A DNA stretch of 64,000 nucleotides, from positions 1 to 64,000 of the IMG/VR virus record IMGVR_UViG_3300044630_004371; one strand, 5' to 3'. The notes beneath the pieces are model-generated. The model saw only the letters and a list, made by a program, of their open reading frames with translations, made no database searches and had not been told where the DNA came from. This document shows positions 1 through 64,000 of this stretch, one piece after another; the first letter of the stretch is position 1, and the number at the start of each line of letters is the position of its first letter. Both the position numbers and the translations under genes were made by a program. This stretch comes from a virus.

Positions 1-1881
1 AAACAAGCTACAAACGATATAGTAGTTTTTTGTCATGATGATATATCCATAGAAACCAAACAATGGGGTAACAAACTTTTAAAAATGTTTGAAAAACATC
101 CACAATATGGTATTTTAGGTGTTGCTGGTTCCAAACAAATGCCAGTTAGTGGAAGATGGTGGGAAACACCTAGAAAAATGTATGGTCGTGTCGCACATAC
201 ACACGAAGGCAAGACTTGGTTATCAACATATTCTGATGATTTAAACCAAGAAGTTGAAGAAACGGTTTCGGTTGATGGAGTTTTCTTTGCAATTGATAAA
301 ACAAAAATAAAAAAACCTTTCAACGAAGAGGTGAACGGGTTCCATTTTTACGATGTGACTTTTTGTTTTGAAAATTATTTAGAAGGTGTTAAGATTGGTG
401 TTACAACCGTTGTCCGTATCAATCATAAATCTATAGGTATGACCAATGATGAATGGGAAAATAACAGACAACAATTTGCCGAAAAATTTAAAAATAACTT
501 ACCTGTAGATATTAAAAAAATTTTTAGAAAAGGAGAATCACCTAAAGTTTTAATTGGTACTGTTAATCTTAACTTTGGTATGGTTGAACAAGAATATATT
601 TTTGATTTAATCAAAAAATTAAAAAACGAAAATTGTGATATTACTTTAGCCAGTGCTGTTGACAAAAAAACAGAAACTTTTTTAAAACAAATGGGTGTAA
701 AAATATTTACCCCTCAAGAACCACCAGGTTTTAAAGTTGGTGATGGCAAATGGTTATTAAAAACACAACAAGGTAATGTGGTTTCTCAACCAAACAATTT
801 ATATAAAGTCAAAGATGTTTATTTTGACATGTTGTATATTGATAAAAAACCAATGGTTGAATATTTGTTAAGACTTTATCCAAATACTGAAACTGTTTGT
901 ACAATTTATTCTGTAGATAATCCTTTGGAAGAACCTGTGGTTGACGAAATGATTATAAAATACATAGCTCTTGATGAAAAAGTTAAACAAAAACTTGTCA
1001 ATTTAAATTCAATTGATGCTAATAATGTTGAGTTGTATGAGCCAAATAAAGAAAAAGCTAAACCAATTAATAAACCCAAGCTTAAAAATGGCCCTATCAA
1101 AATTATGACTGGTTGGTCAGATAGAGGTGGTTCTACAAATGCTTTTATTTCTTTGACAAACGCTTTAAATAAACTTGGTTATGATGCAACATTATATGGT
1201 CCGCATACTTGGCATTTAGATAAATGTAAATCAGCGTTGTTGGATAATAACAATTTAAATGTTGGGTCTAACGATAGATTAATAGTACACTTCCTTCAAT
1301 TACCTAACAGACCAAATGCTGGTAAGGTTATTCTTTCTTGTCATGAAAAAAATTTATATGAGGTTGGTAAAATCAAACAATTTTGGGATGAAGCTGTATT
1401 TTTGAATCAAAGACATAAAGATTACCATAGTGAATATAACGGTGAATTCAAGATTATACCAAATTTAAAAACACCTTTTATTTTAAAAGATAAAACAGGT
1501 TTGGAAAAAATAGCTGGTGTTATTGGTTCATTTGATGAAAACAAACAAACTCATGTTTCAATTCAAAGAGCTTTAGCTGATGGTTGTGAAAAAGTTTATT
1601 TGTTTAGTGAGCCATATGGCCCTTATTATGAAAACTATGTAAAACCATTGCTTAGTGATAAAGTAATTTTAAAAGGTTTTGTTGAAGATAAACAAGTCAT
1701 GTACGATATGCTTGGGTGTGTATACCATTCTTCTAAAAGCGAAGTTGCTTGTTTGGTTAAAGATGAGTGTGAATCAACTGGTGTTGTTTTCCACGGTAAT
1801 GAAGCGACTGACAATCCACCTGTATTATTAACAAACGATGAGATAATAAATAAATGGTTAAAAATATTGGAATTAAAATAA
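1..1881 (+). CDS. Multi-domain glycosyltransferase (GT2-like N-terminus + GT-B/GT4-like domains), 5'-partial
   Basis: Frame is open from base 1 (KQATNDIVVFCHDDI), continuing into the ORF-track entry 85..1881; DGVFFA and FHFYDV motifs of GT2-like family; C-terminal GGS...L..LGY GT-B-like segment. Confidence 0.75.
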   Translation, partial: KQATNDIVVFCHDDISIETKQWGNKLLKMFEKHPQYGILGVAGSKQMPVSGRWWETPRKMYGRVAHTHEGKTWLSTYSDDLNQEVEETVSVDGVFFAIDKTKIKKPFNEEVNGFHFYDVTFCFENYLEGVKIGVTTVVRINHKSIGMTNDEWENNRQQFAEKFKNNLPVDIKKIFRKGESPKVLIGTVNLNFGMVEQEYIFDLIKKLKNENCDITLASAVDKKTETFLKQMGVKIFTPQEPPGFKVGDGKWLLKTQQGNVVSQPNNLYKVKDVYFDMLYIDKKPMVEYLLRLYPNTETVCTIYSVDNPLEEPVVDEMIIKYIALDEKVKQKLVNLNSIDANNVELYEPNKEKAKPINKPKLKNGPIKIMTGWSDRGGSTNAFISLTNALNKLGYDATLYGPHTWHLDKCKSALLDNNNLNVGSNDRLIVHFLQLPNRPNAGKVILSCHEKNLYEVGKIKQFWDEAVFLNQRHKDYHSEYNGEFKIIPNLKTPFILKDKTGLEKIAGVIGSFDENKQTHVSIQRALADGCEKVYLFSEPYGPYYENYVKPLLSDKVILKGFVEDKQVMYDMLGCVYHSSKSEVACLVKDECESTGVVFHGNEATDNPPVLLTNDEIINKWLKILELK

Positions 1882-2861
1882 TGGAAAGGGTTAAAAATTG
1901 GGTTAAAGAAAAAGCTGTTATTTTATCAATAGCACTTTCAAATGTTGAAAAAAATGCGTTTGGTCAGAATAATGAAATGTTAAATACTGATATTAATCAC
2001 GATACAAGACATTCTCAAGGTAAATTAGCTGATTCGTTGATTAATGGTGAAATAACGCAAGAAGTGATTGATTTAAGATGGAGGACATACAAAATCTTAA
2101 AAGCTACTGAAGGTATCATTTCAGAGATAACAGGTTATGATGATAATGATTTACCTATTGTAAAAACTAAAAAATCCGATAAAAAAAGAGGGTTAGAGAA
2201 CATAAAAATAGATACATATGATTCTTATCCTTTGGAAATGGTTGTTGAAAACGATGATATAACTATAGGTGTCAAAGAATCATTAGAAAATGTTTTTATA
2301 AACGTCCAAAATGAAGCAACTATTAAAAGTGAAACATTTATAGACACGTCTAATTTTGAAGAAAAAGAAGAAAAAATTGCAATTCATGGTAATATTACAG
2401 CTGATGATTTTTTTGCTAGTCGTAAACCACAAAGACCAATTATTGTCGGTAGAACATTTTTTACTAAATTCAATATTGAAAATTTTACCAAAAAACTCAA
2501 CGTAAGAACAATTGATAATAAAAATAAATTAATTGAGTTTTATGTTAGTGTGTACCCAGATGATTATAATAAAACCTCCAAATTATTTTTAAATGAGATA
2601 AAAAAAGCGGTTAAAAATCCTATAGCCTCAAACATGTTGGAAATAAAGGAGGTTGGTTTTATAACACACAAAACAACTGGTGCTGATGATTTTTTAGAAT
2701 ACAAATATGAAATAACATCATTTGATAAAATAATTGAGTTTAATAGTTTTTATGTTATAAAATTTTTAGCTAATGTTGTCATTGATGGTAATGATATATT
2801 AGAACAACATAGAGTTGTTGAATTAGATGAAAATTATAAAAATAAAAAAAGAAAAAAATGA
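1881..2861 (+). CDS. Hypothetical phage protein
   Basis: Long ORF; ATG at 1881 overlaps the upstream TAA (TAATG coupling). Confidence 0.7.
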   Translation: MERVKNWVKEKAVILSIALSNVEKNAFGQNNEMLNTDINHDTRHSQGKLADSLINGEITQEVIDLRWRTYKILKATEGIISEITGYDDNDLPIVKTKKSDKKRGLENIKIDTYDSYPLEMVVENDDITIGVKESLENVFINVQNEATIKSETFIDTSNFEEKEEKIAIHGNITADDFFASRKPQRPIIVGRTFFTKFNIENFTKKLNVRTIDNKNKLIEFYVSVYPDDYNKTSKLFLNEIKKAVKNPIASNMLEIKEVGFITHKTTGADDFLEYKYEITSFDKIIEFNSFYVIKFLANVVIDGNDILEQHRVVELDENYKNKKRKK

Positions 2862-3604
2862 AACAAAAGCCAATAGTACATGCTTTTTTCGTTTGTTATA
2901 ACGAAGAAAATATATTACCTCATTTATTAAATTATTATTCCAGTTTTTGTGAAAAAATAACAATCCTTGATAACAACTCAACTGATAAAAGTTGTGAAAT
3001 AATTGAATCGTTTCCAAACACTGAAATAATCCCATTTGATTCAAATGGTGAATTTCATGATGGGGTTCATGTTAAATTAAAAGACCATGTTTGGAAATCA
3101 AGTGTTGGTTATGCTGATTTTGTTATTTTAGGGGATGCTGATGAATTTTTATATCATGAAAATATGATTGATTTTTTAATAGATTCAAAAGAAAAAGGTA
3201 TCACGTTTTTTAAACCAGAGGGGTATCATATGATTGGTGATGAAGAATTAGAATTATCAGTTGAGGATAATATTTTTGAAAAAGTTAAATACGGTGTTAA
3301 AACACCTGTGTTGGACAAACCGATGATGTTTGATTGTAATAAAATCATAAACATAAATTATGGTTTTGGGTGTCACTCCGCAAATCCTGTGGGTACCGTA
3401 GTTCCATCAATCTATAATGGTTTGAAATTGATACATTATAAATTTTTAGGTTTGAAAGATTATTTGTATAAAAATAAAATTAGGGCTGAAAGGTTAAGCA
3501 AGTTTAACAAAGATAATGGTTTTGGTTTGTATTATATGTTTAGTGAAGAAGAACATATTATTGATTATAAATCTTATATTGATAGGAGGGTTAAAGTGTT
3601 ATAA
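2858..3604 (+). CDS. Glycosyltransferase family 2-like
   Basis: CYNEE, DNNSTD, GDADEF (DxD) motifs. Confidence 0.8.
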   Translation: MKQKPIVHAFFVCYNEENILPHLLNYYSSFCEKITILDNNSTDKSCEIIESFPNTEIIPFDSNGEFHDGVHVKLKDHVWKSSVGYADFVILGDADEFLYHENMIDFLIDSKEKGITFFKPEGYHMIGDEELELSVEDNIFEKVKYGVKTPVLDKPMMFDCNKIININYGFGCHSANPVGTVVPSIYNGLKLIHYKFLGLKDYLYKNKIRAERLSKFNKDNGFGLYYMFSEEEHIIDYKSYIDRRVKVL

Positions 3605-3605
3605 A

Positions 3606-4286
3606 ATGATTATAGGTAATGGATTGATAGCCGAAGCGTTTAGAAAAGACGAGGAACAATATGAAGATTATATCATATTCGCTTCTGGTGTTTCAAATTC
3701 TGGTGAAAATAGTTTAGATAACTTTAAACGTGAAAAAGATTTGATTGTTAAAACTATAAGCGAAAACCATAAACTAAAATTTATTTATTTTAGTAGTGTT
3801 TTGGTTGGTATAATTGATAATGATTATTATAATCATAAAATAGACATTGAGAACACCATTAAAGAAAAAGCAAAAAAATACATTATATTCAGAATCCCAC
3901 AAGTTGTTGGTCAAACTGGTAACAAAAATAACTTAATTAATTTCATTACCAATTTGGTTAAAAATAATAAACCCGTTACTTGTTACAGAAACGTATATAG
4001 GTCGTTATTAGATATTGAAGATTTAACAAATATGGTAAGTTATTGTTGTGATGTTAACAATGAAACAATATTTATATCTGGTGTGGAGAAAGTACTTGTG
4101 TTGAATATAATTAATGAAATTGGTGTGTTATTGAATAAAAAACCAATCATCAACGACATTGACCCACCTTTTCAAAATAATTGGTTTGTTGAAAATACTG
4201 ATATTGTTAAACAAGCAATTAAAACTTTTAAAATTGATACATTTACATATACTAATAACGTTATAAAAAAATACATAAATAATTAA
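3606..4286 (+). CDS. NAD-dependent epimerase/dehydratase-like protein
   Basis: Start refined to ATG 3606: MIIGNGLIA, FASGVSNS, YFSS, YYNHK (YxxxK). Confidence 0.7.
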   Translation: MIIGNGLIAEAFRKDEEQYEDYIIFASGVSNSGENSLDNFKREKDLIVKTISENHKLKFIYFSSVLVGIIDNDYYNHKIDIENTIKEKAKKYIIFRIPQVVGQTGNKNNLINFITNLVKNNKPVTCYRNVYRSLLDIEDLTNMVSYCCDVNNETIFISGVEKVLVLNIINEIGVLLNKKPIINDIDPPFQNNWFVENTDIVKQAIKTFKIDTFTYTNNVIKKYINN

Positions 4287-4287
4287 A

Positions 4288-5010
4288 ATGGTAATATTAA
4301 CTGGTTTTTACAATGCTGAACAATATATTGAAAGATGTATATCATCTATAATGGGACAATCATTTACCGATTTCAAGTGTTATATCACACATGATTTGTC
4401 AACTGATAACTCAGTTAAATTGGTTAAAGAAATGATTGAAGGTGATGATAGATTTATACTTATTGATGATAACGAAAAAAAATTATACCAAGCTGGTAAT
4501 TTTGATAAAGTAATCAGAAACAACCCAAACATATCTGATGATGAAGTTTTAGTAGAAGTTGATGGAGATGATTATTTACCAGATGGTAATGTTTTAAAAA
4601 GAATAGATGAGCTATACAAAGACCAAAATATTTGGATTGCCAATGGTAGCTTTAGGTATCATAACGGACCTGTTGGTTTTTCATCAAAACAAACTAATTT
4701 TAATAATTTAAGAACAACTAATTTTACCGCATCACATATTCGTACTTGGAGAGCTTTCTTATGGCGAAACATCAAAGAAGAAGACTTAAGAGATGAAAAT
4801 GGTGATTATTGGCAATGGAGCGGTGATTTGTGTTTTATGTTTCCTATGCTTGAGATGGCTGGTGAAGAACACTATACATTTATGTCTGATGTAAATTATG
4901 TTTACAATGCTGAAAACCCTATAAACGAACACAAAGTAGATATGTCTATGGTTACCGACCACGCTATTAGGATTAGAAATAAACAACCTTACCAAAAATT
5001 AATAAAATAA
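4288..5010 (+). CDS. Glycosyltransferase family 2
   Basis: FYNAEQYIERCISSI, DLSTDNS, VDGDD motifs. Confidence 0.85.
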   Translation: MVILTGFYNAEQYIERCISSIMGQSFTDFKCYITHDLSTDNSVKLVKEMIEGDDRFILIDDNEKKLYQAGNFDKVIRNNPNISDDEVLVEVDGDDYLPDGNVLKRIDELYKDQNIWIANGSFRYHNGPVGFSSKQTNFNNLRTTNFTASHIRTWRAFLWRNIKEEDLRDENGDYWQWSGDLCFMFPMLEMAGEEHYTFMSDVNYVYNAENPINEHKVDMSMVTDHAIRIRNKQPYQKLIK

Positions 5011-5777
5011 TGATAACTTGTAAATTACAAGGTGGTTTAGGTAATCAAATGTTTCAAATAGCGGCTACCCATGCTTTAGCTTTAAGAAACAACGATGTTT
5101 GTGGTTTTAATTTCAATCAATGTTATACACCATTACAAGGCAATCCTTCAAGAAAATACAAAGATAATATTTTTGCTAAAATAACTGAAACAAATGATTA
5201 TAAATTTAGAGTTGGGTTTACCGAACCTAGATTTGGTTATGAAGAATTACCATATGCGCCAGGATTAATATTAACTGGTTTCTTTCAAAGTGAAAAATAT
5301 TTTTACGATTACAAAGATGAGATTAAAGATTTGTTTTCAATAGATAAATCAAATGTTGAGGGTTTTATTAATTCTGTAAGAAAACCTAACTTATCAGTTA
5401 CCTCAATTCACATTAGACGTGGAGATTATGTAGGTTTGTCTGATATGCATTGTTTATGTACCTTAGATTATTATAATGACGCTATGTCATGCATTGGTGA
5501 TTCTATTTTTGTTATCATATCAGATGACATAGAATGGGTCAAAGAAAACTTACAAGGGAATAACGTATATTATTCACCATTTGAAAACGAAATAGATGAT
5601 TTTACAATGATGACATGTTGTGATAACAATATAATATCAAATAGTAGTTTTGGTTGGTGGGGTGCTTATTTAAACAAAAATGATAATAAAAAAATAATAG
5701 CACCAAAAACATGGTTTGGTCCAAGAGGTCCAAAAGATACCGAAGATATAATTCCAATAAATTGGAATAAAAGGTAA
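5010..5777 (+). CDS. Alpha-1,2-fucosyltransferase-like (GT11)
   Basis: GGLGNQMFQ, HIRRGDY, NSSFGWWGAYL GT11 motifs. Confidence 0.9.
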   Translation: MITCKLQGGLGNQMFQIAATHALALRNNDVCGFNFNQCYTPLQGNPSRKYKDNIFAKITETNDYKFRVGFTEPRFGYEELPYAPGLILTGFFQSEKYFYDYKDEIKDLFSIDKSNVEGFINSVRKPNLSVTSIHIRRGDYVGLSDMHCLCTLDYYNDAMSCIGDSIFVIISDDIEWVKENLQGNNVYYSPFENEIDDFTMMTCCDNNIISNSSFGWWGAYLNKNDNKKIIAPKTWFGPRGPKDTEDIIPINWNKR

Positions 5778-5784
5778 TAAACCA

Positions 5785-5813
5785 TTGACATTATCATATT
5801 TTTTTACTATAAT
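5785..5813 (+). promoter_or_regulatory. Consensus sigma70-type promoter TTGACA-N17-TATAAT
   Basis: TTGACA 5785-5790, 17-nt spacer, TATAAT 5808-5813, 16 nt upstream of ATG 5830. Confidence 0.6.
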
Positions 5814-5829
5814 TAAAAAAACAAACTTA

Positions 5830-7131
5830 ATGGAAAATATTGACGAAATTTTACTAGCTTTAACTTCTTATCTTAAAGAAAATAAACCTAAATACCTCTA
5901 CAATCAAACTTTTATACCAAACAAAAGCCAAGTATTATATTCTGGACCTTATTGGGATGAAGAAGAAATTATGGCCGCTATTACAACTTTTATAACTGGT
6001 AAATGGGTGGTAGCTGGTGAGAACGTACACAAATTTGAAAAAGAATTTGCTAAAACATTTGGTGTTAAATATGGTCAGATGGTTAACTCTGGTAGTTCTG
6101 CTAATTTGGTGTTAATTGCTGCACTTAAGAAATATTTTGGTTGGAATGATGGTGATGAAATAATTGTTTCACCAGTAGGTTTCCCAACAACTATCTCAAC
6201 TCTGGTTCAGAATAATCTAGTACCAGTATTTGTAGATATTGAATATGATACACTTAATTTTGATATCAATAAAATTGAAGAAAAAATAACCAGTAAAACC
6301 AAGGGTATATTTGTATCACCAGTATTAGGTAACCCTCCAGATATGGATTTTTTAACCATGTTATGTGAGAAACACAACCTTAAACTGATTGGTGATAGTT
6401 GTGATAGTATTGGTTCTAAATGGAACGGAAAACATCTATCAGATTATTATGTTGCGTGGTCGTCTTCTTTTTATCCAGCTCACCACATTTCAACTGGTGA
6501 AGGTGGTATCGTTTGCACCAATATTGCCGATTTGAAAAAATTGTTTACAAGTTTTTCATGGTGGGGTAGAGATTGTCATTGTGTTGGTTCAGCCAATTTA
6601 CTTTCTTGTGGTACATGTGGAAATAGATTTGATAAATGGCTTGAGTCTTATGATGGAATAATTGACCATAAGTATGTGTTTACAAATATGGGTTATAACC
6701 TTAAACCTATGGATTTACAAGGCTCAATTGGGCTTGTTCAGTTAACTAAATTTAACGAGATTGATAAAAGAAGAAAAGAAAGTAAATCTAGAATTGAAAA
6801 AATTATATTAAAACACGTAAAGGGTATTAAAAATGTTGAAATGTTGGACAAATCTGACACATGTTGGTTTGGAACACCTTTTATCTGTGAAAATAAAATT
6901 ATTAAGGATAAACTTGTTGCTTTTTTGGAAGCAAATAAAATACAAACTAGAAACTATTTTGCTGGTAATATTTTGATGCACCCAGCGTATAAACATTTGG
7001 ATGATTTAACCAAATATCCAAACGCTAATCAAGTACTGGATAAAGTATTCTTTTTAGGTGCGGCACCACATTATAATGATGATGTCTTCAATTATATTGA
7101 TGATGTCTTTACTGAAAAATGGGAAAATTAA
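5830..7131 (+). CDS. rfbH: CDP-4-keto-6-deoxyglucose-3-dehydrase-like (RfbH/DdhC, DegT family)
   Basis: VNSGSSANL, SFYPAHHISTGEGG (His in place of the PLP Lys), WGRDCHC...CGTCGNRF Fe-S motif, DHKYVF..GYNLK; start refined to ATG 5830. Confidence 0.85.
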   Translation: MENIDEILLALTSYLKENKPKYLYNQTFIPNKSQVLYSGPYWDEEEIMAAITTFITGKWVVAGENVHKFEKEFAKTFGVKYGQMVNSGSSANLVLIAALKKYFGWNDGDEIIVSPVGFPTTISTLVQNNLVPVFVDIEYDTLNFDINKIEEKITSKTKGIFVSPVLGNPPDMDFLTMLCEKHNLKLIGDSCDSIGSKWNGKHLSDYYVAWSSSFYPAHHISTGEGGIVCTNIADLKKLFTSFSWWGRDCHCVGSANLLSCGTCGNRFDKWLESYDGIIDHKYVFTNMGYNLKPMDLQGSIGLVQLTKFNEIDKRRKESKSRIEKIILKHVKGIKNVEMLDKSDTCWFGTPFICENKIIKDKLVAFLEANKIQTRNYFAGNILMHPAYKHLDDLTKYPNANQVLDKVFFLGAAPHYNDDVFNYIDDVFTEKWEN

Positions 7132-7137
7132 TAAGTT

Positions 7138-7683
7138 ATGAATAAATTAGAAACAAAATTACATGGTTTATATCTTTTAGAACCAAAAGTTTTTGAAGAT
7201 GTTCGTGGATATTTTTTAGAATCCTATAACCAAGAAACTTTTAAAAAAATAGGTATTGATGTTGGTTTTGTCCAAGACAATCAATCGCTTTCATCTAAAG
7301 GAACGTTAAGAGGTTTACACTTTCAAAAACCACCATACGCACAAGCTAAATTAATTAGAGTAATAACAGGTTCAATTCTTGATGTGGCTGTTGATATACG
7401 AACAGATTCAAAAACATATGGTAAGTATTTTTCAGCTATTCTGGATGGTGAAAATAAACGCATGTTATACATACCAGAAGGTTTTGCACATGGTTTTTTA
7501 TCTTTGGAAGACAATACATTAATCCAGTACAAATGTTCAGATTTATATAACAAAGAATCTGAAGGTGGTATTGTTTGGAACGACCCAGATATTAATATTA
7601 ATTGGGGAATTGATTACGAACCAATTATTTCAGACAAAGATAAAAATAATATTTTTTTGAAAAACTTTAAGTCACCTTTTTAA
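7138..7683 (+). CDS. rmlC: dTDP-4-dehydrorhamnose 3,5-epimerase
   Basis: DVRGYFLESY, QDNQSLS, LRGLHFQ, DVAVDIR, GFAHGF motifs. Confidence 0.95.
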   Translation: MNKLETKLHGLYLLEPKVFEDVRGYFLESYNQETFKKIGIDVGFVQDNQSLSSKGTLRGLHFQKPPYAQAKLIRVITGSILDVAVDIRTDSKTYGKYFSAILDGENKRMLYIPEGFAHGFLSLEDNTLIQYKCSDLYNKESEGGIVWNDPDININWGIDYEPIISDKDKNNIFLKNFKSPF

Positions 7684-7684
7684 G

Positions 7685-9079
7685 ATGAAATTTAGGAAAA
7701 AAGTTGTAATATTAGGTGATGGGTTATTGGGTAATGAAATCCATAATCAAACCAATTGGGAAGTTTTATCTAGAAAACAAACCAATTTTGACATAGCTGA
7801 TTTGGTAAAATCTTTCCCAAAAGATGTTAAGATAGATGTTATAATTAACTGTATAGCAAACACAGACACGTATTCAAAAGATAAAAAATCTCATTGGGAT
7901 GTTAATTTTGCGTTTGTTAGTGACTTGATAAAATATTGCAATTCCAATCTGATAAAATTGGTGCACATATCTACTGATTATGTGTACGCACAATCGATAG
8001 AAAATGCTTCAGAAAATGATGTTCCTGTTCATTGTAATAATTGGTATGGATACACCAAATTACTTGCAGATGGACTTGTACAGTTAGAGGCGAATCAACA
8101 TCTTTTGATTAGATGCACACACAAACCTAAACCATTCCCTTACGAAAAAGCTTGGGAAGACCAAGTTGGTAATTTTGATTATGTTAATATTATTGCGTCA
8201 AAAATAATCAGATTAATTAAAAAAAATGCCATTGGTATATATAATGTTGGTACTGAAACAAAAACAATGTTTGACTTGGCTTCTAAAACAAGTAAAGTAG
8301 AACCAATTAAAGCACCATTACATGTACCTCATAATACCAGTATGGATATTTCAAAAATGCAAACATTTTTTAATGAAAGTGTTAAAAAACCGTTTTTTTC
8401 GATTGCTATACCAACCTATGGTTATAATGGGAAAGGTGTTGAATTTATAGACCATAGTTTAGAAATTCTTAGTAAACAAACATTTAAAGATTTTGAAGTT
8501 GTTATTTCAGACCATAGCATTGATGATACTATAAAAACTATTTGTAATAAATGGAATGATAAGTTGGTGATAAAATACTTTAGAAACAAAAATGGTCGTG
8601 GAGTCATCTCACCAAATATTAATAATGCTATGGTTAATTGTACTGGTAAATGGATTAAAATCTTATTTCAAGATGATTATTTATTTGGTGAGGAATCATT
8701 GGCGAAACACTATAGTTTTATTGAAAATAATGAAGATGTCATTTGGTTTGCGGTCAACACGCATGTAACCAGTGATGGTAAAACTATTGATTGGTCATTC
8801 AGACCAAAGTGGGTTGATAATATATGGACTGGTAATAATCAATTAGGATGCCCAACTAATATAACAATAAAAAATGAAAATTTACTTTATTTTGATGAAG
8901 ACTTAAATTGGTTAATGGACGTGGATTATTATATGAAAATGTATAGAAATTTTGGTCCTGTTAAAATATTAGATGAATTTTTATTAGTTAATAGAGTTTC
9001 ACCAGAAAGACTAACAAATAATTTATCAGAAAGTGAAAAACTATCTGATTTAGAAAAATTAACAAAACGATATGCTTAA
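7685..9079 (+). CDS. RmlD-like sugar reductase fused to a GT2 glycosyltransferase
   Basis: N-term GDGLLG, HISTDYVY, YGYTK; C-term SIAIPTY, ISDHS, LFQDD. Confidence 0.8.
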   Translation: MKFRKKVVILGDGLLGNEIHNQTNWEVLSRKQTNFDIADLVKSFPKDVKIDVIINCIANTDTYSKDKKSHWDVNFAFVSDLIKYCNSNLIKLVHISTDYVYAQSIENASENDVPVHCNNWYGYTKLLADGLVQLEANQHLLIRCTHKPKPFPYEKAWEDQVGNFDYVNIIASKIIRLIKKNAIGIYNVGTETKTMFDLASKTSKVEPIKAPLHVPHNTSMDISKMQTFFNESVKKPFFSIAIPTYGYNGKGVEFIDHSLEILSKQTFKDFEVVISDHSIDDTIKTICNKWNDKLVIKYFRNKNGRGVISPNINNAMVNCTGKWIKILFQDDYLFGEESLAKHYSFIENNEDVIWFAVNTHVTSDGKTIDWSFRPKWVDNIWTGNNQLGCPTNITIKNENLLYFDEDLNWLMDVDYYMKMYRNFGPVKILDEFLLVNRVSPERLTNNLSESEKLSDLEKLTKRYA

Positions 9080-9773
9080 ATTAGAAAATATTACTTTAGT
9101 GGCTGTGACATCAGTAAATATTGATGCACATGTAAAGGCTTTAGAATATAGTTGTAAAGATATAGAATTTGGTGCTGTAAAACTACTATCAGATGTTTGT
9201 CCAGATAACCTACCAAGTTATATTAAACATGAAAAAATAGACAAACTAACTCATCCAATTGGTGAAAATCTTGGTGGTGGTAAAGACCAATGGAATTATT
9301 TTATGGTTTATAAACTTGGCAGTTTTATTGAAACTGAATATGCTATAATAATCCATCATGATGGATTTGTTGTAAACGCTTCTTCATGGAACCCAGATTT
9401 CTTAAATTATGATTATATTGGGTCACCATGGTTTTTACCTCACGATAATTTTTCTTACAGAGACGTTAACGGAGAAATAATTAGAGTTGGAAATAGTGTT
9501 GGCCTTAGAAGTAAAAGGTTGATGGATTTGCCTAGTAAAATAGATATGGAATGGAAACCATTTCATGGTTATTGGAATGAAGACGGATTTATAAGTGTGA
9601 ATAATAGACATATATTTATGCAACATGGTATGCGTTTTCCAGATTTGAATGTCGGTAAATCGTTTTCACATGGATGCATGATTCCAGAAGTACTTGAAGA
9701 TGCTATGAATGGCATTAAACCTTTTATGTTTCATCGATATGATGGGACAAACGCTCATTACCCTAAATTTTAA
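9072..9773 (+). CDS. DUF5672-like putative glycosyltransferase
   Basis: HHDGFVVN..W...FLNYDYIGSPW, VGN..LRSKRL, NEDGFI motifs. Confidence 0.7.
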   Translation: MLKLENITLVAVTSVNIDAHVKALEYSCKDIEFGAVKLLSDVCPDNLPSYIKHEKIDKLTHPIGENLGGGKDQWNYFMVYKLGSFIETEYAIIIHHDGFVVNASSWNPDFLNYDYIGSPWFLPHDNFSYRDVNGEIIRVGNSVGLRSKRLMDLPSKIDMEWKPFHGYWNEDGFISVNNRHIFMQHGMRFPDLNVGKSFSHGCMIPEVLEDAMNGIKPFMFHRYDGTNAHYPKF

Positions 9774-9783
9774 AAAAAAACAT

Positions 9784-10455
9784 ATGAACATATTAAAAAC
9801 AATACTTAAAGATGGTTATTTGGTTTTTGATGTTGGATGCAACATCGGAGAAAAAGCAAATTATTATTTACAACTAAACACAAAAGTTGTGGGTTTTGAA
9901 CCACAACCAAAATGCGTAAATGCGTTACTTAAACGTTTTAAAGACAATGATAACATAGTAATCGAACCGATTGGGCTAGATAAAGAAAAAGGTGTTTCGG
10001 TTATATACGAAGCTTCACATGATACTATTTCATCAATGTCTTTAGATTTCATAAACACAGTTAAAAAAGAAAGATTTTCTGGTTATAATTGGGGTGAAAA
10101 AATTGATATTAATATCGACACCTTAGATAATATGATTTTAAAACATGGTAAACCTAACTATATTAAAATAGATGTGGAAGGATATGAATTAAATGTTTTA
10201 CAAGGTTTAACAACACCTATCGATATCATTTCTGTTGAATTCACTCCAGAATTATGTCAATCATCAGTTGATTGTGTTAATTACATTGAAAGTATAAATG
10301 GAGAATGTGTTTACAATTATGGTTATAGAGAAGATTTGGATTTTAAATTTGATACTTGGTTAAATAAACAAGATTTGGTTTCTTATATAGAATCTGTAAA
10401 AGATTTTAGCTTTGAATTCGGAGACATATATGTAAAGATAAAAGATAAAAAATAA
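9784..10455 (+). CDS. FkbM family methyltransferase
   Basis: FDVGCNIG, FEPQP, IKIDVEGYELNVLQG; start refined to ATG 9784. Confidence 0.9.
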   Translation: MNILKTILKDGYLVFDVGCNIGEKANYYLQLNTKVVGFEPQPKCVNALLKRFKDNDNIVIEPIGLDKEKGVSVIYEASHDTISSMSLDFINTVKKERFSGYNWGEKIDINIDTLDNMILKHGKPNYIKIDVEGYELNVLQGLTTPIDIISVEFTPELCQSSVDCVNYIESINGECVYNYGYREDLDFKFDTWLNKQDLVSYIESVKDFSFEFGDIYVKIKDKK

Positions 10456-10461
10456 TTAATT

Positions 10462-11106
10462 ATGGGACTAATAAACGACCTCTGTATAAAATATGGTACA
10501 GACAAAAGCGACAACTTGCACAATTACGCTGAAAAATATGAAAAATACTTTTCAGCTTACAAAGATAAAGAATTGAAAATTTTAGAAATCGGTATTTTTA
10601 ATGGGTTTTCGCTAAAAACTTGGGAAGAATATTTTGTAAAATCAAAAATATACGGTATAGATATTATTGACTGTTCAAGAATGAATACTGATAGAATTAA
10701 AACGTTTGTTTGTGACCAAACAAATTTAGAAGAGCTAAAAAAAATTAATGATATGTATGGTCCATTTGATATTATTATTGATGATGGTTCACATAAAAGC
10801 AAAGACATGAAAAAAACGTTTGATTTTCTATTTCCATTACTAAACAACAATGGTTTATATGTAGTTGAAGATTTGCATTGTTGTTATTGGGATATCTTCA
10901 GCCCAAATGAAACTGATTTTATGGATAGGCTTAAAGAACTATTAGATATCGTTAATTCTAACGGTAAATGTGGTTTAGCTGAATTAAAAAACATATCCAA
11001 GGACCATTTCTATCAAGATAAAGTTTTAGGTGAAATGACTTGGTTTGAAATGAATGTAGCATTTATTAACTTATATAAAAGCATTGTTTTTATTGGTAAA
11101 AACTAA
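10462..11106 (+). CDS. Class I SAM-dependent (sugar O-)methyltransferase
   Basis: GTDK...HNY, LEIGI, GIDI, DIIIDDGSH, YVVEDL. Confidence 0.85.
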   Translation: MGLINDLCIKYGTDKSDNLHNYAEKYEKYFSAYKDKELKILEIGIFNGFSLKTWEEYFVKSKIYGIDIIDCSRMNTDRIKTFVCDQTNLEELKKINDMYGPFDIIIDDGSHKSKDMKKTFDFLFPLLNNNGLYVVEDLHCCYWDIFSPNETDFMDRLKELLDIVNSNGKCGLAELKNISKDHFYQDKVLGEMTWFEMNVAFINLYKSIVFIGKN

Positions 11107-11140
11107 ATAACATAATAACAAAAATAAAAAGAAAAAACAG

Positions 11141-11758
11141 ATGAAAATAGCTGAAATTTTATTAAAGTACAAGACAGACAAAAATTATGGAACAATTAAA
11201 AATATCTATGATGATTTATATAGATGGAATATTGTTGATAACCCAGAACCTTGTATCGGTCATTCATATGGTTTATCGTATGATGAAATATTCGAAAAAT
11301 TTGATAGAAACGCCCCAATTAATTTTTTAGAAATTGGTATACAAAAGGGTGGTAGTTTATGTGCGTGGAAAGACTACTTCCAAAATGGAAATATATATGG
11401 TATTGATATTATAGATTGTATATTAGATGAATATAGAAGACCAGATTTTAATTATATAATTTCTGACATCAAAAACCCTTCACTTAAAGAAACACTTAAA
11501 GATGTAATGTTTGATATTATTATTGACGATGGAAGTCATCATCTAAATGATGTTATGTTTGTAGTTAACAATTATTTAGATAAACTTAATAAAGGAGGTT
11601 TTTTAATAATAGAAGATTGTCAACAACCAGAACATTGGCTTAGTTATGTAAAACCTTTGATACCTAATGGGTATGAGCTTACAACTAGAGATTTAAGACA
11701 TGATACGCAGTATTCTTCTTACGATAACTTTTTAATAGTAATTGAAAGAAAGGCATGA
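11141..11758 (+). CDS. Class I SAM-dependent methyltransferase (paralog of preceding gene)
   Basis: TDK, LEIGIQKGGSL, DIIIDDGSH, IIED. Confidence 0.85.
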   Translation: MKIAEILLKYKTDKNYGTIKNIYDDLYRWNIVDNPEPCIGHSYGLSYDEIFEKFDRNAPINFLEIGIQKGGSLCAWKDYFQNGNIYGIDIIDCILDEYRRPDFNYIISDIKNPSLKETLKDVMFDIIIDDGSHHLNDVMFVVNNYLDKLNKGGFLIIEDCQQPEHWLSYVKPLIPNGYELTTRDLRHDTQYSSYDNFLIVIERKA

Positions 11759-12351
11759 AAAAATATGATGTTATCATATCTAGATATAATGAAGATGTTT
11801 CATGGGTTAAAGAATTAGATTCAAATAAATTCAACATTAAACTTTACAACAAAGGTGAACAAAACATTGAAATTGAATCAATATCTTTGGAAAATTTTGG
11901 AAGAGATGGTCATACTTTCATAAATTATATTGTAGAAAATTATAACAATTTACCAGATTATGTTATTTTTCTACAAGGCAAACCGTTTGACCATTGTAAA
12001 AATGTGTTTGAAATGATTAAAAATCATACCGATGAACCCTACGTATGTTTATCAGACCATGTTATTGATGAGAATATTAATGGTTGGTATGAGCATTTGG
12101 TTGAAAAAGACTCATCAATGCCATTTCCAAACATGAAAAGATTTAGATTAAAAGAAACAGCCAACGCAATTTTAGGTTCAGAAACACCAGAAAAATGTAC
12201 GTTTGCTGCTGGTCAACAATACATTATTAATAAAAATTACATTTTAAATCGTTCCCATGATTTCTATAAAGTAATTCTAGAACGATTTAAAATTGATTTC
12301 GTTTTGCCATGGCACGTTGAAAGGTTATGGTTTAACATTCTTAAATTTTAA
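11755..12351 (+). CDS. DUF3431-like protein
   Basis: ISRYNEDVSW, YNKG, NFGRDGHTFINYIVENY..LPD..IFLQG.PFDH, ERLW. Confidence 0.75.
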   Translation: MKKYDVIISRYNEDVSWVKELDSNKFNIKLYNKGEQNIEIESISLENFGRDGHTFINYIVENYNNLPDYVIFLQGKPFDHCKNVFEMIKNHTDEPYVCLSDHVIDENINGWYEHLVEKDSSMPFPNMKRFRLKETANAILGSETPEKCTFAAGQQYIINKNYILNRSHDFYKVILERFKIDFVLPWHVERLWFNILKF

Positions 12352-12358
12352 AATATAG

Positions 12359-13297
12359 GTGAAAAATAATTACAAAATAGTTGCAATAACGCCATCTGGA
12401 CGTAGAAATTATCTAGAAATTTTATATAAATATATGTGTAAAAACAAACACATATTAGATAGATGGGATTTATGGGTTAATACTGAAAACTCTGAGGATT
12501 TAGAGTATATGAAAAACTTATCTAATAACGATTCATTTGTTAATTTGGTTTACCCGACTTGGCCATATTATAGAGATTGTCCTAATTTATCGCTAGCACC
12601 GTTCTGGTCTAAAGCAACAGATGAAGATACAATTTATGTTAGGTTTGATGACGATGTTGTCTTTGTTGCTGATAATACAATAGAAAATTTGGTTAACTTT
12701 AGACTTGAACATGAAGAATATTTTTTTATATACCCATTTATTATAAATAACCCTTTTCATTCAAAAATTTTACAAGACAGGGGGTTGATTGATAATAGAC
12801 ATGGTATTATTAGAACACATAAAGAACTAGCAATGTTAGGTCCTAGTGACCCTGTAGCGTTAACTAACCCATCTTTTGCTAGATATTTACACGAAACCTT
12901 CATAGATAGTTATCAAAAAGGTGACTATAACAAATTTATGTGTGATGAAAAAATAGTTTTTGAAATAGGTGACACATCATATAAATACGGCACCAACAAA
13001 ACAAGCGAATTAGTCACAGATGGCGGCCCACAAGTATCAATAAATTGTGTTTGTTGGTTTGGTCATACATTCAAAAAAATATGCCCAATAAATGATTGTT
13101 ACTTTGAAGGTAACTCTGACCAGTCTGAACTGACTGATGAAGAAGCGTATTTAACCATAGTTAAAACTAAAGATTTAGGTATGCCATCATGTACCGCACC
13201 AAATACATTGGTATCTCATTTTTTATTTGGCCCTCAAAGAAGACATGATGGGATGATTGATATATTACAAAAATACAAAGACATTTCAAATGTATGA
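12359..13297 (+). CDS. Putative glycosyltransferase
   Basis: TPSGRRNYLEIL, YVRFDDDVVF (DxD-type), SINCVCW; GTG start. Confidence 0.6.
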   Translation: MKNNYKIVAITPSGRRNYLEILYKYMCKNKHILDRWDLWVNTENSEDLEYMKNLSNNDSFVNLVYPTWPYYRDCPNLSLAPFWSKATDEDTIYVRFDDDVVFVADNTIENLVNFRLEHEEYFFIYPFIINNPFHSKILQDRGLIDNRHGIIRTHKELAMLGPSDPVALTNPSFARYLHETFIDSYQKGDYNKFMCDEKIVFEIGDTSYKYGTNKTSELVTDGGPQVSINCVCWFGHTFKKICPINDCYFEGNSDQSELTDEEAYLTIVKTKDLGMPSCTAPNTLVSHFLFGPQRRHDGMIDILQKYKDISNV

Positions 13298-14384
13298 TTT
13301 TGTAATTGTTGGTTCTGGATTTTTTGGTGCTATTTGTGCTAGAGAATTAACAGATTTGGGTCACAAATGTTTGGTACTGGAAAATAGAAACCATATTGGT
13401 GGTAATTGCTATACCGAGAATAGAGATGGTATAAACATACACAAATATGGTCCGCACATATTCCACACTTCAAACGAAGAAGTTTGGGGATGGATTAACA
13501 AATATGCTGAATTTAATGATTTTACTTTTAGGCCAGTAGCAAATTATAAAGGTGAAATCTATTCACTACCATTTAATATGTGGACGTTTTCAAAATTATT
13601 TAATGTGGTGTCACCAAACGATGCTAAAAAAATAATAGAAACGCAAACAACTACAATTACTGACCCTAAAAATTTAGAAGAACAAGCCATAAAATTAGTT
13701 GGATATGACGTTTATGAAAAATTAATAAAGGGATACACAACTAAACAATGGAAAAAAGACCCGAAATTACTACCGAAAGAAATCATTAAACGATTACCAG
13801 TAAGGTTTACTTATGATAACAATTATTTTAATGATAAATATCAAGGTATTCCTATTGGTGGTTACACTGAAATATTTAAAAAGTTGTTGGATGGTATTGA
13901 CGTTAAATTAGAAAATGATTACCTTTGTAATAAAGAATATTGGGATAATTTAGGTAAAAAAATAATCTACACAGGTCCTATTGATAAATTTTATAATTAT
14001 CAATTTGGTTATTTAGAATATAAGACAACTAATTTTGAACATAAATTTTTTAATGTTGAAAATTATCAAGGTACTTCCGTTATGAATTATACTGATTTAG
14101 ATACAAAATTTACTAGAATTATTGAACATAAACATTTTGAAAAAAATGATGTTGAAAACACTTGGGTTACATGGGAATATCCTGTGGATTATGAACCAGA
14201 AAAAACAGAACCTATGTATCCAGTTAATGATTTTGAAAACAATCTTAAATATTCAAAATATAAAGAATTAGCAAACACTGAAAAAAAAATAATTTTTGGA
14301 GGTAGATTGGCAGAATACAAATATTATGATATGCATCAAGTAATTGAATCTGCGTTGTCTACTGTTAAAAAACTAACAAAATAA
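13290..14384 (+). CDS. glf: UDP-galactopyranose mutase
   Basis: IVGSGFFG, HIGGNCY, HKYGPHIFHT, YQGIP, GRLAEYKYYDMHQ; start refined to ATG 13290. Confidence 0.95.
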   Translation: MYDFVIVGSGFFGAICARELTDLGHKCLVLENRNHIGGNCYTENRDGINIHKYGPHIFHTSNEEVWGWINKYAEFNDFTFRPVANYKGEIYSLPFNMWTFSKLFNVVSPNDAKKIIETQTTTITDPKNLEEQAIKLVGYDVYEKLIKGYTTKQWKKDPKLLPKEIIKRLPVRFTYDNNYFNDKYQGIPIGGYTEIFKKLLDGIDVKLENDYLCNKEYWDNLGKKIIYTGPIDKFYNYQFGYLEYKTTNFEHKFFNVENYQGTSVMNYTDLDTKFTRIIEHKHFEKNDVENTWVTWEYPVDYEPEKTEPMYPVNDFENNLKYSKYKELANTEKKIIFGGRLAEYKYYDMHQVIESALSTVKKLTK

Positions 14385-15232
14385 TGGAAAAAGTTTACAT
14401 CATATCTGTCTTCAACAAACACGAAGATTTTATTAAATTACAATATGATAGCATATTAAAACATGTTAAAGGTGAGTATGAATATATTATCTTTAATAAT
14501 GCTTCTGATGAAATACAAGCTAACAAAATAAAAGACATTTGTGATGACTTAAACATCCAATCTTATAGAATAAAAGTTGATTATAATATGGGTCCATCTG
14601 ATATAGCTGGTGAAGCACTTAATCAGTCATTTAATCATCTCTCAGATAAATTAGTTTTTAAAATTGATTCAGATATGTTTTTTATTTCTGACATTGAATT
14701 AACTAAAATATGTAACAATTATGATTTATTTTATATTGAAACTCAAAATAAATTTATGTGGTCAGCAGTTTTTTCAATTAATATGAAAAAAGTTAAAAAC
14801 ATAAAATTAAATTTCAGACCACATGTTATACCAAATACAGATACATTTGGTCAATCGTGTTTATTAACTGAAAATTCAGAATACACTAGAAAAAAAATGT
14901 TTTTATATTGTATTTTAACAGATGTAAACAATGAAATTAATGGGTTGATTAATAATGACTGTAGAATAACATTAAATAATTATAATTTAACATTTAACGA
15001 AAATTTTTTGTATGAAGATTTGTTTGAAAAATTACCAAACAAATATTCTAAAATATCTAAAACTATGGTTGATTATAATTTCCCACATCCATATCATATT
15101 GATTTTATTACTTTAGATGATGTTGATGTTATAATACATTTTAAATCATCAAATCATGATAACATATATCGTAACTTAGAATACACTGAAAATAAAAAAA
15201 TAGCATTAACAAAATTTTTAAATGATAATTAA
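14384..15232 (+). CDS. Putative glycosyltransferase
   Basis: FIKLQY, IDSDMFF (DxD) motif; cluster context. Confidence 0.55.
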   Translation: MEKVYIISVFNKHEDFIKLQYDSILKHVKGEYEYIIFNNASDEIQANKIKDICDDLNIQSYRIKVDYNMGPSDIAGEALNQSFNHLSDKLVFKIDSDMFFISDIELTKICNNYDLFYIETQNKFMWSAVFSINMKKVKNIKLNFRPHVIPNTDTFGQSCLLTENSEYTRKKMFLYCILTDVNNEINGLINNDCRITLNNYNLTFNENFLYEDLFEKLPNKYSKISKTMVDYNFPHPYHIDFITLDDVDVIIHFKSSNHDNIYRNLEYTENKKIALTKFLNDN

Positions 15233-16144
15233 ATGATAACAACAAATCTAACAGGTAATTTGGGTAACCACATGTGGCAATATGCTGTATGTAGAACCAT
15301 AGCTGAAAAACTTGGATATGAATGGGGTATAAACCCAAGCCCAAGTCATGATTATTTTAATGGTAAAAACCAAATGACGTTTATGAACGTTGATTTTGGT
15401 AAACCAGTTGAAGGTATAACAAAAGAATTCCATGAAACATGGAAAGTTTTTTCGCATGTTGACGATGTTAATATCACAATGCTAGACCCTAAACTATACG
15501 AAATAGAAGATAATTCAATTATGCTAGGTCATAATGGGGCCAAAGGAGGTATATACCAATCTGAAGATTACATCATAGATAGAAAAGAAGATATTAAAAA
15601 ATGGTTTGAAATTAAATCTGAATCCAAACAAACTTATGATAAAATATTAAGTGATATGGGGATTAGTTTGGATGAGAATTTATGTGTTATTAATTTTAGA
15701 GGTGGTGAGTACAGAAGCATACCTAATGTTTTACTAAGAAAAGAATATTGGAAAAACGCCATCAATCATATGTTAAATATTAACCCTAGTATGAAATTTT
15801 TATTGATTACCGATGATGTACAATGTGCAAATAGCTTCATGCCTTTTCAAATTCAAGCAATACATGTAGATGTTGGTTTTGATTATTACGTTGTTAATCA
15901 AGCAAAATGGTTAATAATATCAAATTCAACATTTGGTTGGTGGGCAGCTTGGTTAAATGAAAAAGTTGAAAAAATAATTGCTCCTAAACATTGGTCTAGA
16001 CATAACGTTAGTGATGGTTATTGGGCGACTGGTGACGCTTACACCAGATGTTTCACATATATGGATAGAGAAGGTAATTTATCTGATTATGAAACGTGTA
16101 AAACTGAAGCAATAAATTATTATAAAAACAAAAACTTGATATGA
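15233..16144 (+). CDS. Alpha-1,2-fucosyltransferase-like (GT11), second copy
   Basis: GNLGNHMWQY, NFRGGEY, SNSTFGWWAAWL. Confidence 0.8.
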   Translation: MITTNLTGNLGNHMWQYAVCRTIAEKLGYEWGINPSPSHDYFNGKNQMTFMNVDFGKPVEGITKEFHETWKVFSHVDDVNITMLDPKLYEIEDNSIMLGHNGAKGGIYQSEDYIIDRKEDIKKWFEIKSESKQTYDKILSDMGISLDENLCVINFRGGEYRSIPNVLLRKEYWKNAINHMLNINPSMKFLLITDDVQCANSFMPFQIQAIHVDVGFDYYVVNQAKWLIISNSTFGWWAAWLNEKVEKIIAPKHWSRHNVSDGYWATGDAYTRCFTYMDREGNLSDYETCKTEAINYYKNKNLI

Positions 16145-17001
16145 AAATATACGATGCTTTTCTATTCTTTAATGAATTAGAATTACTAGAGATGAGAATG
16201 AATATTTTAAACGATGTTGTTGATTATTTTGTTGTTGTCGAATCAACAATAACATTTAGCTCTAAACCTAAACAATTATTATTTCATGAAAACAGACACT
16301 TATTTGATAAGTTTAATGATAAGATAATCCATGTGATTATTGATGATTCACCAAATAGTTTTTTGAAAATAAATTATATTGATAACCCTAAAACTGATAG
16401 TGAAATATTAAAAAATAAAATTTTAAAACATGTTGATGAATCACCAAATTGGCCAAGACATGAAACACAATGGGGTGTTGAAACATATCAACGTGAATCA
16501 ATAATTAAAGGGTTGGTTAATTGTAATGATGATGATATGGTTATAATATCTGATATTGATGAAATCCCTAATCCAATTGAAATACAAAAAATTAAAAATG
16601 TTAATGACGATGTTTTTAATTTTAACCAAAACATGTATTATTATTACGTAAACATGTTAAAGGAACAAAATTGGTCTGGTCCTAAAGCTTGTACTTGGGG
16701 AAAACTAAAAACAATATCTTTGAATAGTTTAAGACAAAATAAACACACAACAAAAACAATATCTGATGGTGGTTGGCATTTTAGCTTTATGGGTGGTGAA
16801 GCCAAAATAATTGAAAAAATAGAAGCTTATGCTCATCAAGAATTTAATAAACCATATTATAAAGATAATGTTAAAAATAATATAATGTCAAACAATGACC
16901 CATTTTTTAGAGGTGGGTTAACACATGTAAAAATAGATGAATCATATCCGAAATATTTGCTAGAAAATCTAGAAAAATATGAACATATGGTTAAAAAATA
17001 A
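16141..17001 (+). CDS. GT17 family (beta-1,4-N-acetylglucosaminyltransferase-like)
   Basis: YDAFLFFNELELLEMR, VVVES..TF, SDIDEIP, GGWHFSF, AHQE. Confidence 0.85.
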   Translation: MKIYDAFLFFNELELLEMRMNILNDVVDYFVVVESTITFSSKPKQLLFHENRHLFDKFNDKIIHVIIDDSPNSFLKINYIDNPKTDSEILKNKILKHVDESPNWPRHETQWGVETYQRESIIKGLVNCNDDDMVIISDIDEIPNPIEIQKIKNVNDDVFNFNQNMYYYYVNMLKEQNWSGPKACTWGKLKTISLNSLRQNKHTTKTISDGGWHFSFMGGEAKIIEKIEAYAHQEFNKPYYKDNVKNNIMSNNDPFFRGGLTHVKIDESYPKYLLENLEKYEHMVKK

Positions 17002-17146
17002 ACCTTGGTTATAATGGTAAAGTAAAAAACCACTTTTATAGCTATAAATTCGCCACTTTTGAAAAGACATAGTGGAAAATAACAAAATGGTTTTAAAATA
17101 ATCATCCAAATGTGAAACGTTAAGATATTTATTATAAAACACATGC

Positions 17147-17965
17147 ATGAGTAAAAAACCGTCTACTACTAGCAGAGCTAAAAAAAACGAAGATGTTTCA
17201 GATATTGTTACGGGTTTTAACAATAATCTACTTTCCACTTTAAAATTTGACATCAAGCATAAAAACGAAACTCAAAAGAAACTCACTCAATCCATCAAGA
17301 AAAACGATGTCACTATTTGTACTGGCCCAGCTGGTACTGGTAAAACTCTTTTGAGCGTATTTGAAGCACTCGAACTCCTTAAAACACAACCAAATAAATA
17401 CAAACAAATCAAATTGGTTAAATCAATTACCCAACTTAGAAATGAAGATATGGGTATTTTACCAGGTGACGAAAAAGAAAAGCTTAAGTTCCATATGATG
17501 TCTTTTATGGATGCTTTTTATAAACTAATAGGTGAACCCAACACCAACAAGTTAATTGAAGCAAATTTAATAAATTTTGAGGTTTTTGGTTCCATCCGTG
17601 GTAGGTCTTTTGAGAATGTTATAATAATTGTTGACGAGTTCCAAAACATCAGCCACGACAACGCCAAGACGTTTCTTACAAGGTTTTCAGAAAACACCAA
17701 AACTATAATCTTAGGTGATTGTGAACAAATCGACATCAAAAACAAAAAAGATAGTTCACTTGAACGTTTGGTTAATAGAGTTAAAAAATCACCAGTTGAT
17801 GGGGTAGGTGTTGTAGAGTTTAACGAAACCGATATTGTAAGACACAGATTAACCAGTTATTTTATCAATATATTCAAAGAACCAATTGAAGAACCAAAAG
17901 AAATAAGGGTTGTTACACCTAAAAAATTAAACTGGAAAGAAAAATTTTTAAAATTTTTTAATTAA
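17147..17965 (+). CDS. phoH: PhoH-like ATPase
   Basis: GPAGTGKT, GILPG, IRGRSF, DEFQN, LTRF, GD..QID, IVRH. Confidence 0.9.
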   Translation: MSKKPSTTSRAKKNEDVSDIVTGFNNNLLSTLKFDIKHKNETQKKLTQSIKKNDVTICTGPAGTGKTLLSVFEALELLKTQPNKYKQIKLVKSITQLRNEDMGILPGDEKEKLKFHMMSFMDAFYKLIGEPNTNKLIEANLINFEVFGSIRGRSFENVIIIVDEFQNISHDNAKTFLTRFSENTKTIILGDCEQIDIKNKKDSSLERLVNRVKKSPVDGVGVVEFNETDIVRHRLTSYFINIFKEPIEEPKEIRVVTPKKLNWKEKFLKFFN

Positions 17966-18014
17966 TCGTTTATTTTTGCTTTACTTATTAACATTTAACC
18001 ATTAAATTGGTTAT

Positions 18015-18623
18015 ATGAAAATAGGAATTAGTATAAATGAGGTATTACGAGACTTTATCGGTCAGTTTGCTTACACCTATGACAAGTATGTTGCCGAAAC
18101 AAAACTTACTGTTAAAGATGTAACCAGCTTTGATTTGATAGAGTTTTTTAAATTTGAAAACATTGATAAATTTAATAGTTTCCTTTATTTGGAGGCACCT
18201 CTAGAAATATTTGGTCATGCAGACCAATTACACGATGGTTTAATCAACCATTTAAACGAATTTTTAATGGATATTGAAGACGAAGGTGAACACGAAATTG
18301 AAATTGTTAGCCGAGAAGTAAATAAAGCCATACCATCAACCCTTTTCTTTTTATCAAAAACAGGGGCTAGACCCACTAATATTAGATTTGTCAAAACCTA
18401 TGAAAAAAAATGGGATGATTTGGATGTTTTAATTACGGCAAATCCTAAAGCTCTAGAATGTAAACCATCTGATAAAATAAGTGTAAAGGTAAAAACAAAT
18501 TACAACACAGATGTTAAAGCTGATTATGAAATAGATTCAATACTTGACTTCATAAAAGATGAAGAACTTAGAAAAAATATATTGAAAAAAACAATAACAA
18601 CAACTTACGAAGAAATCCAATAA
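18015..18623 (+). CDS. 5'(3')-deoxyribonucleotidase/HAD-like protein with degenerate motif I
   Basis: MKIGISINEVLRDF resembles IGIDxDGVLxDF with the Asp residues replaced. Confidence 0.45.
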   Translation: MKIGISINEVLRDFIGQFAYTYDKYVAETKLTVKDVTSFDLIEFFKFENIDKFNSFLYLEAPLEIFGHADQLHDGLINHLNEFLMDIEDEGEHEIEIVSREVNKAIPSTLFFLSKTGARPTNIRFVKTYEKKWDDLDVLITANPKALECKPSDKISVKVKTNYNTDVKADYEIDSILDFIKDEELRKNILKKTITTTYEEIQ

Positions 18624-18624
18624 T

Positions 18625-18981
18625 ATGATAGAATTCGGTGGAACTGTTTATTATATTGATTTGGGGGTTTTAGACAAAATTCTAACCCCAACTGGTGTCA
18701 AGCCAAATGATATAATAAAAACAAATGAAAAGAAAATAATTAAAGATGGTGAGGGTAGTATTATAAGTATTGAAGAATACGAAACATCCGCATTAAGAGG
18801 TAAAGAAATTGATGCTGCAAAATTTGAAGTAATTAGAACAATGTTTGAAATTATCTTGGATTACGAAGATGAATCAGATACTTCTTTAGGTGCTGAAAGA
18901 GCTTTAGATAAAACACCGTTTTCATATAAATTAGCCTTCAACACCTTATACAATTACGGAATAATAAAAGAAAAAGAATAA
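18625..18981 (+). CDS. Hypothetical protein
   Basis: ORF tightly packed in operon. Confidence 0.7.
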   Translation: MIEFGGTVYYIDLGVLDKILTPTGVKPNDIIKTNEKKIIKDGEGSIISIEEYETSALRGKEIDAAKFEVIRTMFEIILDYEDESDTSLGAERALDKTPFSYKLAFNTLYNYGIIKEKE

Positions 18982-19002
18982 CAAAACCAAAAAAAACAAA
19001 AA

Positions 19003-20160
19003 ATGGCAGAAAATTTAAAACAATTCGAAGACCAAATCAACCAAGCCAAAGGGGTTATAAAAAAATTAGAAGATAAAGATTTTAGTTTATACTTTTTTAC
19101 CTTGGACACCAAAGGCAACCCAACAGCTGGTATTGCTAACATTTACGAACACGTAAAATTGTTAAATGAATTAGGATATAAAGCAAGTATTCTTCATGAA
19201 AAAAATGATTACAAATTAAAAGGGGATGCAAATGGACAAGGTATTTCAGATTGGTTAGGTGAAGAATACGCTTCATTACCTCACGCATCAATTGAAGGTC
19301 AACAATTGAACATTAGCCCAGCTGATTTCATTGTCATCCCAGAAATCTTTTCTAACATAATGGACCAAGTTAAAAATTTCCCATGTAAAAAAATCGTGTT
19401 TTCACAAAGTTATGATTATTTATTGGAACTTTTACCTATCGGCAAGAGATGGAATACTGATTATGGTTTTTTTGACGTTATCACAACAAGTTTAAAACAA
19501 GCTAGATATGTTAATAATCTATTCCCATCAATTAGAACACATGTTATTCCAGTATCTATCCCTAGTTATTTTACCAATAGCGATAAACCTAAAATTCCAG
19601 TAGTTACTATGGTTACAAGAAATCAAGGTGATGCCGCTAAGATTGCTAAGTCTTTTTATTTGCAATTTCCAGTATACAAGTGGATTACGTTCAAAGAGTT
19701 AAGAGGATTACCTAGAAAACAATTTGCTGCTGAATTAGCTAAATCGTGTTTGGCTGTTTGGGTTGATGAACAATCTGGATTTGGTACTTTCCCATTAGAA
19801 GCTATTGAATGTGGTACACCCGTTATCGGTAAGATGCCAAATCTTATCCCAGAATGGATGGAAAACAAAGATGTTGAAGGAAACTATTCAATAAAAAACA
19901 ATGGTGTGTGGACCAACACAACAATCAATATCCCAGAACTTATTGCAACATATATCAAAGTTTGGTTAGAGGATTCAGTTCCTAGTGATATGATTGATAG
20001 CATTAATGAAAGCAAAGGTCAATACACTAGCGAAAAACAAAAAGAAACCTTATCAACTGTTTATGATAATTTGTTACAATCAAGAATAAGTGAATTTAAT
20101 AACATGATTTCTAACTTAGAAGCACAAGCTAAAGAAGCTTCAGAAAAAACTAACGCCTAA
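19003..20160 (+). CDS. GT-B fold (GT4-like) glycosyltransferase
   Basis: AGIANIYEHV..LNELGY, DFIVIPE, SGFGTFPLEAIECGTPVIG. Confidence 0.75.
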   Translation: MAENLKQFEDQINQAKGVIKKLEDKDFSLYFFTLDTKGNPTAGIANIYEHVKLLNELGYKASILHEKNDYKLKGDANGQGISDWLGEEYASLPHASIEGQQLNISPADFIVIPEIFSNIMDQVKNFPCKKIVFSQSYDYLLELLPIGKRWNTDYGFFDVITTSLKQARYVNNLFPSIRTHVIPVSIPSYFTNSDKPKIPVVTMVTRNQGDAAKIAKSFYLQFPVYKWITFKELRGLPRKQFAAELAKSCLAVWVDEQSGFGTFPLEAIECGTPVIGKMPNLIPEWMENKDVEGNYSIKNNGVWTNTTINIPELIATYIKVWLEDSVPSDMIDSINESKGQYTSEKQKETLSTVYDNLLQSRISEFNNMISNLEAQAKEASEKTNA

Positions 20161-20175
20161 TTAAACAAAAATACA

Positions 20176-20982
20176 ATGGAAAATAAAACAAAAACTGACA
20201 TTAGCGTAATACTACCAGTGCACGAATTGAACGATGAAACTAAAACGCTTTTTAATAACGCAGTAGAAAGCGTTAAGCTACAAATAGTAAGACCAGACGA
20301 ATTGGTTATTGTGGTACCTAAAGATAGCGAAGTAGCCACTTATGTCAAATCACTAGATTTTGGTGATTTTACTTCAAACATAACAATTGCTGAAAACGAT
20401 GGCGAAACTGACTTTCCTAGTCAAGTTGATTTTGGTGTGAAAACTTCTAAATCGGATTGGTTTAGCATCTTAGAATTTGATGATGAATATGCAAACATTT
20501 GGTTTAAAAATGTTATTAAATACAGAGCGGCTCATACCGATGTTGAAATCTTTATGCCTATCGTTGTAGATGTTGATGCTACAGGTCAATTTATTGGTCT
20601 TACCAATGAAGCCGTTTGGGCTCAAAGTTTTTCAGATGAATTAGGTATTTTGGATAACAACGCTTTATTGGCTTACCAAAACTTTAATATTGATGGTATG
20701 GTAATGAAAAAATCAGTGTATGAAACATTCGGAGGGTTTAAATCAAGCATCAAATTAACTTTTATTTATGAGTTTTTATTACGTATGACTTTTAAAGCTG
20801 TTAAAACAATGGTTATTCCAAGATTTGGATATAAACATGTTAACCAAAGACCAAATTCATTGTTTTCTTCTTATAACCAAACACTTAACCCTACAGAAGC
20901 TAGATGGTGGTTAGCACAGGCTAAAAAAGAATACTACTTTGCTAAAGATAGAAAAATAACGTATATTGAACAAACAGCTTAA
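20176..20982 (+). CDS. Glycosyltransferase family 2
   Basis: ISVILPVH, AVESV..Q, LEFDDEY, FGGF, EFLLR. Confidence 0.75.
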   Translation: MENKTKTDISVILPVHELNDETKTLFNNAVESVKLQIVRPDELVIVVPKDSEVATYVKSLDFGDFTSNITIAENDGETDFPSQVDFGVKTSKSDWFSILEFDDEYANIWFKNVIKYRAAHTDVEIFMPIVVDVDATGQFIGLTNEAVWAQSFSDELGILDNNALLAYQNFNIDGMVMKKSVYETFGGFKSSIKLTFIYEFLLRMTFKAVKTMVIPRFGYKHVNQRPNSLFSSYNQTLNPTEARWWLAQAKKEYYFAKDRKITYIEQTA

Positions 20983-21708
20983 ATGATTAAACGAGGACGC
21001 AAAAGAACTAACGAAATGTATTTTGGTCCAGACGAAGAAGAAGCCGTTGTTAAATTTTTAGAGTCAACAGACGAAATAGAAAGGAATCAAATTTTTAACG
21101 AGTGGTTAAAAGCACCACTTGATAAAATGATTGAATCGATTATTAGAAGGTATAAATTATATAGAAAGGGCGAAACGTTTGATGGACTTCATAGTGACAC
21201 CGTATCTTTCTTAATGACAAAAGTACATAAGTTTGAGATAGGACGAGGAAAAAAAGCTTATTCTTATTTTGGTACCATAAGTAAAAACTATATTTTAGGG
21301 TTACTTATTAAAGATGAGAAATACATGAGGCAAACATCTTCTTATGAGGATGTTTCAGAAGATTTAGAAGAAAGAAGTGATTTAACTTATATAATGGATG
21401 AGGATTCTTTTTCAATGGATAGTTTCATTAAAAAAGTTACTGATGGTATCAAAGAAGAATTAAACGATGAAAACCAACTACCGAAAAAAAAATTAAGTGA
21501 TAATGAGAAGAAAGTAGGGTACGCCTTAATAGAAATTCTTGAAAACTGGGAGACAGCCTTTGAATCAATGAATGGTGGTTCCAAGTATAATAAAAATTCC
21601 GTGTTAGAAACCATGAGAAACTATACCAATTTGTCAACCAAAGATATTCGATTGGCTATGAAACGATACAAGGGACTTTATGACCTATTAAAAAATCATG
21701 GTTTATAG
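20983..21708 (+). CDS. Phage sigma factor, T4 gp55-like (putative late sigma)
   Basis: KF...RGKKAYSYFGTISKNY resembles sigma region 2 of gp55-like proteins; sits just upstream of structural genes. Confidence 0.6.
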   Translation: MIKRGRKRTNEMYFGPDEEEAVVKFLESTDEIERNQIFNEWLKAPLDKMIESIIRRYKLYRKGETFDGLHSDTVSFLMTKVHKFEIGRGKKAYSYFGTISKNYILGLLIKDEKYMRQTSSYEDVSEDLEERSDLTYIMDEDSFSMDSFIKKVTDGIKEELNDENQLPKKKLSDNEKKVGYALIEILENWETAFESMNGGSKYNKNSVLETMRNYTNLSTKDIRLAMKRYKGLYDLLKNHGL

Positions 21709-21757
21709 AAAACCGCAATAAAACTAGTTTTCAAGGTATTTATAGTAAAACAAATTT

Positions 21758-22144
21758 ATGCCAAGAAAGAAAAAACAAGACGTAAAAGTAAACGATACAG
21801 AGTCATTAGAGGGTCTTATGCAAGAAACCTATAACGATGCTTGTTTACAAATTAATGATGCTCAAAAGACCATAAATGAATTATCTGCAAGTGCCACCCC
21901 AACCGATGTGGATGACTTAACAAAGATTGTCAAAGAAAAAGCTGGTCTTTTGAAAGTTAAGGATTCTGCTATTAGGGTTAAATTAGAATTGGCCAAACTA
22001 CAAAGTGATATCATTAAAAGTCGTGGTGATGTTGATACAGCTATTTCTAATAGGAGTAACGGAACAGCATCACTTAGTGATTTTAAATCAATTAGAGAAA
22101 TGCTTAGAAAGGATAAAACTGATAACGAAACCAACACCGATTAA
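21758..22144 (+). CDS. Hypothetical coiled-coil protein
   Basis: ORF preceded by GTATTTATA motif at 21736. Confidence 0.65.
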   Translation: MPRKKKQDVKVNDTESLEGLMQETYNDACLQINDAQKTINELSASATPTDVDDLTKIVKEKAGLLKVKDSAIRVKLELAKLQSDIIKSRGDVDTAISNRSNGTASLSDFKSIREMLRKDKTDNETNTD

Positions 22145-22146
22145 TC

Positions 22147-23568
22147 ATGGCTATAATTGATAAGAAAAAAAAGGTATTTGGAAAAATAGCGGCTGCTAAA
22201 ACTTTAACACAAGGGTTACCAAAATTAAAGCTTAGCTCATCATTACCATCAATTAATAATGGTGGTGATTCTATCACTTTTCTTACCGACCTTATTAAAT
22301 CTTTAGTTGGTTATCAAGCCTTGGTTAGTGCCGTTGTTGATACGTTGACTAAATCAATACCAAAAATTGAACGTCAAATAAAAAAAGTCTTAAAAGTAGA
22401 GCTTAAAACAATCGTAAGTTGTGGTGTTGACCCACACTTACCAACATGGATACAATCTACTGGTAGCGGTATAGTAATTGAAGTTCATAAGATTGATTTT
22501 ATGGATGTTTTAAGAACAGACCCAAATTCTGTTGGTGGTAAATTACTTTATAATGATGTTACAACCCCACTAACAAACAGCTCAGATTTTAACACTTTCT
22601 TATACGGCGTGATTCAAGATGATGGTAGCACATATACATGGCGTAACATATTTGATATCACATTTAATTCTTTGGGTACTGGTGGCAACCCAAATAATAC
22701 ACTTACAATCAAGGCACACTCAACTTACAACAGTAAAACCCTTACTGACCTTAACAATGATTTTATAGATAGTTTAACATTATTAAACACCGAAAATATT
22801 GTTAACAAAATAATGGATATTATTTACGGTTCTGTTTCTTCAATAATTGGTAAATCTTTAAAACAATTGGAGAGTGAAGCCAAGATAAATAACATTGTTG
22901 ATAAAATGGTTAATAACGTAAATAAAAACCCTATTGGTGATTCTGCGTTTTCATTTACCAAAGAAGAAACTTATGCAAATCAAATAGAAGCTTTGAATAG
23001 AAAAAAAGGTTCTATTACGGTTGACGTTGCTAATAAAGTTCCATCAAGTGTGCCAATTGATAGCCTAACCAATTTTAATACTGATATGTCGTTTGCAACT
23101 ACATTGCTAGAAAAGAAAGATGCCTTAACCAGTAACTTGAATAAAATGGCTAATTTAAGTGCTTTAAATATACCTAGCAAAATTGATATACCCACTGTAA
23201 AATTGGGTTTTATACAACAGATTATTAGCAGTATGATAAAATCTATTGTAAATATTTTTTTATCACCAAAGATTATTTTTTCTTTTGTTATAAACTATAA
23301 AATAGTTTATGGTCCAACATCTACATTTACTGATGCAATAGATTTTATCAAAAAAAATAAAAATCTAATGAATTCAATTATGAAAGCTATCGCTGAAGAA
23401 TTGATTAAAATTTTATTGACAATAGCTTTAAAAGAAATATCTTCTTTGGTATCCGAAGCAATTGCAAAAAGACAAAAAGAAAAAGCCGTCAACAAATTGG
23501 CACAATTACAAAGTCTTGCTGGTATACCAATAGACACAATAAAGAAAATTTTAGAAAATTTAATATAA
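22147..23568 (+). CDS. Putative virion (tail/baseplate-associated) protein
   Basis: Long ORF in late operon upstream of gp5-like gene; function inferred from context only. Confidence 0.5.
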   Translation: MAIIDKKKKVFGKIAAAKTLTQGLPKLKLSSSLPSINNGGDSITFLTDLIKSLVGYQALVSAVVDTLTKSIPKIERQIKKVLKVELKTIVSCGVDPHLPTWIQSTGSGIVIEVHKIDFMDVLRTDPNSVGGKLLYNDVTTPLTNSSDFNTFLYGVIQDDGSTYTWRNIFDITFNSLGTGGNPNNTLTIKAHSTYNSKTLTDLNNDFIDSLTLLNTENIVNKIMDIIYGSVSSIIGKSLKQLESEAKINNIVDKMVNNVNKNPIGDSAFSFTKEETYANQIEALNRKKGSITVDVANKVPSSVPIDSLTNFNTDMSFATTLLEKKDALTSNLNKMANLSALNIPSKIDIPTVKLGFIQQIISSMIKSIVNIFLSPKIIFSFVINYKIVYGPTSTFTDAIDFIKKNKNLMNSIMKAIAEELIKILLTIALKEISSLVSEAIAKRQKEKAVNKLAQLQSLAGIPIDTIKKILENLI

Positions 23569-23999
23569 TGTCAGATTCAAAACCAATCCCAATTTCTGGG
23601 TTTAATTTATCGTCAATAAATGGTGTTTTAAATATAATTTTAAGTGCCTTTTCAATACCACAAATACCAGTTGAACCATTGCCACCACCGTTGATTATGA
23701 TTGGTGCTAAATTACGTCCTGGTATTTCAGCACAAAGCATCGCTGCTGAAATTATTAGCAAACAATCCAATTCTGGTAGAGTTGTTGGTGATGTTTTCGC
23801 CGATGGTCCAAACTCGGAAGAGGCTATGGAAGTGATAAGAATTCAAGGAATTATTGATGCAATATTAAACGAAGCCAGAGTTGATGTTGTTATTCAACCT
23901 GGTATTGCTGTATCAACCGTTGGTGCTTCACCACTTGGACCAGTTGTATCACAAGGTGCTACAACGGCTATGGGTATTGGTGATGGTATAATAAGATAA
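23568..23999 (+). CDS. Putative baseplate-associated protein
   Basis: Pro-rich N-terminus, beta/Gly-rich C-terminus; context. Confidence 0.45.
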   Translation: MSDSKPIPISGFNLSSINGVLNIILSAFSIPQIPVEPLPPPLIMIGAKLRPGISAQSIAAEIISKQSNSGRVVGDVFADGPNSEEAMEVIRIQGIIDAILNEARVDVVIQPGIAVSTVGASPLGPVVSQGATTAMGIGDGIIR

Positions 24000-24013
24000 T
24001 AAAAACACAAATC

Positions 24014-24193
24014 ATGGAAGATTTAGAAAACAAATCAAATAATGAAATTCTTTTTGAGATTAAACAAATGGAAGCCGATTATGAAGCATTGAAATTAAAA
24101 ATGCTTAAAGATTATGATAAGATGGAAGAATTACAAATAAAATATGAAAGAGCACATAAAATAATATTTAAAAGGGTAAACAGTGGGCACTAA
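24014..24193 (+). CDS. Small coiled-coil protein (59 aa, not in ORF track)
   Basis: MEDLENKSNNEILFEIKQMEADYEALK...VNSGH*; fills the gap and overlaps the next start. Confidence 0.65.
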   Translation: MEDLENKSNNEILFEIKQMEADYEALKLKMLKDYDKMEELQIKYERAHKIIFKRVNSGH

Positions 24194-25178
24194 TAAAGCA
24201 GAAAGAAACGAAGAAAGTTTATATGACAAAATAAACATAACACCAAAAATAAGAATAGGTATTGTTAAAGAAATTGAACATAATTCTGGTCCTAAAAAAG
24301 ATATGGGTCTTGGTAGAATAAAAGTTCATATCAAAGGTCCAAAGTCTCAAGGTGCTGATGATGGCAAATTAGACATAGATTTACCATGGTGTTTTCCATT
24401 ATTACCTAAACATTTGTCAGTAACACCTAAAATTGGTGAGGCCGTGCTTATTTTTGTGTTTAGTGATTATCAACAACATGTAGATAGACTTTACATAGGC
24501 CCAATTATTTCACAACTACCATTACTAGATAGAGACCCATTCGAATTTTCAGCTTTGGCTGGTTTTACTTTTGCTCCAGCCTACCCAGCTAAAAATCCAA
24601 AACTAATACCAGAACTAAACGGTGTTTTTCCAGAACCACACGACATATCTATTCAAGGTAGGTACAATACTGATATAACTCAAAAAAATAATGAGATTGT
24701 TATTAGAGCTGGTAAATTTGAAACATCTAAACCTAACGATAACAATCCTTATTCTTTTAAATTCAATACCAGAACACAAAGCTATATTCAAATTAAAAAT
24801 GATGTGATTGTTGTACCCAAAACCAATAATCAAGATGAACTAAGAGGTTCAGTTACCAACATTGTGGCCAGTAAAATAAATCTTATAACACATGCTGATG
24901 GTAGCCCTAGGTTCAATATAACAAATCAAGATAATTTGATTAGTGATGATGAATTGGCGAATATCCTAGACCAAGCTCATCAATTGCCATTTGGTGATGT
25001 TTTATTGCAGTATTTGATTCTTATGAAAGAAGCTTTGTTTAACCACGTACATAATGGAAGTGGAAACTTTCCAACTGATTTGACCTCAGATGGAAACAAA
25101 CAATCTATAGCAATATTCAAAACCAAAGCTGACGATTTGGAAAAATCTATGCTTTCAAAAAACATTCGTATCAATTAG
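24183..25178 (+). CDS. Baseplate hub/spike protein, gp5 OB-fold-like
   Basis: GRIKVHI...LPWCFPLLP...PKIGEAVLIF N-terminal OB-fold pattern; C-terminal HVH metal-binding spike motif. Confidence 0.7.
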   Translation: MGTNKAERNEESLYDKINITPKIRIGIVKEIEHNSGPKKDMGLGRIKVHIKGPKSQGADDGKLDIDLPWCFPLLPKHLSVTPKIGEAVLIFVFSDYQQHVDRLYIGPIISQLPLLDRDPFEFSALAGFTFAPAYPAKNPKLIPELNGVFPEPHDISIQGRYNTDITQKNNEIVIRAGKFETSKPNDNNPYSFKFNTRTQSYIQIKNDVIVVPKTNNQDELRGSVTNIVASKINLITHADGSPRFNITNQDNLISDDELANILDQAHQLPFGDVLLQYLILMKEALFNHVHNGSGNFPTDLTSDGNKQSIAIFKTKADDLEKSMLSKNIRIN

Positions 25179-25213
25179 TAGGCTGCTATATATTTATAGT
25201 AAAACAAATAACC

Positions 25214-26620
25214 ATGGTAATTAGAACCTTTTTTGATAAAAATAATACAATCGTTAGTAACCTAGACGTAAATACTGGTTTAAACCCAGTATCTGAACTA
25301 TTTTATGGTGGTGCTATTGGTGAACAAAAATATAGTCGTTTATTATTTCATTTTGATGAAACAAGACTTAAAGACTTATATACAGGCGGTACTTTTACCG
25401 ATTTAACCAAATTAAAACATACTCTTAGACTTACAAATACAGCTTCTTTTGATACAGCTTATTTGAATGGTACCATGGGTGGAAAAGATAGAGCAAGTTC
25501 TTTTGATTTGATAGCCTTTAAAATAAACCAATCGTGGGATAATGGTGTTGGTTATGATTATGAAATACCAATTTTAATGTTTGGTGAAGGAGCTTTTTCC
25601 AATGGTGCGTCAAATTGGGTTGAAGCTCAAACAGGTGTTGCATGGGCCAACGGCACTGGCGTTTATTCTGGAAGTCCTTCTGGTATAACGGTTAGTACGC
25701 AACACTTTGACAAGGGTAATGAAAACCTAGAAATGGATATTACTAATTATGTAAATGGTTTACTAACTGGTAATACAAATTATGGGTTAGGTATTGCGTA
25801 TAATAGACCTTTTGAATTAATGAATACAACAACATTACAATATGTTGGTTTCTTTACAAACAATACACAAACCTTTTATGAACCTTACATTGAAACAATC
25901 TATGATAATCATATAAGTGACGATAGAAACAATTTCTTCTTGGATAAACCTAACGAACTATACCTATATGTAAACCTAGCTGGTAACCCAACCAATTTAG
26001 ATACCCTCCCAAGTGTTTATATATATGATAATAACGGAACAGTAGTTCAAACATTCATACCTTCACAAGTTAATCATGTAACGCTAGGTGTTTACTCAAT
26101 TGATATAACGGTAGCAACTACATCATCAAACATTGAAACAATGTACAACGATATGTGGGCTGGTATTGTTGTAAATGGTGTATCTAGAGATGATATTAGT
26201 TTAGATTTTGTACTTAAAGATTCAATGGGTTACTACAACATAGGTAACAACGATATGCTACCTAAAAAAATTGCTGTGTCTATTGGTGGTATTCAAAATA
26301 AAGAAAGAATCAAACGTGGTGATATTCGTAAGGTTATGGTTTCTGCTAGAATACCTTATACTGTTGAACAAACTCAAGCAATTGATGGGATAAAATACAG
26401 ATTGTATGTCTCTGAAGGTGTGCGTGAGCTTACAGTTATTGATTTTCAACCAATAGAAATGGCCAACAATTATTACTATTTCTTATTGGATACAGCTAGT
26501 CTAATACCTAATACTTATTATTTGGATGTAATAGTCACTTCAAATTTAGAAGTAACAACAATAAAGAACGCTGTTCAATTTGATATTATCAGCCAAGTAG
26601 AATTAAGAAAAGGTCAATAA
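25214..26620 (+). CDS. Virion structural protein
   Basis: Beta-rich, Thr/Gly/Asn-rich 468 aa ORF behind ATATTTAT motif (25190). Confidence 0.6.
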   Translation: MVIRTFFDKNNTIVSNLDVNTGLNPVSELFYGGAIGEQKYSRLLFHFDETRLKDLYTGGTFTDLTKLKHTLRLTNTASFDTAYLNGTMGGKDRASSFDLIAFKINQSWDNGVGYDYEIPILMFGEGAFSNGASNWVEAQTGVAWANGTGVYSGSPSGITVSTQHFDKGNENLEMDITNYVNGLLTGNTNYGLGIAYNRPFELMNTTTLQYVGFFTNNTQTFYEPYIETIYDNHISDDRNNFFLDKPNELYLYVNLAGNPTNLDTLPSVYIYDNNGTVVQTFIPSQVNHVTLGVYSIDITVATTSSNIETMYNDMWAGIVVNGVSRDDISLDFVLKDSMGYYNIGNNDMLPKKIAVSIGGIQNKERIKRGDIRKVMVSARIPYTVEQTQAIDGIKYRLYVSEGVRELTVIDFQPIEMANNYYYFLLDTASLIPNTYYLDVIVTSNLEVTTIKNAVQFDIISQVELRKGQ

Positions 26621-26621
26621 T

Positions 26622-27323
26622 ATGAAAAACTTTATAAAAAAATTACTACGTGAAGTAATAAACGCCAGCGAAGCACAACGAGATGAAGATGCTTTAAAAA
26701 CTGTTATAGACGGAAAGAGAGATTTGGGGTTCATAACCTTAAAAGCCGCAACAATCCCAGAAAAAACATTTTGGGATGAAATTAAAAAACATGGTTTAGG
26801 AACTATAAGTCTTCCATTGAATCGTTATAACGCTTTCATTTATTTTAGAAAAGGTGCTGAATTAAAAGCCCTTGAATTATCTAATATTGCAAATAAATAT
26901 GGTGGTTATCTATCATATGAAGCAACCAGAGATGAGACAATAAGAATTGGGCAATTGCTAGGTTATAAAGAATCAGATATATCTGATTATATAAATAAAA
27001 AATACCCAGTAAATGAACAAATGATTGATGGTCAAGACATGAATCAAGGGACCCAAACCCTGTGTAATAAAATGACCATAAACAGCTATCAAGAAGCCGC
27101 ATTCTACGTCAAGAAGGCTCTAGAAGGTATGGATAAAACAACCAAAAATAGAATCATGCAAAAGATTCATGTGCCTTTGGAGAACCTTAGACAAGAACAA
27201 AATACAATCAATTCAGAAATCAAAAATAATGGTATGTCTGGAGATTCAATACCAGACGAAGCTGATACATATTGGCATCAAATTCAATCAACCATTTGTG
27301 AAATGGGTTCAGATTTTGAATAA
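26622..27323 (+). CDS. Putative internal head protein with IKKLLRE leader
   Basis: MKNFIKKLLREVINASE leader; second module after PVNE. Confidence 0.55.
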   Translation: MKNFIKKLLREVINASEAQRDEDALKTVIDGKRDLGFITLKAATIPEKTFWDEIKKHGLGTISLPLNRYNAFIYFRKGAELKALELSNIANKYGGYLSYEATRDETIRIGQLLGYKESDISDYINKKYPVNEQMIDGQDMNQGTQTLCNKMTINSYQEAAFYVKKALEGMDKTTKNRIMQKIHVPLENLRQEQNTINSEIKNNGMSGDSIPDEADTYWHQIQSTICEMGSDFE

Positions 27324-27376
27324 AATCACTTGACAATTTTATAAGTTTTAGTATATTTATTATTGCGTTGACTAAT

Positions 27377-27435
27377 GTATTGGTCCCGACTGGTAAAACA
27401 GTTTAGAGTTGTTTCGGCAACAAAGGTATCGGTAC
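27377..27435 (+). ncRNA. Candidate structured 5'-leader RNA (three-way junction)
   Basis: P1 GUAUUGGU/AUCGGUAC, P2 GACUG-GUAAAA-CAGUU, P3 GUUGU-UUCG-GCAAC; GC-richer than flanks; lies between promoter and ATG 27464. Confidence 0.5.
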
Positions 27436-27463
27436 AAATAACAAAAATTAAAAGTTAATAAAA

Positions 27464-28372
27464 ATGAAACAAAACATCTGTGCACCAAGTGTGCCCACAG
27501 CAAACCTTGCTGTCAACAAATCTAGAGTAAAGCTCTATTCAAAGGGTCTGGATATGCCGACCTATTATCTCCAAAAAGGACAAGAGTTCCAATTTGAATT
27601 ATTTAACCCAACATCAGACGTAGTACTGGCCAAGATTCAGTTAAATAGAAAGGTTATTTCCCAAGGAGGGTTAATAATAAATCCAGGTCAACGTTTATTC
27701 CTTGACCGTTATTTGGATGTTGCTCAAAAATTCTTATTTGATACCTATGAAGTGGGTGAAACCGATGAGGTTAAAAAAGCCATTGAAAACAATGGTGATA
27801 TCAAAGTTGAATTTTATAAAGAACGTCAAGAAAACCCACCGATTAGAATAACACCAAATTGGACTTATAGAACTAATATTTATTACAGCAATACAAGTAT
27901 TGGTGGTTCTAATTTTACAGGTACTGACCCTCAGTTTTTACGTAATGGTACAATGTCCACAAATAGTTTGACCAATGGTTCCGTAACAACTACAAACGTA
28001 TCTACTGGTAATGCTAGTTTTACACCATCAGTGTCTTCTAATCTATTCAACCTTTCTAATTCTAAGACAACGTTTGATTCTTTTATTGATGATTTTAATG
28101 CTATTAAGGACGTTAAAAGAACTCTAGCCAGAAACAAAAAATCAATAGAAACAGGAAGAGTTGAAAAAGGTTCACATTCTGAGCAAGAGTTCACCTATGT
28201 AAACAAATCATTTGAATATTCACCATTCCATATAGTAGAGTATAAACTCTTACCAGTTTCTCAAAAGGTTAATACCGTAGATGATATCAATGTAAAAAGA
28301 TACTGTACCAACTGTGGTTCAAAATTTGGCAAGACCGATAAATTCTGTGCGAATTGTGGTCAAAAAGCCTAA
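27464..28372 (+). CDS. Zinc-ribbon domain-containing protein
   Basis: C-terminal CTNCG...FCANCG; Ser/Thr/Asn-rich central linker. Confidence 0.75.
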   Translation: MKQNICAPSVPTANLAVNKSRVKLYSKGLDMPTYYLQKGQEFQFELFNPTSDVVLAKIQLNRKVISQGGLIINPGQRLFLDRYLDVAQKFLFDTYEVGETDEVKKAIENNGDIKVEFYKERQENPPIRITPNWTYRTNIYYSNTSIGGSNFTGTDPQFLRNGTMSTNSLTNGSVTTTNVSTGNASFTPSVSSNLFNLSNSKTTFDSFIDDFNAIKDVKRTLARNKKSIETGRVEKGSHSEQEFTYVNKSFEYSPFHIVEYKLLPVSQKVNTVDDINVKRYCTNCGSKFGKTDKFCANCGQKA

Positions 28373-28395
28373 TCAAAAATAATAGTTAACGCAAT

Positions 28396-28426
28396 AAAAA
28401 AGGGGTTTTTAACCCCCTTTTTTTTT
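28396..28426. terminator. Bidirectional intrinsic terminator at convergent strand switch
   Basis: AAAAAAGGGG-TTTTTAAC-CCCCTTTTTT with A/T tails on both sides. Confidence 0.8.
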
Positions 28427-29183
28427 ATCTCATATTTTTACCTAATAACCCTTCTCTATTCATTCTAATTTTTAAATCTCTTATCCATCTTTCTTTAAAA
28501 TTACTTGGTAAACTATTATTTACAGTGTTTAAGGCTGGTGATATATTTAATATATCGTCAAATGTCAAGACATTCCAATTATTTTTATATTTATTGTATA
28601 ATTGTTTAATATTATGAATTTGTCCTTGTATTTCCATTTTTGTTGCGTTAACTGGAATTCCACCTATATCTCTTGTTTGTAATTCCACCTGTTTATTGAT
28701 TCTTTTTTCTATGTGTCTATTATGAAACACATCATCAATCCAATGTGTTAATTCATGATGAATAGAACCTTTAATTTTTTCTTCGGTAAATTCTATTTTA
28801 AATATCTTTTTTTGTTTGTAATCACTTAAATCATTAACAGCTTTAACAAAATCACCACCATTCGATAACACATGAGCTAAAGCATTTTTATGTATACCAA
28901 TACTTATTAATGATTTTTTTGGGTCGTAAAAATTACTACCCATATTAACCAAAATAGTACATGGTTTTAATTGATTAGCAATGATACATTCCCCATCTTT
29001 AAAAATCCTCGTTGTTGTTTGATTTTCTTTAAACATATTTCTAGTTACAATATTGGTTCTTTCAATCTCATCAATATCATTTTTAAAATAAAGATTGTAT
29101 AATAAATTAACATCTGATTCTATATTTGTTAATCTCTCAATTAACAAATTTTCTCTTAAAAGTTTTTTAATTAAATTTTTCAT
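28425..29183 (-). CDS. Putative internal head protein with HExxH (zincin-like) motif
   Basis: MKNLIKKLLRENLLIE leader; IHHELTHWID and downstream EIQG. Confidence 0.55.
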   Translation of the reverse strand: MKNLIKKLLRENLLIERLTNIESDVNLLYNLYFKNDIDEIERTNIVTRNMFKENQTTTRIFKDGECIIANQLKPCTILVNMGSNFYDPKKSLISIGIHKNALAHVLSNGGDFVKAVNDLSDYKQKKIFKIEFTEEKIKGSIHHELTHWIDDVFHNRHIEKRINKQVELQTRDIGGIPVNATKMEIQGQIHNIKQLYNKYKNNWNVLTFDDILNISPALNTVNNSLPSNFKERWIRDLKIRMNREGLLGKNMR

Positions 29184-29297
29184 ATCAACTATAAATATTT
29201 GTAATTTACAATAAGTTTTGGTATCTTTATAAAAATTAACCTATTATGACAACAAGAGAATGAATCAGCTGAATAGCTTAAAGACTTTGAGTGATTG

Positions 29298-30275
29298 TTA
29301 AGGTTGATGCAATGTTTTTATGATAGATTTTACACTATCGTCAATTGTTTTGATGGGTTCCCAACCCATTATATTTTTTGCTTTTGAACTATCTGAATAT
29401 ATTTTTTCAATATCACCATCCCTACGTGGACATATTTCATATGGTATTTCATAACCATGTCTTTTAAAAGCTTCAAGTACATCCATAACGCTATACCCAT
29501 TTCCAGAACCAATATTGATAACAGAAAATGTTTCTTTTTCAGTAACTGAAATTGATTTTACATGTGCATCGGCCAAATCATTGACATCAATATAATCCCT
29601 AATTGCCGTTCCATCATGTGTATTATAATCGTTGCCAAATATTTTTAAATTAAGATATTTACCTTCTATCACACCCGTAATGTATGGTATAAGATTCTCT
29701 GGCACACCTTTAGGTTTTTCTGATATCAATCCAGATGGATGAGCTCCAATAGGATTAAAATAACGCAATATAACCACATTTAAACCACTTTTACTAACTT
29801 CTTGTAGGATTTCCTCACAAATCTGTTTTGTGAGCCCATATGGGCTTTTAGCTGGCTTTATTGGTGTATCTTCATTTACTGGAAACTTATCTGGTTCACC
29901 ATATACAGTACATGATGATGAAAAGATAAACTTCTTTACACCCATGCTTTTTGCTGCTTGTAAAAGCTTGATTGTACTGGTAATATTATTATCAAAGTAT
30001 TTTATTGGTTCCCTAACTGATTCAGAAACTGATTTATATGCCGCAAAGTGTATGATACAATCAACATCTGTAAGCACATTCTCTATAGAAAAAACACTCA
30101 AGTCAATAAAATGACATTCTACTTCTTTACCTGTCAAGGTTTTTATGTTTTCAAGCACATCAATTGATGAGTTGGACAAATTGTCGACAATGATTGGGTT
30201 ATGACCTTCTTCGATAAGTTTTACTACGGTATGGCTACCAATATAACCAAGACCACCTGTTACTAAAATATTCAT
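29298..30275 (-). CDS. galE: UDP-glucose 4-epimerase
   Basis: ILVTGGLGYIGSH, FSSSCTVYG, PYGLTK, LRYFNPIGAH, DGTAIRDYI; start refined to 30275. Confidence 0.95.
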   Translation of the reverse strand: MNILVTGGLGYIGSHTVVKLIEEGHNPIIVDNLSNSSIDVLENIKTLTGKEVECHFIDLSVFSIENVLTDVDCIIHFAAYKSVSESVREPIKYFDNNITSTIKLLQAAKSMGVKKFIFSSSCTVYGEPDKFPVNEDTPIKPAKSPYGLTKQICEEILQEVSKSGLNVVILRYFNPIGAHPSGLISEKPKGVPENLIPYITGVIEGKYLNLKIFGNDYNTHDGTAIRDYIDVNDLADAHVKSISVTEKETFSVINIGSGNGYSVMDVLEAFKRHGYEIPYEICPRRDGDIEKIYSDSSKAKNIMGWEPIKTIDDSVKSIIKTLHQP

Positions 30276-30295
30276 AAGTATAATATACGTATAAA

Positions 30296-30330
30296 ACAAA
30301 AAAAGGCTAGAATAAATTCTAACCTTTTTA
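30296..30330 (-). terminator. Intrinsic terminator after orphan capsid 3' copy
   Basis: Minus strand AAAAAGGTTAGAAT-TT-ATTCTAGCCTTTTTTT. Confidence 0.7.
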
Positions 30331-30350
30331 AGTTTATATAAGAATATTAA

Positions 30351-30419
30351 TTATCTTAATTCTGCTACGTTGAATGTAGGTACACCATCTACTCTTACAT
30401 GCCCGTAAAACCTGTTATT
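30351..30419 (-). pseudogene. Orphan recoded copy of the last 22 codons + stop of the major capsid gene
   Basis: Translates NNRFYGHVRVDGVPTFNVAELR*, identical to 31604-31672 but with 13 nt differences in 12 codons, all synonymous. Confidence 0.9.
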
Positions 30420-30816
30420 TGGTTAGAATAATTTGATATGTTAAATCAGCAACGTACTCCAACATGGTCTTTCCGTGTTGTTTTATGAATTTAATTCTAT
30501 GTTTATTTACATTAAATGATTCTAATTTTGGTATTTCATTTACTTCACCCATAACATATTTATGAGCCATTGGATAATTTATAGCAAAAACCTTAAAACC
30601 CACCGAATTCACCAGCTCAACATCTCTTTTATTACCACCCCATAATTCAAGCTCATTAATATATTTATCTAAATCTTCTCGTAGGATACACCAACATTGA
30701 ATGCCATCATAAGGTAATTTTCTAATGGTACCACGATTATCAAAATTCTTTGTTCGTACAAAAATGATGTCATTATTAAGGTTTTCTCTTAATATTTTTT
30801 TTATCAACAACTTCAT
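30415..30816 (-). CDS. Hypothetical protein with IKKILRE leader (cassette passenger)
   Basis: MKLLIKKILRENLNN; ATATTTAT motif at 30821-30828 immediately upstream. Confidence 0.65.
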   Translation of the reverse strand: MKLLIKKILRENLNNDIIFVRTKNFDNRGTIRKLPYDGIQCWCILREDLDKYINELELWGGNKRDVELVNSVGFKVFAINYPMAHKYVMGEVNEIPKLESFNVNKHRIKFIKQHGKTMLEYVADLTYQIILTK

Positions 30817-30818
30817 AT

Positions 30819-31508
30819 CTATAAATATCTTGGTCCTTTAGAAAGATTATCTGGCCACCATAATGGTTGAAGATTTTCCAATCGCCAACACTCTTTAAAC
30901 TCTGGGTCTTCTGGTGATGTAAAATTAAAACTTGACATTGGTCTTATATGGTCAACATGCCACTCACCATAATTATCCCACGTCATACCGTTTACAAATT
31001 GTTTTTCCAAATGATTCATCAATTCCTCAATCGTATACCCAAGCAATTCAAATGTTTTATTTGTTTTTTTAATACCACGCTCTTTAAGCAATTGCCAAAC
31101 AGCGGTACGGGTTCTAACACCTAAACGATACTTTGGGTCCTCAGAACGTCTTTTACGTTCATAATCACGCTTATATTTATTTACACGTTCTTTATTATCT
31201 TCCCTCCATTCAGTATGTTTTTCACGTAAATATTCTCTATTTTCTTTAGACCATTCTTTATAAAATTTGCTTCTTTTTAATTTTATATCTGGTTTAGATT
31301 CATATTTCTTTTGTGCAACTTGTCTACCTCCAATATTTCGTCTTCCAGATGACCCTAATACAATTCCATTTTCTTTAAGTGTTCTAATAATGATTGTTTT
31401 ATGTATACCCATTTTTTTGCTAATTGTTGTTGAACCTAATAGTTCTTCATTATACATACGTAAACATTCATATGTTTGTTCTGGCGTTAATTCTATTTTT
31501 TTACTCAT
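30819..31508 (-). CDS. HNH homing endonuclease
   Basis: MTWDNYGEWHVDHIRP...NLQPLW..DNLSKG HNH motif, N-terminal HTH-like segment; start refined to 31508. Confidence 0.85.
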   Translation of the reverse strand: MSKKIELTPEQTYECLRMYNEELLGSTTISKKMGIHKTIIIRTLKENGIVLGSSGRRNIGGRQVAQKKYESKPDIKLKRSKFYKEWSKENREYLREKHTEWREDNKERVNKYKRDYERKRRSEDPKYRLGVRTRTAVWQLLKERGIKKTNKTFELLGYTIEELMNHLEKQFVNGMTWDNYGEWHVDHIRPMSSFNFTSPEDPEFKECWRLENLQPLWWPDNLSKGPRYL

Positions 31509-31552
31509 AATATAAATATACAAACAATCTATTTAAAAGTCAAGTACTAAAA

Positions 31553-31582
31553 ACAAAAAAGGTGAGAAAAATCTCACCTTTT
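31553..31582 (-). terminator. Intrinsic terminator of major capsid gene
   Basis: Minus strand AAAAGGTGAGA-TTTT-TCTCACCTTTTTT. Confidence 0.8.
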
Positions 31583-31603
31583 AAGTTTTTATTTTAGAAT
31601 TAA

Positions 31604-33493
31604 TTATCTTAATTCAGCTACATTGAAGGTTGGAACACCGTCTACACGCACGTGGCCGTAGAACCTATTATTCACAACTTTTTTAGCGTAACGAGTCATG
31701 ATACCTTTAACTGGAGCAAAGTTAAAAGGATTGTACATTGTTGGAGTCAATTGCAATGGCACGTATGGTGCGTAAATGTAACCTGTATCCAATAATGATT
31801 TACCTTTGTGACCAACGACTACTGAGTAAGCTGGAGCATAAGGGTCACGGTACACTTGGTAACGTCCACTTAAAGTTCCGATTCTTTCAATACCCATGTT
31901 GTATTGGTCTTGCTCTGGGTTAGCATCTGATACGTGGAAATATTCCAAATCATCGAAAATTGCAGAGATTTCAGAAGAAACCACGATGAAGTTAGCACCA
32001 CCACGAAGAGTTGATTTATGAATTTGAGCACTCAATTGGTTAACTCTAGTAAGAAGAGTTTGGTTCCAGTCTTTTTGAGTGTATGGGCTAGCAGCAGAAG
32101 AAGCTTTTCTCCAACCGTTGTAGTCCCAACGTAATTGCCATGCAGCAGCTTTACGTAAATCTCTAAGGATTTCACGGTCAATTTCCGCAGCAACTTGTTC
32201 TGACAACATAGCTGTCAATTCAGCTTCAGCATCAATGTTGTGGAATGCACTAACATCTTGAGCCAATTCTGGTGACCATGTTGCACGTAATTTTCTTTCT
32301 TCAACAGCAACTACAACTTCAGAAAGTGTGAAAGAAACCTCTCCCAATTCTGTTTCAAGTTCTAATGAAGAATATTCAGCCCATGCAAAACTTAAACTGT
32401 TAGTAACAGCTGAAGTTGAATAAGCAATACCACCAGTAGCACCAGTTGTACCTACATAACCATCATAAGTTGAAGTACCAGCAAGGGCAGTACCACTAGC
32501 AGTTGTACCAACTGGATGACGGAAATCTAATTCAAGATAGATAAGACCAGTATCAGTTACCAAGTTAGATGTTGGATTTTGAACGATAGCCTTGCCATAT
32601 TGTTGAGTTACTACACGGAAAGGAATTTCTTTGTTAGTAGCAATAACTGTGTTACCATCAGAATCTTTATAGTTACCACCAGCAACAACGTGCAATGAAG
32701 CCAAGAATGATTCAGTATCCATGTTGTTACCATCTGGACCAGTTAATACTTCACGTCCATTAGAACCAGCACCACCAGAGAAACCAGAAAGACCTACGAT
32801 TGCACTTCTAACTGAACCATCAGTAGATGTTGGCAATAAAGTAGCACCATAAGTAGGGGTTAATGAACCATCTGAATTAAATGTGAAGGTTGTGTAAGTT
32901 GTTTGTGTTTTGATAGTAAGAGTACCTTTTGAATTGTCGAATAAACCGTCATTGTAGAAGATATCATACATGTTTTTAGCTTGGAACTGAGTCAATGGAG
33001 TTGAAGCTTTAGTAGCAGCAACTGGCAACGCAGCAGCAGTAGCAACACCGTTGTGTTCACCATTCAAACCAGTGTGAGCTGAGAATGTTGTACCATAAAC
33101 GTCTGAACTTGGACTTAATGAATAATCATCACCAGCAACACCAGCAGAGTTTACACGGCTAGATGTTTGAGGGACAAAGAAGAACAATTTACCAATAGGC
33201 ATGTTCATAGCTTGTACAGACACGATGTCGTTAGCTAATAATTTAGAGAAAACTCTACGTACAATTGGGAATACAACTGTTTCGAAAGAACCAGAAGATT
33301 GTGCAGTTGTAGACTCAGTAAGTAATGTAGAAGCTTGGTTCTCATATAACTGAGCGATATTTTCTTTTACGTGGCCTTTAAGACCGTCAAGGAAGCCTAA
33401 GCTATCCCATTTTGATTGGGTTTCTTTACGGATAGCCTTCATGTGGTTCAATCCGATATTACCCACTTGTCCAGATGTTAATAAATGTGACAT
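31604..33493 (-). CDS. gp23: Major capsid protein, T4 gp23-like
   Basis: PIVRRVF..L.ANDIVSVQAM..P.G, RKLRATWSPELAQD..AFHNIDAEAEL, AEIDREI, YAPYVPL, GIMTRYA. Confidence 0.95.
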   Translation of the reverse strand: MSHLLTSGQVGNIGLNHMKAIRKETQSKWDSLGFLDGLKGHVKENIAQLYENQASTLLTESTTAQSSGSFETVVFPIVRRVFSKLLANDIVSVQAMNMPIGKLFFFVPQTSSRVNSAGVAGDDYSLSPSSDVYGTTFSAHTGLNGEHNGVATAAALPVAATKASTPLTQFQAKNMYDIFYNDGLFDNSKGTLTIKTQTTYTTFTFNSDGSLTPTYGATLLPTSTDGSVRSAIVGLSGFSGGAGSNGREVLTGPDGNNMDTESFLASLHVVAGGNYKDSDGNTVIATNKEIPFRVVTQQYGKAIVQNPTSNLVTDTGLIYLELDFRHPVGTTASGTALAGTSTYDGYVGTTGATGGIAYSTSAVTNSLSFAWAEYSSLELETELGEVSFTLSEVVVAVEERKLRATWSPELAQDVSAFHNIDAEAELTAMLSEQVAAEIDREILRDLRKAAAWQLRWDYNGWRKASSAASPYTQKDWNQTLLTRVNQLSAQIHKSTLRGGANFIVVSSEISAIFDDLEYFHVSDANPEQDQYNMGIERIGTLSGRYQVYRDPYAPAYSVVVGHKGKSLLDTGYIYAPYVPLQLTPTMYNPFNFAPVKGIMTRYAKKVVNNRFYGHVRVDGVPTFNVAELR

Positions 33494-33527
33494 GTTTTTA
33501 TTTGTTTTAGTTTTTTGTTATTTGTTA

Positions 33528-34793
33528 TTATTTTCTTTCAACTCTATTAATCAAATCTAAGATTCGTTTAGTTGAAGGGTCTACATACGCAGTACTTTCG
33601 TTCAATTGTCTTGAAGAACTTGTTGTAGCTTCTTTAATGATTTTGTTTTCTACTGATTCAGAAATTGGTTTTCTAGTTTCCAATTCGTTGACAATAGTTT
33701 TGTACAACTTTTTAGATTCTTTAAGACTTAAAACATCTTCATCAAATCTTTTAATGATGTTTTGTTTTTCAACCTTAGTAGTAGCGTGTTCGGTAAACAA
33801 TTTAGTTACATAAGTAAGATTGCTATTAAACACTACAGTTTCTACCAATTTTGTTCTAAACTCTTTCAAAGCTGTTCTGAACTCTTGGTTCTCAGCTCTC
33901 AATTTGCTAGCTTCAGTCAATAAAAGGTTATATTTTTTGGTTGTTTCAGAAACAAGTTTCTTAGTGGCTTCAGTGATAGATTTAGGGTTTTCTGGAGCTC
34001 CAATTGATTTTGGTCCTTTACCACGATGTGTTCCCACGCTCATATTAGTACCAATACTAATTTTTTCTTCAATAGGTTCTTCTTCAGACTCTTCCTCTTC
34101 TTCTTCCTCTTCACCTTCTTCATCATCCACAGACATCAAATCAGTTGGTTCTTCACCATCTTCTTCGTCACCCATTTCGATTTCATAATCTACGTCACCT
34201 TCTTCATCACCCATTTCTGGTTCCATTTCTGGTTCCATTTCTGGTTCCATTTCTGGTTCCATTTCTGTAGAACCTTTAAGGTCAGATGTTTTGATAACGT
34301 ATTCTCCTGGTTCAGAGACACTAAGGTGAATTTCGTCACCCACGATTTCGATTTCATCATCACCACTCAATTTCTTGTAGATTGCGATAACGTCATCATC
34401 TGATGCAGATGTCATGTCCAATTCTTCTGATGCACCTAAGTCATCCATTCCTTCTTCGTATGTCATGCCTTCAGCTTCCATACCTTCTGTGTCCATACCT
34501 TCTGTCATTTTTTTAGATTTAGCTTTTTCTTTCTTTTCAGAACCACCTTTGCCATGTTCAGCTTTTTCTTCTTTTTCAGATTCACCAGCTTCATGTTCTT
34601 CATGTGATTCTTCATTTACAGAACCAACTTCCTCTTCTTCATAAACCTCTCTAGTTAGAGATTCTTTCACAACACCATCAATTTCTTCTCTAGCTACGCT
34701 ACGAAGTATTTCTTTTGTGTTGGCATTGAGAGCACTTTGAATATTTTTAATATCCAATAAAGCTTCTTCAAGTATTGATTTTTTGTCTGCCAT
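33528..34793 (-). CDS. Prohead core/scaffolding protein
   Basis: Very acidic, coiled-coil C-terminus, located between protease and capsid genes. Confidence 0.75.
   Translation of the reverse strand: MADKKSILEEALLDIKNIQSALNANTKEILRSVAREEIDGVVKESLTREVYEEEEVGSVNEESHEEHEAGESEKEEKAEHGKGGSEKKEKAKSKKMTEGMDTEGMEAEGMTYEEGMDDLGASEELDMTSASDDDVIAIYKKLSGDDEIEIVGDEIHLSVSEPGEYVIKTSDLKGSTEMEPEMEPEMEPEMEPEMGDEEGDVDYEIEMGDEEDGEEPTDLMSVDDEEGEEEEEEEESEEEPIEEKISIGTNMSVGTHRGKGPKSIGAPENPKSITEATKKLVSETTKKYNLLLTEASKLRAENQEFRTALKEFRTKLVETVVFNSNLTYVTKLFTEHATTKVEKQNIIKRFDEDVLSLKESKKLYKTIVNELETRKPISESVENKIIKEATTSSSRQLNESTAYVDPSTKRILDLINRVERK
34211..34267. repeat. 12-bp tandem repeat (EPEM)n in scaffold gene
   Basis: CCATTTCTGGTT x4 plus partial fifth copy. 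Confidence 0.9.
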
Positions 34794-34914
34794 TTTAGTG
34801 TTTGTTTATTTTTAATTTTTAGATAAATAAAATTATATTTACCTTATTTGATAATAAATATATGTCTTTTGATGAAAAGACGAATACAAGTTAAAAAAAA
34901 TGATTTTTTTTACT

Positions 34915-35637
34915 TTAATCGGTCAAAAAATTATCAAGTTTATCAGTTAGGTTCTCTTTGATGATAGATTTTTTAATTTCTACGTTCTCTACATAGGGTT
35001 TAGACTCTTCAACATTCCTAAAAATCCATGCGTCTGGTGTTGATGGAGCTGTTACTACGTCCCAGCAGATAATCTCAAAATCATCTTGAACAATTTGTTC
35101 ACCATTTCTACCTTCTTTCAATGAACCAACACCTCTAGATGATACACCAATCTTTATTCTATTTCTCAATAGATTAGCTACTTCATCACCTTTGGTTGAA
35201 ACAATACCGTAATTGATAAAACCAGGTGTCATAAGGATTTCCATTTTACCCATAAGAGTATGAGCTTCCCACCATGTTTCGATAATATTATGTGAAATTC
35301 TATCACCAGCGATAATACTAGATTCTGGGTGGTCTAATTCACCAACAGCACTACGCTCTCTAATTGCTTTTTGATATAGTTCGTTTTGTCTTACAAGGAT
35401 TTCTTTCGGATATATACGTCCATTACGGTTTAGGATACCGTATTTTTGGAGAATAACGTAAACTACTAGTGGTTCGGCAATAACCAATTTACCAGTTTCT
35501 AATTTTCTTAACTCATTGATAAAAGGCTGGTTTCTTGGTTCGTCTGGGCTTATATAGCCAGCATCGTGCTCAATCAATCCACCCCACCCACTTTCACCAC
35601 GTTTTAGTACTTTAAAATCTTTATAATTTATATCCAT
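34915..35637 (-). CDS. gp21: Prohead core protease, T4 gp21-like
   Basis: NRNGRIYP, GELDHP, SHNI, GVSSRGVGS, WDVVTAPSTPDA. Confidence 0.92.
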   Translation of the reverse strand: MDINYKDFKVLKRGESGWGGLIEHDAGYISPDEPRNQPFINELRKLETGKLVIAEPLVVYVILQKYGILNRNGRIYPKEILVRQNELYQKAIRERSAVGELDHPESSIIAGDRISHNIIETWWEAHTLMGKMEILMTPGFINYGIVSTKGDEVANLLRNRIKIGVSSRGVGSLKEGRNGEQIVQDDFEIICWDVVTAPSTPDAWIFRNVEESKPYVENVEIKKSIIKENLTDKLDNFLTD

Positions 35638-35674
35638 GTTTGCTAGTTTATAGATATAAATATATAAAATAAAT

Positions 35675-35710
35675 AAAAAAAGCCCTACTTCAATAGTAGG
35701 GCTTTGTTTT
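35675..35710 (-). terminator. Intrinsic terminator
   Basis: AAAGCCCTACT-TCAAT-AGTAGGGCTTT with A-run on + strand. Confidence 0.75.
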
Positions 35711-36153
35711 TATTTTTTTTTCTTGTGGAAAATAAATGTGTCGTTGTTATCAAAAACATTTTTAATCAAATAATTTGATACGTCAGTTAGTACGTTTGTC
35801 ATATATTCTGAGTTTACTGGTGTTTCAATTTCAGAAAATAATGTAATGTCACAACTCATAAAACTACGTTTTCCATATCTTATACCAGATTCTCTAATAT
35901 CAAAATCTACAATTGTTTTTTCTTTTATAAAGTTTGAACTCTTGTCATCATTAAAAAAATAATAAAGTTGTTGTTTTACTTTTTTATTGATGTTTCTGAT
36001 AACCCTAGAATAATTTATATCTGTTTCGTGTTTGGGTTCGACCCATGCTGAAAGGTTGATATAAACGGCTTTAGCTTTTTTGTTGTTTACACTTCCAAAG
36101 ATTATATTATAATCTTTTGAAATATTAGTTTTTACTTCTTTTCCTGTTTTCAT
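35710..36153 (-). CDS. Hypothetical protein
   Basis: ORF with own host-type promoter and terminator. Confidence 0.7.
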   Translation of the reverse strand: MKTGKEVKTNISKDYNIIFGSVNNKKAKAVYINLSAWVEPKHETDINYSRVIRNINKKVKQQLYYFFNDDKSSNFIKEKTIVDFDIRESGIRYGKRSFMSCDITLFSEIETPVNSEYMTNVLTDVSNYLIKNVFDNNDTFIFHKKKK

Positions 36154-36170
36154 TTTACCTGGTTTTTATA

Positions 36171-36201
36171 CAAATATAATGAAAATATTTCATAGTGTCA
36201 A
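36171..36201 (-). promoter_or_regulatory. Bacteroidota-type promoter TTGACA-N17-TATATTTG
   Basis: Matches TTG / TAnnTTTG consensus upstream of 36153. Confidence 0.6.
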
Positions 36202-36206
36202 GTACT

Positions 36207-36545
36207 TTATTTTAACTTAACCCAAACAGCTACCACAATACCAATAGTTATTTGTACAAAGGTAATGATAGCTATTGCCGCTGCCCATCTATTCTTTTGA
36301 TGATATAATTCATCTTTGGCTTCTTTCATTTGTGATGGCGACCATACATCATTAACCTTTTCAATCCATTTGGCTTGATTTTCAACTTTACCTTCAGTAT
36401 TCTTAAATTCAGTAAGTTTTAAGTTAAGTTCTGAGAAACGACTATCCATATCGGTTCTCATTTTATCATAGTTATCGTTAAGGCGTTCTAATTCTTTGAG
36501 AACCAATTTACTGTAGTCCCCCCAAGTTCCTGTTTCTTCTGACAT
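36207..36545 (-). CDS. Coiled-coil protein with C-terminal transmembrane helix
   Basis: WAAAIAIITFVQITIGIVVAVWV hydrophobic tail. Confidence 0.65.
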   Translation of the reverse strand: MSEETGTWGDYSKLVLKELERLNDNYDKMRTDMDSRFSELNLKLTEFKNTEGKVENQAKWIEKVNDVWSPSQMKEAKDELYHQKNRWAAAIAIITFVQITIGIVVAVWVKLK

Positions 36546-36547
36546 GG

Positions 36548-36769
36548 TTAAAATTTAATATTGATTAAAATGTTATTTATTTTTAGGCACATTTTCTCAT
36601 AACACTTAATTTTGTTCTGTGATGTCAATTGTAAAGCTTCTTCTTCACATTCCTCAACCACAGATTTTACATTTTTTAAAACTTTTTCGTAATCACCATC
36701 AGGATATTTACATATTTTATTGGTTAATTCTCTTAACTTTAAAATATTTTCGCTTGTAACACTTGCCAT
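36548..36769 (-). CDS. Hypothetical protein
   Basis: Small ORF packed in operon. Confidence 0.55.
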   Translation of the reverse strand: MASVTSENILKLRELTNKICKYPDGDYEKVLKNVKSVVEECEEEALQLTSQNKIKCYEKMCLKINNILINIKF

Positions 36770-36781
36770 TGTTTATAACTT

Positions 36782-37579
36782 TTAGTTTTCTTTTAAATTA
36801 CTTCTTAGTTCTACAATCTTTGAAATATTTTTTATGAAATCTTCATTGATATCTTGTTTATCGTTTAAAAGCTTATCTTTGACTCTTAAAAGTTTATCTT
36901 TAGCGTTTAAATCAGTTGTGTCAAGTTTCTCATCAATAAATGCGATACACTCTCTAATTGTGTTTGAATAAACTTCTTTCTTTTCCTCATCTGTTGAATC
37001 AATCAAAGTTTTTAAAATTTTCCTTTCTGATTCATCCAATGAAGCATATTTTTCGTTGTATTTATCAACCATCATTGTACTTAACATACTGTTAGGTAAT
37101 TCAATCGCCTCAGTTAAAGTTTTAGCTTTGTTGTTCACAATCCAATCAACAACCTTGCTTGTAGCTTCTACAATAGTATCAACTGTTTCTGGATTTTTGT
37201 TTGTGAAGATAAGGATTGAAACATTTTCATATAACTCTGTTTTACCGTCATAAAGTTCTGCTTCAAAAAGCTTTTTCTCTAAATTTATCAATTTTGTATT
37301 GGCTTCTAAAATATCTTTTTTGTTGAACTTAGAAAACAATTTAATGTTTTCCTTTACGAACATAGTGGCTTTGGTCACATCTGACTCTACCTTTTGTTCA
37401 ATATTGGTATAAACCAAAAATTGAGTCTTAAGAATTTTGTTTTCTGCTATACATTTAACGTAACTCTTAAATAACTCTTTTTTTGATTTATCATCTGACA
37501 TAACGCTTTCAGCTAAAATTGTGTTATAAACACTCTTAATATGGCCGAAGTTTTTTGTTATTAATGTTAAATCTGTCAT
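36782..37579 (-). CDS. Hypothetical head-module protein
   Basis: ORF between portal and protease; ATATTTAT motif at 37596-37603. Confidence 0.7.
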   Translation of the reverse strand: MTDLTLITKNFGHIKSVYNTILAESVMSDDKSKKELFKSYVKCIAENKILKTQFLVYTNIEQKVESDVTKATMFVKENIKLFSKFNKKDILEANTKLINLEKKLFEAELYDGKTELYENVSILIFTNKNPETVDTIVEATSKVVDWIVNNKAKTLTEAIELPNSMLSTMMVDKYNEKYASLDESERKILKTLIDSTDEEKKEVYSNTIRECIAFIDEKLDTTDLNAKDKLLRVKDKLLNDKQDINEDFIKNISKIVELRSNLKEN

Positions 37580-37625
37580 TATTACTGTTTAATTAATAAA
37601 TATCATTATTTACCACAAAAATTGA

Positions 37626-39689
37626 TTACTCATCCAACATTTTATCAATGTCGTTAATCATTTCGTCAATTTCTTTATTTACCTTGACGTTTTTATCGTA
37701 AATTTTTATTTTTTCTACGTGTTCTTTTGGTGTTGATTTTACTGATTCGATAAGTCTTTCTACAAATCTACCTTGATATTTCTTGGTTCTTTCATTTAAC
37801 TTCTTAGCCAAAACAACCTTTTGTTCTTTAAGTAATTTTTGTATTTTCTTTACTGATTCAGTTACTTCAGTTGGGGTTTCTTCAGCACCAGCTTCTTCAG
37901 CACCAGCTTCTGTTTCGGCAGCACCTTCTTCACCACCAGCTTCTGTAGCTGCTTCGCTTTCACCTTCATCACCAAAATCTAAATCTTCACCGCCAGTTCC
38001 ACCTCCACCAAATGAACCGCCTAGGCCACCACCGCCACCGCCACCGCCGCCGCCACTGCTGCTTTCTCCACCACCTTCTTCACCACCACCATCTCCACCA
38101 CCTTTAAGGGCAAGTTTAAAATCACCATAAACTCTATCTACAATATCAAACATACCAGTGTGTTTTATTACACTAGAAGAGTTGGCCAATTCAGCAGCTG
38201 CTGCTTTTTCCATACGTTGTTCAAGCAAGTCTTGTTTGATTTCATCATCAGACATACCCAAGATATCTCTCTTACCACGAGTCATTGACATAGCACCAAA
38301 TCCGTTTCCAGAATCAGATACCGCATCTTTGTAAAGTGTAACCTTGGTTTGCATGTGTTCAATCTTAAGCATTTCAGCTTGAGTTGATGGATTGTTAAGG
38401 GTAAGTGTAAAATTATCAAAATCTTCTTCAAATCCTAACAAATACAGATGAATGATGGCAATCTTGTTAAATTCTTGTAACATAGCTTGTTGTATTCTGT
38501 TTATAGTTCTAGAAAAACGTATGTCTTGCAATGCAAGGTTTTTACCTTCACCAGTTGTATCATCAAAACCCAAGAATGGCTTAGGAACTCTAAGAGCTGT
38601 AAATAAATTGCTTCTCAAATACTCAATATCCGCAATTTGGTCTAGGTTTGTAGCACCTGGCAAGGTATCAATTGGGTTGGGTGCGTCTTCAGAACGAACT
38701 GGGATAAAATAATCTTGGTCGTTTGAAAGTTGATTATAACGCAAGTCCATTTGACCAGTTTGTGAGTCAATAATAGGCATACGCTTGAATCTATCTGCAA
38801 TTTGGTTTACATATGCTTCAACATCGGCATCATCAATATTACCAACATAGATTTTATATACACGTCTTTCTGGTGCACGAGTTACACGATAAACCAACAT
38901 TGAATCCTCAGAAAGGATAAGTTGTTTCCATATACGTCTAGCCTTTTCCAATACTGAAGTACCATAAGGTAAACGTCTGTCGTCTCCCAACAATCTGAAG
39001 TGAGCTATTTGCCATGAGTTGAACTCAACGTCACGTCCTCTCCAAAAAAATTTGGTTTTATCAGCTGTTGCTACTTGGCTGTTGACTGTCTCACGACCAG
39101 TAATCATATCAAACAAACCACTTTCTCTACGTTCCATTTCGTAGTTAGGCATTTGCTTGGCACCCAAGATACCATGTTTTTCATCAATATTTAAGTAAAC
39201 GAAATTATCACCATACTTGCATGTGTTTCTTGTCCACATAGGCAAAGACACATGTAAATCTAGTCTATTAAAAAATAAATCTTCAAGAATACCCTTTACA
39301 CGTTTGCTATCTGAATATATGTTCATGATTCTACCCTTGTCATTTAGAGTAGAAGATTCTTCCATCATTACATCTAAAGCAGCTGCGATGGTTGGATAAA
39401 ACTCCATGGCCTCAAAATCTGAATAAGAACCAATACGTGTTGTTTCATAGTTGATGGATTGTTGAAATAATCCATTTTCAACCTTCTTCCACATTTGCCC
39501 TAGATACTTGTTTTGTTGTGCTTGTAACTTGGTTCTTTCAAATTCAGCCTTGTTGTCTGTTTTAAGCAGTACATCATTGCCAATATTGTATCTTTGTGGT
39601 TGCGGTTGGTTTTGTTTTACTTTAGGTCCATCTGGTCCGATAATTTGACCAAGCTTCTGGAAGACCGTTAACTTTTGTTTTTCTGCCAT
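37626..39689 (-). CDS. gp20: Portal protein, T4 gp20-like
   Basis: LEKARRIWKQL.L.ED.MLVYRVTRAPERRVYKI.VGN, DYFIP.R, IDTLPG, LF.ALRVP, DIRFSRTI; Gly/Glu-rich tail. Confidence 0.92.
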   Translation of the reverse strand: MAEKQKLTVFQKLGQIIGPDGPKVKQNQPQPQRYNIGNDVLLKTDNKAEFERTKLQAQQNKYLGQMWKKVENGLFQQSINYETTRIGSYSDFEAMEFYPTIAAALDVMMEESSTLNDKGRIMNIYSDSKRVKGILEDLFFNRLDLHVSLPMWTRNTCKYGDNFVYLNIDEKHGILGAKQMPNYEMERRESGLFDMITGRETVNSQVATADKTKFFWRGRDVEFNSWQIAHFRLLGDDRRLPYGTSVLEKARRIWKQLILSEDSMLVYRVTRAPERRVYKIYVGNIDDADVEAYVNQIADRFKRMPIIDSQTGQMDLRYNQLSNDQDYFIPVRSEDAPNPIDTLPGATNLDQIADIEYLRSNLFTALRVPKPFLGFDDTTGEGKNLALQDIRFSRTINRIQQAMLQEFNKIAIIHLYLLGFEEDFDNFTLTLNNPSTQAEMLKIEHMQTKVTLYKDAVSDSGNGFGAMSMTRGKRDILGMSDDEIKQDLLEQRMEKAAAAELANSSSVIKHTGMFDIVDRVYGDFKLALKGGGDGGGEEGGGESSSGGGGGGGGGGLGGSFGGGGTGGEDLDFGDEGESEAATEAGGEEGAAETEAGAEEAGAEETPTEVTESVKKIQKLLKEQKVVLAKKLNERTKKYQGRFVERLIESVKSTPKEHVEKIKIYDKNVKVNKEIDEMINDIDKMLDE

Positions 39690-39745
39690 GTTGTATTTTT
39701 TATTAAATTATACTATTTTTTTATCAAAAATAAAGACTTTACACT

Positions 39746-41539
39746 TTATTTGCTTCCGCTAAATAACCACATATATTGACCAGTTGGGTCTTGCATGTTT
39801 TTAGAAACTATTGGGTTAAATTTAGGTTTTTGTGTTGGTAGTTTATTTCTATTTTCTTTGCTAACAAACCCAGTTCCTTTTTCAAGGTCTGTTTGTGTAG
39901 GGTTGGTATTGGCCCCAATCAACCAACTATTTAAAATAGCTTTGGTTTGTTTTTCTAATTTCTCTAGATTTTTAAATGAATGTTCAACCACCCACAAAGC
40001 CATACCCAAAGCCATAAGCAAATCATCATGATAACCTTCCATATGGTCTGGTCTTCCGTTCTTATAGATAAAGGTTTTCATTTCTGAAGTCATTCTAGCT
40101 GAACGAATTTTGATACCATCAGTCCTAATCTTAAACTCAAGATTTGAAATCATTGGTAAACGAACAGAAGTTGCGTGAAAACCTGGAATTTTATTCTCCT
40201 TGTTGTAAGTCGCCAATTCTCTTTGTCTAGCTGATAAAATTTTACCGTTTTGATTATCATAATGAAGCCTCTTGTAATCAAATTCGAGCAATTTCAATAC
40301 GGTAGAAACACCCATACCACCAGTAACATCGACTACCGTATATGCTTTGTACATTTCACCATATTCTTCTACCAATTGAGCCAACAAATCTGGTTGAATC
40401 TTACCTTGATATTCCATTACTTGTTCCATGGTAGTAAAGTCTACCACAACAATAGTAGAAGAATCCTCCCCATCACCTCTGGATACGTCAACGCCCATAA
40501 CATATTGGTGTCCCTCTTGAGGAAGTTCCCATATCCATGTTTCGTTTTCACCTCCCTTGGTAATCACAGGGTCTTTTACGTTGTTTTTATTTTGTAAATC
40601 AATATACTGTTCGTCAATAACGTTACCACCAGAACCAATAAATGATACATCCAATTCTTGTGCAATCATCTTGGCATCGTTGTTCATACCACGACACATT
40701 TCTTCATACCATGATGAAGTAGGTTTCCACCCATCTTCTAGTCTGTTTTTATAAGATTGAAATGTAAATTCTACCTCTTCTTCAATTAACTCATCTTTCA
40801 ACCACTTTAAATCTTTATTGTAACGCAAATCTTCATACCATTTCATTTCAATGATGTTGAAGTTGTTTTCTTTTTTCTTGGCTTGGTCGTATGTTTTGTA
40901 ATACAAAGCATCCATACCACGTGGTGTAGAAATAAGAGTTGCTTTGCCACCAGTACCCAATGCAGTCAAAGCGGCACCGAATACTTCAGCACCATTATCA
41001 ATATACGCAGCCTCATCCATTACAAGATATGTAGGTGTAAAACCACGCAACGCATCTTTTGATGTAGCAACCGCTTTTACACGACTACCGTTAGGGAGTT
41101 TAATCTCTTTTTTGGAATCTGTAAGGAAAATACTCTTGGATTCATTTTTAGCATTACCATAATATTCATCACCCCAAACCCATCTTGGTAATTGAGATAG
41201 AAAATCTTTAATCTTGGCAAGGAATTCAAACGCCAATTCTTGTTTGTTGGCGATGATAAGAACCGCTTCTGGGTTTTCGGAATCAGCAAAACCAACCTTT
41301 ATTGACATATATGCAGCTGTTGTAGTAGATACACCAGCCTGTCTAGGTTTTGTGATAAGGTTAAATCTATGTTTATCGTAAGCGTATATTATTTCTTTTT
41401 GTCTAGGAAATAGTCTGAAGGGAACAAAACCCTCTTGAGTTTTATCAAATGTTTCCAAATAAGTTTCAATCGCATAGATTGGACTCGTCAAAGATTTGGC
41501 GTATTCTTTAAAAATCTCTTCTTTAGTTAAATTACTCAT
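39746..41539 (-). CDS. terL: Terminase large subunit, T4 gp17-like
   Basis: KPRQAGVST Walker A, VMDEAA Walker B, ISTPRG, GVDVSRGDGED, HDDLLMA. Confidence 0.93.
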   Translation of the reverse strand: MSNLTKEEIFKEYAKSLTSPIYAIETYLETFDKTQEGFVPFRLFPRQKEIIYAYDKHRFNLITKPRQAGVSTTTAAYMSIKVGFADSENPEAVLIIANKQELAFEFLAKIKDFLSQLPRWVWGDEYYGNAKNESKSIFLTDSKKEIKLPNGSRVKAVATSKDALRGFTPTYLVMDEAAYIDNGAEVFGAALTALGTGGKATLISTPRGMDALYYKTYDQAKKKENNFNIIEMKWYEDLRYNKDLKWLKDELIEEEVEFTFQSYKNRLEDGWKPTSSWYEEMCRGMNNDAKMIAQELDVSFIGSGGNVIDEQYIDLQNKNNVKDPVITKGGENETWIWELPQEGHQYVMGVDVSRGDGEDSSTIVVVDFTTMEQVMEYQGKIQPDLLAQLVEEYGEMYKAYTVVDVTGGMGVSTVLKLLEFDYKRLHYDNQNGKILSARQRELATYNKENKIPGFHATSVRLPMISNLEFKIRTDGIKIRSARMTSEMKTFIYKNGRPDHMEGYHDDLLMALGMALWVVEHSFKNLEKLEKQTKAILNSWLIGANTNPTQTDLEKGTGFVSKENRNKLPTQKPKFNPIVSKNMQDPTGQYMWLFSGSK

Positions 41540-41587
41540 ATCCTATAAATATGTTAATATACTATAAAGTGCCCTATTTTAAATAAA

Positions 41588-41611
41588 TAAGACCCCAATT
41601 TGGGGCCTTAT
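41588..41611 (-). terminator. Possible intrinsic terminator
   Basis: TAAGACCCC-AATTTT-GGGGCCTTA hairpin. Confidence 0.5.
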
Positions 41612-41632
41612 TGTGTCTATGTAAGTTCTATT

Positions 41633-42931
41633 TTAAAATAACTCATCAAACTTGAAACCATCGGAATCACCATCGGAATCTTCATCCTTATCATTACCAA
41701 AAAGGTCTTTAAAATCAAACCCTCCATCGCTTTTAATACCATCGGAATTTGTTTCCATCGAACCCTCACTATTTTTATTTACCTCATTCATTGCGTCATT
41801 AAATTCATCTTCTTGTAAACCAGTTTTAACTTCGCTAACAATTCCTTGGATTATCTTTTTACCTTCTTTGGTACCAGCCATAATCTCTCTCATTTTAACG
41901 TTGAATTCTCTAACTGGAAGTAAAGCCAATTCACTATAAATGTGATGTTTCAAATGAAAATCATCTGGTTCAATCATATTTGTAAATCTACTCCATAGAC
42001 CTGGTCCTAGGCGCATATCCCATGGTTCAGCGGCCAAGAAATCAGCTTTGTTGATTACATATTCACCTAGTTTTTTATTTTTAGGTAAAGCATGTGCTGA
42101 TAACAACTCCATTACACCCTTGACCAATTCATGGATAAGAACTGGGAATACCATCGCTTGTGCGTAGATAATGGCTTTTGGGTTTGATGTTGTTGGAAAT
42201 TGAACCCTTACAACACCTCCATTTACACCATTTTCCATCTCTGGAATAATGTAATACATATAATCAGCAGCTGCCATCATCTTAGAATATTTGTTTGGAA
42301 GTCTTGGGTCCAAATCTGTCAACTCATCATCAACCATGTGAAACATGTGGTTGCATTTTTTAGCAGCACCTTGTATCATGGCGTTCATAAACCTTCTTCT
42401 GTAAACCTCGTCCTTTGCGTTTACCATTTCATCATGGTTTTTAAACTGCATTTCACTTGTCATAGGTTTAGGATTCTTTTTGGTTGCAACCATATTTATT
42501 TCGGTAGTCAATTCAGCGTGAATTTCAACAACGTCTTTGCTCATATTAAATTCCTCACGTATCATTTCTTCAGCCAATTTACAAAGAGCTTTTCTGTGTT
42601 TTGTCTCCAACCCTATGGTTTCATAAACCATGGGCATCATTTCACGCATAACATCTCTATTTTCAATTGAATCAACATCAAACGTTCTTTTATAACGTTT
42701 GGCAACTTCGCTAAAACGTTCACCCATTATTTTTTCTTCAAACATAGCTTCATCCCCTTCTGGAAATACTGGATGTTTACCCAATGAATGGTTTCCATTA
42801 AGCAAATCCTCCTCAAGTTTCTTGTGCATTCTTTCAGACATACCTTCTGGATACACAACACCCTCGTTCAAAGTTTTTGGGTTGTTGGCTTTTTTCAAAG
42901 CATTTTCAACTATTTTTTTGTAATCACTCAT
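41633..42931 (-). CDS. Hypothetical head-module protein
   Basis: 432 aa ORF; FPVLIHELVKG, LAAEPWDMRLGP; TLNE putative processing site. Confidence 0.7.
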   Translation of the reverse strand: MSDYKKIVENALKKANNPKTLNEGVVYPEGMSERMHKKLEEDLLNGNHSLGKHPVFPEGDEAMFEEKIMGERFSEVAKRYKRTFDVDSIENRDVMREMMPMVYETIGLETKHRKALCKLAEEMIREEFNMSKDVVEIHAELTTEINMVATKKNPKPMTSEMQFKNHDEMVNAKDEVYRRRFMNAMIQGAAKKCNHMFHMVDDELTDLDPRLPNKYSKMMAAADYMYYIIPEMENGVNGGVVRVQFPTTSNPKAIIYAQAMVFPVLIHELVKGVMELLSAHALPKNKKLGEYVINKADFLAAEPWDMRLGPGLWSRFTNMIEPDDFHLKHHIYSELALLPVREFNVKMREIMAGTKEGKKIIQGIVSEVKTGLQEDEFNDAMNEVNKNSEGSMETNSDGIKSDGGFDFKDLFGNDKDEDSDGDSDGFKFDELF

Positions 42932-43959
42932 TATTTTATATCTTTTACTTTTACTACTTTTATTACTTTTGGTTTTGATAAACTTTCAGTTAATTCAGCT
43001 TTTGTTATAACTTTTTTTTCAGTTATTGGAGCTGCTGGTTCAACATCTTTAGTTTTAGATAAAACTTTTAAACCGTTTATTAAATTAGGTAACCCTTGTC
43101 TCGGAACACCAATTAATTCAGCGAAAGCTGCTATTACTTCTCTTTTAGCAACAGGGGTTTTAATAGTTTGAATTATGTTTGTTGGGATTCTTTTAGATAT
43201 CAATACCATAAGTTTTTTAGCTTTAGCATTCATTTCTTCATCGTTTTCTTCACCAGTAGGTGTCACCTCCACTAAACTTATTTTTGATTCTTTTTTCCCA
43301 CCAAACACTCTATTTTCAAAGAATTTTCTAAATTCTTTGATTGTCATGTATTTTTCATCTTCACTCATTACAGCAACAGCCAATTCAACAATGTTTTTAA
43401 ATTTTCTGAATTTACCAGTTTTTTCATTAACTAAATAATGTTTAAATTCAGAAAGATTTAAAGAATCCATACCTTTAGATTCAAGTTTAATTTTTTCTTC
43501 AATATTACCACCAAACATATCTTCATGTTGTATCATTGTTTCTTTTTCCATCATAGGTTTGGCAATGTTTTCTTCAAAATAATCCATAGGGTAAATAATG
43601 TTTTCACCAGCTTCATCTGTTTCATCGTGACAAAATACAGCCAAACCAACCTCTCCGCTAGGGTGAATACCTCTAATCATTTGATATTTATTATTACCTA
43701 TATCGAATGGGGCTGAAACCTCACCAGTATTTTCGTCTTTCACGTTGGAAAGATACTTGATAGTTGCTTTGTCTTGTGGTTCGATAAAAGCTTCTGGTGA
43801 CACCATTTCATTTTCTTCCATCTTACTAGACATTGATGAAGATGATGCTCCTTTATCAACTATTCTAACTGTATCTGTTGGTTTAAGATGTCCTCTTTGT
43901 TTATTCAATTCGTCACCTGTCAATTCTACTGTAATTTCGTTAACTTTTTTATTGTTCAT
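42931..43959 (-). CDS. Hypothetical acidic head-module protein
   Basis: Translationally coupled ORF with VNE/LVE/ITE/LTE sites. Confidence 0.65.
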   Translation of the reverse strand: MNNKKVNEITVELTGDELNKQRGHLKPTDTVRIVDKGASSSSMSSKMEENEMVSPEAFIEPQDKATIKYLSNVKDENTGEVSAPFDIGNNKYQMIRGIHPSGEVGLAVFCHDETDEAGENIIYPMDYFEENIAKPMMEKETMIQHEDMFGGNIEEKIKLESKGMDSLNLSEFKHYLVNEKTGKFRKFKNIVELAVAVMSEDEKYMTIKEFRKFFENRVFGGKKESKISLVEVTPTGEENDEEMNAKAKKLMVLISKRIPTNIIQTIKTPVAKREVIAAFAELIGVPRQGLPNLINGLKVLSKTKDVEPAAPITEKKVITKAELTESLSKPKVIKVVKVKDIK

Positions 43960-44356
43960 GATTTTGTTTGTTATAATTTAGTATTAGGTCTTTTTCATAT
44001 AGTTTACCTTCAACACTCTTCAAAGGCTCACCAAATTTAAAACAAAGTCTTTTATCTGGGTAAGAATCATAAACGTTTATGTTCTCCCACGCCAAAGCTA
44101 TAACATCATCTACCGCATCCCAAACAGCGAACGTGTCACTATTTTGTATTACGTCCAATTTTAATTCTGATTCCAAACGACCAACTTTTTTAATAAAGTG
44201 TTCGTGTGGTGCTTCTGGTCGGCCAGAGGCTGGGAAAGTATCCCATTCATTTCCATCAATATTTTTGGTCGTATCAGAAAAGATAAATTCATAAAGATAA
44301 TCACCTTTATAATCTTTACCAACCATGTTTACATATATTAAAAATAGGTCTTTCAT
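43949..44356 (-). CDS. Hypothetical protein
   Basis: Coupled ORF (YEFIFS, DAVDDVIALAWE). Confidence 0.7.
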   Translation of the reverse strand: MKDLFLIYVNMVGKDYKGDYLYEFIFSDTTKNIDGNEWDTFPASGRPEAPHEHFIKKVGRLESELKLDVIQNSDTFAVWDAVDDVIALAWENINVYDSYPDKRLCFKFGEPLKSVEGKLYEKDLILNYNKQNHEQ

Positions 44357-46977
44357 TAACCGATATACATGTTTAATTCATAGTTACCACCATCCATTCT
44401 ATAAATTTGAATATTTAAAGACTTTCTTTGTGGCATACCATCCTTTGTTAGTTCTTTGTGTAATCTTTCTGTATGACCATAAGGTACGTGTTGAACATCG
44501 TTCATATCAAACTCAACCCCATCGTAACCTCTATTGATAGCATAACCTCTAACTGCATCCAAAGCACTAGAAAGAGTCTTGTGGTATGTCTCATAATCAA
44601 ATTTACCCTCTTTAACAGCTTTTGGGTCTGGTTGAGTGCTGGGCATTGGTAGGAAAGGTTTATCCTTTCTACTTGGTTGTCTTACAGGTTGTTCTGCTGG
44701 TTTAGTTGTTGGTTTTACAACTGGTTCTGTTACTGGTTGATTCATAGTGTCTTCTTGATTAAAAGATTCATACATCTTCATTTTAATATAATTTTTATCA
44801 AATATACTACTTTTTTTTGATTCTGACAAGTCTTTTTCAACAATTTTAGACACTGGTTTTTTAGACCACATTCTACATGACCAATATTTAGGTGTTGTTC
44901 TATCTTTGGCTTGAGAACACTTGTGTCTTGCTCTAAAAGATTTTCTTCTTTTTGGATTGTCTCTTTTTATTTCCATATTGGGGTCACCAAAATTGACTTT
45001 TACAACCTTACCAGAACTATTTTTAACAAATACCTTGAATTTCTTAACATCACCTCTCATTGGTTTACCCAATTTTACAGTTCTGCCTTTATATTCAGCT
45101 TCATTCATGGTTGTATTTTGAACACTACCGTATTCATCACTATAACCACCTTGAGTTTCACCATCATAAGAATCAACCTCGGTTTCAATAAAGTGATAAA
45201 CTTCTTCAACATCATCAGCTGAAGTAGCCACATGGTCTAGTGCCCAACCATGACCATCAGATAGAATTGAATCAACTCTAGATGGGTCCATTTCTAACAT
45301 TTCTTTGGCACCATGATGCATGGTTTTTAGGTTTTGCCAAAACATGTAATTATTTGATTCATGTTCGTGTTCCATCATAGGTTCACCATCAGCACCTTCA
45401 TAGTTTATTTGACCTTCCAAGAAATGATAAACTTCTTCAATGTCATCATTTGCAGTAGCCATATGGTCTAGTGCCCAACCATGACCATCAGATAGAATTG
45501 AATCCACTCTATTGCAATCCATTTTCATCAACTCACCAGTTGCATGAACAATTGTTTTAAGGTTAGACCAAAACATGTAATTATTTGTTTCACCCATATT
45601 TTCATTAAGTTCATCTGAAGTATCATAATGTTTTAAGTTTCCTATAGGATATCTTTCACCAGTTTCAGCGTTATATAAAACAATCACCTCTTCACCATCT
45701 TTATTACCAATAAAATAGTGTATGTTATCATTGGTTAAACTCCAATATAAAGTTCTTCCATAATCATCTTCTTCTCTTTTTTGTACTTTATCACCAGAAG
45801 CAGACTCAATAGCTGATTTAACAAAATCAAAACTAATATTTTCATAAACGTTATATTTGGATTCATTTGTTGATTTTTTACCCCATGAATCACCTTTTCC
45901 TTTGGTTTTACAAGCACTAGGTGTTGGTCTGCATGAAGGATACTTGGCTCTGCTTTCACCATCTTCTCTACCACATGGTTTACATTTTCCATCCCTACAT
46001 GTATTGCAATCTACCCAACCCTTGCTACCTTCACCACCTCTTCTAGAAAACCAACCATGCAATCCGCTTTCTTTTTCTTTAGAAAAATCAGTTTTTTTAG
46101 CGGCTTCTTCTATTGATTCATTATGTTTTTTTCTTCCTTGGCAATGTGCTTTTTGACTAAAACCCTTAGGGTTGTCACAATCAATACTTCTTTTATATTT
46201 TTGTGACCATTTTTCATCTAATTGTTCGTCAGTCATGGACTTATAATCACCCATTTCTTTTAAATCTTCCTCCTTAAGCCCTTTCCAAATCTTACCTTTT
46301 CTGCATCTAACAACAGCACCAGAAGCATAAGCAGATGGCCAAACATCATATTTGCTTTTAGCTATTCTTGTGCATCTGTCTGATTCATCTAAAATATCAT
46401 TTGAACCATCTTGAAACATATTGTTTTTCTTAGGGTTAACAAATAAATTATCCATGTTTTCGTAAACATGCAATTCATCCAAACCTTCTTCGTCAGATGG
46501 TTCAGATTCTGGTTCTGGTTCTTCGCTAGGTGTTTCATCAGATGTTTCATCGCTTTCTGGGGCAACATCTTTATCTTTTTGACCAGCAGTTTTAACTTTG
46601 TTTATGATGTCTTTTTGGTCATCAACATCCATTTCAGAAGTGTGAGTTGCTGACAATAACGAATTTATTGAGAACTTTTCTAGTTCAAAATCTGGTTGAC
46701 CTTGTTCTTCAGTATATTTTCTTAGGGATTGTCCTAACTTTCCAGTTAGTTGCTCAATAAATTTCTTTGGGTCTGTTTCTTCATTAGCATCAACACCAGC
46801 ATCAAATGGTTCATCATCAAATGGTTTTTCATTTGAACTTGGTGTTTCACTATCAAATGAAATATCTGCTGGTTCTGCTGGTTCTGCTGGTTCAGTTGTA
46901 GCTGCTGGTTCTGGGGTAGAACCAGCAACTTTTAACTTATATTTTGTTTCTTCAGTTAGACTTTTTTTTTTAACCCT
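44356..46977 (-). CDS. Large modular protein; frame is open 107 codons upstream of the track start and is probably reached by -1 frameshift from 46956..47681
   Basis: Frame open from 46977 (SLTEETKYKLKVAG...DPKKFIEQLTGKLGQSLR) with no ATG until well downstream; string of short Cys-rich/basic modules. Confidence 0.75.
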   Translation of the reverse strand, partial: RVKKKSLTEETKYKLKVAGSTPEPAATTEPAEPAEPADISFDSETPSSNEKPFDDEPFDAGVDANEETDPKKFIEQLTGKLGQSLRKYTEEQGQPDFELEKFSINSLLSATHTSEMDVDDQKDIINKVKTAGQKDKDVAPESDETSDETPSEEPEPESEPSDEEGLDELHVYENMDNLFVNPKKNNMFQDGSNDILDESDRCTRIAKSKYDVWPSAYASGAVVRCRKGKIWKGLKEEDLKEMGDYKSMTDEQLDEKWSQKYKRSIDCDNPKGFSQKAHCQGRKKHNESIEEAAKKTDFSKEKESGLHGWFSRRGGEGSKGWVDCNTCRDGKCKPCGREDGESRAKYPSCRPTPSACKTKGKGDSWGKKSTNESKYNVYENISFDFVKSAIESASGDKVQKREEDDYGRTLYWSLTNDNIHYFIGNKDGEEVIVLYNAETGERYPIGNLKHYDTSDELNENMGETNNYMFWSNLKTIVHATGELMKMDCNRVDSILSDGHGWALDHMATANDDIEEVYHFLEGQINYEGADGEPMMEHEHESNNYMFWQNLKTMHHGAKEMLEMDPSRVDSILSDGHGWALDHVATSADDVEEVYHFIETEVDSYDGETQGGYSDEYGSVQNTTMNEAEYKGRTVKLGKPMRGDVKKFKVFVKNSSGKVVKVNFGDPNMEIKRDNPKRRKSFRARHKCSQAKDRTTPKYWSCRMWSKKPVSKIVEKDLSESKKSSIFDKNYIKMKMYESFNQEDTMNQPVTEPVVKPTTKPAEQPVRQPSRKDKPFLPMPSTQPDPKAVKEGKFDYETYHKTLSSALDAVRGYAINRGYDGVEFDMNDVQHVPYGHTERLHKELTKDGMPQRKSLNIQIYRMDGGNYELNMYIG
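45190..45590. repeat. Internal duplicated module NYMFW...VDSILSDGHGWALDH...EEVYHF (x2)
   Basis: Near-identical ~50 nt cores at ~45232-45280 and ~45463-45511. Confidence 0.85.
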
Positions 46978-47681
46978 TCAGTTAGGTTATTGATAAGTCT
47001 ATCCATGTTTTTAATTGATGTTGAAATGCTAAGTTTTGATTCTTCCATACCTTTCTTTTCACCTCTTAACTTTTTGAAATCATCACTATCCAACTTGCCA
47101 TTTTTATTCATGTCAAGTTTTGATTGATTTCCTTTAAGTTCTTCTCTAGTCATCATTTCATCTATGGCTTTTTCAGCTTCAGAAAGCTCATCTTCTTCTT
47201 CTTCTTCTTCTTCCCACATTGATTGTTGTCCTTCATTGTTTCCTTTACCAGAAAAACCATTGGTTTTCATTTCAGAAAAACCACCAGCACTAGGCATGTT
47301 TTCTGAAATAAGGTTGTCGTTTTCAAATATGTTGATTTCACCTTCAAAGTTATAAGCTTCAGCTAGACTTTTGAATTTAAAACTTAAATGTTTGATGGCC
47401 TTGGCATATGAAGTGTAAACTTCATCTTTTTTGTTCATCAAACCTCCGATATATTTGAAATCTTCAGCAACCAAGTTAGAAGTTTTGGTGGTTTTTTTAA
47501 TAAACCATTCGTGGTTTTCTCTTATGATAGCATAAGCGTTACCGTCTGGACCCATCTTGGTCAATTCAACAACAACATTAGATTGGTTTTCATTAATAGA
47601 TTTGATACCCATTAATTCTTTCATACGTTCATTTATTTGTTGTCCCTTAAGACCAACTGGTGTGATTCTATTATTTTTCAT
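46956..47681 (-). CDS. Hypothetical head-module protein (N-terminal part of putative frameshift fusion)
   Basis: Ends TTA AAA AAA AAA GTC TAA; contains DMNKNGKLDSDD EF-hand-like loop; ATATTTAT motif at 47714-47721. Confidence 0.75.
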   Translation of the reverse strand: MKNNRITPVGLKGQQINERMKELMGIKSINENQSNVVVELTKMGPDGNAYAIIRENHEWFIKKTTKTSNLVAEDFKYIGGLMNKKDEVYTSYAKAIKHLSFKFKSLAEAYNFEGEINIFENDNLISENMPSAGGFSEMKTNGFSGKGNNEGQQSMWEEEEEEEDELSEAEKAIDEMMTREELKGNQSKLDMNKNGKLDSDDFKKLRGEKKGMEESKLSISTSIKNMDRLINNLTEGLKKKV

Positions 47682-47722
47682 GTTATATCCTTTTGTTTTT
47701 TGTTTATTTTAATATAAATATG

Positions 47723-47980
47723 TTACTGCCCCAAATAGTAACCATTTGGTAAACCTTGAAATACATTTTGTTTTTCACCTAATAGATAACAACCAGTACC
47801 ACCACTTACACTATTAACCCAAACCCTTAAATTTGATTGAGCCCCTACACTAACGGTTACACCATTAAGTACTATTGTACAACCAGCAGAACCACCATAT
47901 ATTTCATTATATGTGTGTGCTGTCAAATTAGGTGACTGAGCTGGAACGATTATGCTATGTACATCATTAATATTTGTCAT
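47723..47980 (-). CDS. Small putative virion protein
   Basis: Gly/beta-rich ORF; ATATTTAT motif at 47998-48005. Confidence 0.55.
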   Translation of the reverse strand: MTNINDVHSIIVPAQSPNLTAHTYNEIYGGSAGCTIVLNGVTVSVGAQSNLRVWVNSVSGGTGCYLLGEKQNVFQGLPNGYYLGQ

Positions 47981-48015
47981 TTTTATATTGTTTTCTTATA
48001 AATATCACTTAAAAC

Positions 48016-48040
48016 AAAAAAAGCACCTCTAGGTGCTTTT
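48016..48040 (-). terminator. Intrinsic terminator after thyA
   Basis: AAAAGCACC-TCTA-GGTGCTTTT. Confidence 0.75.
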
Positions 48041-48062
48041 ATATTATTATTTTAATTGGTAG

Positions 48063-49058
48063 CTAGTTGCTTAAAGGTGCTTTTATTGTTGGGTGTGATT
48101 GATAATCACCTAATTGTATATCTTCTTCTAATAAGCATCTACAAAATTCATCATTTTTAAATGAATCAAAAATAGCCGCTGCATCTAAAGGTCCTTCACC
48201 ACACTCACCACCTTCATAAGGCCAAAACTCAGTGTTGATGTTTAGGGTTGGTAGTGGATATGGTTCTCTTGCTCTGGTTGGAACCCCCCATGTATCTAAA
48301 CAATATAATATTTTATCATCATCATTTTGTGTATGACCAAAATCTAATAATCCATCATATCCTAGTATATCAATACCATAATTAGTTCTTTCTTCCAAAC
48401 TCAATTCTCTACCAATTTGTTCTTTGGCTTGTTCAACATGATTTGAATATAAATGCACATCACCTAAATTACCAATAAGCTCATCTGGAACCATATTAAC
48501 TGCCTTGGCGATTATTTCAAGTAGCAATCCATAAGAAGCAATATTGAATGGTAAACCTAAGAATGTATCTACTGAACGTTGATTCCACATCAGTGAGATT
48601 GCTCTGGTTGGTATTGTATCTTTGTACTTTTCATAATCCATTCCAATATCTCCGTACTTTTTAATATATAAATCAACTCTTTCTCCTCTATTCAACTCTC
48701 TTGTATAAACTTGAAATCCATAATGACAAGGTGGAAGAACCATTTGGTCGAGCTCGGCTGGGTTCCAAGCTGACACAAGTAGGCGTCTTGAATCTGGGTT
48801 TGTTTTAAGGTCTTGGATTAGGTTTGCGATTTGGTCTGTGTGTGTGAACTCTGTTGAATGTATTTTATAGATACCTTCCGTTTTATCTAATTCATCAACG
48901 TGAATAGTCTTAAATTGTTTCCAACTTCTCCATTGCTTACCATACACTGGCCCGAGGTTACCAAACCTATCAGCAAATTTTTTATCAGTTTTTATTTTTT
49001 CTACAAATTCTTCTTTTGTATAGGGTCTACCCTCTGGATGTAAATGTTCTTTATTCAT
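48063..49058 (-). CDS. thyA: Thymidylate synthase, C-terminal fragment
   Basis: LGPVYGKQWR, PDSRR, LPPCH (catalytic Cys), QRSVDTFLGLPFNIASY, GDVHLYSNH; own ATG at 49058. Confidence 0.9.
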   Translation of the reverse strand: MNKEHLHPEGRPYTKEEFVEKIKTDKKFADRFGNLGPVYGKQWRSWKQFKTIHVDELDKTEGIYKIHSTEFTHTDQIANLIQDLKTNPDSRRLLVSAWNPAELDQMVLPPCHYGFQVYTRELNRGERVDLYIKKYGDIGMDYEKYKDTIPTRAISLMWNQRSVDTFLGLPFNIASYGLLLEIIAKAVNMVPDELIGNLGDVHLYSNHVEQAKEQIGRELSLEERTNYGIDILGYDGLLDFGHTQNDDDKILYCLDTWGVPTRAREPYPLPTLNINTEFWPYEGGECGEGPLDAAAIFDSFKNDEFCRCLLEEDIQLGDYQSHPTIKAPLSN

Positions 49059-49062
49059 AACT

Positions 49063-49806
49063 TTATTTTTTTTTACAATTATCAAAATGATACCTGACCA
49101 TATTTGCCGATTTTTTAGCGGATAAATTACAATGAGGACAAGTAATTATTTCACGATTTTTAATTGATTCTTTTTGTTTTCTAATGCTATCATCACTTCT
49201 TTTACTACCTAATTTTAATTCTGATAATATTTTTTTTGTTTTGTCCGTGTGGTGTTTTCCAAACATAGAGTTTTTTTCTCCTTTTGATGTACCATTAATT
49301 CTTTTAGTTTCCTTTTGTTTATTTATCTGTTCAATCGGTTTTGGAACCCCTTTTTGAGATTCACTAATTTTTTTATTTCTTTCAAGTATGAAAGTGGGAT
49401 TATTTAATCTTGTTTCATTCCACTTGTTTTTCATTGATTCGGAAATTTTTTTTATTCTATTTTCTTTCTCATCTGTCGGTTTGTCACTTTCAGTTTTTCT
49501 TTTCCTTTCATAAATTTCTTTTTTTTGTGGATTATTAGAAATTGTATCTCCCCCATTTCCTCCTAATGCAATATTATAACCTTCTTTTATAGAATTAAAA
49601 TAATTAATCCAATAAACTTCTCTTTCTAACCAAGTTTTTTCATTTTCACATTCTTCAATCACTTCTTTAACAAAGTTATCTTTACCATATTTCACTATAG
49701 CTTGTTTCAATATTTTACCAGAACCAAGATACTTATCGTTGTTGTGTTTATCCTTACCTATATAAATTTTCCCGTTAATCAAATTTGTTGTTTTGTATAT
49801 AATCAT
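49063..49806 (-). CDS. GIY-YIG (Seg-like) homing endonuclease with NUMOD3 and C-terminal zinc finger
   Basis: IIYKTTNLINGKIYIG, YLGSG, GEKNSMFGKHH, CPHC...HFDNC. Confidence 0.9.
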   Translation of the reverse strand: MIIYKTTNLINGKIYIGKDKHNNDKYLGSGKILKQAIVKYGKDNFVKEVIEECENEKTWLEREVYWINYFNSIKEGYNIALGGNGGDTISNNPQKKEIYERKRKTESDKPTDEKENRIKKISESMKNKWNETRLNNPTFILERNKKISESQKGVPKPIEQINKQKETKRINGTSKGEKNSMFGKHHTDKTKKILSELKLGSKRSDDSIRKQKESIKNREIITCPHCNLSAKKSANMVRYHFDNCKKK

Positions 49807-49862
49807 AATAATATCTTTATTAATAAATATACAAAAAAACCAAAAAAACTCAATAAGAATAG

Positions 49863-50180
49863 TTATTTATTTGAATTTTTTTCTAACTTTTCACACTCTT
49901 CCAAATAAGAACGGTAAGCGTCTCCTGTCCAGATATTACAGTCGTTTTCTAATAGATACTCTATTGATGTATCACCGCGTAAAAACCAAATAAGTTCAGT
50001 AACCATTGTTTTAAACGCCATCTTCTTGGTAGTCAACAATGGAAAACCATCACTCATTTTATGACGAATTTGTCTACCAAATACCGATAGCACTTCTCCA
50101 TTTCTGGTTTGTTTCTTTACTCCATTATCTAAGATGTCTTGGAGTAGGTCTGTGTAACTTTTATCTAATGTGTTACTCAT
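49863..50180 (-). CDS. thyA: Thymidylate synthase, N-terminal fragment
   Basis: [44 protein letters not shown]. Confidence 0.9.
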
Positions 50181-50823
50181 AACTTTCTATTGTTTTATCG
50201 TTGTATGTTATTGTGATTAGTTTGGTTGGGATATTAAAATCATCTAAAAAGCGATGTGATGGTAATGCCATTCTATCCCATGGAAATTGTTTATCTTTTG
50301 GATAATAATCAAAACGGATACGCCATCTTTCTTCTTCACTTAACTCTCTTTCCGCAATCTTTAATCCCCACTTTTCACTGAACTCTGGATTGGTTTTACA
50401 TTCAAAAACAAAAAGTTCTTTTGTGGGGATGTCATCACAACCTAAAAAATAATTGTGGTAATTATCGTAAGCCTTATCCAATAAATCACTTTCCTCAAGT
50501 GTATTTTTCTGAATAGTTTGTTTTTCTATAGCTTTAAAGATTGAAAATTTTTTATTGGTATGTTTTAAATTATTTAAAACACCGCTCTCTTCCCATTTTT
50601 TTAAAATTTCTTCTTTTTCCCTTATAATTTTATTTTGAATATTAATACCAGCACTCCAATTTAACCACTTTATTACAAATAAATAAGTTATTTTATCATC
50701 TTCGGTTATCTTTCTCCAATCCAATTTTCGAAACCCAATAGTTGGGATTAAATAGCATAATTCTTCTTCTCCGAAATGTAAGCTAATTTTATCTGTTAAT
50801 GTAATATCGTAATTTTTTAACAT
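50173..50823 (-). CDS. Hypothetical protein; C-terminus resembles ThyA insertion segments
   Basis: AYDNY...[20 protein letters not shown]...RELSEEER...IPTKLI. Confidence 0.6.
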
Positions 50824-50827
50824 GGTT

Positions 50828-51307
50828 TTAAGCTTCACTTGTTTCTGGTTGAGGGTTAGTTACTTTATAGTAAGCGGCCATTTTGCTTTCCAATTTACGA
50901 AGGATATCATTATCAACTTTTCCAGTGCTTATGTAGTTGGCAACCATAGCAGCCATAATTTCCATCATATTTTTAGAAACACCTTCAGTTGAAGCCTTTT
51001 CTTCAGCTACTTTCAGTTCATCAACTTCTTTTAAGATAGATTTAATAGTGTTTTCATCAAGCTTGTCCAATTTTTCAAAGTTGGTATATTTTTTCTTTAT
51101 GTAAGTGCTAAATGTTATCCCATTACTATCAGATGTTTCAAATCTTGTGTAGTCAGTTAATTCAACATTAGGATATTTGTATTGCCCTCCATTGTTAAAG
51201 ATTACTGTTAAGTCTTTGGTTAGTGTGTCAAATATTGAAGCGCAAATTGTTGAAGACGAATACATTGCCTTTATTTTTCCATTTTTTTCTTGTTTTTTAA
51301 TAATCAT
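50828..51307 (-). CDS. KTSC domain protein
   Basis: SSTI....D...KDL.V.FNNG.QYKY.NV....Y..F..S.S.G. Confidence 0.75.
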   Translation of the reverse strand: MIIKKQEKNGKIKAMYSSSTICASIFDTLTKDLTVIFNNGGQYKYPNVELTDYTRFETSDSNGITFSTYIKKKYTNFEKLDKLDENTIKSILKEVDELKVAEEKASTEGVSKNMMEIMAAMVANYISTGKVDNDILRKLESKMAAYYKVTNPQPETSEA

Positions 51308-51330
51308 TTAATCATTTATTTATTTATTTG

Positions 51331-51567
51331 TTATTTTGAATGAGTTTTATAAGCAGCGATATCCTTTAATGGGAAAATCTTACCAGTACTGGTCAAGGCA
51401 TCTTTTATTTCATCTCTTTCATCTATTATTACTATAATATAATCACCAGTTATCATAAGTCCACAGTCTTCAAAACTTATATTTATTGTAGATGGAAGAC
51501 TAGAATCGTCTGTTTTAAGTAATAATTCTACTTTTCCAAATTTGGGAGCCATGTTTGATGTCATCAT
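51331..51567 (-). CDS. Hypothetical protein
   Basis: Small ORF behind host-type promoter. Confidence 0.55.
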   Translation of the reverse strand: MMTSNMAPKFGKVELLLKTDDSSLPSTINISFEDCGLMITGDYIIVIIDERDEIKDALTSTGKIFPLKDIAAYKTHSK

Positions 51568-51579
51568 TTACTTTTTATA

Positions 51580-51645
51580 CAAAGATACTAATATTTATTT
51601 AAAGAATCAAGCACTTGTTAGATTAAAAATAATGTAGTATATTTG
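51580..51645. promoter_or_regulatory. Back-to-back divergent Bacteroidota-type promoters
   Basis: Minus: TTGATT-N17-TATCTTTG (51610-51580); plus: TTGTTA-N17-TATATTTG (51615-51645). Confidence 0.6.
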
Positions 51646-51659
51646 CATAAATTAAACCT

Positions 51660-54173
51660 ATGAATAGAGAGATTTACCCAAAGGTAAAATTGATAATTAC
51701 CCAATCAATGAAGGAGGCCAAGTCTTTTGATGATGTTAAAGTTAGACCAGAACACATAGTTATGTCTATTTTATTAGACGATGACAATGAATGTGTTAAA
51801 ATACTTAAAAAGTTGAATGTAAATACAATAGATTTGTATGATAAAATAAGTGAATATCTTAGGTTAAATGATTTAACACCTAGGGTTATTAATTCGACCA
51901 AAACCAAACTTCCTTTTTCTGATGAAACCAAATCGGTTATAAAAGACTTGGATAAAGAATGTGAAAAAATGAATGATAATATGATAGACACAACACATAT
52001 ATTGTTATCTATCTTATCAAAAAAATTACCATCGACCAAAATATTGAATGAGGTTTATGATATAAATTATAACAGTTTTATGAAAGAAATGAAAAAAATT
52101 AAAGATGGTTTTAAGGGCAACGTATACGGTGCGGCTTACGAAGGGGATGAAGGGGATGAACAAGAATCGTTAAAAAGAAAATCCAAACAAGTTGATGGAA
52201 AAAGCAAAACACCTGTATTAGATAATTTTTGTAGAGATATATCCAAGGCTGTGGATAAAGATGAAATAGACCCAGTTGTTGGTCGTAAAATAGAAATCAA
52301 ACGTGTTTCACAAATTCTATCTAGAAGAAAGAAAAACAATCCAATATTGATTGGTGAACCAGGGGTTGGTAAGAGTTCTATTGTAGAAGGTCTTGCTCAA
52401 CTCATCAAAGATGGCAACGCACCCAGAACACTTATTGGTAAGAAAATATTCATGTTGGACCTAGCATCACTGGTAGCTGGTACCAAATATCGTGGCCAAT
52501 TTGAAGAAAGAATGAAAGCTGTTTTGGAAGAATGTAAAGCCAACCCAGACATCATTTTATTTATTGATGAATTACACACAATCATTGGTGCTGGTAATGC
52601 GTCTGGTTCGCTAGATGCTTCAAACATATTTAAACCAGCGTTGGCACGTGGTGAAATACAAATAATTGGTGCTACTACTCTTGATGAATATCGTGAGAAT
52701 ATTGAAAAAGACGGTGCTTTGACAAGACGTTTCCAACAAGTATTAGTTGAAGAACCTACACTTGAAGAAACCAAAATTATCCTTATGAACATCAAGGATA
52801 AATACGAAAAACATCACAAGGTAAAATATACTGAAGAAGCTATTGATGAGTGTGTTAAATTAGCAGACCGTTATATCACGGAAAGAAGTATGCCAGATAA
52901 AGCTATTGATATCATGGATGAAGCTGGTGCGTCAACCAATGTAACGCTTGAAAAACCAGAAGAAATGAAACAACTTGAAGCTAAAAAGCTTGAAATAAAC
53001 GAAAGAAAGAAAGAAGTTGTTATAAAACAAAAATATGAAGAAGCTGCCAAGCTTAGAGATGAAGAAAAAAAAGTAATTGAAGAGCTTCAAAATGTTATGA
53101 ATAAATGGAACGAAAGACTTGAAAAGAAAACTACCGAAGTTGGTGTTGAATTGATTTCGGAGGTTGTGTCTATGATGACTGGTATTCCTTTGACCAAAAT
53201 TTCTTCTCAAGAAAGCAAACGTCTGATGAATATGGACAAAGAACTCATGGGCAAAATTATTGGCCAAGATGCCGCTGTTAGCAAAGTGGTTAAAGCGATA
53301 AAAAGAAGTAGATTGGGTCTTAAAGATAAAAACAAACCAACAAGCTTTATCTTTATGGGTGGTAGCGGTACTGGAAAAACCCTATTAGCTAAAAAAATAG
53401 CTGAAAAATTATATGGAGATGTTGATTCTTTAGTTAGATTTGATATGAGTGAATACATGGAGAAACATTCCGTTTCAAAATTAATAGGTTCCCCAAATGG
53501 TTATGTTGGTTATGAACAGGGTGGTCAATTAACTGAAAAAATAAGAAGAAAACCGTACTCAATCATTCTATTAGATGAAATTGAAAAAGCACACGAAGAT
53601 GTTTTTAATATATTCTTACAAGTTTTTGATGAAGGTCATTTAACTGATGGATTAGGTAGGAAAGTTAATTTTAAAAATACCATTTTTATTATGACCTCTA
53701 ATATTGGTGTTAAAGAATTAAATTCTTTCGGTTCATCTCTAGGTTTTCAAACTACAGATACTATCTTAAACCAAGAAAATAGAAATAAAAATATACTAGA
53801 AAAAGCTTTAAAAAATAAATTTAAACCAGAATTTTTAAATAGAATTGATGAAATCATTATATTTAAAGGTCTTTCATCAGAAGACATACATAAAATAATT
53901 TATCTTGAGATTGAAAACCTTGAAAAACGTTTATTAGAAATGAATTTTAAGTTAAAAATTTCAAAAGAAGCTGTAGAATATTTAGCAAAACAAGGTTATG
54001 ATGAAGCTTATGGTGCTAGACCAATAGCTAGGGCCATCCAACATTATGTTGAAGATGCAGTGGCCGATGAAATCCTTAACGGAAACATCAAAGAAGGTGA
54101 AACCATAACCATAGGATTTGAAGTTGAAAAAGAACAAATAACCATTAAATCAAACAAAACAAAAACAAAATAA
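51660..54173 (+). CDS. clpC: ClpC-like AAA+ chaperone
   Basis: Clp N-domain, [39 protein letters not shown]-type middle region, [32 protein letters not shown]. Confidence 0.92.
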
Positions 54174-54174
54174 C

Positions 54175-54201
54175 AAAAGGCCCAATTTTTTGGGCCTTTT
54201 T
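54175..54201 (+). terminator. Intrinsic terminator after clpC
   Basis: AAAAGGCCCAA-TTTT-TTGGGCCTTTTT. Confidence 0.8.
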
Positions 54202-54214
54202 GATATTTATAGTT

Positions 54215-54616
54215 ATGAAACCAATAATTAAACAACTTTTAAGAGAAAGATTGATGGGAAAAGAAGAGGCTGATTTAAGAGCAGTTGCTGATTTTGTCAA
54301 CTTTGCCAAAGAATTTTTAGGTATTACAGATGATATAAAAATTAAATTGGCGTTTGAAAGAACATCAGACCTTAAAACAACAGCTTATTACAGCATGTTG
54401 GGTGAGTTGGTTGTCTACGCCAAAGATAGGGCTATTATCGATATCTGTCGTTCAATTGCACATGAATTGGTTCACCATAAACAAAACCTTGAAGAGCGAT
54501 TGGTCAACGCTGTTAAAGACGGTGAAGACGGAAGTCCTATTGAAAACGAGGCCAACGCTGTAGCTGGTGTCATTATCAGAAAGTATGGCAAAATAAAACC
54601 AGAAATTTATATATAA
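54215..54616 (+). CDS. Small HExxH (zincin-like) protein with IKQLLRE leader
   Basis: MKPIIKQLLRE; IAHELVHHKQ...ENEANA; ATATTTAT at 54203-54210. Confidence 0.7.
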   Translation: MKPIIKQLLRERLMGKEEADLRAVADFVNFAKEFLGITDDIKIKLAFERTSDLKTTAYYSMLGELVVYAKDRAIIDICRSIAHELVHHKQNLEERLVNAVKDGEDGSPIENEANAVAGVIIRKYGKIKPEIYI

Positions 54617-54667
54617 AAAATGTGGTACATATTAAAAACATAATATAAAAGTTAAAACCAAAAATTT

Positions 54668-55543
54668 ATGTATAATACAAAGTTATTATTAAAAGAAGAA
54701 TTGATGCTCAATGATAGAAAAAATCTATTATCCGAGCATTCTATTTCTTTAATTAATAATCAAGCGTATGTAAACCATGTCTTGGGTATTGACTGTGTCT
54801 TAAATGAACACAATTCATTGAGCTTAAGACGAGCAATCATCAATGAACAATTGATTGCTGAGGCGATGCTGGATTCAATAAACAAATACATAGGTATTGC
54901 TTATGAAAAAGGCAAAGAAAAAACCCTAGAAGTTGTTGATAGCATAAAGAATTTAAAAGACATAGCAAAATTGGTGAAGGATTTAATGTTGGACCCAGAC
55001 TTGATGCGGACAGCTCTTAATCACCTTCAAATAAGTTTGGTCGATACCATGAAACGCATAACGGATAGTGTAACCAAGATATTAACCACTATAAAGTTTA
55101 ATATAGAGGGGTTTACTGATAAATTTAGCAAGTTGATTGAACATATAAGCAATGTAAGTGAAAAACTACTTAGTGAATCAGGGTGGACAGGTTTTCTAAT
55201 CATCCTATCCTTTACGACCTTATTGGCTTATTTAGAGAAAACTTATATTGATGGAATGTTAACAAAAGGATTGGACTTTATTACTAAAAATGCTGGTATG
55301 GTTTCTATGATAGCAAATATTTTTGATAAATTCAAAGAACTTAAAGGGTTGGTTTTAAGTGCAGTAGACATCAAACCAATTCTTTCTTGGTTTGCCAGTG
55401 TAGGTGTCGGAGCAGCAGCTGGGGCTACAGTCGGAGCAGCATTCGCAGCCGTAGATATAATAAATTTAATGGGTAAAATATTAGCACCAGTTATCAAATC
55501 AATCGATTGGGGTAAAAAATTACAAAAAAAACCACAAGTTTAA
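54668..55543 (+). CDS. Hypothetical protein with hydrophobic helices
   Basis: LSE/LNE/INE sites at N-terminus; GWTGFLIILSFTTLLAY and Gly/Ala-rich C-terminal helix. Confidence 0.6.
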   Translation: MYNTKLLLKEELMLNDRKNLLSEHSISLINNQAYVNHVLGIDCVLNEHNSLSLRRAIINEQLIAEAMLDSINKYIGIAYEKGKEKTLEVVDSIKNLKDIAKLVKDLMLDPDLMRTALNHLQISLVDTMKRITDSVTKILTTIKFNIEGFTDKFSKLIEHISNVSEKLLSESGWTGFLIILSFTTLLAYLEKTYIDGMLTKGLDFITKNAGMVSMIANIFDKFKELKGLVLSAVDIKPILSWFASVGVGAAAGATVGAAFAAVDIINLMGKILAPVIKSIDWGKKLQKKPQV

Positions 55544-55547
55544 AAAT

Positions 55548-56762
55548 ATGCCATATACTCATAGAAAAGTAGGAGACAAACAATGCGTCTATAAAAAATA
55601 CACAGGTTCCAAGGTTGGTTGTACAAAAGGTGATGTGAATAAATATCTAGCCGCATTACACGCCAATGCCAATGAATCAGTAACAGAATCCAACACTTTA
55701 AAAGGTGGCAGTGATACAAAATATCCATACCCTATTTATAAAGGTGATGTATCAACATTAAAAACAGATGGTGAAGGGGTATCTTTTTTCACAAGAGATA
55801 AAGAAGCTGCCGATTACTATACTTCTTCAAGACAACAACAAGGAATAAGTCCTAAAACAAATAGCACATTTAAGGGATATTTACATACAAAAAACCCTTT
55901 GATTGTAGATGCTTTAAAACCAAGTCCTATAGAATTAAAAGACGCAAATGGAAATGTATTAGGTATTTTTGGACAGGGTGATTATATCCAAGCAGTAAAA
56001 GATGCTGGGTATGACGCAATCATAATAAATAAAAAATTCGGCACCCATTTAGATGGATGGGAAATCATCTCGTTCGATAGGAAACAAATAATACCAAAAA
56101 CAATGGATTCAATTACGGAAATTAACAAACTTAAAGGTGGCAAGTCTGATAAAATGTCTGTTGAAAATATAGCAAAAAAGTTTAAGGTATCAGTTGGTAA
56201 AATACAAGCTCAAATACAAAAGGGTATCAAGATTGAAATGGAACATACTTCCGATAAAGAAAAAGCGACAGAAATAGCCATGGACCACGTATCTGAATTC
56301 CCAGATTACTATGATAGACTTATTAAAATGGAAAAGAAAGCCGATAAAAAATGGGCTCTAGATGAAAATAAAAGTCTAATTAAACGTTTATTAAATGAAA
56401 ATTTAAATAAGAGAGAATCTTTAAATAATTTATTATTAAATTTTGGAATGTTAACAACGCTGGGTTTTTCACAAATAACTAAAATGGGTAAAGATGAAGA
56501 AGCAACCAAGGAATTAACTTTAATGATGCAAAACATTAGAAAACCAATAATAAATGGAATGCCATATGTTAAATTAATAGAAAATATAAATGTATTGGTA
56601 AATAATCCAAAATTACTTTCAGCTGTTGTTAATAAAGTTAGAGAATTTTTAATCTACATAAAACCAAGGATAATTAAATATGTTCAAGATAGTGATGTTA
56701 AAACTAATTGGTTGGGGAAAATTGAGAATTTAGAAAAACTATATTTGGAAGTAATAAAATAA
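55548..56762 (+). CDS. Modular protein: ADP-ribosyltransferase-like module + DUF5661-like module + IKRLLNE module
   Basis: YKG...FFT....A..Y...YL..KNPL...GYDAIII...EIISF...QI (ART-PolyVal-like); KGIKIEMEHT.D...A.EIAMDH..E.PDYY. Confidence 0.6.
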   Translation: MPYTHRKVGDKQCVYKKYTGSKVGCTKGDVNKYLAALHANANESVTESNTLKGGSDTKYPYPIYKGDVSTLKTDGEGVSFFTRDKEAADYYTSSRQQQGISPKTNSTFKGYLHTKNPLIVDALKPSPIELKDANGNVLGIFGQGDYIQAVKDAGYDAIIINKKFGTHLDGWEIISFDRKQIIPKTMDSITEINKLKGGKSDKMSVENIAKKFKVSVGKIQAQIQKGIKIEMEHTSDKEKATEIAMDHVSEFPDYYDRLIKMEKKADKKWALDENKSLIKRLLNENLNKRESLNNLLLNFGMLTTLGFSQITKMGKDEEATKELTLMMQNIRKPIINGMPYVKLIENINVLVNNPKLLSAVVNKVREFLIYIKPRIIKYVQDSDVKTNWLGKIENLEKLYLEVIK

Positions 56763-56797
56763 AAGCTCAAATTAAAAAGGGTTGAAAAAAATGGGTA

Positions 56798-58528
56798 ATG
56801 AAAAAAAAAATAAATGAACGTGAAATTGATGGGGATATGGTTATTCATTTCATCAAAATTTTGGAAAAATCAAATATAGTCCCACGTGATTCATATAAAA
56901 ACACAAAATTAATAGAAACGATAACAGCAATCATATCAATGTCTGAAAACGATTTTTATAATTATATAAAGGAAAACCCTAATCGTAATGTTCAAATGAT
57001 TCGAACTGAATTCAATGATTGGAAACAAGTATATGGTAAGATTAGTGAAGGTGTGAAAAATTATCTTGCAACAGCAGCGTTAGGTTTAGGTTTAATGGGA
57101 ACCCCTAACATCACAAAGGGTTCAAATTTAACACAAATAGTTCAAAATCAATCACATAAAATTTTAAACACGGTAAGTTTCGATGCTTATCAACCAACAT
57201 CAAACCCAGATTTAGATTTGGTTCATGGTGCTTTAGGTTCAAATAGGTTACAAGATGATTTTGAAAAAAGAGTTGAACAAGAATTGTCAAGGCAAGTAAA
57301 AAATGGCAATACACCTAGTGTGTCTAATATACAAGTAAAAACATATGTACAAGGTGATAGAATAATAACCAAAGCATCTTGTGATATCATTCAATCTGAG
57401 GATGGAATTGCCTATACACATTTCACAACTAGGGGTTCAATAGGTTCCAATTATGATAAAAGACATGATATCCAAATAAATGGACTAATTAACAGATTAG
57501 AAAACTACTACGGGGGAGTTGCTAAACAAATTGGTAACCCTATTGATATTTCTTTTACATTAAACGGTAGTATTATAACCTATAGACAAAGTTTCTTTGT
57601 TGCATCCGATACCAAAAGTCTAATAAAAATAAATTTTGAAAGTAAAGAAATTATTGGTTCCGATATTAATGATTTGAGAAATAAATTAAATTCGGAAACG
57701 CAAAACATTTATATAGACGTTAACTCTATTAATGTTGATATGAATAATTATAAAATATCCTACAAAATTGGTAATGTTAAAATATATAAAATTTCTTTAT
57801 TATTTGACGATTCTGGTAATTTACAAAATAGATTGAAAAATGTAAAGATACAAAACCAAACCTTTAAAGAAATTAAAGTGGGCAAGGTAGGTAATTTAGA
57901 ATGGGTTGTTGGTTTAATACCTTATGAAGAAAAAGTAAATGAAGGTACCAAATCTTTGATTAAACGTATTATTCGTGAGAAATTTGAAATAGTTAAAAAT
58001 GTCCTTGATATTCAAGAACCATTTGATTCTATGAAAATTATTAAAATTAACGGTAGAAATGTTTATGTGTTATTTGGAAATGTTGATTATTATGAAAATA
58101 AAGAATCGATTCTAGCATTAAAAAGAAAATCTAATGATATCTCCATTAATCACGATAATTATCATAAATTTTTAATAGAAGCAAAAAATAGATTTTTTAG
58201 TATTCCAGAATTAAAAAATGTTGGAACTGTTATCTCAATTGAAACGACAGCCCCGATTACTGATGAATTATCTGATGCGCTTAACCTTCCTTATAAAAAA
58301 CATGGGTTTTTAAAACAAAATTCAAATTTCAAAATGAAAGACGTACCCTTAGATAAACGTTCAGAAGTTAAAAATTTATTTAACCTAAACTTTGATATCA
58401 AAAATAATGAATCAATATGTATTCTAGATGATTTTATAACGACTGGAACATCATTTAAAAATGCGTTTAGTCTATTACCAAACAATGTTGATTCTGTTGG
58501 TGTGTGTTTATTTATTTTAAAAAGCTAA
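56798..58528 (+). CDS. Modular protein with C-terminal phosphoribosyltransferase-like domain
   Basis: ICILDDFITTGTSF PRPP-binding loop; internal ISE-GVKNYLATAALGLGL and VNE-GTKSLIKRIIRE junctions. Confidence 0.6.
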   Translation: MKKKINEREIDGDMVIHFIKILEKSNIVPRDSYKNTKLIETITAIISMSENDFYNYIKENPNRNVQMIRTEFNDWKQVYGKISEGVKNYLATAALGLGLMGTPNITKGSNLTQIVQNQSHKILNTVSFDAYQPTSNPDLDLVHGALGSNRLQDDFEKRVEQELSRQVKNGNTPSVSNIQVKTYVQGDRIITKASCDIIQSEDGIAYTHFTTRGSIGSNYDKRHDIQINGLINRLENYYGGVAKQIGNPIDISFTLNGSIITYRQSFFVASDTKSLIKINFESKEIIGSDINDLRNKLNSETQNIYIDVNSINVDMNNYKISYKIGNVKIYKISLLFDDSGNLQNRLKNVKIQNQTFKEIKVGKVGNLEWVVGLIPYEEKVNEGTKSLIKRIIREKFEIVKNVLDIQEPFDSMKIIKINGRNVYVLFGNVDYYENKESILALKRKSNDISINHDNYHKFLIEAKNRFFSIPELKNVGTVISIETTAPITDELSDALNLPYKKHGFLKQNSNFKMKDVPLDKRSEVKNLFNLNFDIKNNESICILDDFITTGTSFKNAFSLLPNNVDSVGVCLFILKS

Positions 58529-58568
58529 ATCAATTGTATAAACATATTCAAATGATTTTTATAAGTGT

Positions 58569-58841
58569 TTAAGCCAATTTAAATTCAAAATCATTTGCGT
58601 AAAATCTTTTCGAACCAAATTCAACAACATATTCACCACTAGTTTCCCTACCAATGTATTCACCTTTCATACTTGGGGTAATCGTTTTATCACCAATTTG
58701 CTTTTCTTCACCAACCCAAACAATTTCATCACCTCTTTTTAATTCTACACTTTCTTTTATTATCATTTTAGTTTTCAAGTATCTTTTTTCAACCAAAATA
58801 TTGGTTTTACTTATGTTTAATTTTTTATCTGATTTTCTCAT
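58569..58841 (-). CDS. Hypothetical protein
   Basis: ORF with ATATTTAT motif at 58856-58863; IKE site before SH3-like beta module. Confidence 0.6.
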   Translation of the reverse strand: MRKSDKKLNISKTNILVEKRYLKTKMIIKESVELKRGDEIVWVGEEKQIGDKTITPSMKGEYIGRETSGEYVVEFGSKRFYANDFEFKLA

Positions 58842-58880
58842 AGTATCTTTTTAATATAAATATCTTATGGTTGTTAAAAA

Positions 58881-59351
58881 TTACCCCCCAATATACTCAT
58901 GACTACCACATAGTCTTTTATTATCAGCGTAATGACCCTTGAATATATTATTATGTGTTATGTCTAATCTAAGTTTTTTATTCTTACTTGTAGGTTTCCA
59001 CAAAGGAGAATTCTCTCGATACCAAACCATTCGTGGATGTGCAGTACGACTAAAATATCTATGACCTTGGTCTATGTGTATCTGACCTATTGCATCTGAA
59101 AATCTAACACCAATCCCCATACCTTGATAATCTGGAAGAATACAAGTTCGATGACCACGCCATGCTTTTTTTAGTGCACCGTTGGGTAAGGTTAGTGTGG
59201 CCCCAAAAGCAACCACTTGGTCTCCCCAAACACCTATATAACATCTGGAAGCTTTGTTTATGTTGCCATCTAAATAGTGATGGTCTTTAAACATTCGCCA
59301 ACTATCATAGTTTGTCCGATATATTTTGATAGTGATTTCTGGTCGGACAAA
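58881..59351 (-). CDS. GNAT acetyltransferase domain (probably reached by -1 frameshift from upstream ATPase)
   Basis: RPEITIKIYRT..W.MFKDHHYL, HRTCILPDYQGMGIG acetyl-CoA-binding motif. Confidence 0.75.
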   Translation of the reverse strand, partial: FVRPEITIKIYRTNYDSWRMFKDHHYLDGNINKASRCYIGVWGDQVVAFGATLTLPNGALKKAWRGHRTCILPDYQGMGIGVRFSDAIGQIHIDQGHRYFSRTAHPRMVWYRENSPLWKPTSKNKKLRLDITHNNIFKGHYADNKRLCGSHEYIGG

Positions 59352-59959
59352 AAAAAACCGTGAAGTAATTCACCAGTATCCGTATTAAGAACCCAATCTG
59401 GTTCCAACCACTCTACAATATCATGATGACATGTTGATATAACAACATTATGTATATCATTGCTTTTGATATACCTAGATAAAGATACACTGGCTGCTTT
59501 GGCCACCGTTCTATCAACAACACTGGTATACTCGTCAATAACAGTCCCTGTCTTAATTTTTCTAGCTAAATCAGCTCTAAATTTTTCACCGTTGGATAAA
59601 ACATTGTAAGGTTTGTACCATGAAGGTATTGTGTTAAAACCAACAGAACCCAATCTATTGATTCCTTCGTCTGGGGTGTCAAAATGTGAAATGATTGATT
59701 TGTTGGTATCCCAAATAGGATATTCTTCTTTTCCAAATTTTTTAAGTATGGTTGATTTACCAGAACCACTAGAACCCACTATTACACCTATTTTAAACGT
59801 GTTTGGAAGACTAGTTGGCATCTTCCATGGGTAGAATCTTGATGTGCCATCAAAGGTACAATCAAATGCTTTTTCACTAGCAGTTATAAATTCATCTCTA
59901 ACAACACTTGAAATCAATGGTTCTGACTCTCTGACTAATTTTTCGATTATATTGTCCAT
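59270..59959 (-). CDS. ABC-type ATPase domain
   Basis: GSSGSGKST, LSNGEKFR, VIDE, STCHHD. Confidence 0.85.
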   Translation of the reverse strand: MDNIIEKLVRESEPLISSVVRDEFITASEKAFDCTFDGTSRFYPWKMPTSLPNTFKIGVIVGSSGSGKSTILKKFGKEEYPIWDTNKSIISHFDTPDEGINRLGSVGFNTIPSWYKPYNVLSNGEKFRADLARKIKTGTVIDEYTSVVDRTVAKAASVSLSRYIKSNDIHNVVISTCHHDIVEWLEPDWVLNTDTGELLHGFFLSDQKSLSKYIGQTMIVGECLKTITI

Positions 59960-60001
59960 TGGATAAAGATACTGGGGAATAACCTTAAAGTAAATAAAAT
60001 A

Positions 60002-60045
60002 GCTAGGTTACCCTAAAAGATAACCTAGCCATTGTATTTTTTGTT
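60002..60045. terminator. Hairpin/terminator
   Basis: GCTAGGTTA-CCCTAAAAGA-TAACCTAGC. Confidence 0.55.
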
Positions 60046-60049
60046 AAAA

Positions 60050-60259
60050 TTACTTCCTTTTTCCTTCAGTTAAAGCTTTGTATTGAGCTTCTAACTTAGC
60101 GATTTTACCTTCCAAAACAGTTGTTTTGTTAGTTTGTTTTTTTGCTTGTTCGTTAACCCACTGTTGTTTTTTTACTGCAACTGCTTCATTTACGATATTA
60201 TCAATCAAGTCCACAAGGTCGTTTTCTTTAATTTTAACTGTTTTTTTTGTATTTGACAT
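60050..60259 (-). CDS. Small putative head protein
   Basis: KIKENDLVDLIDNIVNE motif; ATATTTAT at 60296-60303. Confidence 0.6.
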   Translation of the reverse strand: MSNTKKTVKIKENDLVDLIDNIVNEAVAVKKQQWVNEQAKKQTNKTTVLEGKIAKLEAQYKALTEGKRK

Positions 60260-60346
60260 GTCTTTAAGGTTTTAATAAAATCTTATTTATTACATATAAA
60301 TATGTTGGTATTCCCAAAAAGAATACAATAACTAAAAATAATTTGG

Positions 60347-60496
60347 TTATTCTTCTTCAACAATAAATATCATTAATAATGACTCAACGTCAAGTTTTTT
60401 TATGTTAGCGAAAAAATCTCTAGCCTCAAAAAGACTTTCAGCTTTGATTCTATAAATTATCTCACCAGTTCTATTTTTTAATACGTATTTATCCAT
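60347..60496 (-). CDS. Small hypothetical protein (49 aa, not in ORF track)
   Basis: MDKYVLKNRTGEIIYRIKAESLFEARDFFANIKKL...EEE*; ATATTTAT at 60511-60518. Confidence 0.55.
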   Translation of the reverse strand: MDKYVLKNRTGEIIYRIKAESLFEARDFFANIKKLDVESLLMIFIVEEE

Positions 60497-60637
60497 ATTT
60501 ATGCTTTTATATAAATATACAAAAACATCAGCAACAAATAAAGATTAACACTTATAGTTGATAACGTTTAATATCACATAAGCTTTTTAAAACTTGATAT
60601 AAATAAAAAAGGCCCCAAATATATTGGAACCTTTATC

Positions 60638-62062
60638 TTAATTTATTTCAGTTTTTGGTAACAAAAGTTTTAATTTTTGATAGTTCTCTTCACCTATATC
60701 ACCTTCTTTTATACCCAATCTATGTAGTGACCCACCGTTGCTTTTATCTAAATAGGTAATTTCAAATGGAATATCTTTAATCGGGTTACCTGTAAGATTC
60801 AAAAACACAAGGTTTTTTAACGCACCTATTTCTTTAGGTAACGTTTTGATACGGTTATCAGTCAAGACCAACATCTCCAAATTCTTCAAATCACCAATAG
60901 ATGGATGTAGCTCAACCAATTTTGCCTTGGTGATAATAAACTGGTCAATGTTCTTAAATCGACTTAAACTTGGTAATTTAGGTACGTCTCTATTCATAAT
61001 TCTTATTGTTGGTGTGTCTTCTGGAAACATTTCGAATAAACTCTCTGCAAACCCAAATTGAATCAAAAAATCCAAATATTTGTTGTTTTCTATTCCTTTT
61101 TTAAACTCTTTAGCCATTCCCATCAATTCCTCGTAAAAGTAATTGCTTAACCCTTCACTCTCAGCAATTACATCCTCAAAAATACTAACGTTTTGGCTGT
61201 TTTTTCTATCTTTTAATTGGTTGGTTTCAAAGTGTATTTGATACATCTCTTCAGATTCACCACTAAAAAATTTATTGTTTATTATAATATAGATATTTGA
61301 GTTTTTACCATTTGGCTTTTTATGGTTTTGAGTATAGTTTTTAAACATCCCATTACCATCTTTTGCTGTACACCAGTTAGCAAACTTATCAAACACAACA
61401 TTCGCTGCGGTTGTTTTAGGAATAAACAGTGTAAACTTTCTATCCTTGACTGGAATCTCAGCTTGTCCAGATTCCATAAATTTATTCATTGTCCTCTCAA
61501 CCGCACTTGGTTCCCTCTCAATAAAAGGGTCAACAGCATCAAATAATTGTGATAACGATTTGTATTGGTTGATATTGGTAGGGTCTTCCACATGTTTAAG
61601 ACTATAACTGTTTTGACACAATTCCTTAAATTTACGCTTTCTTTTATTATCCTCAAACAATAAAAGATAAACATTGGCTTGTGGCAAGTCCTCACTAACA
61701 AATCGTATAGCAGATAAAATGTCGTTTTCACCACCATTTTTTAATAGTCTAGTAAACACGTTAAGCATCCATTGTAAATACATTTTATGTTCAGTTGGGT
61801 CAGCTACTATCATTTCTGAAAATACTTGAGAACAAACACTAACTTTTTTTAATATACGATTTTTGTCATTGTTTTTCATGGAAAGAATACCAATTAAATT
61901 ACCATTGGTGGTTGTAATCTTTTTGCTCTCATATCCATCAATTTTTAATTGTCCTAGTTTGGTATCAAGAGGGTCGCTATCTAAATTATCACTAACACAC
62001 TCAAAAACATCAAATTGTTCAGCCAAGAATGATAATCTATCTGTAATATTTATTTCTTTCAT
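60638..62062 (-). CDS. Leucine-rich-repeat protein with N-terminal phage domain
   Basis: LVELHPSIGDLKNLEMLVLTDNRIKTLPKEIGALKNLVFLNLTGNPI; N-terminal DPT..K.YLQW, NINQYKS, NWCT, YQIHFE; start refined to 62062. Confidence 0.8.
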   Translation of the reverse strand: MKEINITDRLSFLAEQFDVFECVSDNLDSDPLDTKLGQLKIDGYESKKITTTNGNLIGILSMKNNDKNRILKKVSVCSQVFSEMIVADPTEHKMYLQWMLNVFTRLLKNGGENDILSAIRFVSEDLPQANVYLLLFEDNKRKRKFKELCQNSYSLKHVEDPTNINQYKSLSQLFDAVDPFIEREPSAVERTMNKFMESGQAEIPVKDRKFTLFIPKTTAANVVFDKFANWCTAKDGNGMFKNYTQNHKKPNGKNSNIYIIINNKFFSGESEEMYQIHFETNQLKDRKNSQNVSIFEDVIAESEGLSNYFYEELMGMAKEFKKGIENNKYLDFLIQFGFAESLFEMFPEDTPTIRIMNRDVPKLPSLSRFKNIDQFIITKAKLVELHPSIGDLKNLEMLVLTDNRIKTLPKEIGALKNLVFLNLTGNPIKDIPFEITYLDKSNGGSLHRLGIKEGDIGEENYQKLKLLLPKTEIN

Positions 62063-62073
62063 ATTATATTTAG

Positions 62074-62104
62074 CAAATATACTAAAAAATTTTGAACAAG
62101 ACAA
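62074..62104 (-). promoter_or_regulatory. Bacteroidota-type promoter TTGTCT-N17-TATATTTG
   Basis: 11 nt upstream of LRR gene ATG. Confidence 0.55.
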
Positions 62105-62107
62105 GTA

Positions 62108-62452
62108 TTATAAGTAGAATCGTCTAAAATAATCATCTTCTAAATACTCCTCAACTCTTCTTTTAAAAAACCAAGTCGAACAATCAACATTTTCTGACTC
62201 TCTTTCAATAATATTTAAAATTACTTCATTTGGATTTTCACCATCTGATAACCTATATTTTATCTCTTTTAAATAATTTCCTTTGCCCTGTCTAACCAAC
62301 TGTTCTATTATTATACTATACGTTTCCCATCTAGTCTCTCCCTCTTCATCAATAGTGTTTAAAATGTTAAATAAGTGATTGTTATAAGCCTCGTCAAGTC
62401 TAGATTTTTTACTATGACTAGGGTTTAATAAAAAAATATTAGTTCCCATCAT
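62108..62452 (-). CDS. Hypothetical protein (paralog of 63528..63848)
   Basis: WETY...KEIKYRLSDGENPNEVI. Confidence 0.65.
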   Translation of the reverse strand: MMGTNIFLLNPSHSKKSRLDEAYNNHLFNILNTIDEEGETRWETYSIIIEQLVRQGKGNYLKEIKYRLSDGENPNEVILNIIERESENVDCSTWFFKRRVEEYLEDDYFRRFYL

Positions 62453-62489
62453 TGTAGTTTAAGTTAAATGTTATTTACTATAAATATCT

Positions 62490-63527
62490 TTAAACTACCA
62501 ATAGGTCTAGTTTTAGGATGACATCTTCTACTTTTGTTTGACCCTCAGCATCATAATTTACACTGGTTAAATCATTGGCGCAAAACCTAGTAACATTGTT
62601 TTGAAATTCATGCCATTTTGGGCTAATATCGCTTATCATCACCACATGTTTACCCAACGACCATGCCAGCCAACTCAACCCAGAACTAACACCCAAGTGA
62701 AATTCTGCGTTCAAAATATCAAAAATTCTATTGCTTAAATTGCTATCACCAGTCATATCTATAACATTTTTTAATTGAGTTGGTTCTTTTGATATCACAA
62801 CAACATCATAACCCTTGCCAACCAAAAAATCAACAATCTCTTGCCAGCCGTTTTCAACTTTCCATGATTTGTTATCAGAACTACCAAATTCAGCCATTGT
62901 AACATATTTTTTGGTTATATTTGTTTTAATGCTTTGATAACCAATGGATAAATCTGGACATAGTTCTTGCCAAGGTAAACCAAGGGTTGCGGACGCTACC
63001 ATCTGCAATGGGACCTCAAAAGCTTTTACTGGTGTATAATATGGGTTCTCTTCTTCACAGGCACCAATATAATATTGGGTGTAAACATTTTCAATGACTG
63101 TATTGGGGTTTACAAAAAGAATATTTGGATAAGCATTAACAAATAAATTGTTTTTAAAGGTTGAACAGATTACAGTACAATCATGTTTTTTTCTAAACTC
63201 TTCAACATAAGGAATCCACGCTATAGTATCACCCAAAGCATATGAGTCCATTTTAATAAACACAACTTTTTTACTTGGGTTGAAGTCATCAACAAAAACG
63301 ATTATTCCATCGCTGTTCTCAACAATAACCCTCCATTCTGTATACCATTGTTTTGTCTTGGCAATTATGGTTTGATTGGTTTCACAATAACCAGAACTAA
63401 TCAAACCTATATTCTTATCGTAAAATTTAACAAAATATTTATGCTGTATATCACCACTAATTATTACCCTAGGCGCATTGCCTTCTCTTGGCAATGTGGT
63501 AACATAATTTACCTTAAAACTATTCAT
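62490..63527 (-). CDS. Autotransporter heptosyltransferase-like (Aah/TibC, GT9-related)
   Basis: VFIKMDSYALGDTIAWIPYVEEFRKKHDC.VICST, PLQ..A...LGL, GWQ.IVD.L, FHLGVSSGLSWLAW..GK.VVMIS. Confidence 0.8.
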   Translation of the reverse strand: MNSFKVNYVTTLPREGNAPRVIISGDIQHKYFVKFYDKNIGLISSGYCETNQTIIAKTKQWYTEWRVIVENSDGIIVFVDDFNPSKKVVFIKMDSYALGDTIAWIPYVEEFRKKHDCTVICSTFKNNLFVNAYPNILFVNPNTVIENVYTQYYIGACEEENPYYTPVKAFEVPLQMVASATLGLPWQELCPDLSIGYQSIKTNITKKYVTMAEFGSSDNKSWKVENGWQEIVDFLVGKGYDVVVISKEPTQLKNVIDMTGDSNLSNRIFDILNAEFHLGVSSGLSWLAWSLGKHVVMISDISPKWHEFQNNVTRFCANDLTSVNYDAEGQTKVEDVILKLDLLVV

Positions 63528-63848
63528 TTAAAAAGATTTAATCTTATAATATAACCTCTCAAGCTCTGGGGTAAAAGTTTTAACTTCCTCAATAGCCTCA
63601 ATGATTATTTCATTTGGGTTACCATCATCAGTTAACTTATACTGTAACTCTTTAACTCTGAGCATGTCTTTTAAACTATGCTTTAACTCTAAAACAACTT
63701 GGTTATACGTTGCCCATTCTTCCCTTTTGGATGAGGGTCCTTCAATAAGGTTTTCAGTAAGTTTATGTTCATACTGGTGTTCTAATATGGTTTCAAAATT
63801 ACCATATTCTTTGTTAAGAGCACACCTTATTTTTGCTTTCAAGTTCAT
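63528..63848 (-). CDS. Hypothetical protein (paralog of 62108..62452)
   Basis: WATY...KELQYKLTDDGNPNEII. Confidence 0.65.
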   Translation of the reverse strand: MNLKAKIRCALNKEYGNFETILEHQYEHKLTENLIEGPSSKREEWATYNQVVLELKHSLKDMLRVKELQYKLTDDGNPNEIIIEAIEEVKTFTPELERLYYKIKSF

Positions 63849-63852
63849 CTCA

Positions 63853-64000
63853 TTAATTCATGGGTGTGTTCTTTGATAGGCGATAATCATCGGTAATCTT
63901 GTCATACATCCAATCTCTGATTACTTGTTTGGTAAACTCTTCACCCATTTTATACTTGTATTTTAAATATTCGTATAACGATTTAGGTGTGATAACCTCT
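63853..64000 (-). CDS. Hypothetical protein, 5'-partial
   Basis: Open frame EVITPKSLYEYLKYKY...KNTPMN* running off the window. Confidence 0.55.
   Translation of the reverse strand, partial: EVITPKSLYEYLKYKYKMGEEFTKQVIRDWMYDKITDDYRLSKNTPMN

Follow-up and report, generated by a model that had tools for sequence, protein, structure and literature searches.

The locus described here raises the question of why the two ends of a phage transcription unit, about 1 kb apart, should be complementary, and what pairing between them would do for the message. The unit lies in the window, a 64,000-nucleotide stretch of DNA from a very large lake-water phage, and the relatives compared with it are huge uncultured phages. 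A nucleotide search of a phage collection returned no match. An initial annotation, made from the sequence alone, had pointed to a promoter-like TTGACA with a downstream box, to complementary 15-nt arms with a single G·U pair, and to a compact three-way junction with GUAAAA and UUCG hairpins. All of these are present in the window, as parts of the following unit.

27330-27359, + strand: promoter, with -35-like TTGACA (27330-27335), a 16-nt spacer and the -10/-7 box TATATTTA (27352-27359)
27360-27374, + strand: 5' arm TTATTGCGTTGACTA, conserved core at about 27363-27374, from the predicted +1
27377-27435, + strand: three-way junction; P1 27377-27387/27425-27435, P2 27388-27392/27399-27403, P3 27408-27412/27417-27421
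27388-27403, + strand: hairpin with a GUAAAA loop, inside the three-way junction
27408-27421, + strand: hairpin with a UUCG loop, inside the three-way junction
27436-27463, + strand: A-rich linker and ribosome-binding region without a Shine-Dalgarno sequence; contains AGUUAAU (27453-27459)
27464-28372, + strand: open reading frame of 302 amino acids; Ig-like beta-sandwich, disordered insert and zinc ribbon
28383-28397, + strand: 3' arm TAGTTAACGCAATAA, which begins about 10-11 nt past the stop codon and adjoins the terminator
about 28402-28426, + strand: intrinsic terminator, a GGGG...CCCC hairpin with a T-run, read from the sequence and the full-length fold

The ends of the unit are complementary in the window

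The promoter arrangement, cTTGAC-N16/17-TATATTT[GA], is also found upstream of other genes in the window. Among 109 distinct related loci, 76 have the exact box TATATTTA, and 84 have a -35-like word 15-19 nt upstream of the -10/-7 box. At the other end of the unit, the terminator (28402-28426) is shared with a convergent block of minus-strand genes.

All but one position of the 3' arm match the reverse complement of the 5' arm, and the exception forms a G·U pair on the + strand. When both strands of the 64-kb window were searched with at most one mismatch allowed, the two arm sites were the only matches. With up to three mismatches there were 6 matches against 3.03 expected, a number that is not significant by itself, and a third site resembling the arm (28640-28654, three mismatches) is no more than chance would give. 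The best duplex between the 5' and 3' untranslated regions scores 13.5, a value reached by none of 2000 mononucleotide shuffles (mean 6.11, maximum 12). In the full-length fold of the window transcript, the 3' arm pairs with the 5' end as a 12-bp panhandle, both in the minimum-free-energy (MFE) structure and in the centroid.

Related loci keep the complementarity and change the arms

The covarying terminal complementarity that the annotation proposed to look for in homologous loci was found. Of 110 distinct loci, 84 have an end pairing that adjoins P1 with a duplex score of at least 9. Arms from the same locus average 10.76, compared with 7.20 for arms taken from different loci, and 75% of within-locus combinations score at least 10 versus 13.4% of those across loci. 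In a MAFFT alignment of whole units, the end helix has 135 double-change cells (51.9 +/- 5.1 in shuffles) and a covariation score of 0.261 (0.092 in shuffles), each reached by 0 of 500 shuffles, and it is 86.7% paired compared with 23-41% in slid controls. Two of the five measures on this alignment gave no separation: the number of pairs with a double change was equaled by 168 of 500 shuffles, and the number of further pair types by 83 of 500.

The arms themselves vary widely. Around a GUUAAC core, the flanks change among GCG, ACG, GUG, UAG, UGG, and UGA; nine distant loci have unrelated yet complementary arms (AUGAAACCUUGUU and AACAAGGUUUCAU), and LR756500 has another unrelated, still complementary set (UCUCACUUUGUU and AACAAAGUGAGA). 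A shared GTTAAC protein-binding motif was rejected as the cause of the repeat because lineages with unrelated arms exist. Judged from these sequences, selection acts on the complementarity of the arms and not on their sequence. Two loci, L068 and L056, have a GIY-YIG endonuclease gene inside the unit, and their arms (11 and 14 bp, with flanks that differ between the two loci) match across ∼2 kb. An assignment of these two loci as tandem paralogs was rejected, as the first open reading frame encodes a homing endonuclease (GIY-YIG/NUMOD) joined to the gene's first ∼20 codons.

The remaining 26 of the 110 loci score below the duplex threshold, and in about a dozen a terminator is present with no 3' arm visible. 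Since such loci exist, the panhandle appears to be dispensable in some lineages.

Inverted repeats of this kind could also work as DNA, either as inverted sites for a regulator or as the termini of a segment that inverts or moves. The core seen most often in the arms, GTTAAC, is itself a palindrome, and the 5' arm extends over the predicted transcription start, where operators typically lie. These features notwithstanding, we consider a role as DNA very improbable, as the arms differ completely between lineages with their complementarity kept, and the mismatches are strand-asymmetric. Across loci, G·U outnumbers A·C on the + strand by 14 to 1 (17 to 4 on MAFFT columns, p = 0.0036), which bears out the earlier suggestion, drawn from the single G·U of the window, that the arms pair as RNA rather than as DNA. 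In addition, the -10 box lies beside the leader in the same orientation in 147 of 147 matches to the leader model; because all of them share one orientation, no inverted state is seen. No recombinase adjoins the element in the window. The initial annotation had also offered a small mobile unit as one reading, and this one was not sustained: the leader element is single-copy, with a single strong match in every one of 5 records (three of them complete ∼360-kb genomes), and the end of the upstream gene is common to 6 of the first 9 loci. A mobile element was rejected on these two grounds, single copy and a conserved upstream neighbor.

The helix is predicted to join the transcript ends

The positions of the arms relative to the transcription signals are regular. 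In 60 of 83 loci, the 5' arm, taken as its proximal 12 nt or fewer, begins 5-7 nt past the -10 hexamer, and in 69 of 84 the 3' arm begins 9-15 nt past the stop codon. In 77 of the 84, a hairpin and T-run lie downstream of the 3' arm, at a distance of 6-9 nt in 54 of these 77. From this placement, the arms are predicted to mark the ends of the transcript. The helix is 9-20 bp long (mostly 10-15), is separated from P1 by 2 nt in 34 of 84 loci, and has a median duplex energy of -14.4 kcal/mol. The panhandle is present in 84 of 84 full-length folds, a biased set because the sequences were cut at the arm.

Contigs from RNA libraries cover parts of the gene in four metatranscriptome runs from three studies (lake or freshwater); these contigs are assemblies that carry no ends, strand, or joints and may include DNA carry-over. 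One of them, from run X1 (27078-28037), crosses the promoter, which fits read-through transcription and DNA carry-over alike.

rRNA precursors and T7 early mRNAs are cut out of longer transcripts at flanking structures, and RNase III substrates usually span about two helical turns. The end helix could likewise be a processing site at which a nuclease cuts a defined single-gene message from longer read-through transcripts. Such transcripts may exist, given the X1 contig and the lack of a terminator between the stop codon of the upstream gene (27323) and the promoter, but the predicted +1 of the conserved promoter is where the 5' arm begins, so the gene's own transcript would need no trimming. 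The helix is also mostly 10-15 bp, under the usual RNase III length, although with the 2-nt gap found in 34 of 84 loci it could stack on P1 to give a longer, quasi-continuous duplex. In the available portion of its description, the 5'/3' pairing of icaR mRNA is an RNase III substrate (PMC3868564). On balance, we regard a processing site as improbable and prefer a helix that closes the gene's own transcript.

A conserved three-way-junction leader adjoins the end helix

The leader was the second structure for which covariation in homologous loci had been proposed as the check, and here too it was found. Both-sided changes are seen in 19 of 21 junction pairs among 67 distinct sequences, and 96.6% of cells are paired, compared with 27-55% in slid controls; none of 500 shuffles reached the observed value. 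This 67-sequence alignment was fitted to the covariance model; in an independent MAFFT seed alignment of 20 sequences, 16 of 21 pairs are compensatory. The covariance model scores the window leader at 123.4 bits. The folding energy of the leader alone is unremarkable (z = -1.73, with 13 of 200 shuffles folding equally well), so the case for the junction rests on covariation and not on energy. The initial annotation could assign the structure to no known RNA family, and the leader indeed matches none in Rfam: Rfam 15 gave no match in the window at the gathering score and three chance-level matches within 27300-27480, and in 10 related loci there were 28 weak matches, none of them inside a leader.

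Within the junction, the UUUAGAG and CAAAG bases are conserved, and two P1 wobble pairs, U·G and G·U, are invariant in 66 of 66 sequences. An aptamer-like core of invariant junction bases with covarying stems is what a riboswitch would have; no link to one metabolic pathway or transporter was found, and the leader always lies upstream of the same uncharacterized phage protein. From its pattern of conservation, the junction most likely binds a protein.

Residues 1-130 and 225-275 of this protein form one Ig-like beta-sandwich (AlphaFold2, pLDDT 81, pTM 0.67), residues 139-220 form a disordered insert rich in N, S, and T, and the C terminus is a CxxC...CxxC zinc ribbon. The ribbon had been recognized in the initial annotation, and its four cysteines are invariant in 94 aligned homologs, although its match to Pfam Zn_ribbon_3 is sub-threshold (19.5 bits, cutoff 27). 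The family comprises 1485 matches and 1515 clusters at 50% identity. Foldseek found nothing in the PDB at E <= 1e-3, a wide VIA-align search found generic Ig-like sandwiches only (Z at most 6.5), and a PDB profile search matched the ribbon alone (E 0.08). The ESM Atlas returned only "hypothetical protein" clusters of Uroviricota, and PHROGs has no family for the 302-amino acid protein.

T4 gp32, RegA, and ribosomal proteins bind leaders to set their own synthesis. By analogy, the leader could act as an operator to which the encoded zinc-ribbon protein, or a different protein of the phage, binds, with the end pairing as an accessory stabilizer. The invariant wobble pairs and junction bases amid covarying stems would suit such an operator, as would the invariant Cys4 ribbon and the strict tie of the leader to one gene, with one strong match per genome; leader and gene occur together down to 30% protein identity. 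This association has an exception in Lak-C1, which has the gene without a detectable leader (best match 13.2 bits, E 2.6), and RNA binding by the encoded protein is putative, its fold being the generic Ig-like sandwich noted above. We therefore think it unlikely that the unit is chiefly an operator, and we favor a panhandle message of which the junction leader is one part.

The 5' arm has a candidate second partner before the start codon

A conserved element, AGUUAAU (27453-27459), lies 3-5 nt upstream of the ATG and is complementary to the P1-proximal part of the 5' arm, GUUGACU (27367-27373). In the window, the MFE structure of the leader alone pairs these two segments. Across loci, the best duplex between the 5' arm and the pre-start element averages 6.14 compared with 4.28 with shuffled pre-start elements, with p <= 0.05 in 61 of 84 loci; its median energy is -4.1 kcal/mol. 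Compensations read by eye include C-G to G-C changes in L081, L130, L133, and L140 and C-G to A-U changes in L089 and L131, and in loci with a Shine-Dalgarno-like AAGG the helix is replaced entirely by CCUUGUU/AAUAAGG or CCUUAA/UUAAGG. Because the 3' arm is similar to the pre-start element in the same sense (AGUUAA in both, or AAGG in both), the 5' arm is suggested to have competing partners, the pre-start element and its look-alike 3' arm.

Formal pair counts for the pre-start helix gave no signal among close relatives, and among distant relatives a control slid by +1 scored higher (0.131) than the helix (0.107). The MFE structure of the leader alone includes a pre-start helix of at least 5 bp in 39 of 84 loci only. 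In an MFE test for a switch, the predicted pairing of positions -15 to +3 was alike in leader-only and full-length folds (6.1 and 6.4 nt, respectively). A strict mask that needs relief is disfavored because some lineages keep the pre-start helix without a 3' arm.

A model for the unit

Based on the above comparisons, both RNA structures, the end helix and the junction, are very probably real and kept by selection on the sense transcript. In the model that we favor, the unit's own promoter would yield a single-gene message of ∼1.06 kb. Its first ∼12 nt would pair with a segment ∼11 nt past the stop codon, before the terminator hairpin, to form a panhandle that the three-way-junction leader directly adjoins. 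Pairing of the 5'-terminal bases would shield the 5' end from 5'-end-dependent decay, and only complete transcripts would gain this protection because the pairing partner sits at the 3' end. The same 5' bases could alternatively pair, as the weak helix of 6-7 bp, with the bases immediately ahead of the AUG; the much stronger 3' arm, once transcribed, would then strip this mask from the ribosome-binding region and so bias translation to complete messages. We infer that the function of the unit is message protection, translation limited to complete messages, or both. We hold the proposal as a whole, a panhandle mRNA with a junction leader and this purpose, with moderate confidence.

A stricter version, which we consider doubtful, is a three-part RNA switch that senses completion of the transcript. 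During transcription, the pre-start helix would close the three-way junction and mask the ribosome-binding region; the emerging 3' arm would invade via the free 5'-most bases and take the 5' arm; the mRNA would close end to end and expose the start site, so that only complete messages would be translated. If this is correct, ribosomes that terminate ∼11 nt ahead of the helix would come off the message beside the start site, and the unit would represent a closed-loop mRNA of a bacterial-type system.

With or without such a switch, the unit is a signal for expression of a gene that is a hallmark of huge Bacteroidota-type phages, relatives of the Lak megaphages among them. It could serve as a clean model for the effect of closing a bacterial mRNA on stability, translation of complete messages, and ribosome recycling, and possibly as a portable stabilizing cassette for gene expression in Bacteroidota. 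The three-way junction is a new RNA that putatively binds a protein or a ligand.

Comparison with known systems

The junction could be present, as an unnamed "DNAVirus_X" entry, in a catalog of 8495 candidate structured RNA motifs from IMG/VR intergenic regions (PMC10690425), the main text of which, in its available portion, mentions neither jumbo phages, nor zinc, nor junctions. As described there, the pipeline scans single intergenic regions and hence is blind to 5'-3' pairing. In literature outside subscription journals, we found no description of a phage mRNA with paired ends.

Stem-loops at the 5' terminus, such as that of the ompA leader, protect bacterial mRNAs from 5'-end-dependent decay. 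The phage unit resembles these stabilizers in that its 5'-terminal nucleotides are base-paired, but the partner strand is not in a local hairpin; it belongs to the 3' untranslated region, at a distance of ∼1 kb (∼2 kb in L068 and L056).

In Staphylococcus aureus icaR, according to the available part of the report, the 3' untranslated region is complementary to the Shine-Dalgarno sequence, prevents initiation, and gives rise to an RNase III site (Ruiz de los Mozos et al. 2013, PMC3868564); distant anti-RBS sequences, in a similarly partial source, pair with the RBS in vivo (PMC12697547). As in icaR, the mRNA contributes a segment of its own 3' untranslated region to a pairing that bears on the ribosome-binding region. 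Unlike in icaR, the phage 3' arm is not complementary to the ribosome-binding site; it resembles the pre-start element and complements the 5' terminus instead, and its effect would thus be to release the ribosome-binding region, not to cover it.

The nearest system is the Bacillus subtilis hbs mRNA, in which a 14-bp interaction of the 5' with the 3' untranslated region modulates RNase Y cleavage (Braun, Durand & Condon 2017, PMC5737220). As far as the accessible text of that report describes it, both systems are short, structured single-gene messages whose intramolecular helices are comparable in length (14 bp in hbs, mostly 10-15 bp in the phage). Complementary segments within one transcription unit are likewise found in the window and in 84 of 110 loci. 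The hbs helix modulates ribonuclease access to the leader; pairing of the phage arms as RNA is known solely through sequence covariation, including the G·U bias. Unlike the hbs helix, that of the phage is predicted to take the very first transcribed bases, abuts a three-way junction, and would act in hosts that probably lack Shine-Dalgarno sequences. Only a handful of intramolecular pairings between the untranslated regions of bacterial-type mRNAs are documented, hbs and icaR among them. Each of these two rests on mutagenesis in a single species, whereas the phage pairing is backed by natural compensatory mutations across >80 lineages, in which complete replacements of the arms indicate that complementarity itself is what selection keeps.

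The zinc-ribbon gene is enclosed by complementary arms

The virus record that holds the window has 86,858 bases and a completeness rating of 22%, so the source phage is expected to be several hundred kb in size; complete related records are ∼360 kb and have terminal repeats. The zinc-ribbon gene is the last of a long plus-strand block, which converges with a minus-strand block on a terminator that both share. The promoter, arms, junction, and terminator that the initial annotation described around this gene are all present where it had placed them.

Upstream of the 5' arm, plus strand: promoter, TTGACA-N16-TATATTTA
27360-27374, plus strand: 5' arm
27377-27435, plus strand: three-way junction of the leader
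27464-28372, plus strand: zinc-ribbon ORF, 302 aa
28383-28397, plus strand: 3' arm, starting 10 nt past the stop codon
After the 3' arm: terminator, GC hairpin and T-run

No site in the window other than the two arms matches the arm with ≤1 mismatch, and the best duplex of the 5' UTR with the 3' UTR scores 13.5, more than any of 2000 shuffles (shuffle maximum 12). A third near-copy of the 5' arm (28640-28654, TTGTTGCGTTAACTG, 3 mismatches) falls within the convergent minus-strand gene, and in a shuffle test such copies were not above chance (6 matches versus 3.03 expected). When the full-length transcript of the window is folded, a 12-bp panhandle, the junction, and the terminator are predicted in the MFE and centroid structures alike.

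Relatives of the 302-aa protein numbered 1485 at E ≤ 1e-3 among 2226 candidates, the clusters at 50% identity numbered 1515, and contigs of 100-377 kb carry many relatives. We analyzed three sets of loci, containing 9 loci, the best 80 of 227 IMG/VR loci, and the best 80 of 501 metagenome loci. By tblastn, the named phage records with the gene are 15 Lak Prevotella megaphages and 7 uncultured huge phages (462-735 kb), whose homologs are 30-45% identical (GenBank MK250015-MK250029, LR756500-LR756508, and LR745206). In Lak-C1, the homologous frame has an in-frame TAG at its start.

The three-way junction covaries

In a MAFFT alignment of 20 leaders, 95.0% of the cells in the junction are paired and 16 of 21 pairs have changes on both sides; none of 500 shuffles matched the observed value on any of five measures. 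A covariance model built from this alignment gave 80 matches in the window plus 80 viral loci, all on the same strand as the gene and immediately 5' of it, with a single match in the window (123.4 bits), and at E ≤ 0.1 it matched 67 of the 80 metagenome loci. In the 67 distinct rows of the first match alignment, which is fitted to the model and so biased towards structure, 96.6% of the cells are paired (27-55% in slid controls) and 19 of 21 pairs have double changes. The strands of the junction are conserved in these rows, and two wobble pairs in its basal stem P1 stay the same in 66 of 66 sequences, which suggests that the junction may bind a protein partner.

Each of five records searched, three of them complete genomes, has one model match; two extra matches are no better than chance (E 0.3 and 0.86). 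Among four loci from the Lak and huge phage records, the model matched three (LR756504, 55.1 bits; LR756500, 46.9 bits; LR756508, 29.9 bits) and missed Lak-C1, where nothing exceeded 13.2 bits. A search of Rfam with the leader matched no family, in line with the initial annotation, which could not assign it to one. The covariation in homologous flanks argues that the three-way junction is an RNA structure under selection. At one distant locus, three tRNA genes (51-58 bits) lie immediately 5' of the leader (L173, 1001-1240).

The end-to-end helix covaries and has the signature of RNA pairing

Of 147 model matches, 9 had no complete ORF or flank, and the remaining 138 represent 110 distinct loci. 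An ungapped duplex scoring at least 9 and ending 0-5 nt 5' of P1 is found in 84 of these 110, so the terminal complementarity is retained in homologous loci. Mean arm-duplex scores are 10.76 within a locus versus 7.20 when arms are swapped across loci, and a score of 10 is reached by 75% of own-locus versus 13.4% of cross-locus duplexes. The flanks of the common GUUAAC core covary (GCG/CGC, ACG/CGU, GUG/CAC, UAG/CUA, and AUGAUUAAC/GUUAAUCAU).

We also aligned the 84 whole units with MAFFT, fitted to no structure. Over 13 arm pairs, 86.7% of the cells are paired (73.0 ± 0.9 in shuffles), 135 cells have double changes (51.9 ± 5.1), and the covariation score is 0.261 (0.092), values that none of 500 shuffles reached. 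Two coarser measures did not separate this alignment from shuffles (168/500 and 83/500), and slid controls were 23-41% paired. Nine distant loci (38-41% protein identity) have wholly different arms, AUGAAACCUUGUU/AACAAGGUUUCAU and variants, and LR756500 has a third type, UCUCACUUUGUU/AACAAAGUGAGA. Since these arm types are unrelated yet complementary, what is conserved is complementarity and not a motif.

The non-Watson-Crick cells within arms are 14 G.U and 1 A.C; in the MAFFT columns, which include three misaligned rows, there are 17 and 4 (binomial p = 0.0036, with related loci and thus nonindependent events). This excess is in the direction that sense-strand RNA pairing predicts, contrary to DNA repeats, and upholds the initial annotation's preference for RNA. 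These comparisons indicate that the end-to-end helix is under selection and acts as RNA; together, the alignments show two RNA structures, junction and end helix, that are maintained by selection on the sense transcript.

The arms bracket a transcription unit

Of 109 loci, 84 have a -35-like word 15-19 nt 5' of the -10 box, and the proximal part of the arm starts 5-7 nt past the -10 hexamer, the +1 expected for an inferred start, in 60 of 83. In 69 of 84 loci, the distance from the stop codon to the start of the 3' arm is 9-15 nt, and in 77 of 84 a hairpin and T-run come after the arm, beginning 6-9 nt past it in 54 of the 77. Other genes in the window with this promoter layout have their ATG only 15-20 nt on, next to which the 105-nt leader of the zinc-ribbon gene is exceptional.

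At two loci (L068, 1163-1861; L056, 1065-1880), an ORF for a homing endonuclease (GIY-YIG/NUMOD), joined in frame to the zinc-ribbon gene's first ∼20 codons, follows a canonical leader inside the transcription unit. It is followed by a degraded copy of the leader (36-39 bits), which has neither promoter nor arm, and then by the full gene, past which the 3' arm still matches the 5' arm of the first leader (11 and 14 bp) ∼2 kb away. The arm flanks differ between the two loci. This match across the insertion shows that it is the transcription unit that the arms bracket, rather than the coding sequence, and the endonuclease uses a borrowed promoter and leader.

A pre-start element may compete for the 5' arm

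A conserved element that ends 3-5 nt before the ATG and has the same sense as the 3' arm is also complementary to the 5' arm, over the 6-7 nt nearest P1. In the window, this pre-start helix is paired in the leader-only MFE.

27367-27373 with 27453-27459, plus strand: pre-start helix, GUUGACU with AGUUAAU

Over 84 loci, the best duplex averages 6.14 versus 4.28 with shuffled pre-starts, and 61 loci, which are not independent, have p ≤ 0.05. By eye, a C-G pair is replaced by G-C (GUUAAG with CUUAA) in four loci without a 3' arm (L081, L130, L133, and L140) and by A-U in L089 and L131. Also by eye, the element is AAUAAGG or UAUAAGG in the CCUU group and UUAAGG facing CCUUAA in L139, where it looks like a Shine-Dalgarno sequence. 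Formal pair counts gave no signal among close relatives, and among distant relatives a +1 slid control scored above the real register. The helix is weak (median -4.1 kcal/mol versus -14.4 for the panhandle), and only 39 of 84 loci have it in their leader-only MFE. Leader-only and full-length folds did not differ in how far the start region is predicted to pair. Because this evidence is mixed, we treat competition between the pre-start element and the 3' arm for the 5' arm only as a hypothesis, with the case for and against it about balanced.

Expression signals and neighboring genes

A Shine-Dalgarno-like word precedes only 4 of the 65 ORFs in the window, and A makes up 51% of the 25 nt 5' of start codons. 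A promoter-like layout, cTTGAC-N16/17-TATATTT[GA], recurs 15-20 nt ahead of start codons, for example at the following positions.

25189 and 51638, plus strand: promoter-like layout
36178, 35664, 49831, and 31520, minus strand: promoter-like layout

This layout, the scarce Shine-Dalgarno words, and the A-rich sequence 5' of start codons fit Bacteroidota-type expression signals. A host of this type would agree with that scarcity and with the Prevotella label of the Lak records.

Assembled contigs from four lake or freshwater metatranscriptome runs (three studies) cover parts of the gene, with neither ends nor strand readable from them. One, from a close relative (12 differences), starts in the upstream gene, crosses the promoter, and ends within the ORF (27078-28037). 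Between its 5' arm and P1 it has an additional A, following 27373; it represents either read-through transcription or DNA carry-over.

Three otherwise unrelated ORFs share near-identical N-terminal tags, perhaps a targeting signal or a cleaved propeptide; the two searched against Pfam and PHROGs matched no family.

26622-27323, plus strand: MKNFIKKLLRE
28425-29183, minus strand: MKNLIKKLLRE
30415-30816, minus strand: MKLLIKKILRE

Predicted structure of the encoded protein

AlphaFold2, run on a 94-sequence alignment (pLDDT 81, pTM 0.67), predicts a single Ig-like sandwich (residues 1-130 and 225-275), a disordered insert, and the Cys4 ribbon. The sequence and structure searches that we ran indicated no function. 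A BFVD search with this model returned a phage homolog and then, at E ≤ 1e-3, 17 uncharacterized proteins of giant, irido-, nudi-, and nimaviruses, including Wsv390 of white spot syndrome virus, ISKNV ORF098, and giant-virus ORFs. Foldseek E values for these were 8e-9 to 5e-4, with low TM-scores (0.30-0.45) and high rmsd, so these proteins of eukaryotic large DNA viruses are at most candidate relatives.

Proposed role and comparison with known systems

Local 5' stem-loops shield the 5' terminus of mRNAs, and the end helix would likewise hide the 5' terminus of this message; because its partner strand lies at the 3' end, such protection would be limited to complete messages. The helix may also free the start region of the 5' arm. 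The footprint of a terminating ribosome reaches about as far past the stop codon as the start of the 3' arm, so translation would not have to open the loop.

We found no phage mRNA with paired ends in the literature searched. It may be that the IMG/VR catalogue of PMC10690425 already lists the junction as an unnamed entry. For hbs mRNA, PMC5737220 describes a 5'/3' interaction that restricts nuclease access, much as is proposed here for the end helix.

Follow-up and report, generated by a model that had tools for sequence, protein, structure and literature searches.

Mobile genes at the ends of essential genes

Mobile ORFs (mORFs) that bring a foreign C-terminus to the gene they adjoin have been described in fungal mitochondria, in atp6 of Allomyces macrogynus and in atp6, atp9, cox2 and nad3 of Glomus sp. 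(PMC3630166), and in Endoconidiophora duplicated C-termini of cob and atp6 are reported together with HEG ORFs (PMC6279837). For Glomus atp6, every nucleotide at which a close relative departs from the native C-terminus was reported to be a synonymous difference (PMC3630166). In phage T4, one-sided homing is described as ending in illegitimate repair at microhomologies (PMC2988022). T4 also carries segD between genes 23 and 24, a GIY-YIG gene in the opposite orientation to gene 23 for which the review gives no known target.

We analysed a window of 64,000 nt (positions 1 to 64,000 of IMG/VR virus record IMGVR_UViG_3300044630_004371), in which the gene of a T4 gp23-type major capsid protein is followed by an HNH-like nuclease gene, a passenger ORF and a second copy of the capsid gene's own 3' end (Table 1). 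The C-terminus-replacing mORFs appear to be the closest precedent, and by this analogy the window would be a phage instance of them. As in the mORFs described, an essential gene has an endonuclease ORF close to its 3' end, a foreign C-terminus in phase with that gene takes the place of the native one, and the native C-terminus lies orphaned downstream, where it is the better match to close relatives; the order of foreign C-terminal piece, endonuclease ORF and orphaned native C-terminus is the same. The mORFs as reported have a LAGLIDADG or GIY-YIG endonuclease that often shares the reading frame of the host gene. Here, by contrast, a T4-like phage is the host, the nuclease is HNH-like, has a promoter candidate of its own and is not in phase, the replacement tail has its own stop codon and terminator, and a second, unrelated gene travels with the nuclease. 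No phage example of a replacement C-terminus plus orphan was found in the literature searched.

With T4 homing, as the sources cited present it, the locus shares a nuclease gene beside an essential gene, co-converted flanking markers, a sporadic occurrence among relatives and a cut (putative here) within the neighbouring gene, away from the insertion point; with one-sided homing it shares homology on one side leading to microhomology junctions. The T4 outcomes come from laboratory crosses and constructs, whereas the window is a natural genome with a nuclease of another family, one that Pfam fails to recognise.

The two tails and the genes between them

The capsid gene is preceded by an acidic scaffold-like ORF and a prohead protease gene, in what we take to be the T4 21-22-23 gene order. 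It ends on the minus strand at 31604-31672 with the codons for NNRFYGHVRVDGVPTFNVAELR*, and the same peptide is encoded on that strand 1253 nt downstream, in an orphan tail that begins at capsid position -66 (negative positions are counted back from the stop codon). The two copies are mismatched at 13 of 69 nt, in 12 codons and with no amino-acid change (12 third positions and one first position, CGT/AGA), and the peptide was unchanged in 0 of 20,000 simulations with 13 random substitutions. Beyond the stop codons 55 of 75 nt are identical, and this homology extends through a terminator hairpin in each copy. The sequence-only reading had reported both a synonymously differing second tail and a related hairpin behind each tail, and both were recovered, the hairpins by scan and by fold. 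Its term "recoded" does not apply in the sense of a design; the mismatches are all synonymous because each tail evolved in its own lineage as a working gene end. The orphan tail of the window contains no in-frame ATG, GTG or TTG and is out of frame with the passenger ORF, and an in-frame TAA stands two codons before its first Asn codon.

Table 1. Coordinates of the capsid locus and neighbouring features in the window
Feature	Position	Strand	Evidence or remark
Prohead protease gene	34915-35637	-	PF03420, E 5.5e-24; upstream of capsid gene
Acidic scaffold-like ORF	33528-34793	-	Between prohead protease and capsid genes
Major capsid protein gene (T4 gp23 family), 629 aa	31604..33493	-	PF07068 Gp23, E 1.5e-72
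Resident (proximal) tail, foreign replacement 3' end, last ~76 nt + stop	31604..31682	-	Divergence jump vs relatives
Proximal intrinsic terminator, GGTGAGA...TCTCACC + T run	31557..31582	-	Terminator scan; fold dG -22 kcal/mol, z -7.0
Sigma-70-like promoter candidate for nuclease gene, TTGACT, 17 nt, TATATT	31515..31543	-	10/12 consensus matches
Putative free-standing HNH-like nuclease gene, 229 aa; N-terminal HTH, C-terminal WHVDH...NLQPLW...DN motif	30819..31508	-	phrog_1035
Passenger ORF, 133 aa, intact; leader MKLLIKKILRE (candidate capsid-targeting sequence)	30415..30816	-	26 homologues, E<=0.001
Orphan (distal) tail, native capsid 3' end, now non-coding	30351..30419	-	Collinear with L171
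Distal intrinsic terminator, GGTTAGA...TCTAGCC + T run; native capsid terminator	30300..30329	-	dG -18 kcal/mol, z -5.5
galE-like NAD-dependent epimerase gene	29298..30275	-	PF01370, E 7.5e-51; capsid gene's pre-insertion downstream neighbour
Second leader-bearing ORF, 252 aa, MKNLIKKLLRE; variable cargo locus	28425..29183	-	Homologues directly after HNH in L009, L099, L116, L117
Third leader-bearing ORF, 233 aa, MKNFIKKLLRE	26622..27323	+	Leader

The proximal terminator is of a type common to the HNH-bearing loci L091, L096 and L001, and the distal spacer, terminator and galE leader closely match the empty-site loci L171 and L182; the distal hairpin is the sole terminator between passenger and galE. 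At the position of the promoter candidate, TACTTGAC is kept in L091, L096, L001 and L102. The region holds 22 promoter-like sites against a shuffle mean of 26.1, and with no excess over shuffles the evidence for a nuclease promoter is weak.

The ORF was assigned as a putative HNH-like nuclease from its match to phrog_1035, annotated "endonuclease VII" (E 8.5e-16), and from its motif, in which H184, D186, H187, N212 and N221 are invariant across 26 nuclease homologues. In a fold search its N-terminal three-helix HTH was matched to the DNA-binding domains of GcrA, Tc3 and resolvase (Z 6.5-7.5), and its C-terminal domain went unrecognised there (best Z 2.7). The earlier label "HNH gene" stands on the PHROG match and the motif and is not one that Pfam gives: no HNH-clan family appears in the list of matches to the window nuclease (up to E 10) or in that of 13 families matched by the 26 homologues (up to E 0.1), and the ORF stays below the gathering threshold of Pfam HNH (PF01844). 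NCBIfam and PDB sequence searches gave no match to it, and the atlas leads from the nuclease to PF01844 clusters scored 0.87 and 0.81, under 0.9. F-CphI, the DHHRN (Endo VII-motif) enzyme of T4-like cyanophage S-PM2, is likewise described as free-standing, with a central H-x-D-H and a distal Asn, and the "endonuclease VII" annotation of the matched PHROG runs parallel to it (PMC6083498). The DHHRN motif as described has a central DHDH flanked by CX2-4C and CX2C zinc ligands and a conserved R and N (PMC6083498); the window nuclease has WHVDH and the distal N, lacks the paired cysteines, with C207 the only invariant one, and differs from F-CphI in its target gene and in its domain architecture with the N-terminal HTH (PMC6083498). 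The element had been read as intron-less, in agreement with a capsid ORF that closes with its own stop codon and terminator ahead of the nuclease gene; no intron family is among the Rfam matches up to E 1, all six of which lie below their gathering scores.

Three ORFs of the window start with M-K-x-[LF]-I-K-K-[LI]-L-R-E. The first of them is the passenger, for which no Pfam, PHROG or NCBIfam family was found; several of its homologues share a YQIIL-x-K C-terminus, and the final codons of the nuclease ORF contain a ATATTTATAG motif 2 nt ahead of the passenger ATG. Such leader ORFs, 12 in number, lie downstream of the capsid gene in nine of the 19 closest relatives (L001-L019), and none lies upstream. 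The cleavage motif of the T4 prohead protease is L/I-x-E, and the window leaders, which end in L-R-E, are compatible with it; leaders on otherwise unrelated proteins occur together with a T4-type prohead protease, as expected of internal proteins. The T4 internal proteins with a capsid targeting sequence are likewise described as diverse proteins that share a short N-terminal leader alone, and differ in that their leader has another sequence, while the locus here lies directly after the capsid gene (PMC3012670). The passenger is probably capsid-packaged. Of the earlier description of a cargo gene carried by the element, the leader ORF is present, and it is better read as a neighbouring gene of the donor that was dragged along than as designed cargo.

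Relatives with and without the nuclease gene

Relatives lacking the cassette had been predicted to show one tail and then galE. Indeed, the empty sites L171 and L182 have the capsid gene, a single tail, a terminator and galE, the latter with 92% and 90% aa identity to the window galE, and window 30419-29282 is collinear with L171 2853-3994 in one block through galE (85.5% nt). The distal tail follows this empty-site layout collinearly, as the proximal tail and terminator follow that of HNH-bearing relatives. Among 456 nuclease relatives reported, 80 were examined for their locus, and in all 80 the HNH-like gene lay 100-150 nt after the capsid gene. For the 76 capsid loci with a callable state, 13-14 were HNH-bearing (14 with the window included) and 62 HNH-less, and HNH presence switches at least 31 times on the 124-row capsid tree. 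The gene is sporadically present at one fixed locus and close relatives carry empty-site alleles, both of which are marks of a homing gene. Between the window and L091, identity is 98-100% over most of the 3' half of the HNH gene, 80% in its last stretch (HNH end and passenger leader) and 94% in spacer, terminator and galE start, and the two passenger bodies are unrelated.

The window capsid gene differs from that of L171 at 5 of 254 positions over -330..-77 (2.0%) and at 17 of 76 over -76..-1 (22%), and against L171, L182 and L091 the divergence is 1.6-4.3% in the first interval and 18-22% in the second (Fisher p 8e-6 to 3e-8). The resemblance to close relatives drops off abruptly between -118 and -76, clustered differences begin at -76, and the raised divergence extends past the tail over the terminator and the 5' half of the HNH gene. 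From the jump at -76 we conclude that the resident tail is foreign, with co-conversion of flanking sequence of the kind expected of a free-standing homing endonuclease gene. The 32-nt core of this tail has an exact match in three contigs whose capsid genes are only ~79% nt identical. The earlier claim that a homing element brought a replacement 3' end and terminator and orphaned the native tail is therefore largely supported by empty sites, flank matches and foreign tail together. The tails are short-patch mosaics even among near-identical phages, which blurs the assignment of donor and recipient and counts against the explanation given below. The orphan tail has 9 differences from the tails of L171 and L182, against 6 when it is compared with those that end the capsid genes of the HNH-bearing loci L001 and L091; it is not nearest to the empty-site tails, which also counts against that explanation.

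Origin of the second tail

We consider it likely that the structure is the scar of one-sided homing, in which cleavage near codon -22 would have been followed by illegitimate repair. The HNH-like gene, a putative homing endonuclease gene, resides just 3' of the gp23-type capsid gene in many lake-water T4-like phages, and its enzyme would break HNH-less capsid alleles ~66 nt before the stop codon, at or near the Val-Asn-Asn codons, which are often GTTAAC in HNH-less alleles. The ancestral recipient would have had capsid gene, tail, terminator and galE, and a co-infecting relative with the HNH gene would have been the template for homologous repair of the left end of the break, the copying beginning no more than a few tens of bases away and taking in the donor's tail, terminator, promoter, nuclease gene and leader-tagged ORF. 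With a donor that had no galE homology, the copied strand would have been joined illegitimately to the intact right end, at an AATAA that overlaps the passenger stop codon, and the hairpin of the orphan probably now terminates the passenger transcript. If so, natural genomes show how a selfish nuclease gene can exchange the terminal part of an essential phage gene and leave that gene intact, and how a neighbouring gene, probably capsid-packaged, can enter another phage in the process; orphan tails give a concrete prediction of the cut site. The HNH-like genes also form a large family of putative nucleases that Pfam fails to recognise and that accompanies the 3' ends of gp23-type capsid genes, and the 3' end of this common marker gene is a recombination hot spot by which phylogenies may be misled. 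Further, we put forward as a tentative and rather doubtful extension that the last ~76 nt would be a population-wide battleground, in which repeated attack by nucleases specific to the capsid gene leads to short-patch synonymous mosaicism (~10x the adjoining divergence among phages otherwise ~98% identical), that failed one-sided homing would regularly move capsid-targeted, probably injected cargo between lake phages, and that orphan tails would map the cut to the centre of GTTAAC, between GTT and AAC, at base-pair resolution.

Orphan tails were also found in the L019, L096, L102 and L118 contigs, and all five independent cases, the window included, start at -66 to -63, with passengers and downstream genes that differ among the cases. 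The orphan-copy peptide is identical to the resident one in four of the five (the L118 orphan has an amino-acid change), and the orphan frame relative to the passenger is +1 in the window, +2 in L019 and 0 behind a stop codon in L096. The L019 orphan brackets only a leader ORF, without HNH, and a GIY-YIG-like ORF lies downstream; in L019 the break must be ascribed to a nuclease supplied in trans or to a different one. Within the sequence available per locus, 89 of 92 HNH-bearing loci have no orphan tail, and duplication is therefore an occasional repair outcome that is not built into the element.

T at -67 is found in 36 of the 56 alleles without HNH and in 6 of the 62 with it (p 5e-10), and in phylogenetically independent pairs it changed opposite to HNH in 13.8 and along with HNH in 1.6 (median p 0.0024); over 234 tests the association p-values fail Bonferroni correction. 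The seven best positions in the 234 tests all lie within -106..-40, and GTTAAC at -69..-64 occurs in 26 of 56 HNH-less against 3 of 62 HNH-bearing alleles. The association at -67 is the one observation that points to a resident allele immune to its own nuclease, and it could reflect co-conversion, not immunity.

Cassette shuffling that needs no nuclease, acting at conserved leaders (5') and spacer-terminator modules (3') and leaving the orphan as a by-product beside an HNH gene that is a mere neighbour, is an unlikely origin, and it leaves unexplained why five orphans share one codon inside the capsid coding sequence as their start, why HNH-bearing and HNH-less alleles differ exactly at the breakpoint, and why, between close relatives, divergence in the last 76 nt is ~10x that of the 254 nt before them. 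It does account for unrelated leader ORFs filling the locus in relatives, only downstream of the capsid gene, for the near identity of window and L091 around unrelated passenger bodies, for the L019 orphan without HNH and for the absence of the 252-aa ORF from L171. The junction abuts the passenger stop codon in four of five cases, and L091, which has no orphan coding sequence, carries another passenger directly against the same spacer and terminator; this pattern, not obviously predicted by simple random microhomology capture, may point to cassette exchange via conserved leader/terminator modules.

Retention of the orphan as a functional element, through a programmed frameshift fusion giving the cargo a capsid-like C-terminus or as an RNA element for cargo expression, is very improbable: its frame against the passenger varies among cases, it has no in-frame start codon, L091 has spacer and terminator without it, the L118 orphan carries its amino-acid change, and no Rfam family reaches threshold. 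The perfectly conserved peptide in four of five cases would be its best argument, with the position always directly behind the stop of a passenger ORF and the hairpin as only terminator before galE, yet past function in another genome explains the synonymous-only divergence. We give as little credence to a tandem duplication of the tail in situ, followed by selection for synonymous divergence against repeat-mediated loss of the cargo. In its favour, cargo between direct repeats is unstable and divergence of the repeats would make it more secure, and the 12 differences in L019 are confined to the coding part, with 62 of the 75 nt beyond the stop codon aligned identically; against this, the flanks of the two copies differ and each matches another class of relatives, the core of the resident tail is found exactly in other lineages, and near-identical terminator repeats would still permit deletion.

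In two lake runs not flagged as the source sample, Logan contigs covered 30239-31103 and 31132-31706 (X4) and 30255-30938 and 30960-31706 (X5) with 0 differences, and they bridge the galE-orphan-passenger-HNH and HNH-terminator-tail-capsid junctions. An assembly chimera of an HNH-bearing and an HNH-less strain, which had been named as the finding that would overturn the sequence-only reading and which is suggested by the occurrence of both kinds of strain in lake metagenomes and by the window being a metagenome contig, is extremely unlikely given these independent contigs, given that the parental forms share only ~5 nt at the passenger/orphan junction, too little for an assembler, and given the same architecture in four contigs from other samples. 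At least half of the words of the stretch were present in 20 runs.

Two capsid 3' ends around a nuclease-like gene

The window covers the initial 64 kb of a viral contig from IMG/VR that is 86.9 kb long (estimated completeness 22%), and the stretch under study is present in 20 metagenome runs (lake-water or freshwater), with runs X15 and X20 covering it in part only. Against annotated phage records, blastn yielded no match beyond short or distant ones. The last 22 codons and stop of the capsid gene recur downstream with the same peptide, the two copies differing at 13 nt in 12 codons, all synonymously, and the peptide was kept unchanged in 0 of 20,000 simulated sets of 13 random substitutions. 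Past the stop, the similarity between the copies extends through the spacer and a strong terminator hairpin. This confirmed the sequence-only reading, which had described two synonymously differing capsid tails around an HNH gene and a leader-bearing passenger. The second, orphan tail has no in-frame start codon, is preceded by an in-frame stop and lies in a frame other than that of the passenger ORF; a frameshift fusion of the two was rejected, the offsets being +1 in the window, +2 in the related contig L019 and 0, behind a stop, in L096. An Rfam scan of 30000-32000 (E<=1) found no intron family that would speak for a group I intron or splicing, and all six matches were under the gathering scores, mostly terminator look-alikes. 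A chimeric assembly of two strains, the artefact envisaged at the outset, is made unlikely by Logan contigs from X4 (30239-31103 and 31132-31706) and X5 (30255-30938 and 30960-31706), two runs unflagged as source, which bridge both junctions with 0 differences.

Features of the capsid locus in the window
Feature	Position	Strand	Details
T4-type prohead protease gene		minus	PF03420, E 5.5e-24
Acidic scaffold-like ORF	between prohead protease and capsid genes, in a row of three	minus	
Capsid gene, Gp23 family		minus	629 aa; PF07068, E 1.5e-72
Resident (proximal) tail	31604-31672	minus	capsid 3' end
Proximal terminator hairpin	behind resident tail		dG -22 kcal/mol, z -7.0
Nuclease-like ORF	30819-31508, between tail copies	minus	229 aa
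Passenger ORF	30415-30816, between tail copies	minus	133 aa; leader MKLLIKKILRE, common to two neighbouring ORFs
Orphan (distal) tail	30351-30419	minus	second copy
Distal terminator hairpin	behind orphan tail		dG -18 kcal/mol, z -5.5
galE (epimerase-like) gene	29298-30275	minus	
p252, leader ORF	28425-29183	minus	

The 229-aa protein matched phrog_1035 ("endonuclease VII") over residues 84-227 (E 8.5e-16), and its W-H-V-D-H, N-L-Q-P-L-W and distal D/E-N motifs are invariant or nearly so in 26 homologues. It was unrecognised in Pfam, NCBIfam and PDB sequence searches, the last giving no relevant match with either the protein or its profile as query. In the AlphaFold model (pLDDT 81) there is an N-terminal three-helix HTH similar to the DNA-binding domains of GcrA, Tc3 and resolvase (Z 6.5-7.5), and whole-model fold searches (Foldseek, VIA) found this HTH alone; for the C-terminal domain model (pLDDT 70.5), VIA yielded a single row, a retron Ec83 chain at Z 2.7, too weak for use. 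Language-model neighbours having a Pfam family belonged to PF01844, with scores below 0.9. Unlike the F-CphI/DHHRN family, which is defined by paired cysteines, the protein has none. The earlier "HNH gene" label is backed by the phrog_1035 match and a motif but by no Pfam family; with this reservation we call the product HNH-like and a putative nuclease. The gene is itself mosaic: over the C-terminal 90 aa the window and L091 (3001-3687) have the same protein sequence (100% identity), with window 31140-30841 at 98-100% nt and the middle of the gene at only 67-72% nt.

Viral contigs contain 456 relatives of the nuclease; in the best 80, the gene without exception follows a capsid gene at 100-150 nt. 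The closest 80 capsid loci (the best 80 of >598 matching contigs) include 13 with the nuclease gene and 62 without it, two rows with <400 nt downstream being left out of the count. On a 124-row capsid tree, made without the last 40 codons and after removal of identical capsid genes, the gene switches between present and absent at least 31 times. These distributions are evidence that the gene behaves as a mobile element.

Empty site and replacement tail

Relatives without the cassette had been predicted to carry one tail followed by galE, and L171 and L182, found by a search with the galE-like protein, have exactly this order: capsid gene, single tail, terminator, then galE ~80 nt on (capsid identity to the window 84% and 82% aa, galE 92% and 90% aa, respectively). 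Window 30419-29282 aligns with L171 2853-3994 as one collinear block at 85.5% nt, which starts exactly 66 nt before the L171 capsid stop. Close matches to the distal spacer, hairpin and galE leader are found in L171 and L182, and the proximal hairpin (GGTGAGA...TCTCACC) and the promoter-like element TACTTGAC behind it match the HNH-bearing L091, L096 and L001. Because the proximal parts match HNH-bearing loci and the distal parts empty sites, the insert is delimited as 1253 nt comprising replacement tail, terminator, promoter, nuclease gene and passenger; by these alignments the orphan is the native capsid end. Identity to L171 is near equal on the capsid side (85.3%) and the galE side (85.5%), with no similarity break, a pattern that speaks neither for nor against whole-genome chimerism.

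Counting back from the capsid stop, the window differs from L171, L182 and L091 at 2.0%, 4.3% and 1.6% of positions over -330..-77, whereas over -76..-1 the values are 22%, 22% and 18% (Fisher p 3e-8 to 8e-6), the clustered differences beginning at -76. This jump in divergence bears out the claim of a replacement 3' end brought in from elsewhere, and the resident tail is, as judged from it, foreign to the window's capsid gene. The same contrast, nearly all synonymous, holds in all six pairs of the four phages, with capsid-gene identities of 96-99% over -330..-77 and differences of 17-22% in the last 76 nt (window 31607-31682); since six of six pairs show it, the capsid 3' end is a population-wide diversity hot spot and not a peculiarity of the window. 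Three HNH-less contigs (L196-L198), with different flanks and capsid genes only about 79% nt identical, contain an exact copy of a 32-nt core of the resident tail; this core is also present within the L096 orphan, which has 6 differences from the resident tail. These were the best partial donor matches; among the sampled loci, none has the complete resident tail and terminator at near identity. The shared core points to short-patch recombination rather than new mutation.

The overall interpretation of the sequence-only reading is supported with qualifications: the foreign tail and the empty site stand, and recoding for immunity within -66..-1 is not supported. Against such designed recoding, the orphan differs at just 6 positions from the tails in use in L001 and L091, which bear the HNH gene, and proximal and distal copies sort inconsistently at discriminating positions downstream of -66.

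Elsewhere in the capsid gene, its middle (window 32330-33230, about -1626..-726) has just 60-83% nt identity with L171, L182 and L091, against 93-98% in both flanks, and looks like a swapped variable domain in the capsid protein.

Recurrent breakpoint and proposed repair

Searching each locus with its own tail, we found further orphans in 3 of 92 HNH-bearing loci (L096, L102, L118) and 1 of 66 HNH-less loci (L019); the 92 HNH-bearing and 158 total loci represent 86 and 152 distinct contigs by name, six contigs being counted twice (L001/L097, L009/L117, L024/L110, L030/L109, L041/L122, L056/L147). All five orphans, the window's included, start at -66 to -63, and those of L019 and L102 may reach, degenerately, about -78. 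Compared with the resident tail of their own genome they have 13, 12, 11, 11 and 4 differences, and no amino-acid change apart from one Val/Ile (L118). Between the copies lie HNH and the 133-aa passenger in the window, HNH and a 183-aa leader ORF in L096, HNH and two minus-strand zinc-ribbon ORFs in L102, HNH and a 63-aa ORF in L118, and a leader-GNAT ORF alone in L019. The five orphans represent independent events with a common recipient breakpoint.

The L102 ORFs (203 and 199 aa; 3658-4974, minus strand, HNH gene to orphan) are built from zinc-ribbon units of the repeated form CP-x-HG-x-F-x-Q...G-x-GCP-x-CG; the end of the first looks like a PD-(D/E)XK nuclease domain, and the pair may represent additional homing-nuclease genes nested here. 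GIY-YIG-type ORFs lie downstream of the orphans, at a distance of about 0.5-0.9 kb, in L096 (5243-6100; PF01541, E 5e-6) and L019 (9165-10235; IYIYGL...YIGKS motif, no Pfam match), and a second nuclease family may be active at the capsid-tail locus.

For the association test, 157 rows were reduced to 118 by identical-sequence removal (62 HNH-bearing and 56 HNH-less alleles). Position -67, the base before the breakpoint, shows the strongest allele difference within the last 240 nt: T is found in 6/62 HNH-bearing vs 36/56 HNH-less alleles (p 5e-10). In 25 phylogenetically independent pairs, T(-67) was opposed to HNH presence in 13.8 and concordant with it in 1.6 (median p 0.0024); the top seven positions of 234 pair tests all lie within -106..-40, and none would pass Bonferroni correction. 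GTT AAC at -69..-64 occurs in 26/56 HNH-less vs 3/62 HNH-bearing alleles. The association is consistent with recognition or cleavage at the Val-Asn codons; a co-converted tract that hitch-hikes would look much the same.

We infer the following origin of the structure. A genome with capsid gene, terminator and galE would be broken at about -66; its left end would invade an HNH-bearing relative, copying beginning 10-50 nt upstream of the break and extending across the tail, the terminator, the nuclease gene and the gene behind it; and the right-hand fragment, its 3' end intact, would capture the new strand via the short match AATAA, which overlaps the passenger stop codon, because the donor has no homology to galE. 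In T4, experiments have yielded one-sided homing accompanied by illegitimate repair at microhomologies (PMC2988022). The passenger is intact, several homologues sharing its C-terminal YQIIL-x-K.

Two observations fit this break-copy-capture sequence imperfectly and leave room for nuclease-independent cassette exchange: the junction abuts the passenger stop in 4/5 cases, and L091, 98-100% identical over most of the HNH 3' half, has a different 170-aa leader ORF and no orphan coding sequence. Directly behind the stop of this leader ORF come the spacer, the terminator and the initial 53 nt of galE that the window has too. Together with the stop-abutting junctions, the L091 pattern suggests later cassette swapping via conserved leader and terminator modules. 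In L091 (4206-4323), galE gives way after the 53 nt to an unrelated minus-strand ORF, leaving a truncated galE remnant.

Fungal mitochondrial mobile ORFs have the same order as the window, namely a foreign in-phase C-terminus, an endonuclease ORF and the native C-terminus orphaned downstream. Such C-terminus-replacing ORFs are described in Allomyces atp6 and Glomus atp6, atp9, cox2 and nad3 (PMC3630166), and the same architecture in Endoconidiophora cob and atp6 (PMC6279837). The mode of spread of the window's nuclease matches the intronless homing of the T4 seg and mob genes, of which segD is located between genes 23 and 24 (PMC2988022), and HEGs are known to cluster near capsid genes (PMC10448857). 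No phage capsid gene with a replaced and orphaned tail was found in the literature searched, most subscription journals lying outside its coverage; within that literature, we rate the architecture as known from fungal mitochondria and new in a phage capsid gene. The case also adds a new putative nuclease family linked with capsid genes, as well as a testable prediction of the cut site.

Leader ORFs beside the capsid gene

The window has three ORFs that start with M-K-x-[LF]-I-K-K-[LI]-L-R-E, each of them near the capsid gene, and in the closest relatives leader ORFs are found downstream of the capsid gene only. Given the T4-type prohead protease, a kind with a cleavage preference for L/I-x-E, they resemble T4 internal proteins. 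The latter have only the capsid targeting sequence in common (PMC3012670).

The passenger and p252 have the motif ATATTTATAG 2-6 nt ahead of their ATG, and the L019 leader ORF has it 2 nt ahead of its own; for the passenger, the motif sits within the last codons of the nuclease ORF. ATATTTATA(G) is located 2-6 nt before the starts of the passenger (30816), p252 (29183) and the nuclease gene (31508) and about 19 nt before the protease (35637), with 12 ATATTTATA copies on the minus strand and 3 on the plus strand. The passenger copy (30819-30830) is embedded in the R-Y-L-stop codons of the nuclease ORF, so deletion of the nuclease gene would remove it. The leader proteins may be expressed late and packaged.

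No passenger relatives were found in viral_contigs. Most passenger homologues in the alignment (P0002, P0007, P0013, P0016) carry another leader, e.g. MKDLKQFIKTTIQEFLNE, also ending in L-x-E, so one passenger body can sit behind different leaders. In L019 (7860-8630), a leader-bearing passenger has a GNAT acetyltransferase domain (PF00583, E 5.8e-7) and is a candidate packaged enzyme.

Follow-up and report, generated by a model that had tools for sequence, protein, structure and literature searches.

How does a viral gene come to end 3 nt past a run of ten A's, just where a second reading frame opens and then stays open for 2.6 kb? We met this arrangement on the minus strand of a 64,000-nucleotide stretch of DNA from an uncultured lake phage (hereafter the window). 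An earlier note on the sequence had proposed that a programmed -1 frameshift joins a head protein of 241 residues to a modular extension of 868. Proof of programmed slippage on poly-A runs exists for only a few bacterial genes and insertion sequences. In the comparisons below, such a site appears to be fixed in a core gene across a widespread lineage of T4-like phages, uncultured and from lakes and the sea. We ask whether the two frames are one gene, and whether the frame would be changed by RNA polymerase, by the ribosome or in the DNA itself.

Anatomy of the slip site

The short frame has AAGGA 7 nt 5' of its ATG and ends ...AAC CTA ACT GAA GGG TTA AAA AAA AAA GTC TAA. The first A of the run is the third base of TTA and three AAA codons follow, placing two overlapping X_XXY_YYZ heptamers, both A_AAA_AAA, in phase with the 0 frame. 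Standard decoding would give the 241-residue protein. A net -1 change would join residues 1-240 to 868 further residues, read from AGT at 46960-46962, in a predicted product of 1108 residues that is a chain of small modules. The end of the short frame, the run, the -1-frame TGA and the open frame reported by the earlier note were all re-found in the sequence. One detail did not stand: the run contains the A_AAA_AAG heptamer that the note had put forward, but out of phase with the 0 frame.

Table 1. Features of the locus and its surroundings, in window coordinates.
Feature	Position	Strand	Details
Prohead serine protease, T4 gp21-type, proposed processing enzyme	34915..35637	-	PF03420, 85 bits; phrog_207
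T4-type portal	37626-39689	-	downstream of slip-site gene, same strand
Large terminase (TerL)	39746-41539	-	downstream of slip-site gene, same strand
-1-frame ORF	44356..46977	-	opens after TGA 46978-46980; 873 open codons to stop 44356-44358
First extension module	46582..46827	-	PFDAGV..DPKKFIEQLTGKLGQSLRKY..EKFxINS..SATHTSEMD; 72-96% identity in 80 loci
mRNA hairpin	46894..46937	-	13-bp core 46900-46930 + 4-bp outer helix
KYKLK motif codons	46930..46944	-	first conserved peptide of extension
Frame-change window	46956..46980	-	-1-frame TGA 46978-46980 to 0-frame TAA 46956-46958
0-frame ORF, short product	46956..47681	-	241 aa, C-terminus ...LTEGLKKKV
A10 run, slip site	46962..46971	-	exactly ten A's

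A lone A10 run is unsurprising in this genome, which has 31% G+C and holds 2 runs of ten or more against 8.4 expected under a first-order Markov model. Sequence comparison indicates that chance does not account for how well relatives preserve the run, its phase and the ORF overlap.

Nor does the run appear to be an assembly error, since A10 stands with 0 gaps in DNA contigs of two sequencing runs (X8, independent, and X1, possibly the source sample), and an RNA contig of low depth (X16, 2.7) bridges the run, also as A10. The A11 that would betray a homopolymer error was not found in these assembled contigs, in which minor length variants are invisible. Two RNA contigs of sequencing run X15 both end at the A run with 2 unmatched letters each; they come from one study, carry unequal variant loads and are a weak hint at most of RNA heterogeneity.

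The run and the frame offset are conserved

In a set of 80 related loci anchored on the N-terminal part (N-part), every locus keeps a run of A9-A11 at the 3' end of the gene. Behind the run, 79 of them have 256-929 open codons in the -1 frame, which in the remaining one leaves the contig end; in the +1 frame a stop comes within 1-32 codons. With the window included, the run is A10 in 76 loci, A9 in 3 and A11 in 2 (57, 3 and 2, respectively, among 62 distinct contexts); these loci are related by descent and cannot be counted as independent events. The arrangement is kept down to ~42% identity in the N-part, and the 0-frame tails and stop distances differ among relatives.

Anchoring on the first extension module gave the same picture. 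The N-part upstream, the -1 offset and a run of A9-A12 in the overlap were present at 73 of 80 loci, and in some the overlap is reduced to the 10 nt of the run. The other seven are six contig-end cuts and one locus (L122) that we rejected as an exception to the layout, its assembly having many homopolymer errors. A third set of 90 loci (L218-L307) comprised 57 split loci (52 A10, 3 A9, 2 A11), 14 in-frame loci, 16 duplicates and 3 loci without one part. Throughout ~190 split loci a run shorter than nine was never seen. The family is large, with 914 clusters at 50% identity and 783 near-length relatives of the 241-residue protein; 161 of 177 proteins checked end within 10 residues after a KKK.

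Because all 80 related viral loci keep both the run and a long -1 ORF, the comparison indicates that the A10 run is an evolutionarily selected programmed recoding site and not an error.

A marine sister clade makes the same join without any frame change. Here the N-part and module share a single ORF of 549-629 residues, the junction run never reaches nine A's (it is A8 in 8 of 14 loci), and KKVIKV stands where the split clade has KYKLK. The clade includes a contig catalogued with a Prochlorococcus single-cell genome; the scan of genome contigs gave one locus only, which is no basis for naming a host.

The proposal of a short and a long product from one gene is thus strongly supported by comparison. 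Run, -1 offset and a coding extension that lacks a start codon persist at each of the related split loci that we examined, and the sister clade reads the same parts as one ORF. From this we infer that both products are made.

Could the frame instead be switched in the DNA? Replication slippage would then generate both A10 and A11 genomes, and the long product would come from A11 genomes only. Long homopolymers are indeed hypermutable, according to the passages of PMC1088944 used here. Moreover, ~9 of ~850 database proteins are in-frame through KKK(S/T/I/R), and 8 of 150 cluster representatives examined through KKK(S/T/G/D/I/R), as A11 would give, although these proteins may be homopolymer miscalls. 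Assemblies, however, are almost always split, no two-part locus is in-frame with a junction run of at least nine, and an open, conserved extension requires expression from the split allele. We regard such a contingency locus as very improbable.

The extension reads as coding from the run onward

In the window, 107 codons of the -1 frame pass before the first ATG, GTG or TTG, which is a TTG at 46656 (codon 108); the first ATG is codon 116. Directly past the run, the -1 frame of the 62 distinct loci encodes (S/T)L..E.(T/K)KYKLK(L/V) and then a Pro/Ala linker. A regular expression found KYKLK in 61 of the 62, with synonymous variation, and the last has TYKLK. Most of the conserved first module likewise lies 5' of any start codon in its own frame. 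These conserved peptides bear out the earlier description of a protein-like beginning that has no ATG, and indicate that the extension codes for protein right from the run. Later modules matched by blastn only as short pieces in Pelagibacter, Synechococcus and Flavobacterium phages.

Two separate genes, the second starting at the internal TTG or ATG, would need no recoding; nor would a gene that is simply broken or misassembled. The start codons exist, but KYKLK and the greater part of the conserved module precede them, and the position of the first ATG varies from codon 5 to codon 135 among loci. The recurrence of A10 in an independent DNA assembly, the persistence of the layout in distant relatives and the existence of one-ORF relatives also speak against this explanation, to which we give the least credence of all.

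A conserved hairpin lies downstream

The 13-bp hairpin described by the earlier note was found again, with its core 31 nt past the run and its outer helix 24 nt past it. The core includes one G-U pair and folds at -19.9 kcal/mol (z -7.0; 0 of 200 shuffles fold as well). A synonymous-recoding test supports its conservation as an RNA structure. For 57 hairpin regions aligned with MAFFT, RNAalifold gave 0 pairs; the inner stems are not positionally alignable. In relatives the 5' base of the hairpin lies 15-136 nt past the run (median 34, IQR 30-40.5, n=60), and in three distinct loci hairpin and KYKLK motif stand together 83-113 nt from it. The hairpin co-occurs with the split layout and is absent from 6 in-frame loci. 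It is too distant, and too variably spaced, for a classical frameshift stimulator.

A stop after the run and a hairpin after the stop brought to mind the translational bypass of T4 gene 60. We rejected this possibility because the gap past the 0-frame stop codes in the -1 frame, with synonymous variation, and is in frame in the one-ORF relatives. The KYKL motif may resemble the nascent-peptide signal of gene 60; the string did not turn up in the one preprint searched for it.

RNA polymerase or ribosome?

On balance we lean towards RNA polymerase stuttering on A10 as the main source of the net -1 frame change, and rank it above -1 slippage by the ribosome. Nascent RNA would slip against its template on the ten-A tract, so that a share of transcripts carries A11 (or A8). 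Ribosomes would decode these transcripts normally into the long product, and transcripts of other run lengths would lead to termination within a few codons.

Two observations favour the polymerase. First, the run is never shorter than nine, although seven A's are enough for tandem tRNA slippage and 16% of lysine codons elsewhere in these genes are AAG (84% AAA). Second, stimulators of the ribosome are missing from their usual places. No RNA structure was found upstream of the run (z -0.4), including a nascent-RNA hairpin of the kind that would serve stem-loop-stimulated slippage. Of 62 loci, 9 have Shine-Dalgarno-like words (GGAG/GAGG/AGGA) in the 20 nt 5' of the run, and control positions have them in 7, 5 and 5, which is no enrichment. 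The only conserved hairpin is the distal one.

The locus also compares well with the description of purposeful transcriptional slippage by Baranov et al. 2005: a run of 9 A/T whose length and ORF overlap are conserved among homologues (PMC1088944, in the passages used here). The coding sense strand has A10 in the window and A9-A12 in split relatives; 57 of 62 contexts are A10, all 80 loci have a -1 ORF, and the extension module is conserved at the identity given in Table 1. Exact A10 is partly imposed by the frame, however. Because only changes of 3 keep the offset, conservation of length is weaker evidence than it appears.

Slippage by the ribosome is possible but, in our view, rather unlikely. 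All transcripts would then be A10, and a share of ribosomes would re-pair tandem Lys-tRNA on A_AAA_AAA. With two such heptamers in phase this is chemically possible, and the product would be identical to that of an A11 transcript. Moreover, the split clade has a hairpin under RNA-level selection that the in-frame clade lacks, and this hairpin might assist unorthodoxly, for example by ribosome queuing. A canonical -1 stimulatory structure lies 5-9 nt downstream of the heptamer; here the median distance is 34 nt and in three loci exceeds 80. Among bacterial shift sites, A-rich heptamers are a classic type (PMC1088944, in part), but A_AAA_AAG, the efficient E. coli site, is the one out of phase here, there is no Shine-Dalgarno-like enrichment upstream, and runs of 7-8 A's, in which a heptamer would survive, are never found. 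We therefore consider the polymerase, which the earlier note had named as an alternative, the likelier agent.

Polymerase slippage does leave the hairpin hard to explain, because the hairpin lies downstream of the run; it may act as a recoding signal, though one that fits poorly with stuttering. A long shot would unite the two as a single frame-reading device. On A10 transcripts, ribosomes would halt just 5' of the hairpin, and the folded hairpin would either delimit a stable message for the short form or halt the polymerase. On A11 transcripts, ribosomes would traverse the hairpin and hold it open. The ratio of cargo-bearing to plain forms of a head-internal protein would then be set at the RNA level, with the variable C-terminal modules as a swappable payload injected with the DNA.

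Genome context and a probable function

Tail genes do not adjoin the slip-site gene, which stands three genes 5' of the large terminase. Upstream are thyA and a small ORF; downstream come three unknown ORFs, TerL and the portal. The same neighbours recur, in the order g85, slip-site gene, g135, g342, g432, TerL, at 61-80 of 80 loci. This is not the position of a tail assembly chaperone, as the original proposal had observed.

Homology searches say little about the product. For both parts Pfam gave 0 families and PHROGs only two, neither with an assigned function. A PDB profile search returned EF-hand rows only, all non-significant (E 0.25-0.88), phmmer of the extension against PDB gave no match, and a protein atlas gave none at 0.9 or above. 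By tblastn, neither the N-part nor the module matched any of 50,697 phage records; no cultured phage in that collection therefore has the gene. Full-text searches of the literature yielded no description of the gene family or the site: the kind of recoding is already known, the gene family undescribed. No polyvalent-protein marker domain was found in this protein by the Pfam and PHROGs searches. The neighbouring ORF at 55548-56762 has DUF5661 and a sub-threshold ART-PolyVal match.

The genome encodes a prohead protease of the gp21 family. The phi-x-E motif is the cleavage-site preference of gp21, and the long product contains 19 matches to [LIVM]-x-E-[SAGTNH]; shuffled versions have 6.8 +/- 2.4, and none of 2000 reaches 19. 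Sites of this type lie at the module borders, preceding modules in relatives also. The product is probably a polyprotein processed by the head protease. Both forms would enter the prohead and be cut at phi-x-E by the gp21-type enzyme, and the long form would carry cargo modules in at a set proportion. The earlier label of head protein therefore holds as far as genome position and protease-site-like motifs go, and finds no backing in homology.

The source lineage is one of uncultured aquatic T4-like phages, lake and marine, and the slip site is in a core gene. Gene callers split or shorten this gene, leaving the long product absent from annotations. The split clade, with run and hairpin, and the one-ORF clade, with neither, offer a clean system—albeit a single contrast—for studying the origin of the site and the role of the distal hairpin. 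If the products are head cargo, the slip site would set the payload per capsid.

Comparison with known systems

T4 internal proteins and Alt carry a capsid targeting sequence that is cut by gp21. The phage gene described here is similar in having a gp21-family protease encoded nearby and phi-x-E sites enriched 5' of its modules. It differs in that it has no sequence similarity to any T4 protein. To our knowledge, T4 uses no slip site for these proteins.

The tail assembly chaperone frameshift (G/GT) has its place between the genes for tail tube and tape measure and sets a low ratio of extended protein. There as, by prediction, here, conserved phage recoding yields a short and a C-terminally extended protein, but the proteins are unrelated and the location differs.

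Ribosomal -1 frameshifting of the E. coli dnaX and IS911 type shares the A-rich site, the direction and the two products. Those sites have a stem-loop a few nucleotides downstream and a Shine-Dalgarno-like element upstream; the phage site has neither stimulator at such a position, and the A_AAA_AAG heptamer, named for those systems in the passages of PMC1088944 used here, is out of phase.

Close in kind is slippage on A9 in Thermus thermophilus dnaX (tau/gamma) and in the orfA-orfB fusions of IS elements (PMC1088944, as far as its cited passages go). The shared features are a sense-strand run of at least nine A's and conserved length and ORF overlap. As in the IS elements, slippage at the phage site would give a longer fusion, whereas in dnaX it gives a shorter product. 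The differences are A10 in place of A9, and a gene of the phage structural module, extended by 2.6 kb, in place of, for the IS elements, a transposase.

Another close parallel is tssM1 of Citrobacter rodentium, where transcriptional frameshifting on A11 before a premature stop is proven. RNA polymerase adds A's to give a long form (~20-25%) beside the default short one, and both forms and their ratio are needed (PMC4256274, in the passages cited). Like tssM1, the phage gene has a poly-A run near a stop and a short default, but is known from sequence. The reported passages of PMC4256274 mention no conserved downstream hairpin; the phage site has one. Moreover, tssM1 is a bacterial secretion-system gene with the site in very few tssM genes, whereas the phage site is kept in every relative examined of one large clade. 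Y. pseudotuberculosis tssM3 has the opposite default according to the same passages, a parallel to the one-ORF marine clade described here.

A proposed frame change in an A-rich overlap

The 241-residue ORF ends in ...GGG TTA AAA AAA AAA GTC TAA, and the -1 frame, closed by a TGA just before the A10 run, then has no stop for 873 codons. The earliest potential start codon in that frame is a TTG at codon 108. Because the overlap is bounded by the -1-frame and 0-frame stops, any change of frame has to occur within a stretch of 22 nt, and the run makes up 10 of these. A net -1 change would join residues 1-240 to 868 more, giving a product of 1108 residues. Reading the window sequence thus bears out the two-frame layout proposed in an earlier note (241-residue ORF, A10, long -1 frame). 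However, the classic slip heptamer named there, A_AAA_AAG, does not line up with the 0-frame codons; the heptamers in phase are two A_AAA_AAA.

The conservation pattern indicates that the extension codes for protein from the run onward. The -1 frame directly 3' of the run reads (S/T)L..E.(T/K)KYKLK(L/V), followed by a Pro/Ala linker, and the codons of this peptide vary synonymously across 62 distinct loci. Moreover, the first conserved module of the extension (82 residues), which lies upstream of any start codon, is 72-96% identical across 80 loci.

Coordinates of the slip gene and of other features in the window
Feature	Position	Remark
241-residue ORF	ATG at 47681; TAA 46956-46958	minus strand
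A10 run	46962-46971	3' end of the 241-residue ORF
Stop (TGA) closing the -1 frame	46978-46980	frame then open to 44356
Downstream hairpin	46900-46930	
Terminator-like stretch	46903-46927	plus strand
82-residue module	46582-46827	minus strand
Fragmented thymidylate synthase gene	48063-50180	
ThyA C-part	48063-49085	matches PF00303 profile positions 77-226 only
GIY-YIG/NUMOD3 homing-endonuclease-like ORF	49063-49806	directly upstream of ThyA C-part, overlapping
Large ATP-dependent protease-like gene	51660-54173	phrog_4871 match (833 bits)
Second module-chain ORF	55548-56762	DUF5661 (51 bits)
Second A10 run	56801-56810	
ORF with second A10 run	56798-58528	A10 immediately after ATG (ATG AAA AAA AAA ATA)
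GNAT-like ORF	58881-59294	next after ORF 59270-59959
P-loop ATPase-like ORF	59270-59959	
T9 run	59349-59357	minus-strand sense

The run and the frame offset are conserved

The 241-residue protein has 783 relatives of near length, and 161 of the 177 proteins checked end no more than 10 residues past a KKK. All 80 viral loci found with this N-terminal part carry an A9-A11 run at the gene end. Past the run, the -1 frame is free of stops for 256-929 codons, except that one locus reaches the end of its contig, and in the +1 frame a stop follows within 1-32 codons. The run is A10 in 76 of 81 sequences (these loci and the window) and in 57 of 62 distinct contexts; the loci are related, so that such counts are not independent events. 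A search anchored on the module instead found the N-terminal part upstream, the -1 offset and an A9-A12 run in the overlap at 73 of 80 loci; six of the remaining seven are cut by a contig end and the other, L122, comes from an assembly full of homopolymer errors. Conservation in homologs, which the earlier note had named as a check, therefore holds from both anchors. In a third set of 90 loci, 57 are split between frames (52 A10, 3 A9, 2 A11), 14 are in frame, 16 are duplicates and 3 lack one part. Codon bias is not a sufficient explanation: AAA makes up 84% of lysine codons elsewhere in these genes (4559/5418), yet the triple is all AAA in every distinct locus.

The run is also present in assembled contigs. 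Gapless A10 is found in DNA contigs of two sequencing runs, X8 (independent) and X1 (possibly the source), and a low-depth RNA contig of a third, X16, also crosses the site as A10. By composition, an A10 would be unremarkable in so AT-rich a genome, which has two runs of at least 10 where 8.4 are expected; it is the relatives, then, that carry the argument.

Two contigs of the X15 metatranscriptome (depths 12 and 23) end at the run with two unmatched letters each, where DNA contigs cross; these ends are at most a hint that the run varies in length among RNA molecules, and might equally come from mixed strains. Across the 86.9 kb of the genome, just one further run reaches 10, and it lies at the start of an ORF. 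A T9 run inside the P-loop ATPase-like ORF may be another slip site of this phage.

Relatives with a single ORF

A marine clade, one of whose contigs is catalogued with a Prochlorococcus single-cell genome, encodes the N-terminal part, a KKVIKV motif and the module within one ORF of 549-629 residues, and at the junction any A run stays below 9. The clade takes in all 14 in-frame loci of the 90-locus set. Eight of them have A8 at the junction (QKKV) and six do not. In locus L217 of this clade (A8 within 3425-3460), one A more or less leads to a stop within 1-3 codons, and slippage at A8 in such loci could truncate a product that is long by default. The family has 914 clusters; of the best 150, compared as proteins only, 108 end at KKK plus at most 10 residues, 14 contain the module (8 via a KKK junction, 6 without) and 28 end otherwise.

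A putative head-internal polyprotein

The phage genome (86,858 bp, 31% G+C) encodes a T4-type portal, large terminase, Gp23-family capsid protein and gp21-family prohead protease, and the sequencing runs containing this stretch are lake-water metagenomes. The slip gene sits three ORFs upstream of the terminase, in an order conserved in 61-80 of 80 related loci. No homology-based function assignment was obtained for its products. The long product contains 19 [LIVM]-x-E-[SAGTNH] sites against 6.8 +/- 2.4 in shuffles, none of 2000 reaching 19. One is LTE, immediately before GLKKK; in relatives, such sites directly precede the NNYMFW, YKGKKV and KLSI modules. We take the gp21-family protease to prefer sites of the [LIVM]-x-E type. 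With that protease encoded nearby, the simplest reading is a putative head-internal polyprotein whose long form would carry extra modules.

Elsewhere in the window, the thymidylate synthase gene is fragmented, and there is a large ATP-dependent protease-like gene. The phage has a second module-chain protein, in which an ART-PolyVal match is sub-threshold (22.7 bits; cut-off 31.2).

A conserved hairpin at a non-canonical distance

The hairpin described in the earlier note is real (-19.9 kcal/mol; -22.2 with an outer helix). Most relatives also have a hairpin that begins 7-14 nt inside the KYKLK codons, although its inner stem differs considerably from one to another. Compared with shuffled sequence, the 80 nt that follow the run are unusually stable (mean z -2.8; 35 of 62 below -2), more so than a control region 300 nt beyond (mean z -1.0; 10 of 61 below -2). 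Real sequences are also more stable than synonymously recoded ones (mean -19.0 versus -11.5 kcal/mol); in 53 of 59 loci at most 5% of recodings match them, whereas z is -0.09 for a control placed 120 codons downstream. For the best local fold, six in-frame loci have a median of -8.5 kcal/mol and 61 split loci one of -17.9; 5 of the split loci fold more weakly than the strongest in-frame value. However, the distance from run to hairpin (15-136 nt, median 34) is too great and too variable for a classical stimulator. Nor can a hairpin downstream of the run act on a polymerase still on it. On the plus strand, the complement of the KYKLK codons forms a T-rich tail behind the hairpin, which was flagged as terminator-like.

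Polymerase or ribosome

The product would be the same whether RNA polymerase slips on the run or the ribosome slips by -1. From the sequence comparisons we favour the polymerase: the run is never shorter than 9, though 7 would be enough for a ribosome; the canonical downstream distance holds no structure; structure upstream is absent (mean z -0.4); and Shine-Dalgarno-like words upstream of the run are not enriched (9 of 62 loci, against 5-7 of 62 in controls). The run pattern also fits a published comparative criterion for purposeful transcriptional slippage (PMC1088944), and it matches the proven A11 case tssM1 (PMC4256274). A counterpoint is that the need to keep the frame would in itself select for A10 rather than A9 or A11.

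Follow-up and report, generated by a model that had tools for sequence, protein, structure and literature searches.

The thymidylate synthase gene thyA of an uncultured lake phage is split by a free-standing nuclease cassette, and its product would work as two co-assembling chains without RNA or protein splicing; we give this reading a probability of roughly three in four, and we infer the assembly and the activity of the chains from sequence comparison and from a predicted co-fold. The locus belongs to the known "genes-in-pieces" kind, represented by the nrdA gene and mobE of phage Aeh1. In this jumbo-phage thyA a Seg-like GIY-YIG cassette occupies the 'small-domain' loop, a variable part of the gene, so that the enzyme is encoded as thyA-N and thyA-C. 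The locus lies within the window (the whole stretch of 64,000 nucleotides that was analysed) and comprises the following features:

49863..50180, minus strand: thyA-N, 105 aa with its own TAA; PF00303 match of 92.3 bits over positions 1-91 of a 266-position profile
49807..49862, minus strand: spacer of exactly 56 nt, T-rich, containing ATATTTAT
49817-49830, minus strand: promoter-like phage motif of the ATATTTATWWWAAA type in the spacer, doubling as 5' arm of a predicted hairpin
49063..49806, minus strand: gene of a putative GIY-YIG/NUMOD3 homing endonuclease, free-standing and Seg-like, 247 aa, with Pfam and PHROGs matches
49059..49062, minus strand: AGTT gap of 4 nt from the nuclease stop codon to the thyA-C start codon, junction TAA-AGTT-ATG
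48063..49058, minus strand: thyA-C, 331 aa; PF00303 at 187.1 bits, profile positions 77-226
48019..48040, minus strand: predicted intrinsic-terminator-like hairpin 3' of thyA-C
48970..49930, minus strand: approximate mobile unit (nuclease gene, spacer, and co-converted thyA flanks), from the sliding identity to the related locus L087

Organization of the locus and mobility of the cassette

The layout agrees with the preliminary description of this DNA, which had reported an N part closed by its own TAA, a 56-nt T-rich spacer with the ATATTTAT motif (found exactly, at 49862-49807), a complete GIY-YIG ORF between the halves (49806 to 49063), and a C part restarting at an ATG 4 nt past the nuclease stop. 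In the ORF listing thyA-C reaches further upstream, as far as a TTG at 49085; its start is placed at the ATG at 49058 because the C proteins of relatives begin with the same leader, a 15-residue sequence that opens 115 of the 120 best clusters. An assembly artefact is ruled out by contigs from two separate lake-water runs, one of which may be the source sample: they run from the end of the N part through the nuclease gene into the beginning of the C part, over 1344 nt without a difference in one case and over 1220 nt with 3 differences in the other. A joint from 49064 to 50173 in two DNA runs was discarded, its shorter side being only 20 letters long at 90% likeness; most likely it reflects the similar start contexts of both thyA ORFs in other organisms. 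The record is 86.9 kb in size and only about 22% complete, so a second thyA or a thyX may be present elsewhere in the genome.

Jointly, the two halves cover the PF00303 profile, with thyA-N matching positions 1-91 and thyA-C positions 77-226 followed by the C-terminal ..IKAPLSN. The catalytic motifs PPCH, QRS.D, and PFN lie in the C part, which also has a long C-terminal insert, and the GD.H.Y motif is likewise retained in the locus. The earlier statement that the catalytic motifs are intact on either side of the break is borne out: of the 139 columns with a conservation of 95% or more among 36 uninterrupted relatives, the window retains 138. By profile coverage and catalytic residues, the two halves together are thus assigned to the ThyA family. 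The break lies between 'GDAY..YL' and 'EEF..KIKTD', and the same region in uninterrupted relatives is a loop of very variable length, as expected from the proposal that a variable insert had been hit; the phage ThyA aligns through this 'small domain' insert to 3uwl_A (E 5.7e-70). thyA-N ends in a conserved tail of ca. 16 residues with the pattern YL(E/K)EC(E/K)(K/R)L(E/K)K..., and thyA-C opens with the leader MNKEHLHPEGRPYTK, characteristic of the split family. The uninterrupted state is common: 69 of 86 relative loci hold a single ORF, 11 end at a contig edge, and six are flagged as interrupted, one of which (L009) is actually whole. Contiguous genes are exemplified by immuto (423 aa), L004 (368 aa), L005 (352 aa), and L009 (452 aa). 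Among the loops compared there was no 'empty site', an uninterrupted close allele sharing the loop sequence of the window.

The nuclease scores 21.1 bits against NUMOD3 (Pfam cut-off 20.4) and 20.2 bits against GIY-YIG, just below the cut-off of 22.6, and matches PHROG 314, 'homing endonuclease', with an E value of 6.8e-40. Its best published relatives are annotated as Seg-like or homing endonucleases and share 33-40% identity with it, the nearest remaining under 40%. On these matches it is classified as a Seg-like GIY-YIG homing endonuclease with a GIY-YIG domain and a NUMOD module. Its gene is single-copy within the 86.9-kb record. The window nuclease is 96% identical to its counterparts in L086/L087, with a dN/dS of 0.11 at a dS of 0.14, which indicates that the ORF is under purifying selection.

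The nuclease gene and the spacer are nearly the same in the window and in L087 (55-60 of 60 positions identical per 60-nt bin, and 60/60 in the spacer-spanning bin 49868-49809), while in the thyA flanks identity falls towards about half with distance, dipping and rebounding at conserved thyA motifs. The thyA proteins of the two loci are far more diverged (75% identity in N and 50% in C). Identity of the cassette at 95-100% between diverged thyA genes, with flank identity decaying outward, indicates that the cassette is mobile; the gradient is of the kind expected of co-conversion, and homing between the window and L087 is, judged by it, evident and recent. A search for the exact 28-nt spacer pattern in IMG/VR and a metagenome collection returned no contigs besides those already known.

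Expression of the three ORFs may be controlled at the cassette itself. The terminator search found none between thyA-N, the nuclease gene, and thyA-C, and one after thyA-C, so that all three ORFs would form one transcription unit ending there. A consensus motif derived from eight cassettes occurs 18 times in the window, with nine copies at most 40 nt upstream of an ORF start (background 2.6%). It replaced a narrow 15-nt motif, ATATTTATWAATAAA, which with up to two mismatches gave 13 matches versus 8.5 expected and hence no enrichment. A sigma-70 promoter scan of the region gave 28 sites versus 22.3 expected, no excess over chance. The spacer motif is predicted to pair with the start region of the nuclease gene, and such a hairpin was found in all six cassettes folded, with individually modest z-scores (-0.8 to -3.0); the start region of thyA-C is predicted to be unstructured (z +1.57). 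In the proposed mechanism thyA-N would be translated from its native start to the TAA in the 5' flank of the cassette, and the start codon of the nuclease gene would be occluded by the hairpin on read-through transcripts and freed only on those initiated at the promoter-like motif inside the hairpin. thyA-C would have an independent start at the unstructured, A-rich site 4 nt past the nuclease stop; among five other cassettes of this site, the position of the C start relative to the preceding ORF ranges from 14 nt within it to 6 nt past its end. A hairpin-held nuclease start combined with such a promoter layout is described for I-TevI-III, segB, and Aeh1 mobE in the available text of PMC2988022.

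Absence of an intron or an intein at the junction

The expectation that a search for group I and group II introns would be negative held: the Rfam scan of 3.2 kb of the window gave seven weak matches, none to an intron, and no intron model matched at E up to 10, while in the same scan mode the T4 td intron (E 9.3e-8) and nrdB intron (E 2.3e-6) were found as positive controls. No Rfam intron match was obtained in six related loci at E up to 1. Sequence without thyA homology outside the nuclease ORF amounts to only about 111 nt, in line with the claim that there is no room for a group I core. Still, a cryptic self-splicing intron (group I, II, or of an undescribed type) overlapping the nuclease ORF, the tail, and the leader could in principle restore one thyA mRNA, since nuclease ORFs can reach into intron cores, as that of I-TevI does according to the available text of PMC2988022. 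The Rfam group I model, moreover, places the T4 introns themselves, at 40.3 and 35.7 bits, under its gathering score (RF00028, 50 bits). Nevertheless, a core could hardly be common to four unrelated types of gap occupant and to the 47-nt nuclease-free gap described below, and a conserved Met-leader opens the C fragment; together with the negative scans, this makes an intron very improbable. A metatranscriptome run contained a 0.05 share of the sampled words of the stretch, and its contigs lie only on conserved parts of thyA, reaching no junction; at 90-95% likeness they derive from relatives.

Ligation of the two chains after translation is a further alternative. Dassa et al. are said to have described, in 2009, fractured genes in which split inteins flank a free-standing nuclease gene, and the order host half, nuclease gene, host half is the same here. 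However, the stops close the reading frames, as had been argued against an intein at the outset, and only about nine residues in the N tail and about seven in the C leader extend beyond thyA homology. Both extensions are far shorter than any intein half, going by the general size of split inteins and the residues needed at their junctions. Pfam finds PF00303 and no intein or other domain in either half. Such ligation is accordingly hardly conceivable, and by these searches there is neither a self-splicing intron nor an intein at the split.

Spread of the split, selection on the halves, and predicted assembly

Database searches gave 2218 thyA N-type proteins of 57-184 aa, and 936 hits matched the C leader. 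In the best 120 clusters of N fragments (90% identity, as in the C survey) 111 are 101-108 aa long and 117 possess the tail family, which has more than 60 variants; in the best 120 of C fragments the shared leader is joined by PPCH in 114 and by the ..LSN end in 115. The gap between the halves is occupied by four unrelated types of insert, namely GIY-YIG/NUMOD3, a 323-aa DUF7487 ORF, a 242-aa NUMOD1 ORF, and GIY-YIG/NUMOD1. It is worth adding that one locus, L202, is split without a nuclease gene: its gap holds only a 47-nt remnant of the 3' end of the 323-aa ORF, and the stop and start codons are still separate and in different frames. By these counts the split is found in a large, diversified family in lake phages, with nuclease turnover at one fixed gap. 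A large family, turnover of occupants, and a nuclease-free copy point to a stable two-gene architecture, beyond a 'tolerated insertion'. The diversity of the split copies could be due in part to mosaic recombination and to homing into thyA alleles that had diverged beforehand.

The alternative that has to be weighed here is that the halves are dead remnants, the cassette having knocked out a dispensable thyA and owing its wide distribution to recent invasions and to the drive of homing rather than to retained function. In laboratory hosts phage td is not essential, and phage thyA can be dispensable if dTMP comes from the host; a selfish element with such a drive could therefore spread even if the gene were killed. 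The recent homing seen between the window and L087 would fit such a course, and so would an early stop in the N frame of L039, five codons from the contig edge. In every complete copy seen, however, both frames are open and end canonically, as do all six C fragments with DNA sequence; the same ..LSN end and the tight N lengths in the cluster surveys, as well as the 138 conserved columns kept in the window, argue against decay. Four occupant types and the nuclease-free L202 likewise suggest a junction outlasting individual nucleases.

Selection estimates bear on the same question. Comparison of whole genes with other split copies gave a dN/dS of 0.04-0.30 for N and of 0.2-0.5 for C. It does not separate divergence before the split from that after it, and it cannot place selection after the split because dS is saturated and the thyA alleles are mosaic, with recombination seen with L009; both circumstances leave room for dead remnants. 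Near the junction, in contrast, synonymous sites are almost saturated and residues are kept: the pooled pN/pS is 0.10 for the N tail (16 codons; 28 pairs, 8 lineages) and 0.12 for the C leader (30 codons; 6 pairs, 4 lineages; pS about 0.65), weakening to 0.41 for the nine strictly split-specific leader codons. The C leader is absent from all uninterrupted loops examined (79 and 46 sequences). These values indicate that protein-level constraint adjoins the junction. The conserved-column check of database fragments shows no more than an absence of gross decay, since its baseline is circular, the reference set itself having defined the columns, and the deviating C columns are subclade variants present also in the uninterrupted L005. 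Taken together, death of the gene is an unlikely explanation of the locus.

Thymidylate synthase, a classic drug target, is an obligate homodimer whose subunits are tightly interwoven. Under the two-chain reading, thyA-N and thyA-C would fold together into a normal protomer, which would make the enzyme an N2C2 assembly; neither RNA nor protein would be spliced, and the N tail helix would pack against the C leader helix. The co-folding proposed as a check gave an ipSAE of 0.88 in three runs (best control 0.00; partner pLDDT 91); in calibration, 116 of 157 solved complexes attained this mark, as did two of 215 mismatched pairs. At least 97% of the contacts are common to the runs, and N residues 82-99 contact C residues 5-45. 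This pass may come through likeness to solved thymidylate synthases alone, since the two chains together make a known single-chain fold.

Copies of the tail and the leader also flank two further thyA break points (in L067, L070, and L197), where the native versions are still present in the N part. A bolder and rather doubtful proposal is that the split is an old, stable architecture of a large lake-phage clade and a natural N2C2 thymidylate synthase, that the gap serves as a reusable landing pad of homing endonucleases, and that the N tail helix and C leader helix may be a portable association module moving with the cassette to those break points.

Comparison with known split genes

A phrase search for a split thymidylate synthase in the literature, with most subscription journals outside its coverage, found no paper. 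The td gene of Aeh1, considered as a split candidate owing to two features under the match, was rejected as one CDS overlapped by the next ORF. If the enzyme is truly a natural two-chain thymidylate synthase, it would show where the fold tolerates cutting and yet assembles, and, if functional, the split ThyA could serve as it stands as a split-enzyme pair whose phenotype can be selected for.

Among single-chain enzymes, those of Lactobacillus casei and Enterococcus faecalis (PDB 3uwl, 1lca) possess the same 'small domain' insert, inside which the break lies; unlike in them, the phage loop varies much more widely in length, and a further long insert is present in the C part. T4 td with I-TevI (NC_000866) resembles the locus in the host gene, the GIY-YIG family, and the late-promoter-plus-hairpin logic, but differs in its insertion site, in the ribozyme core detected in T4 and matched by none in the window, and in its product, one spliced chain. 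Fractured genes share the gene order, whereas their intein halves have no counterpart in the window by Pfam.

Other genes broken into two cistrons are, in the available account of PMC2988022, gene 43 in Aeromonas phages 25 and 44RR and T4 genes 39/60 with mobA. By the same account, the gap holds a seg-like nuclease in phage 25 and a short untranslated intercistronic spacer in 44RR, the latter paralleled by L202. The host gene is different in those cases, and the L202 spacer is demonstrably a remnant of the 3' end of a nuclease ORF.

The closest parallel is nrdA-a/mobE/nrdA-b of Aeromonas phage Aeh1, whose split NrdA has demonstrated activity (Friedrich et al. 2007, related in the available text of PMC2988022). 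As far as that text describes it, in both systems a free-standing nuclease gene splits a gene of nucleotide metabolism into two ORFs without an intron or an intein, the nuclease start lies in a hairpin (predicted here) with a promoter (a candidate here) just upstream, and the chains are expected to reassemble. The two differ, within the same source, in the host gene (thyA, not nrdA), in the nuclease family (GIY-YIG, not HNH), and in the place of the break, which is a variable surface loop here and a functionally critical region in Aeh1; the activity of Aeh1 NrdA is demonstrated, whereas the split ThyA is known from sequence and a predicted co-fold. A working split thyA would add a second nucleotide-metabolism enzyme to the single tested nuclease-split case. 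Unlike the Aeh1 break, that of thyA is common to well over a hundred 90%-identity clusters, taken by four nuclease types by turns and retained in one nuclease-free copy; this population-scale view, missing for Aeh1, makes the cycle of invasion, decay, and loss of intron-less homing endonucleases directly testable.

Organization of the thyA locus

The IMG/VR virus record that holds the window comprises 86,858 bases and is only ~22% complete according to CheckV, so its source is probably a jumbo phage; the stretch is present in lake-water metagenome runs of 2018 to 2025. The thymidylate synthase (ThyA) gene lies in two fragments flanking a nuclease ORF.

Features of the thyA locus in the window
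50180-49863, minus strand: thyA-N, N-terminal fragment, 105 aa, TAA stop
between thyA-N and the 247-aa ORF, minus strand: spacer, 56 nt, T-rich
49806-49063, minus strand: Seg-like GIY-YIG/NUMOD3 homing endonuclease ORF, 247 aa
between the nuclease ORF and thyA-C, minus strand: gap AGTT, 4 bases
49058-48063, minus strand: thyA-C, C-terminal fragment, 331 aa
48040-48019, minus strand: terminator-like hairpin, 3' of thyA-C

The ORFs, spacer, 4-nt gap and stops were located exactly as in the preliminary description, which was right on this layout in every detail. Contigs from two separate DNA runs span both junctions, which excludes an artefact of assembly. No terminator-like sites were found between thyA-N, the nuclease ORF and thyA-C. 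thyA-N corresponds to positions 1-91 of the Pfam thymidylate synthase profile (92.3 bits) and thyA-C to positions 77-226 (187.1 bits), with the ..HPTIKAPLSN end, preceded by a long lineage-specific insert, aligned with the canonical C-terminus. The nuclease ORF matches PHROG 314 (E 6.8e-40), exceeds the NUMOD3 cut-off and scores 20.2 bits against GIY-YIG, slightly below the cut-off of 22.6; its closest published relatives show 33-40% identity.

The phosphate-binding loop (thyA-N residues 23-30; 50100-50120, minus strand) reads QTRNGEVL (usual form DRTGTGT; one residue shorter), a natural variant rather than decay, as it is also found in the uninterrupted related locus L009 and in many N-fragment clusters. 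The native thyA start AGTTATGAGTAA (50173-50180) overlaps the stop of the upstream gene, ending ..SYE, and the thyA-C start AGTTATGAATAA (49052-49062) has an almost identical context; in three related loci (L164, L070, and L067) the ORF preceding thyA-C likewise ends ..(S/N)YE* and overlaps the start. The similar contexts may be due to a common coupling signal or, the DNA being rich in A and T, to chance.

thyA is a single ORF in 69 of the 86 loci examined, is cut by the contig end in 11, and was flagged as interrupted in six. One-piece homologues are also encoded by Flavobacterium phage immuto (423 aa) and two uncultured phages of 630-640 kb (368 and 352 aa). These comparisons indicate that the nuclease ORF is an insertion into a gene that is normally contiguous. 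One of the six flagged loci, L009, proved to be intact: its 452-aa thyA is whole, and downstream come a 114-aa ORF and a stray thyA 3' fragment that repeats the final ~29 codons (5379-5465). In L067 and L070, too, there is an ORF of 114 aa, there without any Pfam or PHROG match.

The break, placed by the preliminary description in a variable insert, does fall in one: it lies between 'GDAY..YL' and 'EEF..KIKTD', in a loop highly variable in length among uninterrupted relatives. This loop is the counterpart of the 'small domain' found as an insert in thymidylate synthases of L. casei and E. faecalis. The alignment with the top PDB match (3uwl_A, E 5.7e-70) runs unbroken across this insert. The 79 IMG/VR loci with the NIWTGDAY coding pattern comprise 63 uninterrupted genes, 12 splits with a short tail (the last residues of thyA-N), one split elsewhere, two loci misclassified by the rule, which look whole, and one at a contig edge. 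A GC-rich relative (L085:3113-4525) has a 470-aa one-ORF thyA with a ~200-aa in-frame insert at the same loop.

The absence of an intron, claimed earlier, was borne out by an Rfam scan of 47500-50700: none of seven weak matches (E up to 10) was an intron, nor was one detected in six related interrupted or unusual loci. The same scan mode detected the T4 td (E 9.3e-8) and nrdB (E 2.3e-6) introns, both under the Rfam gathering score, so the test is good, not absolute. Only ~111 nt outside the nuclease ORF separate the last N and first C thyA-homologous codons. An intein, likewise denied earlier, does not fit either: the tail (~9 aa) and the leader, i.e., the first residues of thyA-C (~7 aa), are much shorter than split-intein halves need, and no Pfam domain besides PF00303 was found in either thyA half.

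Probable functionality and spread of the two-piece enzyme

Sequence conservation and structure prediction give a probability of roughly three in four that ThyA functions as two chains, as the preliminary description had proposed. All six complete C fragments with DNA in hand are open to the canonical end, and the window retains 138 of the 139 columns at least 95% conserved among 36 one-piece relatives. Pooled pN/pS is 0.10 over the 16 codons up to the tail (28 pairs, eight split lineages) and 0.12 over the first 30 C-fragment codons (six pairs, four split lineages); at the junction-flanking codons synonymous sites are near-saturated (pS ~0.65) and the residues conserved. The nine strictly split-specific leader codons have a pN/pS of 0.41, and the leader was not found in the uninterrupted loops examined. 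Whole-gene dN/dS (0.04-0.30 for N, 0.2-0.5 for C, with dS saturated) is undatable to after the split because of homing into diverse alleles and mosaic recombination. In six cassettes (a nuclease-type ORF with its spacer and flanks) thyA-C starts from 14 nt inside to 6 nt beyond the preceding ORF, and the RNA at its start has less predicted structure than 193 of 200 shuffled sequences.

Co-folding of the C and N chains gave an ipSAE of 0.88 in three runs (best control 0.00), with a partner pLDDT of 91 and at least 97% of contacts common to the runs. In calibration, 116 of the 157 solved complexes attained this mark, as did 2 of the 215 mismatched pairs. In the models, N tail residues 82-99 pack against C leader residues 5-45. 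The pair may pass merely because it is a known single-chain fold. No ThyX or second thyA was found in the 86,858-base record, ~22% complete; one may lie elsewhere in the genome. In L039, another split locus, a stop interrupts the N frame five codons away from the edge of the contig.

With thyA-N as query, a database of 5.8 billion proteins yielded 2218 matches of 57-184 aa (E 1e-10 or better). Lengths of 101-108 aa are found in 111 of the best 120 clusters, and 117 share the tail family x(A/S)YL(K/E)EC..L.K, extended by several residues and represented by over 60 variants; two of the other three come from another break site and one lacks the anchor motif. The first 60 thyA-C residues retrieved 936 proteins; in the best 120 clusters a common 15-residue leader of the type MNKEHLHP(D/E)GRPYTK opens 115, PPCH occurs in 114 and the ..LSN end in 115, and the lengths (183-342 aa) are below those of the one-piece genes here (352-470 aa). 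For several N and C clusters the longest contigs are equal in length, which suggests that these clusters share contigs.

The QRS.D motif is missing from 32 of the best 120 C clusters (P0124, P0130, P0136, and others). The 12 inspected have N(A/M/C/T)RS(Q/N/V)D or, in one case, no PFN, and most carry ..PLG(T/L)PFN where others have ..FLGLPFN. This form is a subclade variant, perhaps with a different substrate or product. In three lake-water runs the summed contig depth is hundreds to thousands over conserved thyA segments (48400-48900, 50030-50250) and ~0-12 over the nuclease gene, so many related thyA alleles coexist in these lakes.

Mobility, turnover and putative control of the nuclease

A second phage (loci L086/L087) has the same three-gene layout as the window, with a nuclease protein 96% identical, while ThyA-N and ThyA-C are only 75% and 50% identical. 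Over the nuclease gene and spacer, 55-60 of the 60 nucleotides in each bin match L087; identity drops towards about half in the thyA flanks, dipping and rebounding at conserved thyA motifs. Such decay is the pattern expected of homing with co-conversion of flanking DNA and indicates that the cassette is mobile. The nuclease ORF is under purifying selection (dN/dS 0.11 at dS 0.14). The thyA alleles of this phage group are strongly mosaic; uninterrupted L009 (L009:3665-5465, 452 aa) shares 95-100% identical patches with the window amid unrelated stretches, next to unrelated neighbouring genes. A nuclease sharing 47% identity with that of the window is encoded immediately upstream of an uninterrupted thyA at L031-L034:2941-3402; thyA thus attracts this nuclease family at several positions.

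Four different occupants fill one gap, with homologous tail and leader on either side.

Occupants of the gap between thyA-N and thyA-C
the window: GIY-YIG/NUMOD3
L164/L171/L196, L180: DUF7487 ORF, 323 aa
L173/L194, L186/L198: NUMOD1 ORF, 240-242 aa
L039: GIY-YIG/NUMOD1 ORF, 268 aa

In L202 (3569-3616, plus strand) just 47 nt, recognisable as the 3' end of the L164-type 323-aa DUF7487 ORF, separate the N stop from the C start; thyA is still two ORFs in different frames, and the contig stops 94 codons into the C fragment. The remnant indicates a deleted nuclease gene with the split retained. The four occupants and this nuclease-free split imply that the junction outlived individual nucleases.

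L070:2006-4639, L067:2304-4660, and L197 (reverse, ~1566-3770) show two further break points in thyA, one immediately ahead of VLPPCH and one immediately behind ..WR.W. Their cassettes carry a second tail (..DDELY.DYLK..*) and leader (M..L(S/T)KEEFL.KLKTD..), native versions of which are already in the N part, and it looks as if the entire loop-site cassette with its flanks had moved to new positions.

The element ATATTTAT, noticed in the preliminary description, belongs to a motif, ATATTTATWWWAAA. In eight cassettes with different nuclease families, each nuclease-type ORF has this motif ~5-33 nt (mostly 5-10) ahead of its start codon. The window contains 18 copies (up to one mismatch), 9 of which precede the ATG of an ORF of 80 aa or more by no more than 40 nt, versus a 2.6% background for any position; this enrichment marks the motif as a signal for gene starts in this phage generally, most likely a promoter, and it is a candidate promoter of the phage group. 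These nine copies lie 8-37 nt upstream of their ORF starts.

Example copies of ATATTTATWWWAAA in the window
17125-17138, plus strand
25190-25203, plus strand
47708-47721, minus strand
47992-48005, minus strand
58850-58863, minus strand
62474-62487, minus strand

In all six folded cassettes a hairpin is predicted (z-scores -0.8 to -3.0) with the motif as its 5' arm and the nuclease start codon, or the bases right after it, in its 3' arm. For I-TevI, I-TevII, I-TevIII, segB, and Aeh1 mobE a hairpin is described as blocking the nuclease ribosome-binding site, with only late-promoter transcripts escaping (PMC2988022). In these cassettes the nuclease start would similarly be occluded except on transcripts from the promoter-like motif, as in the I-TevI/mobE layout, and promoter-plus-hairpin control is likely.

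Comparison with known genes-in-pieces

Literature searches retrieved no paper on a split thymidylate synthase, and broader searches on thyA only intron cases; most subscription journals lay outside their scope. The nearest known system is the 'genes-in-pieces' reductase nrdA-a/mobE/nrdA-b of Aeromonas phage Aeh1, with further parallels in the split gene 43 of phages 25 and 44RR and in T4 genes 39/60 with mobA, as described in PMC2988022; a passage of a 2023 paper (PMC10448857) still names the reductase as the sole known instance. The split thyA is another case of this known kind, and three of its features have no counterpart in the known cases: the very wide spread, the turnover of nucleases in one fixed gap within the gene, and the nuclease-free split derivative.
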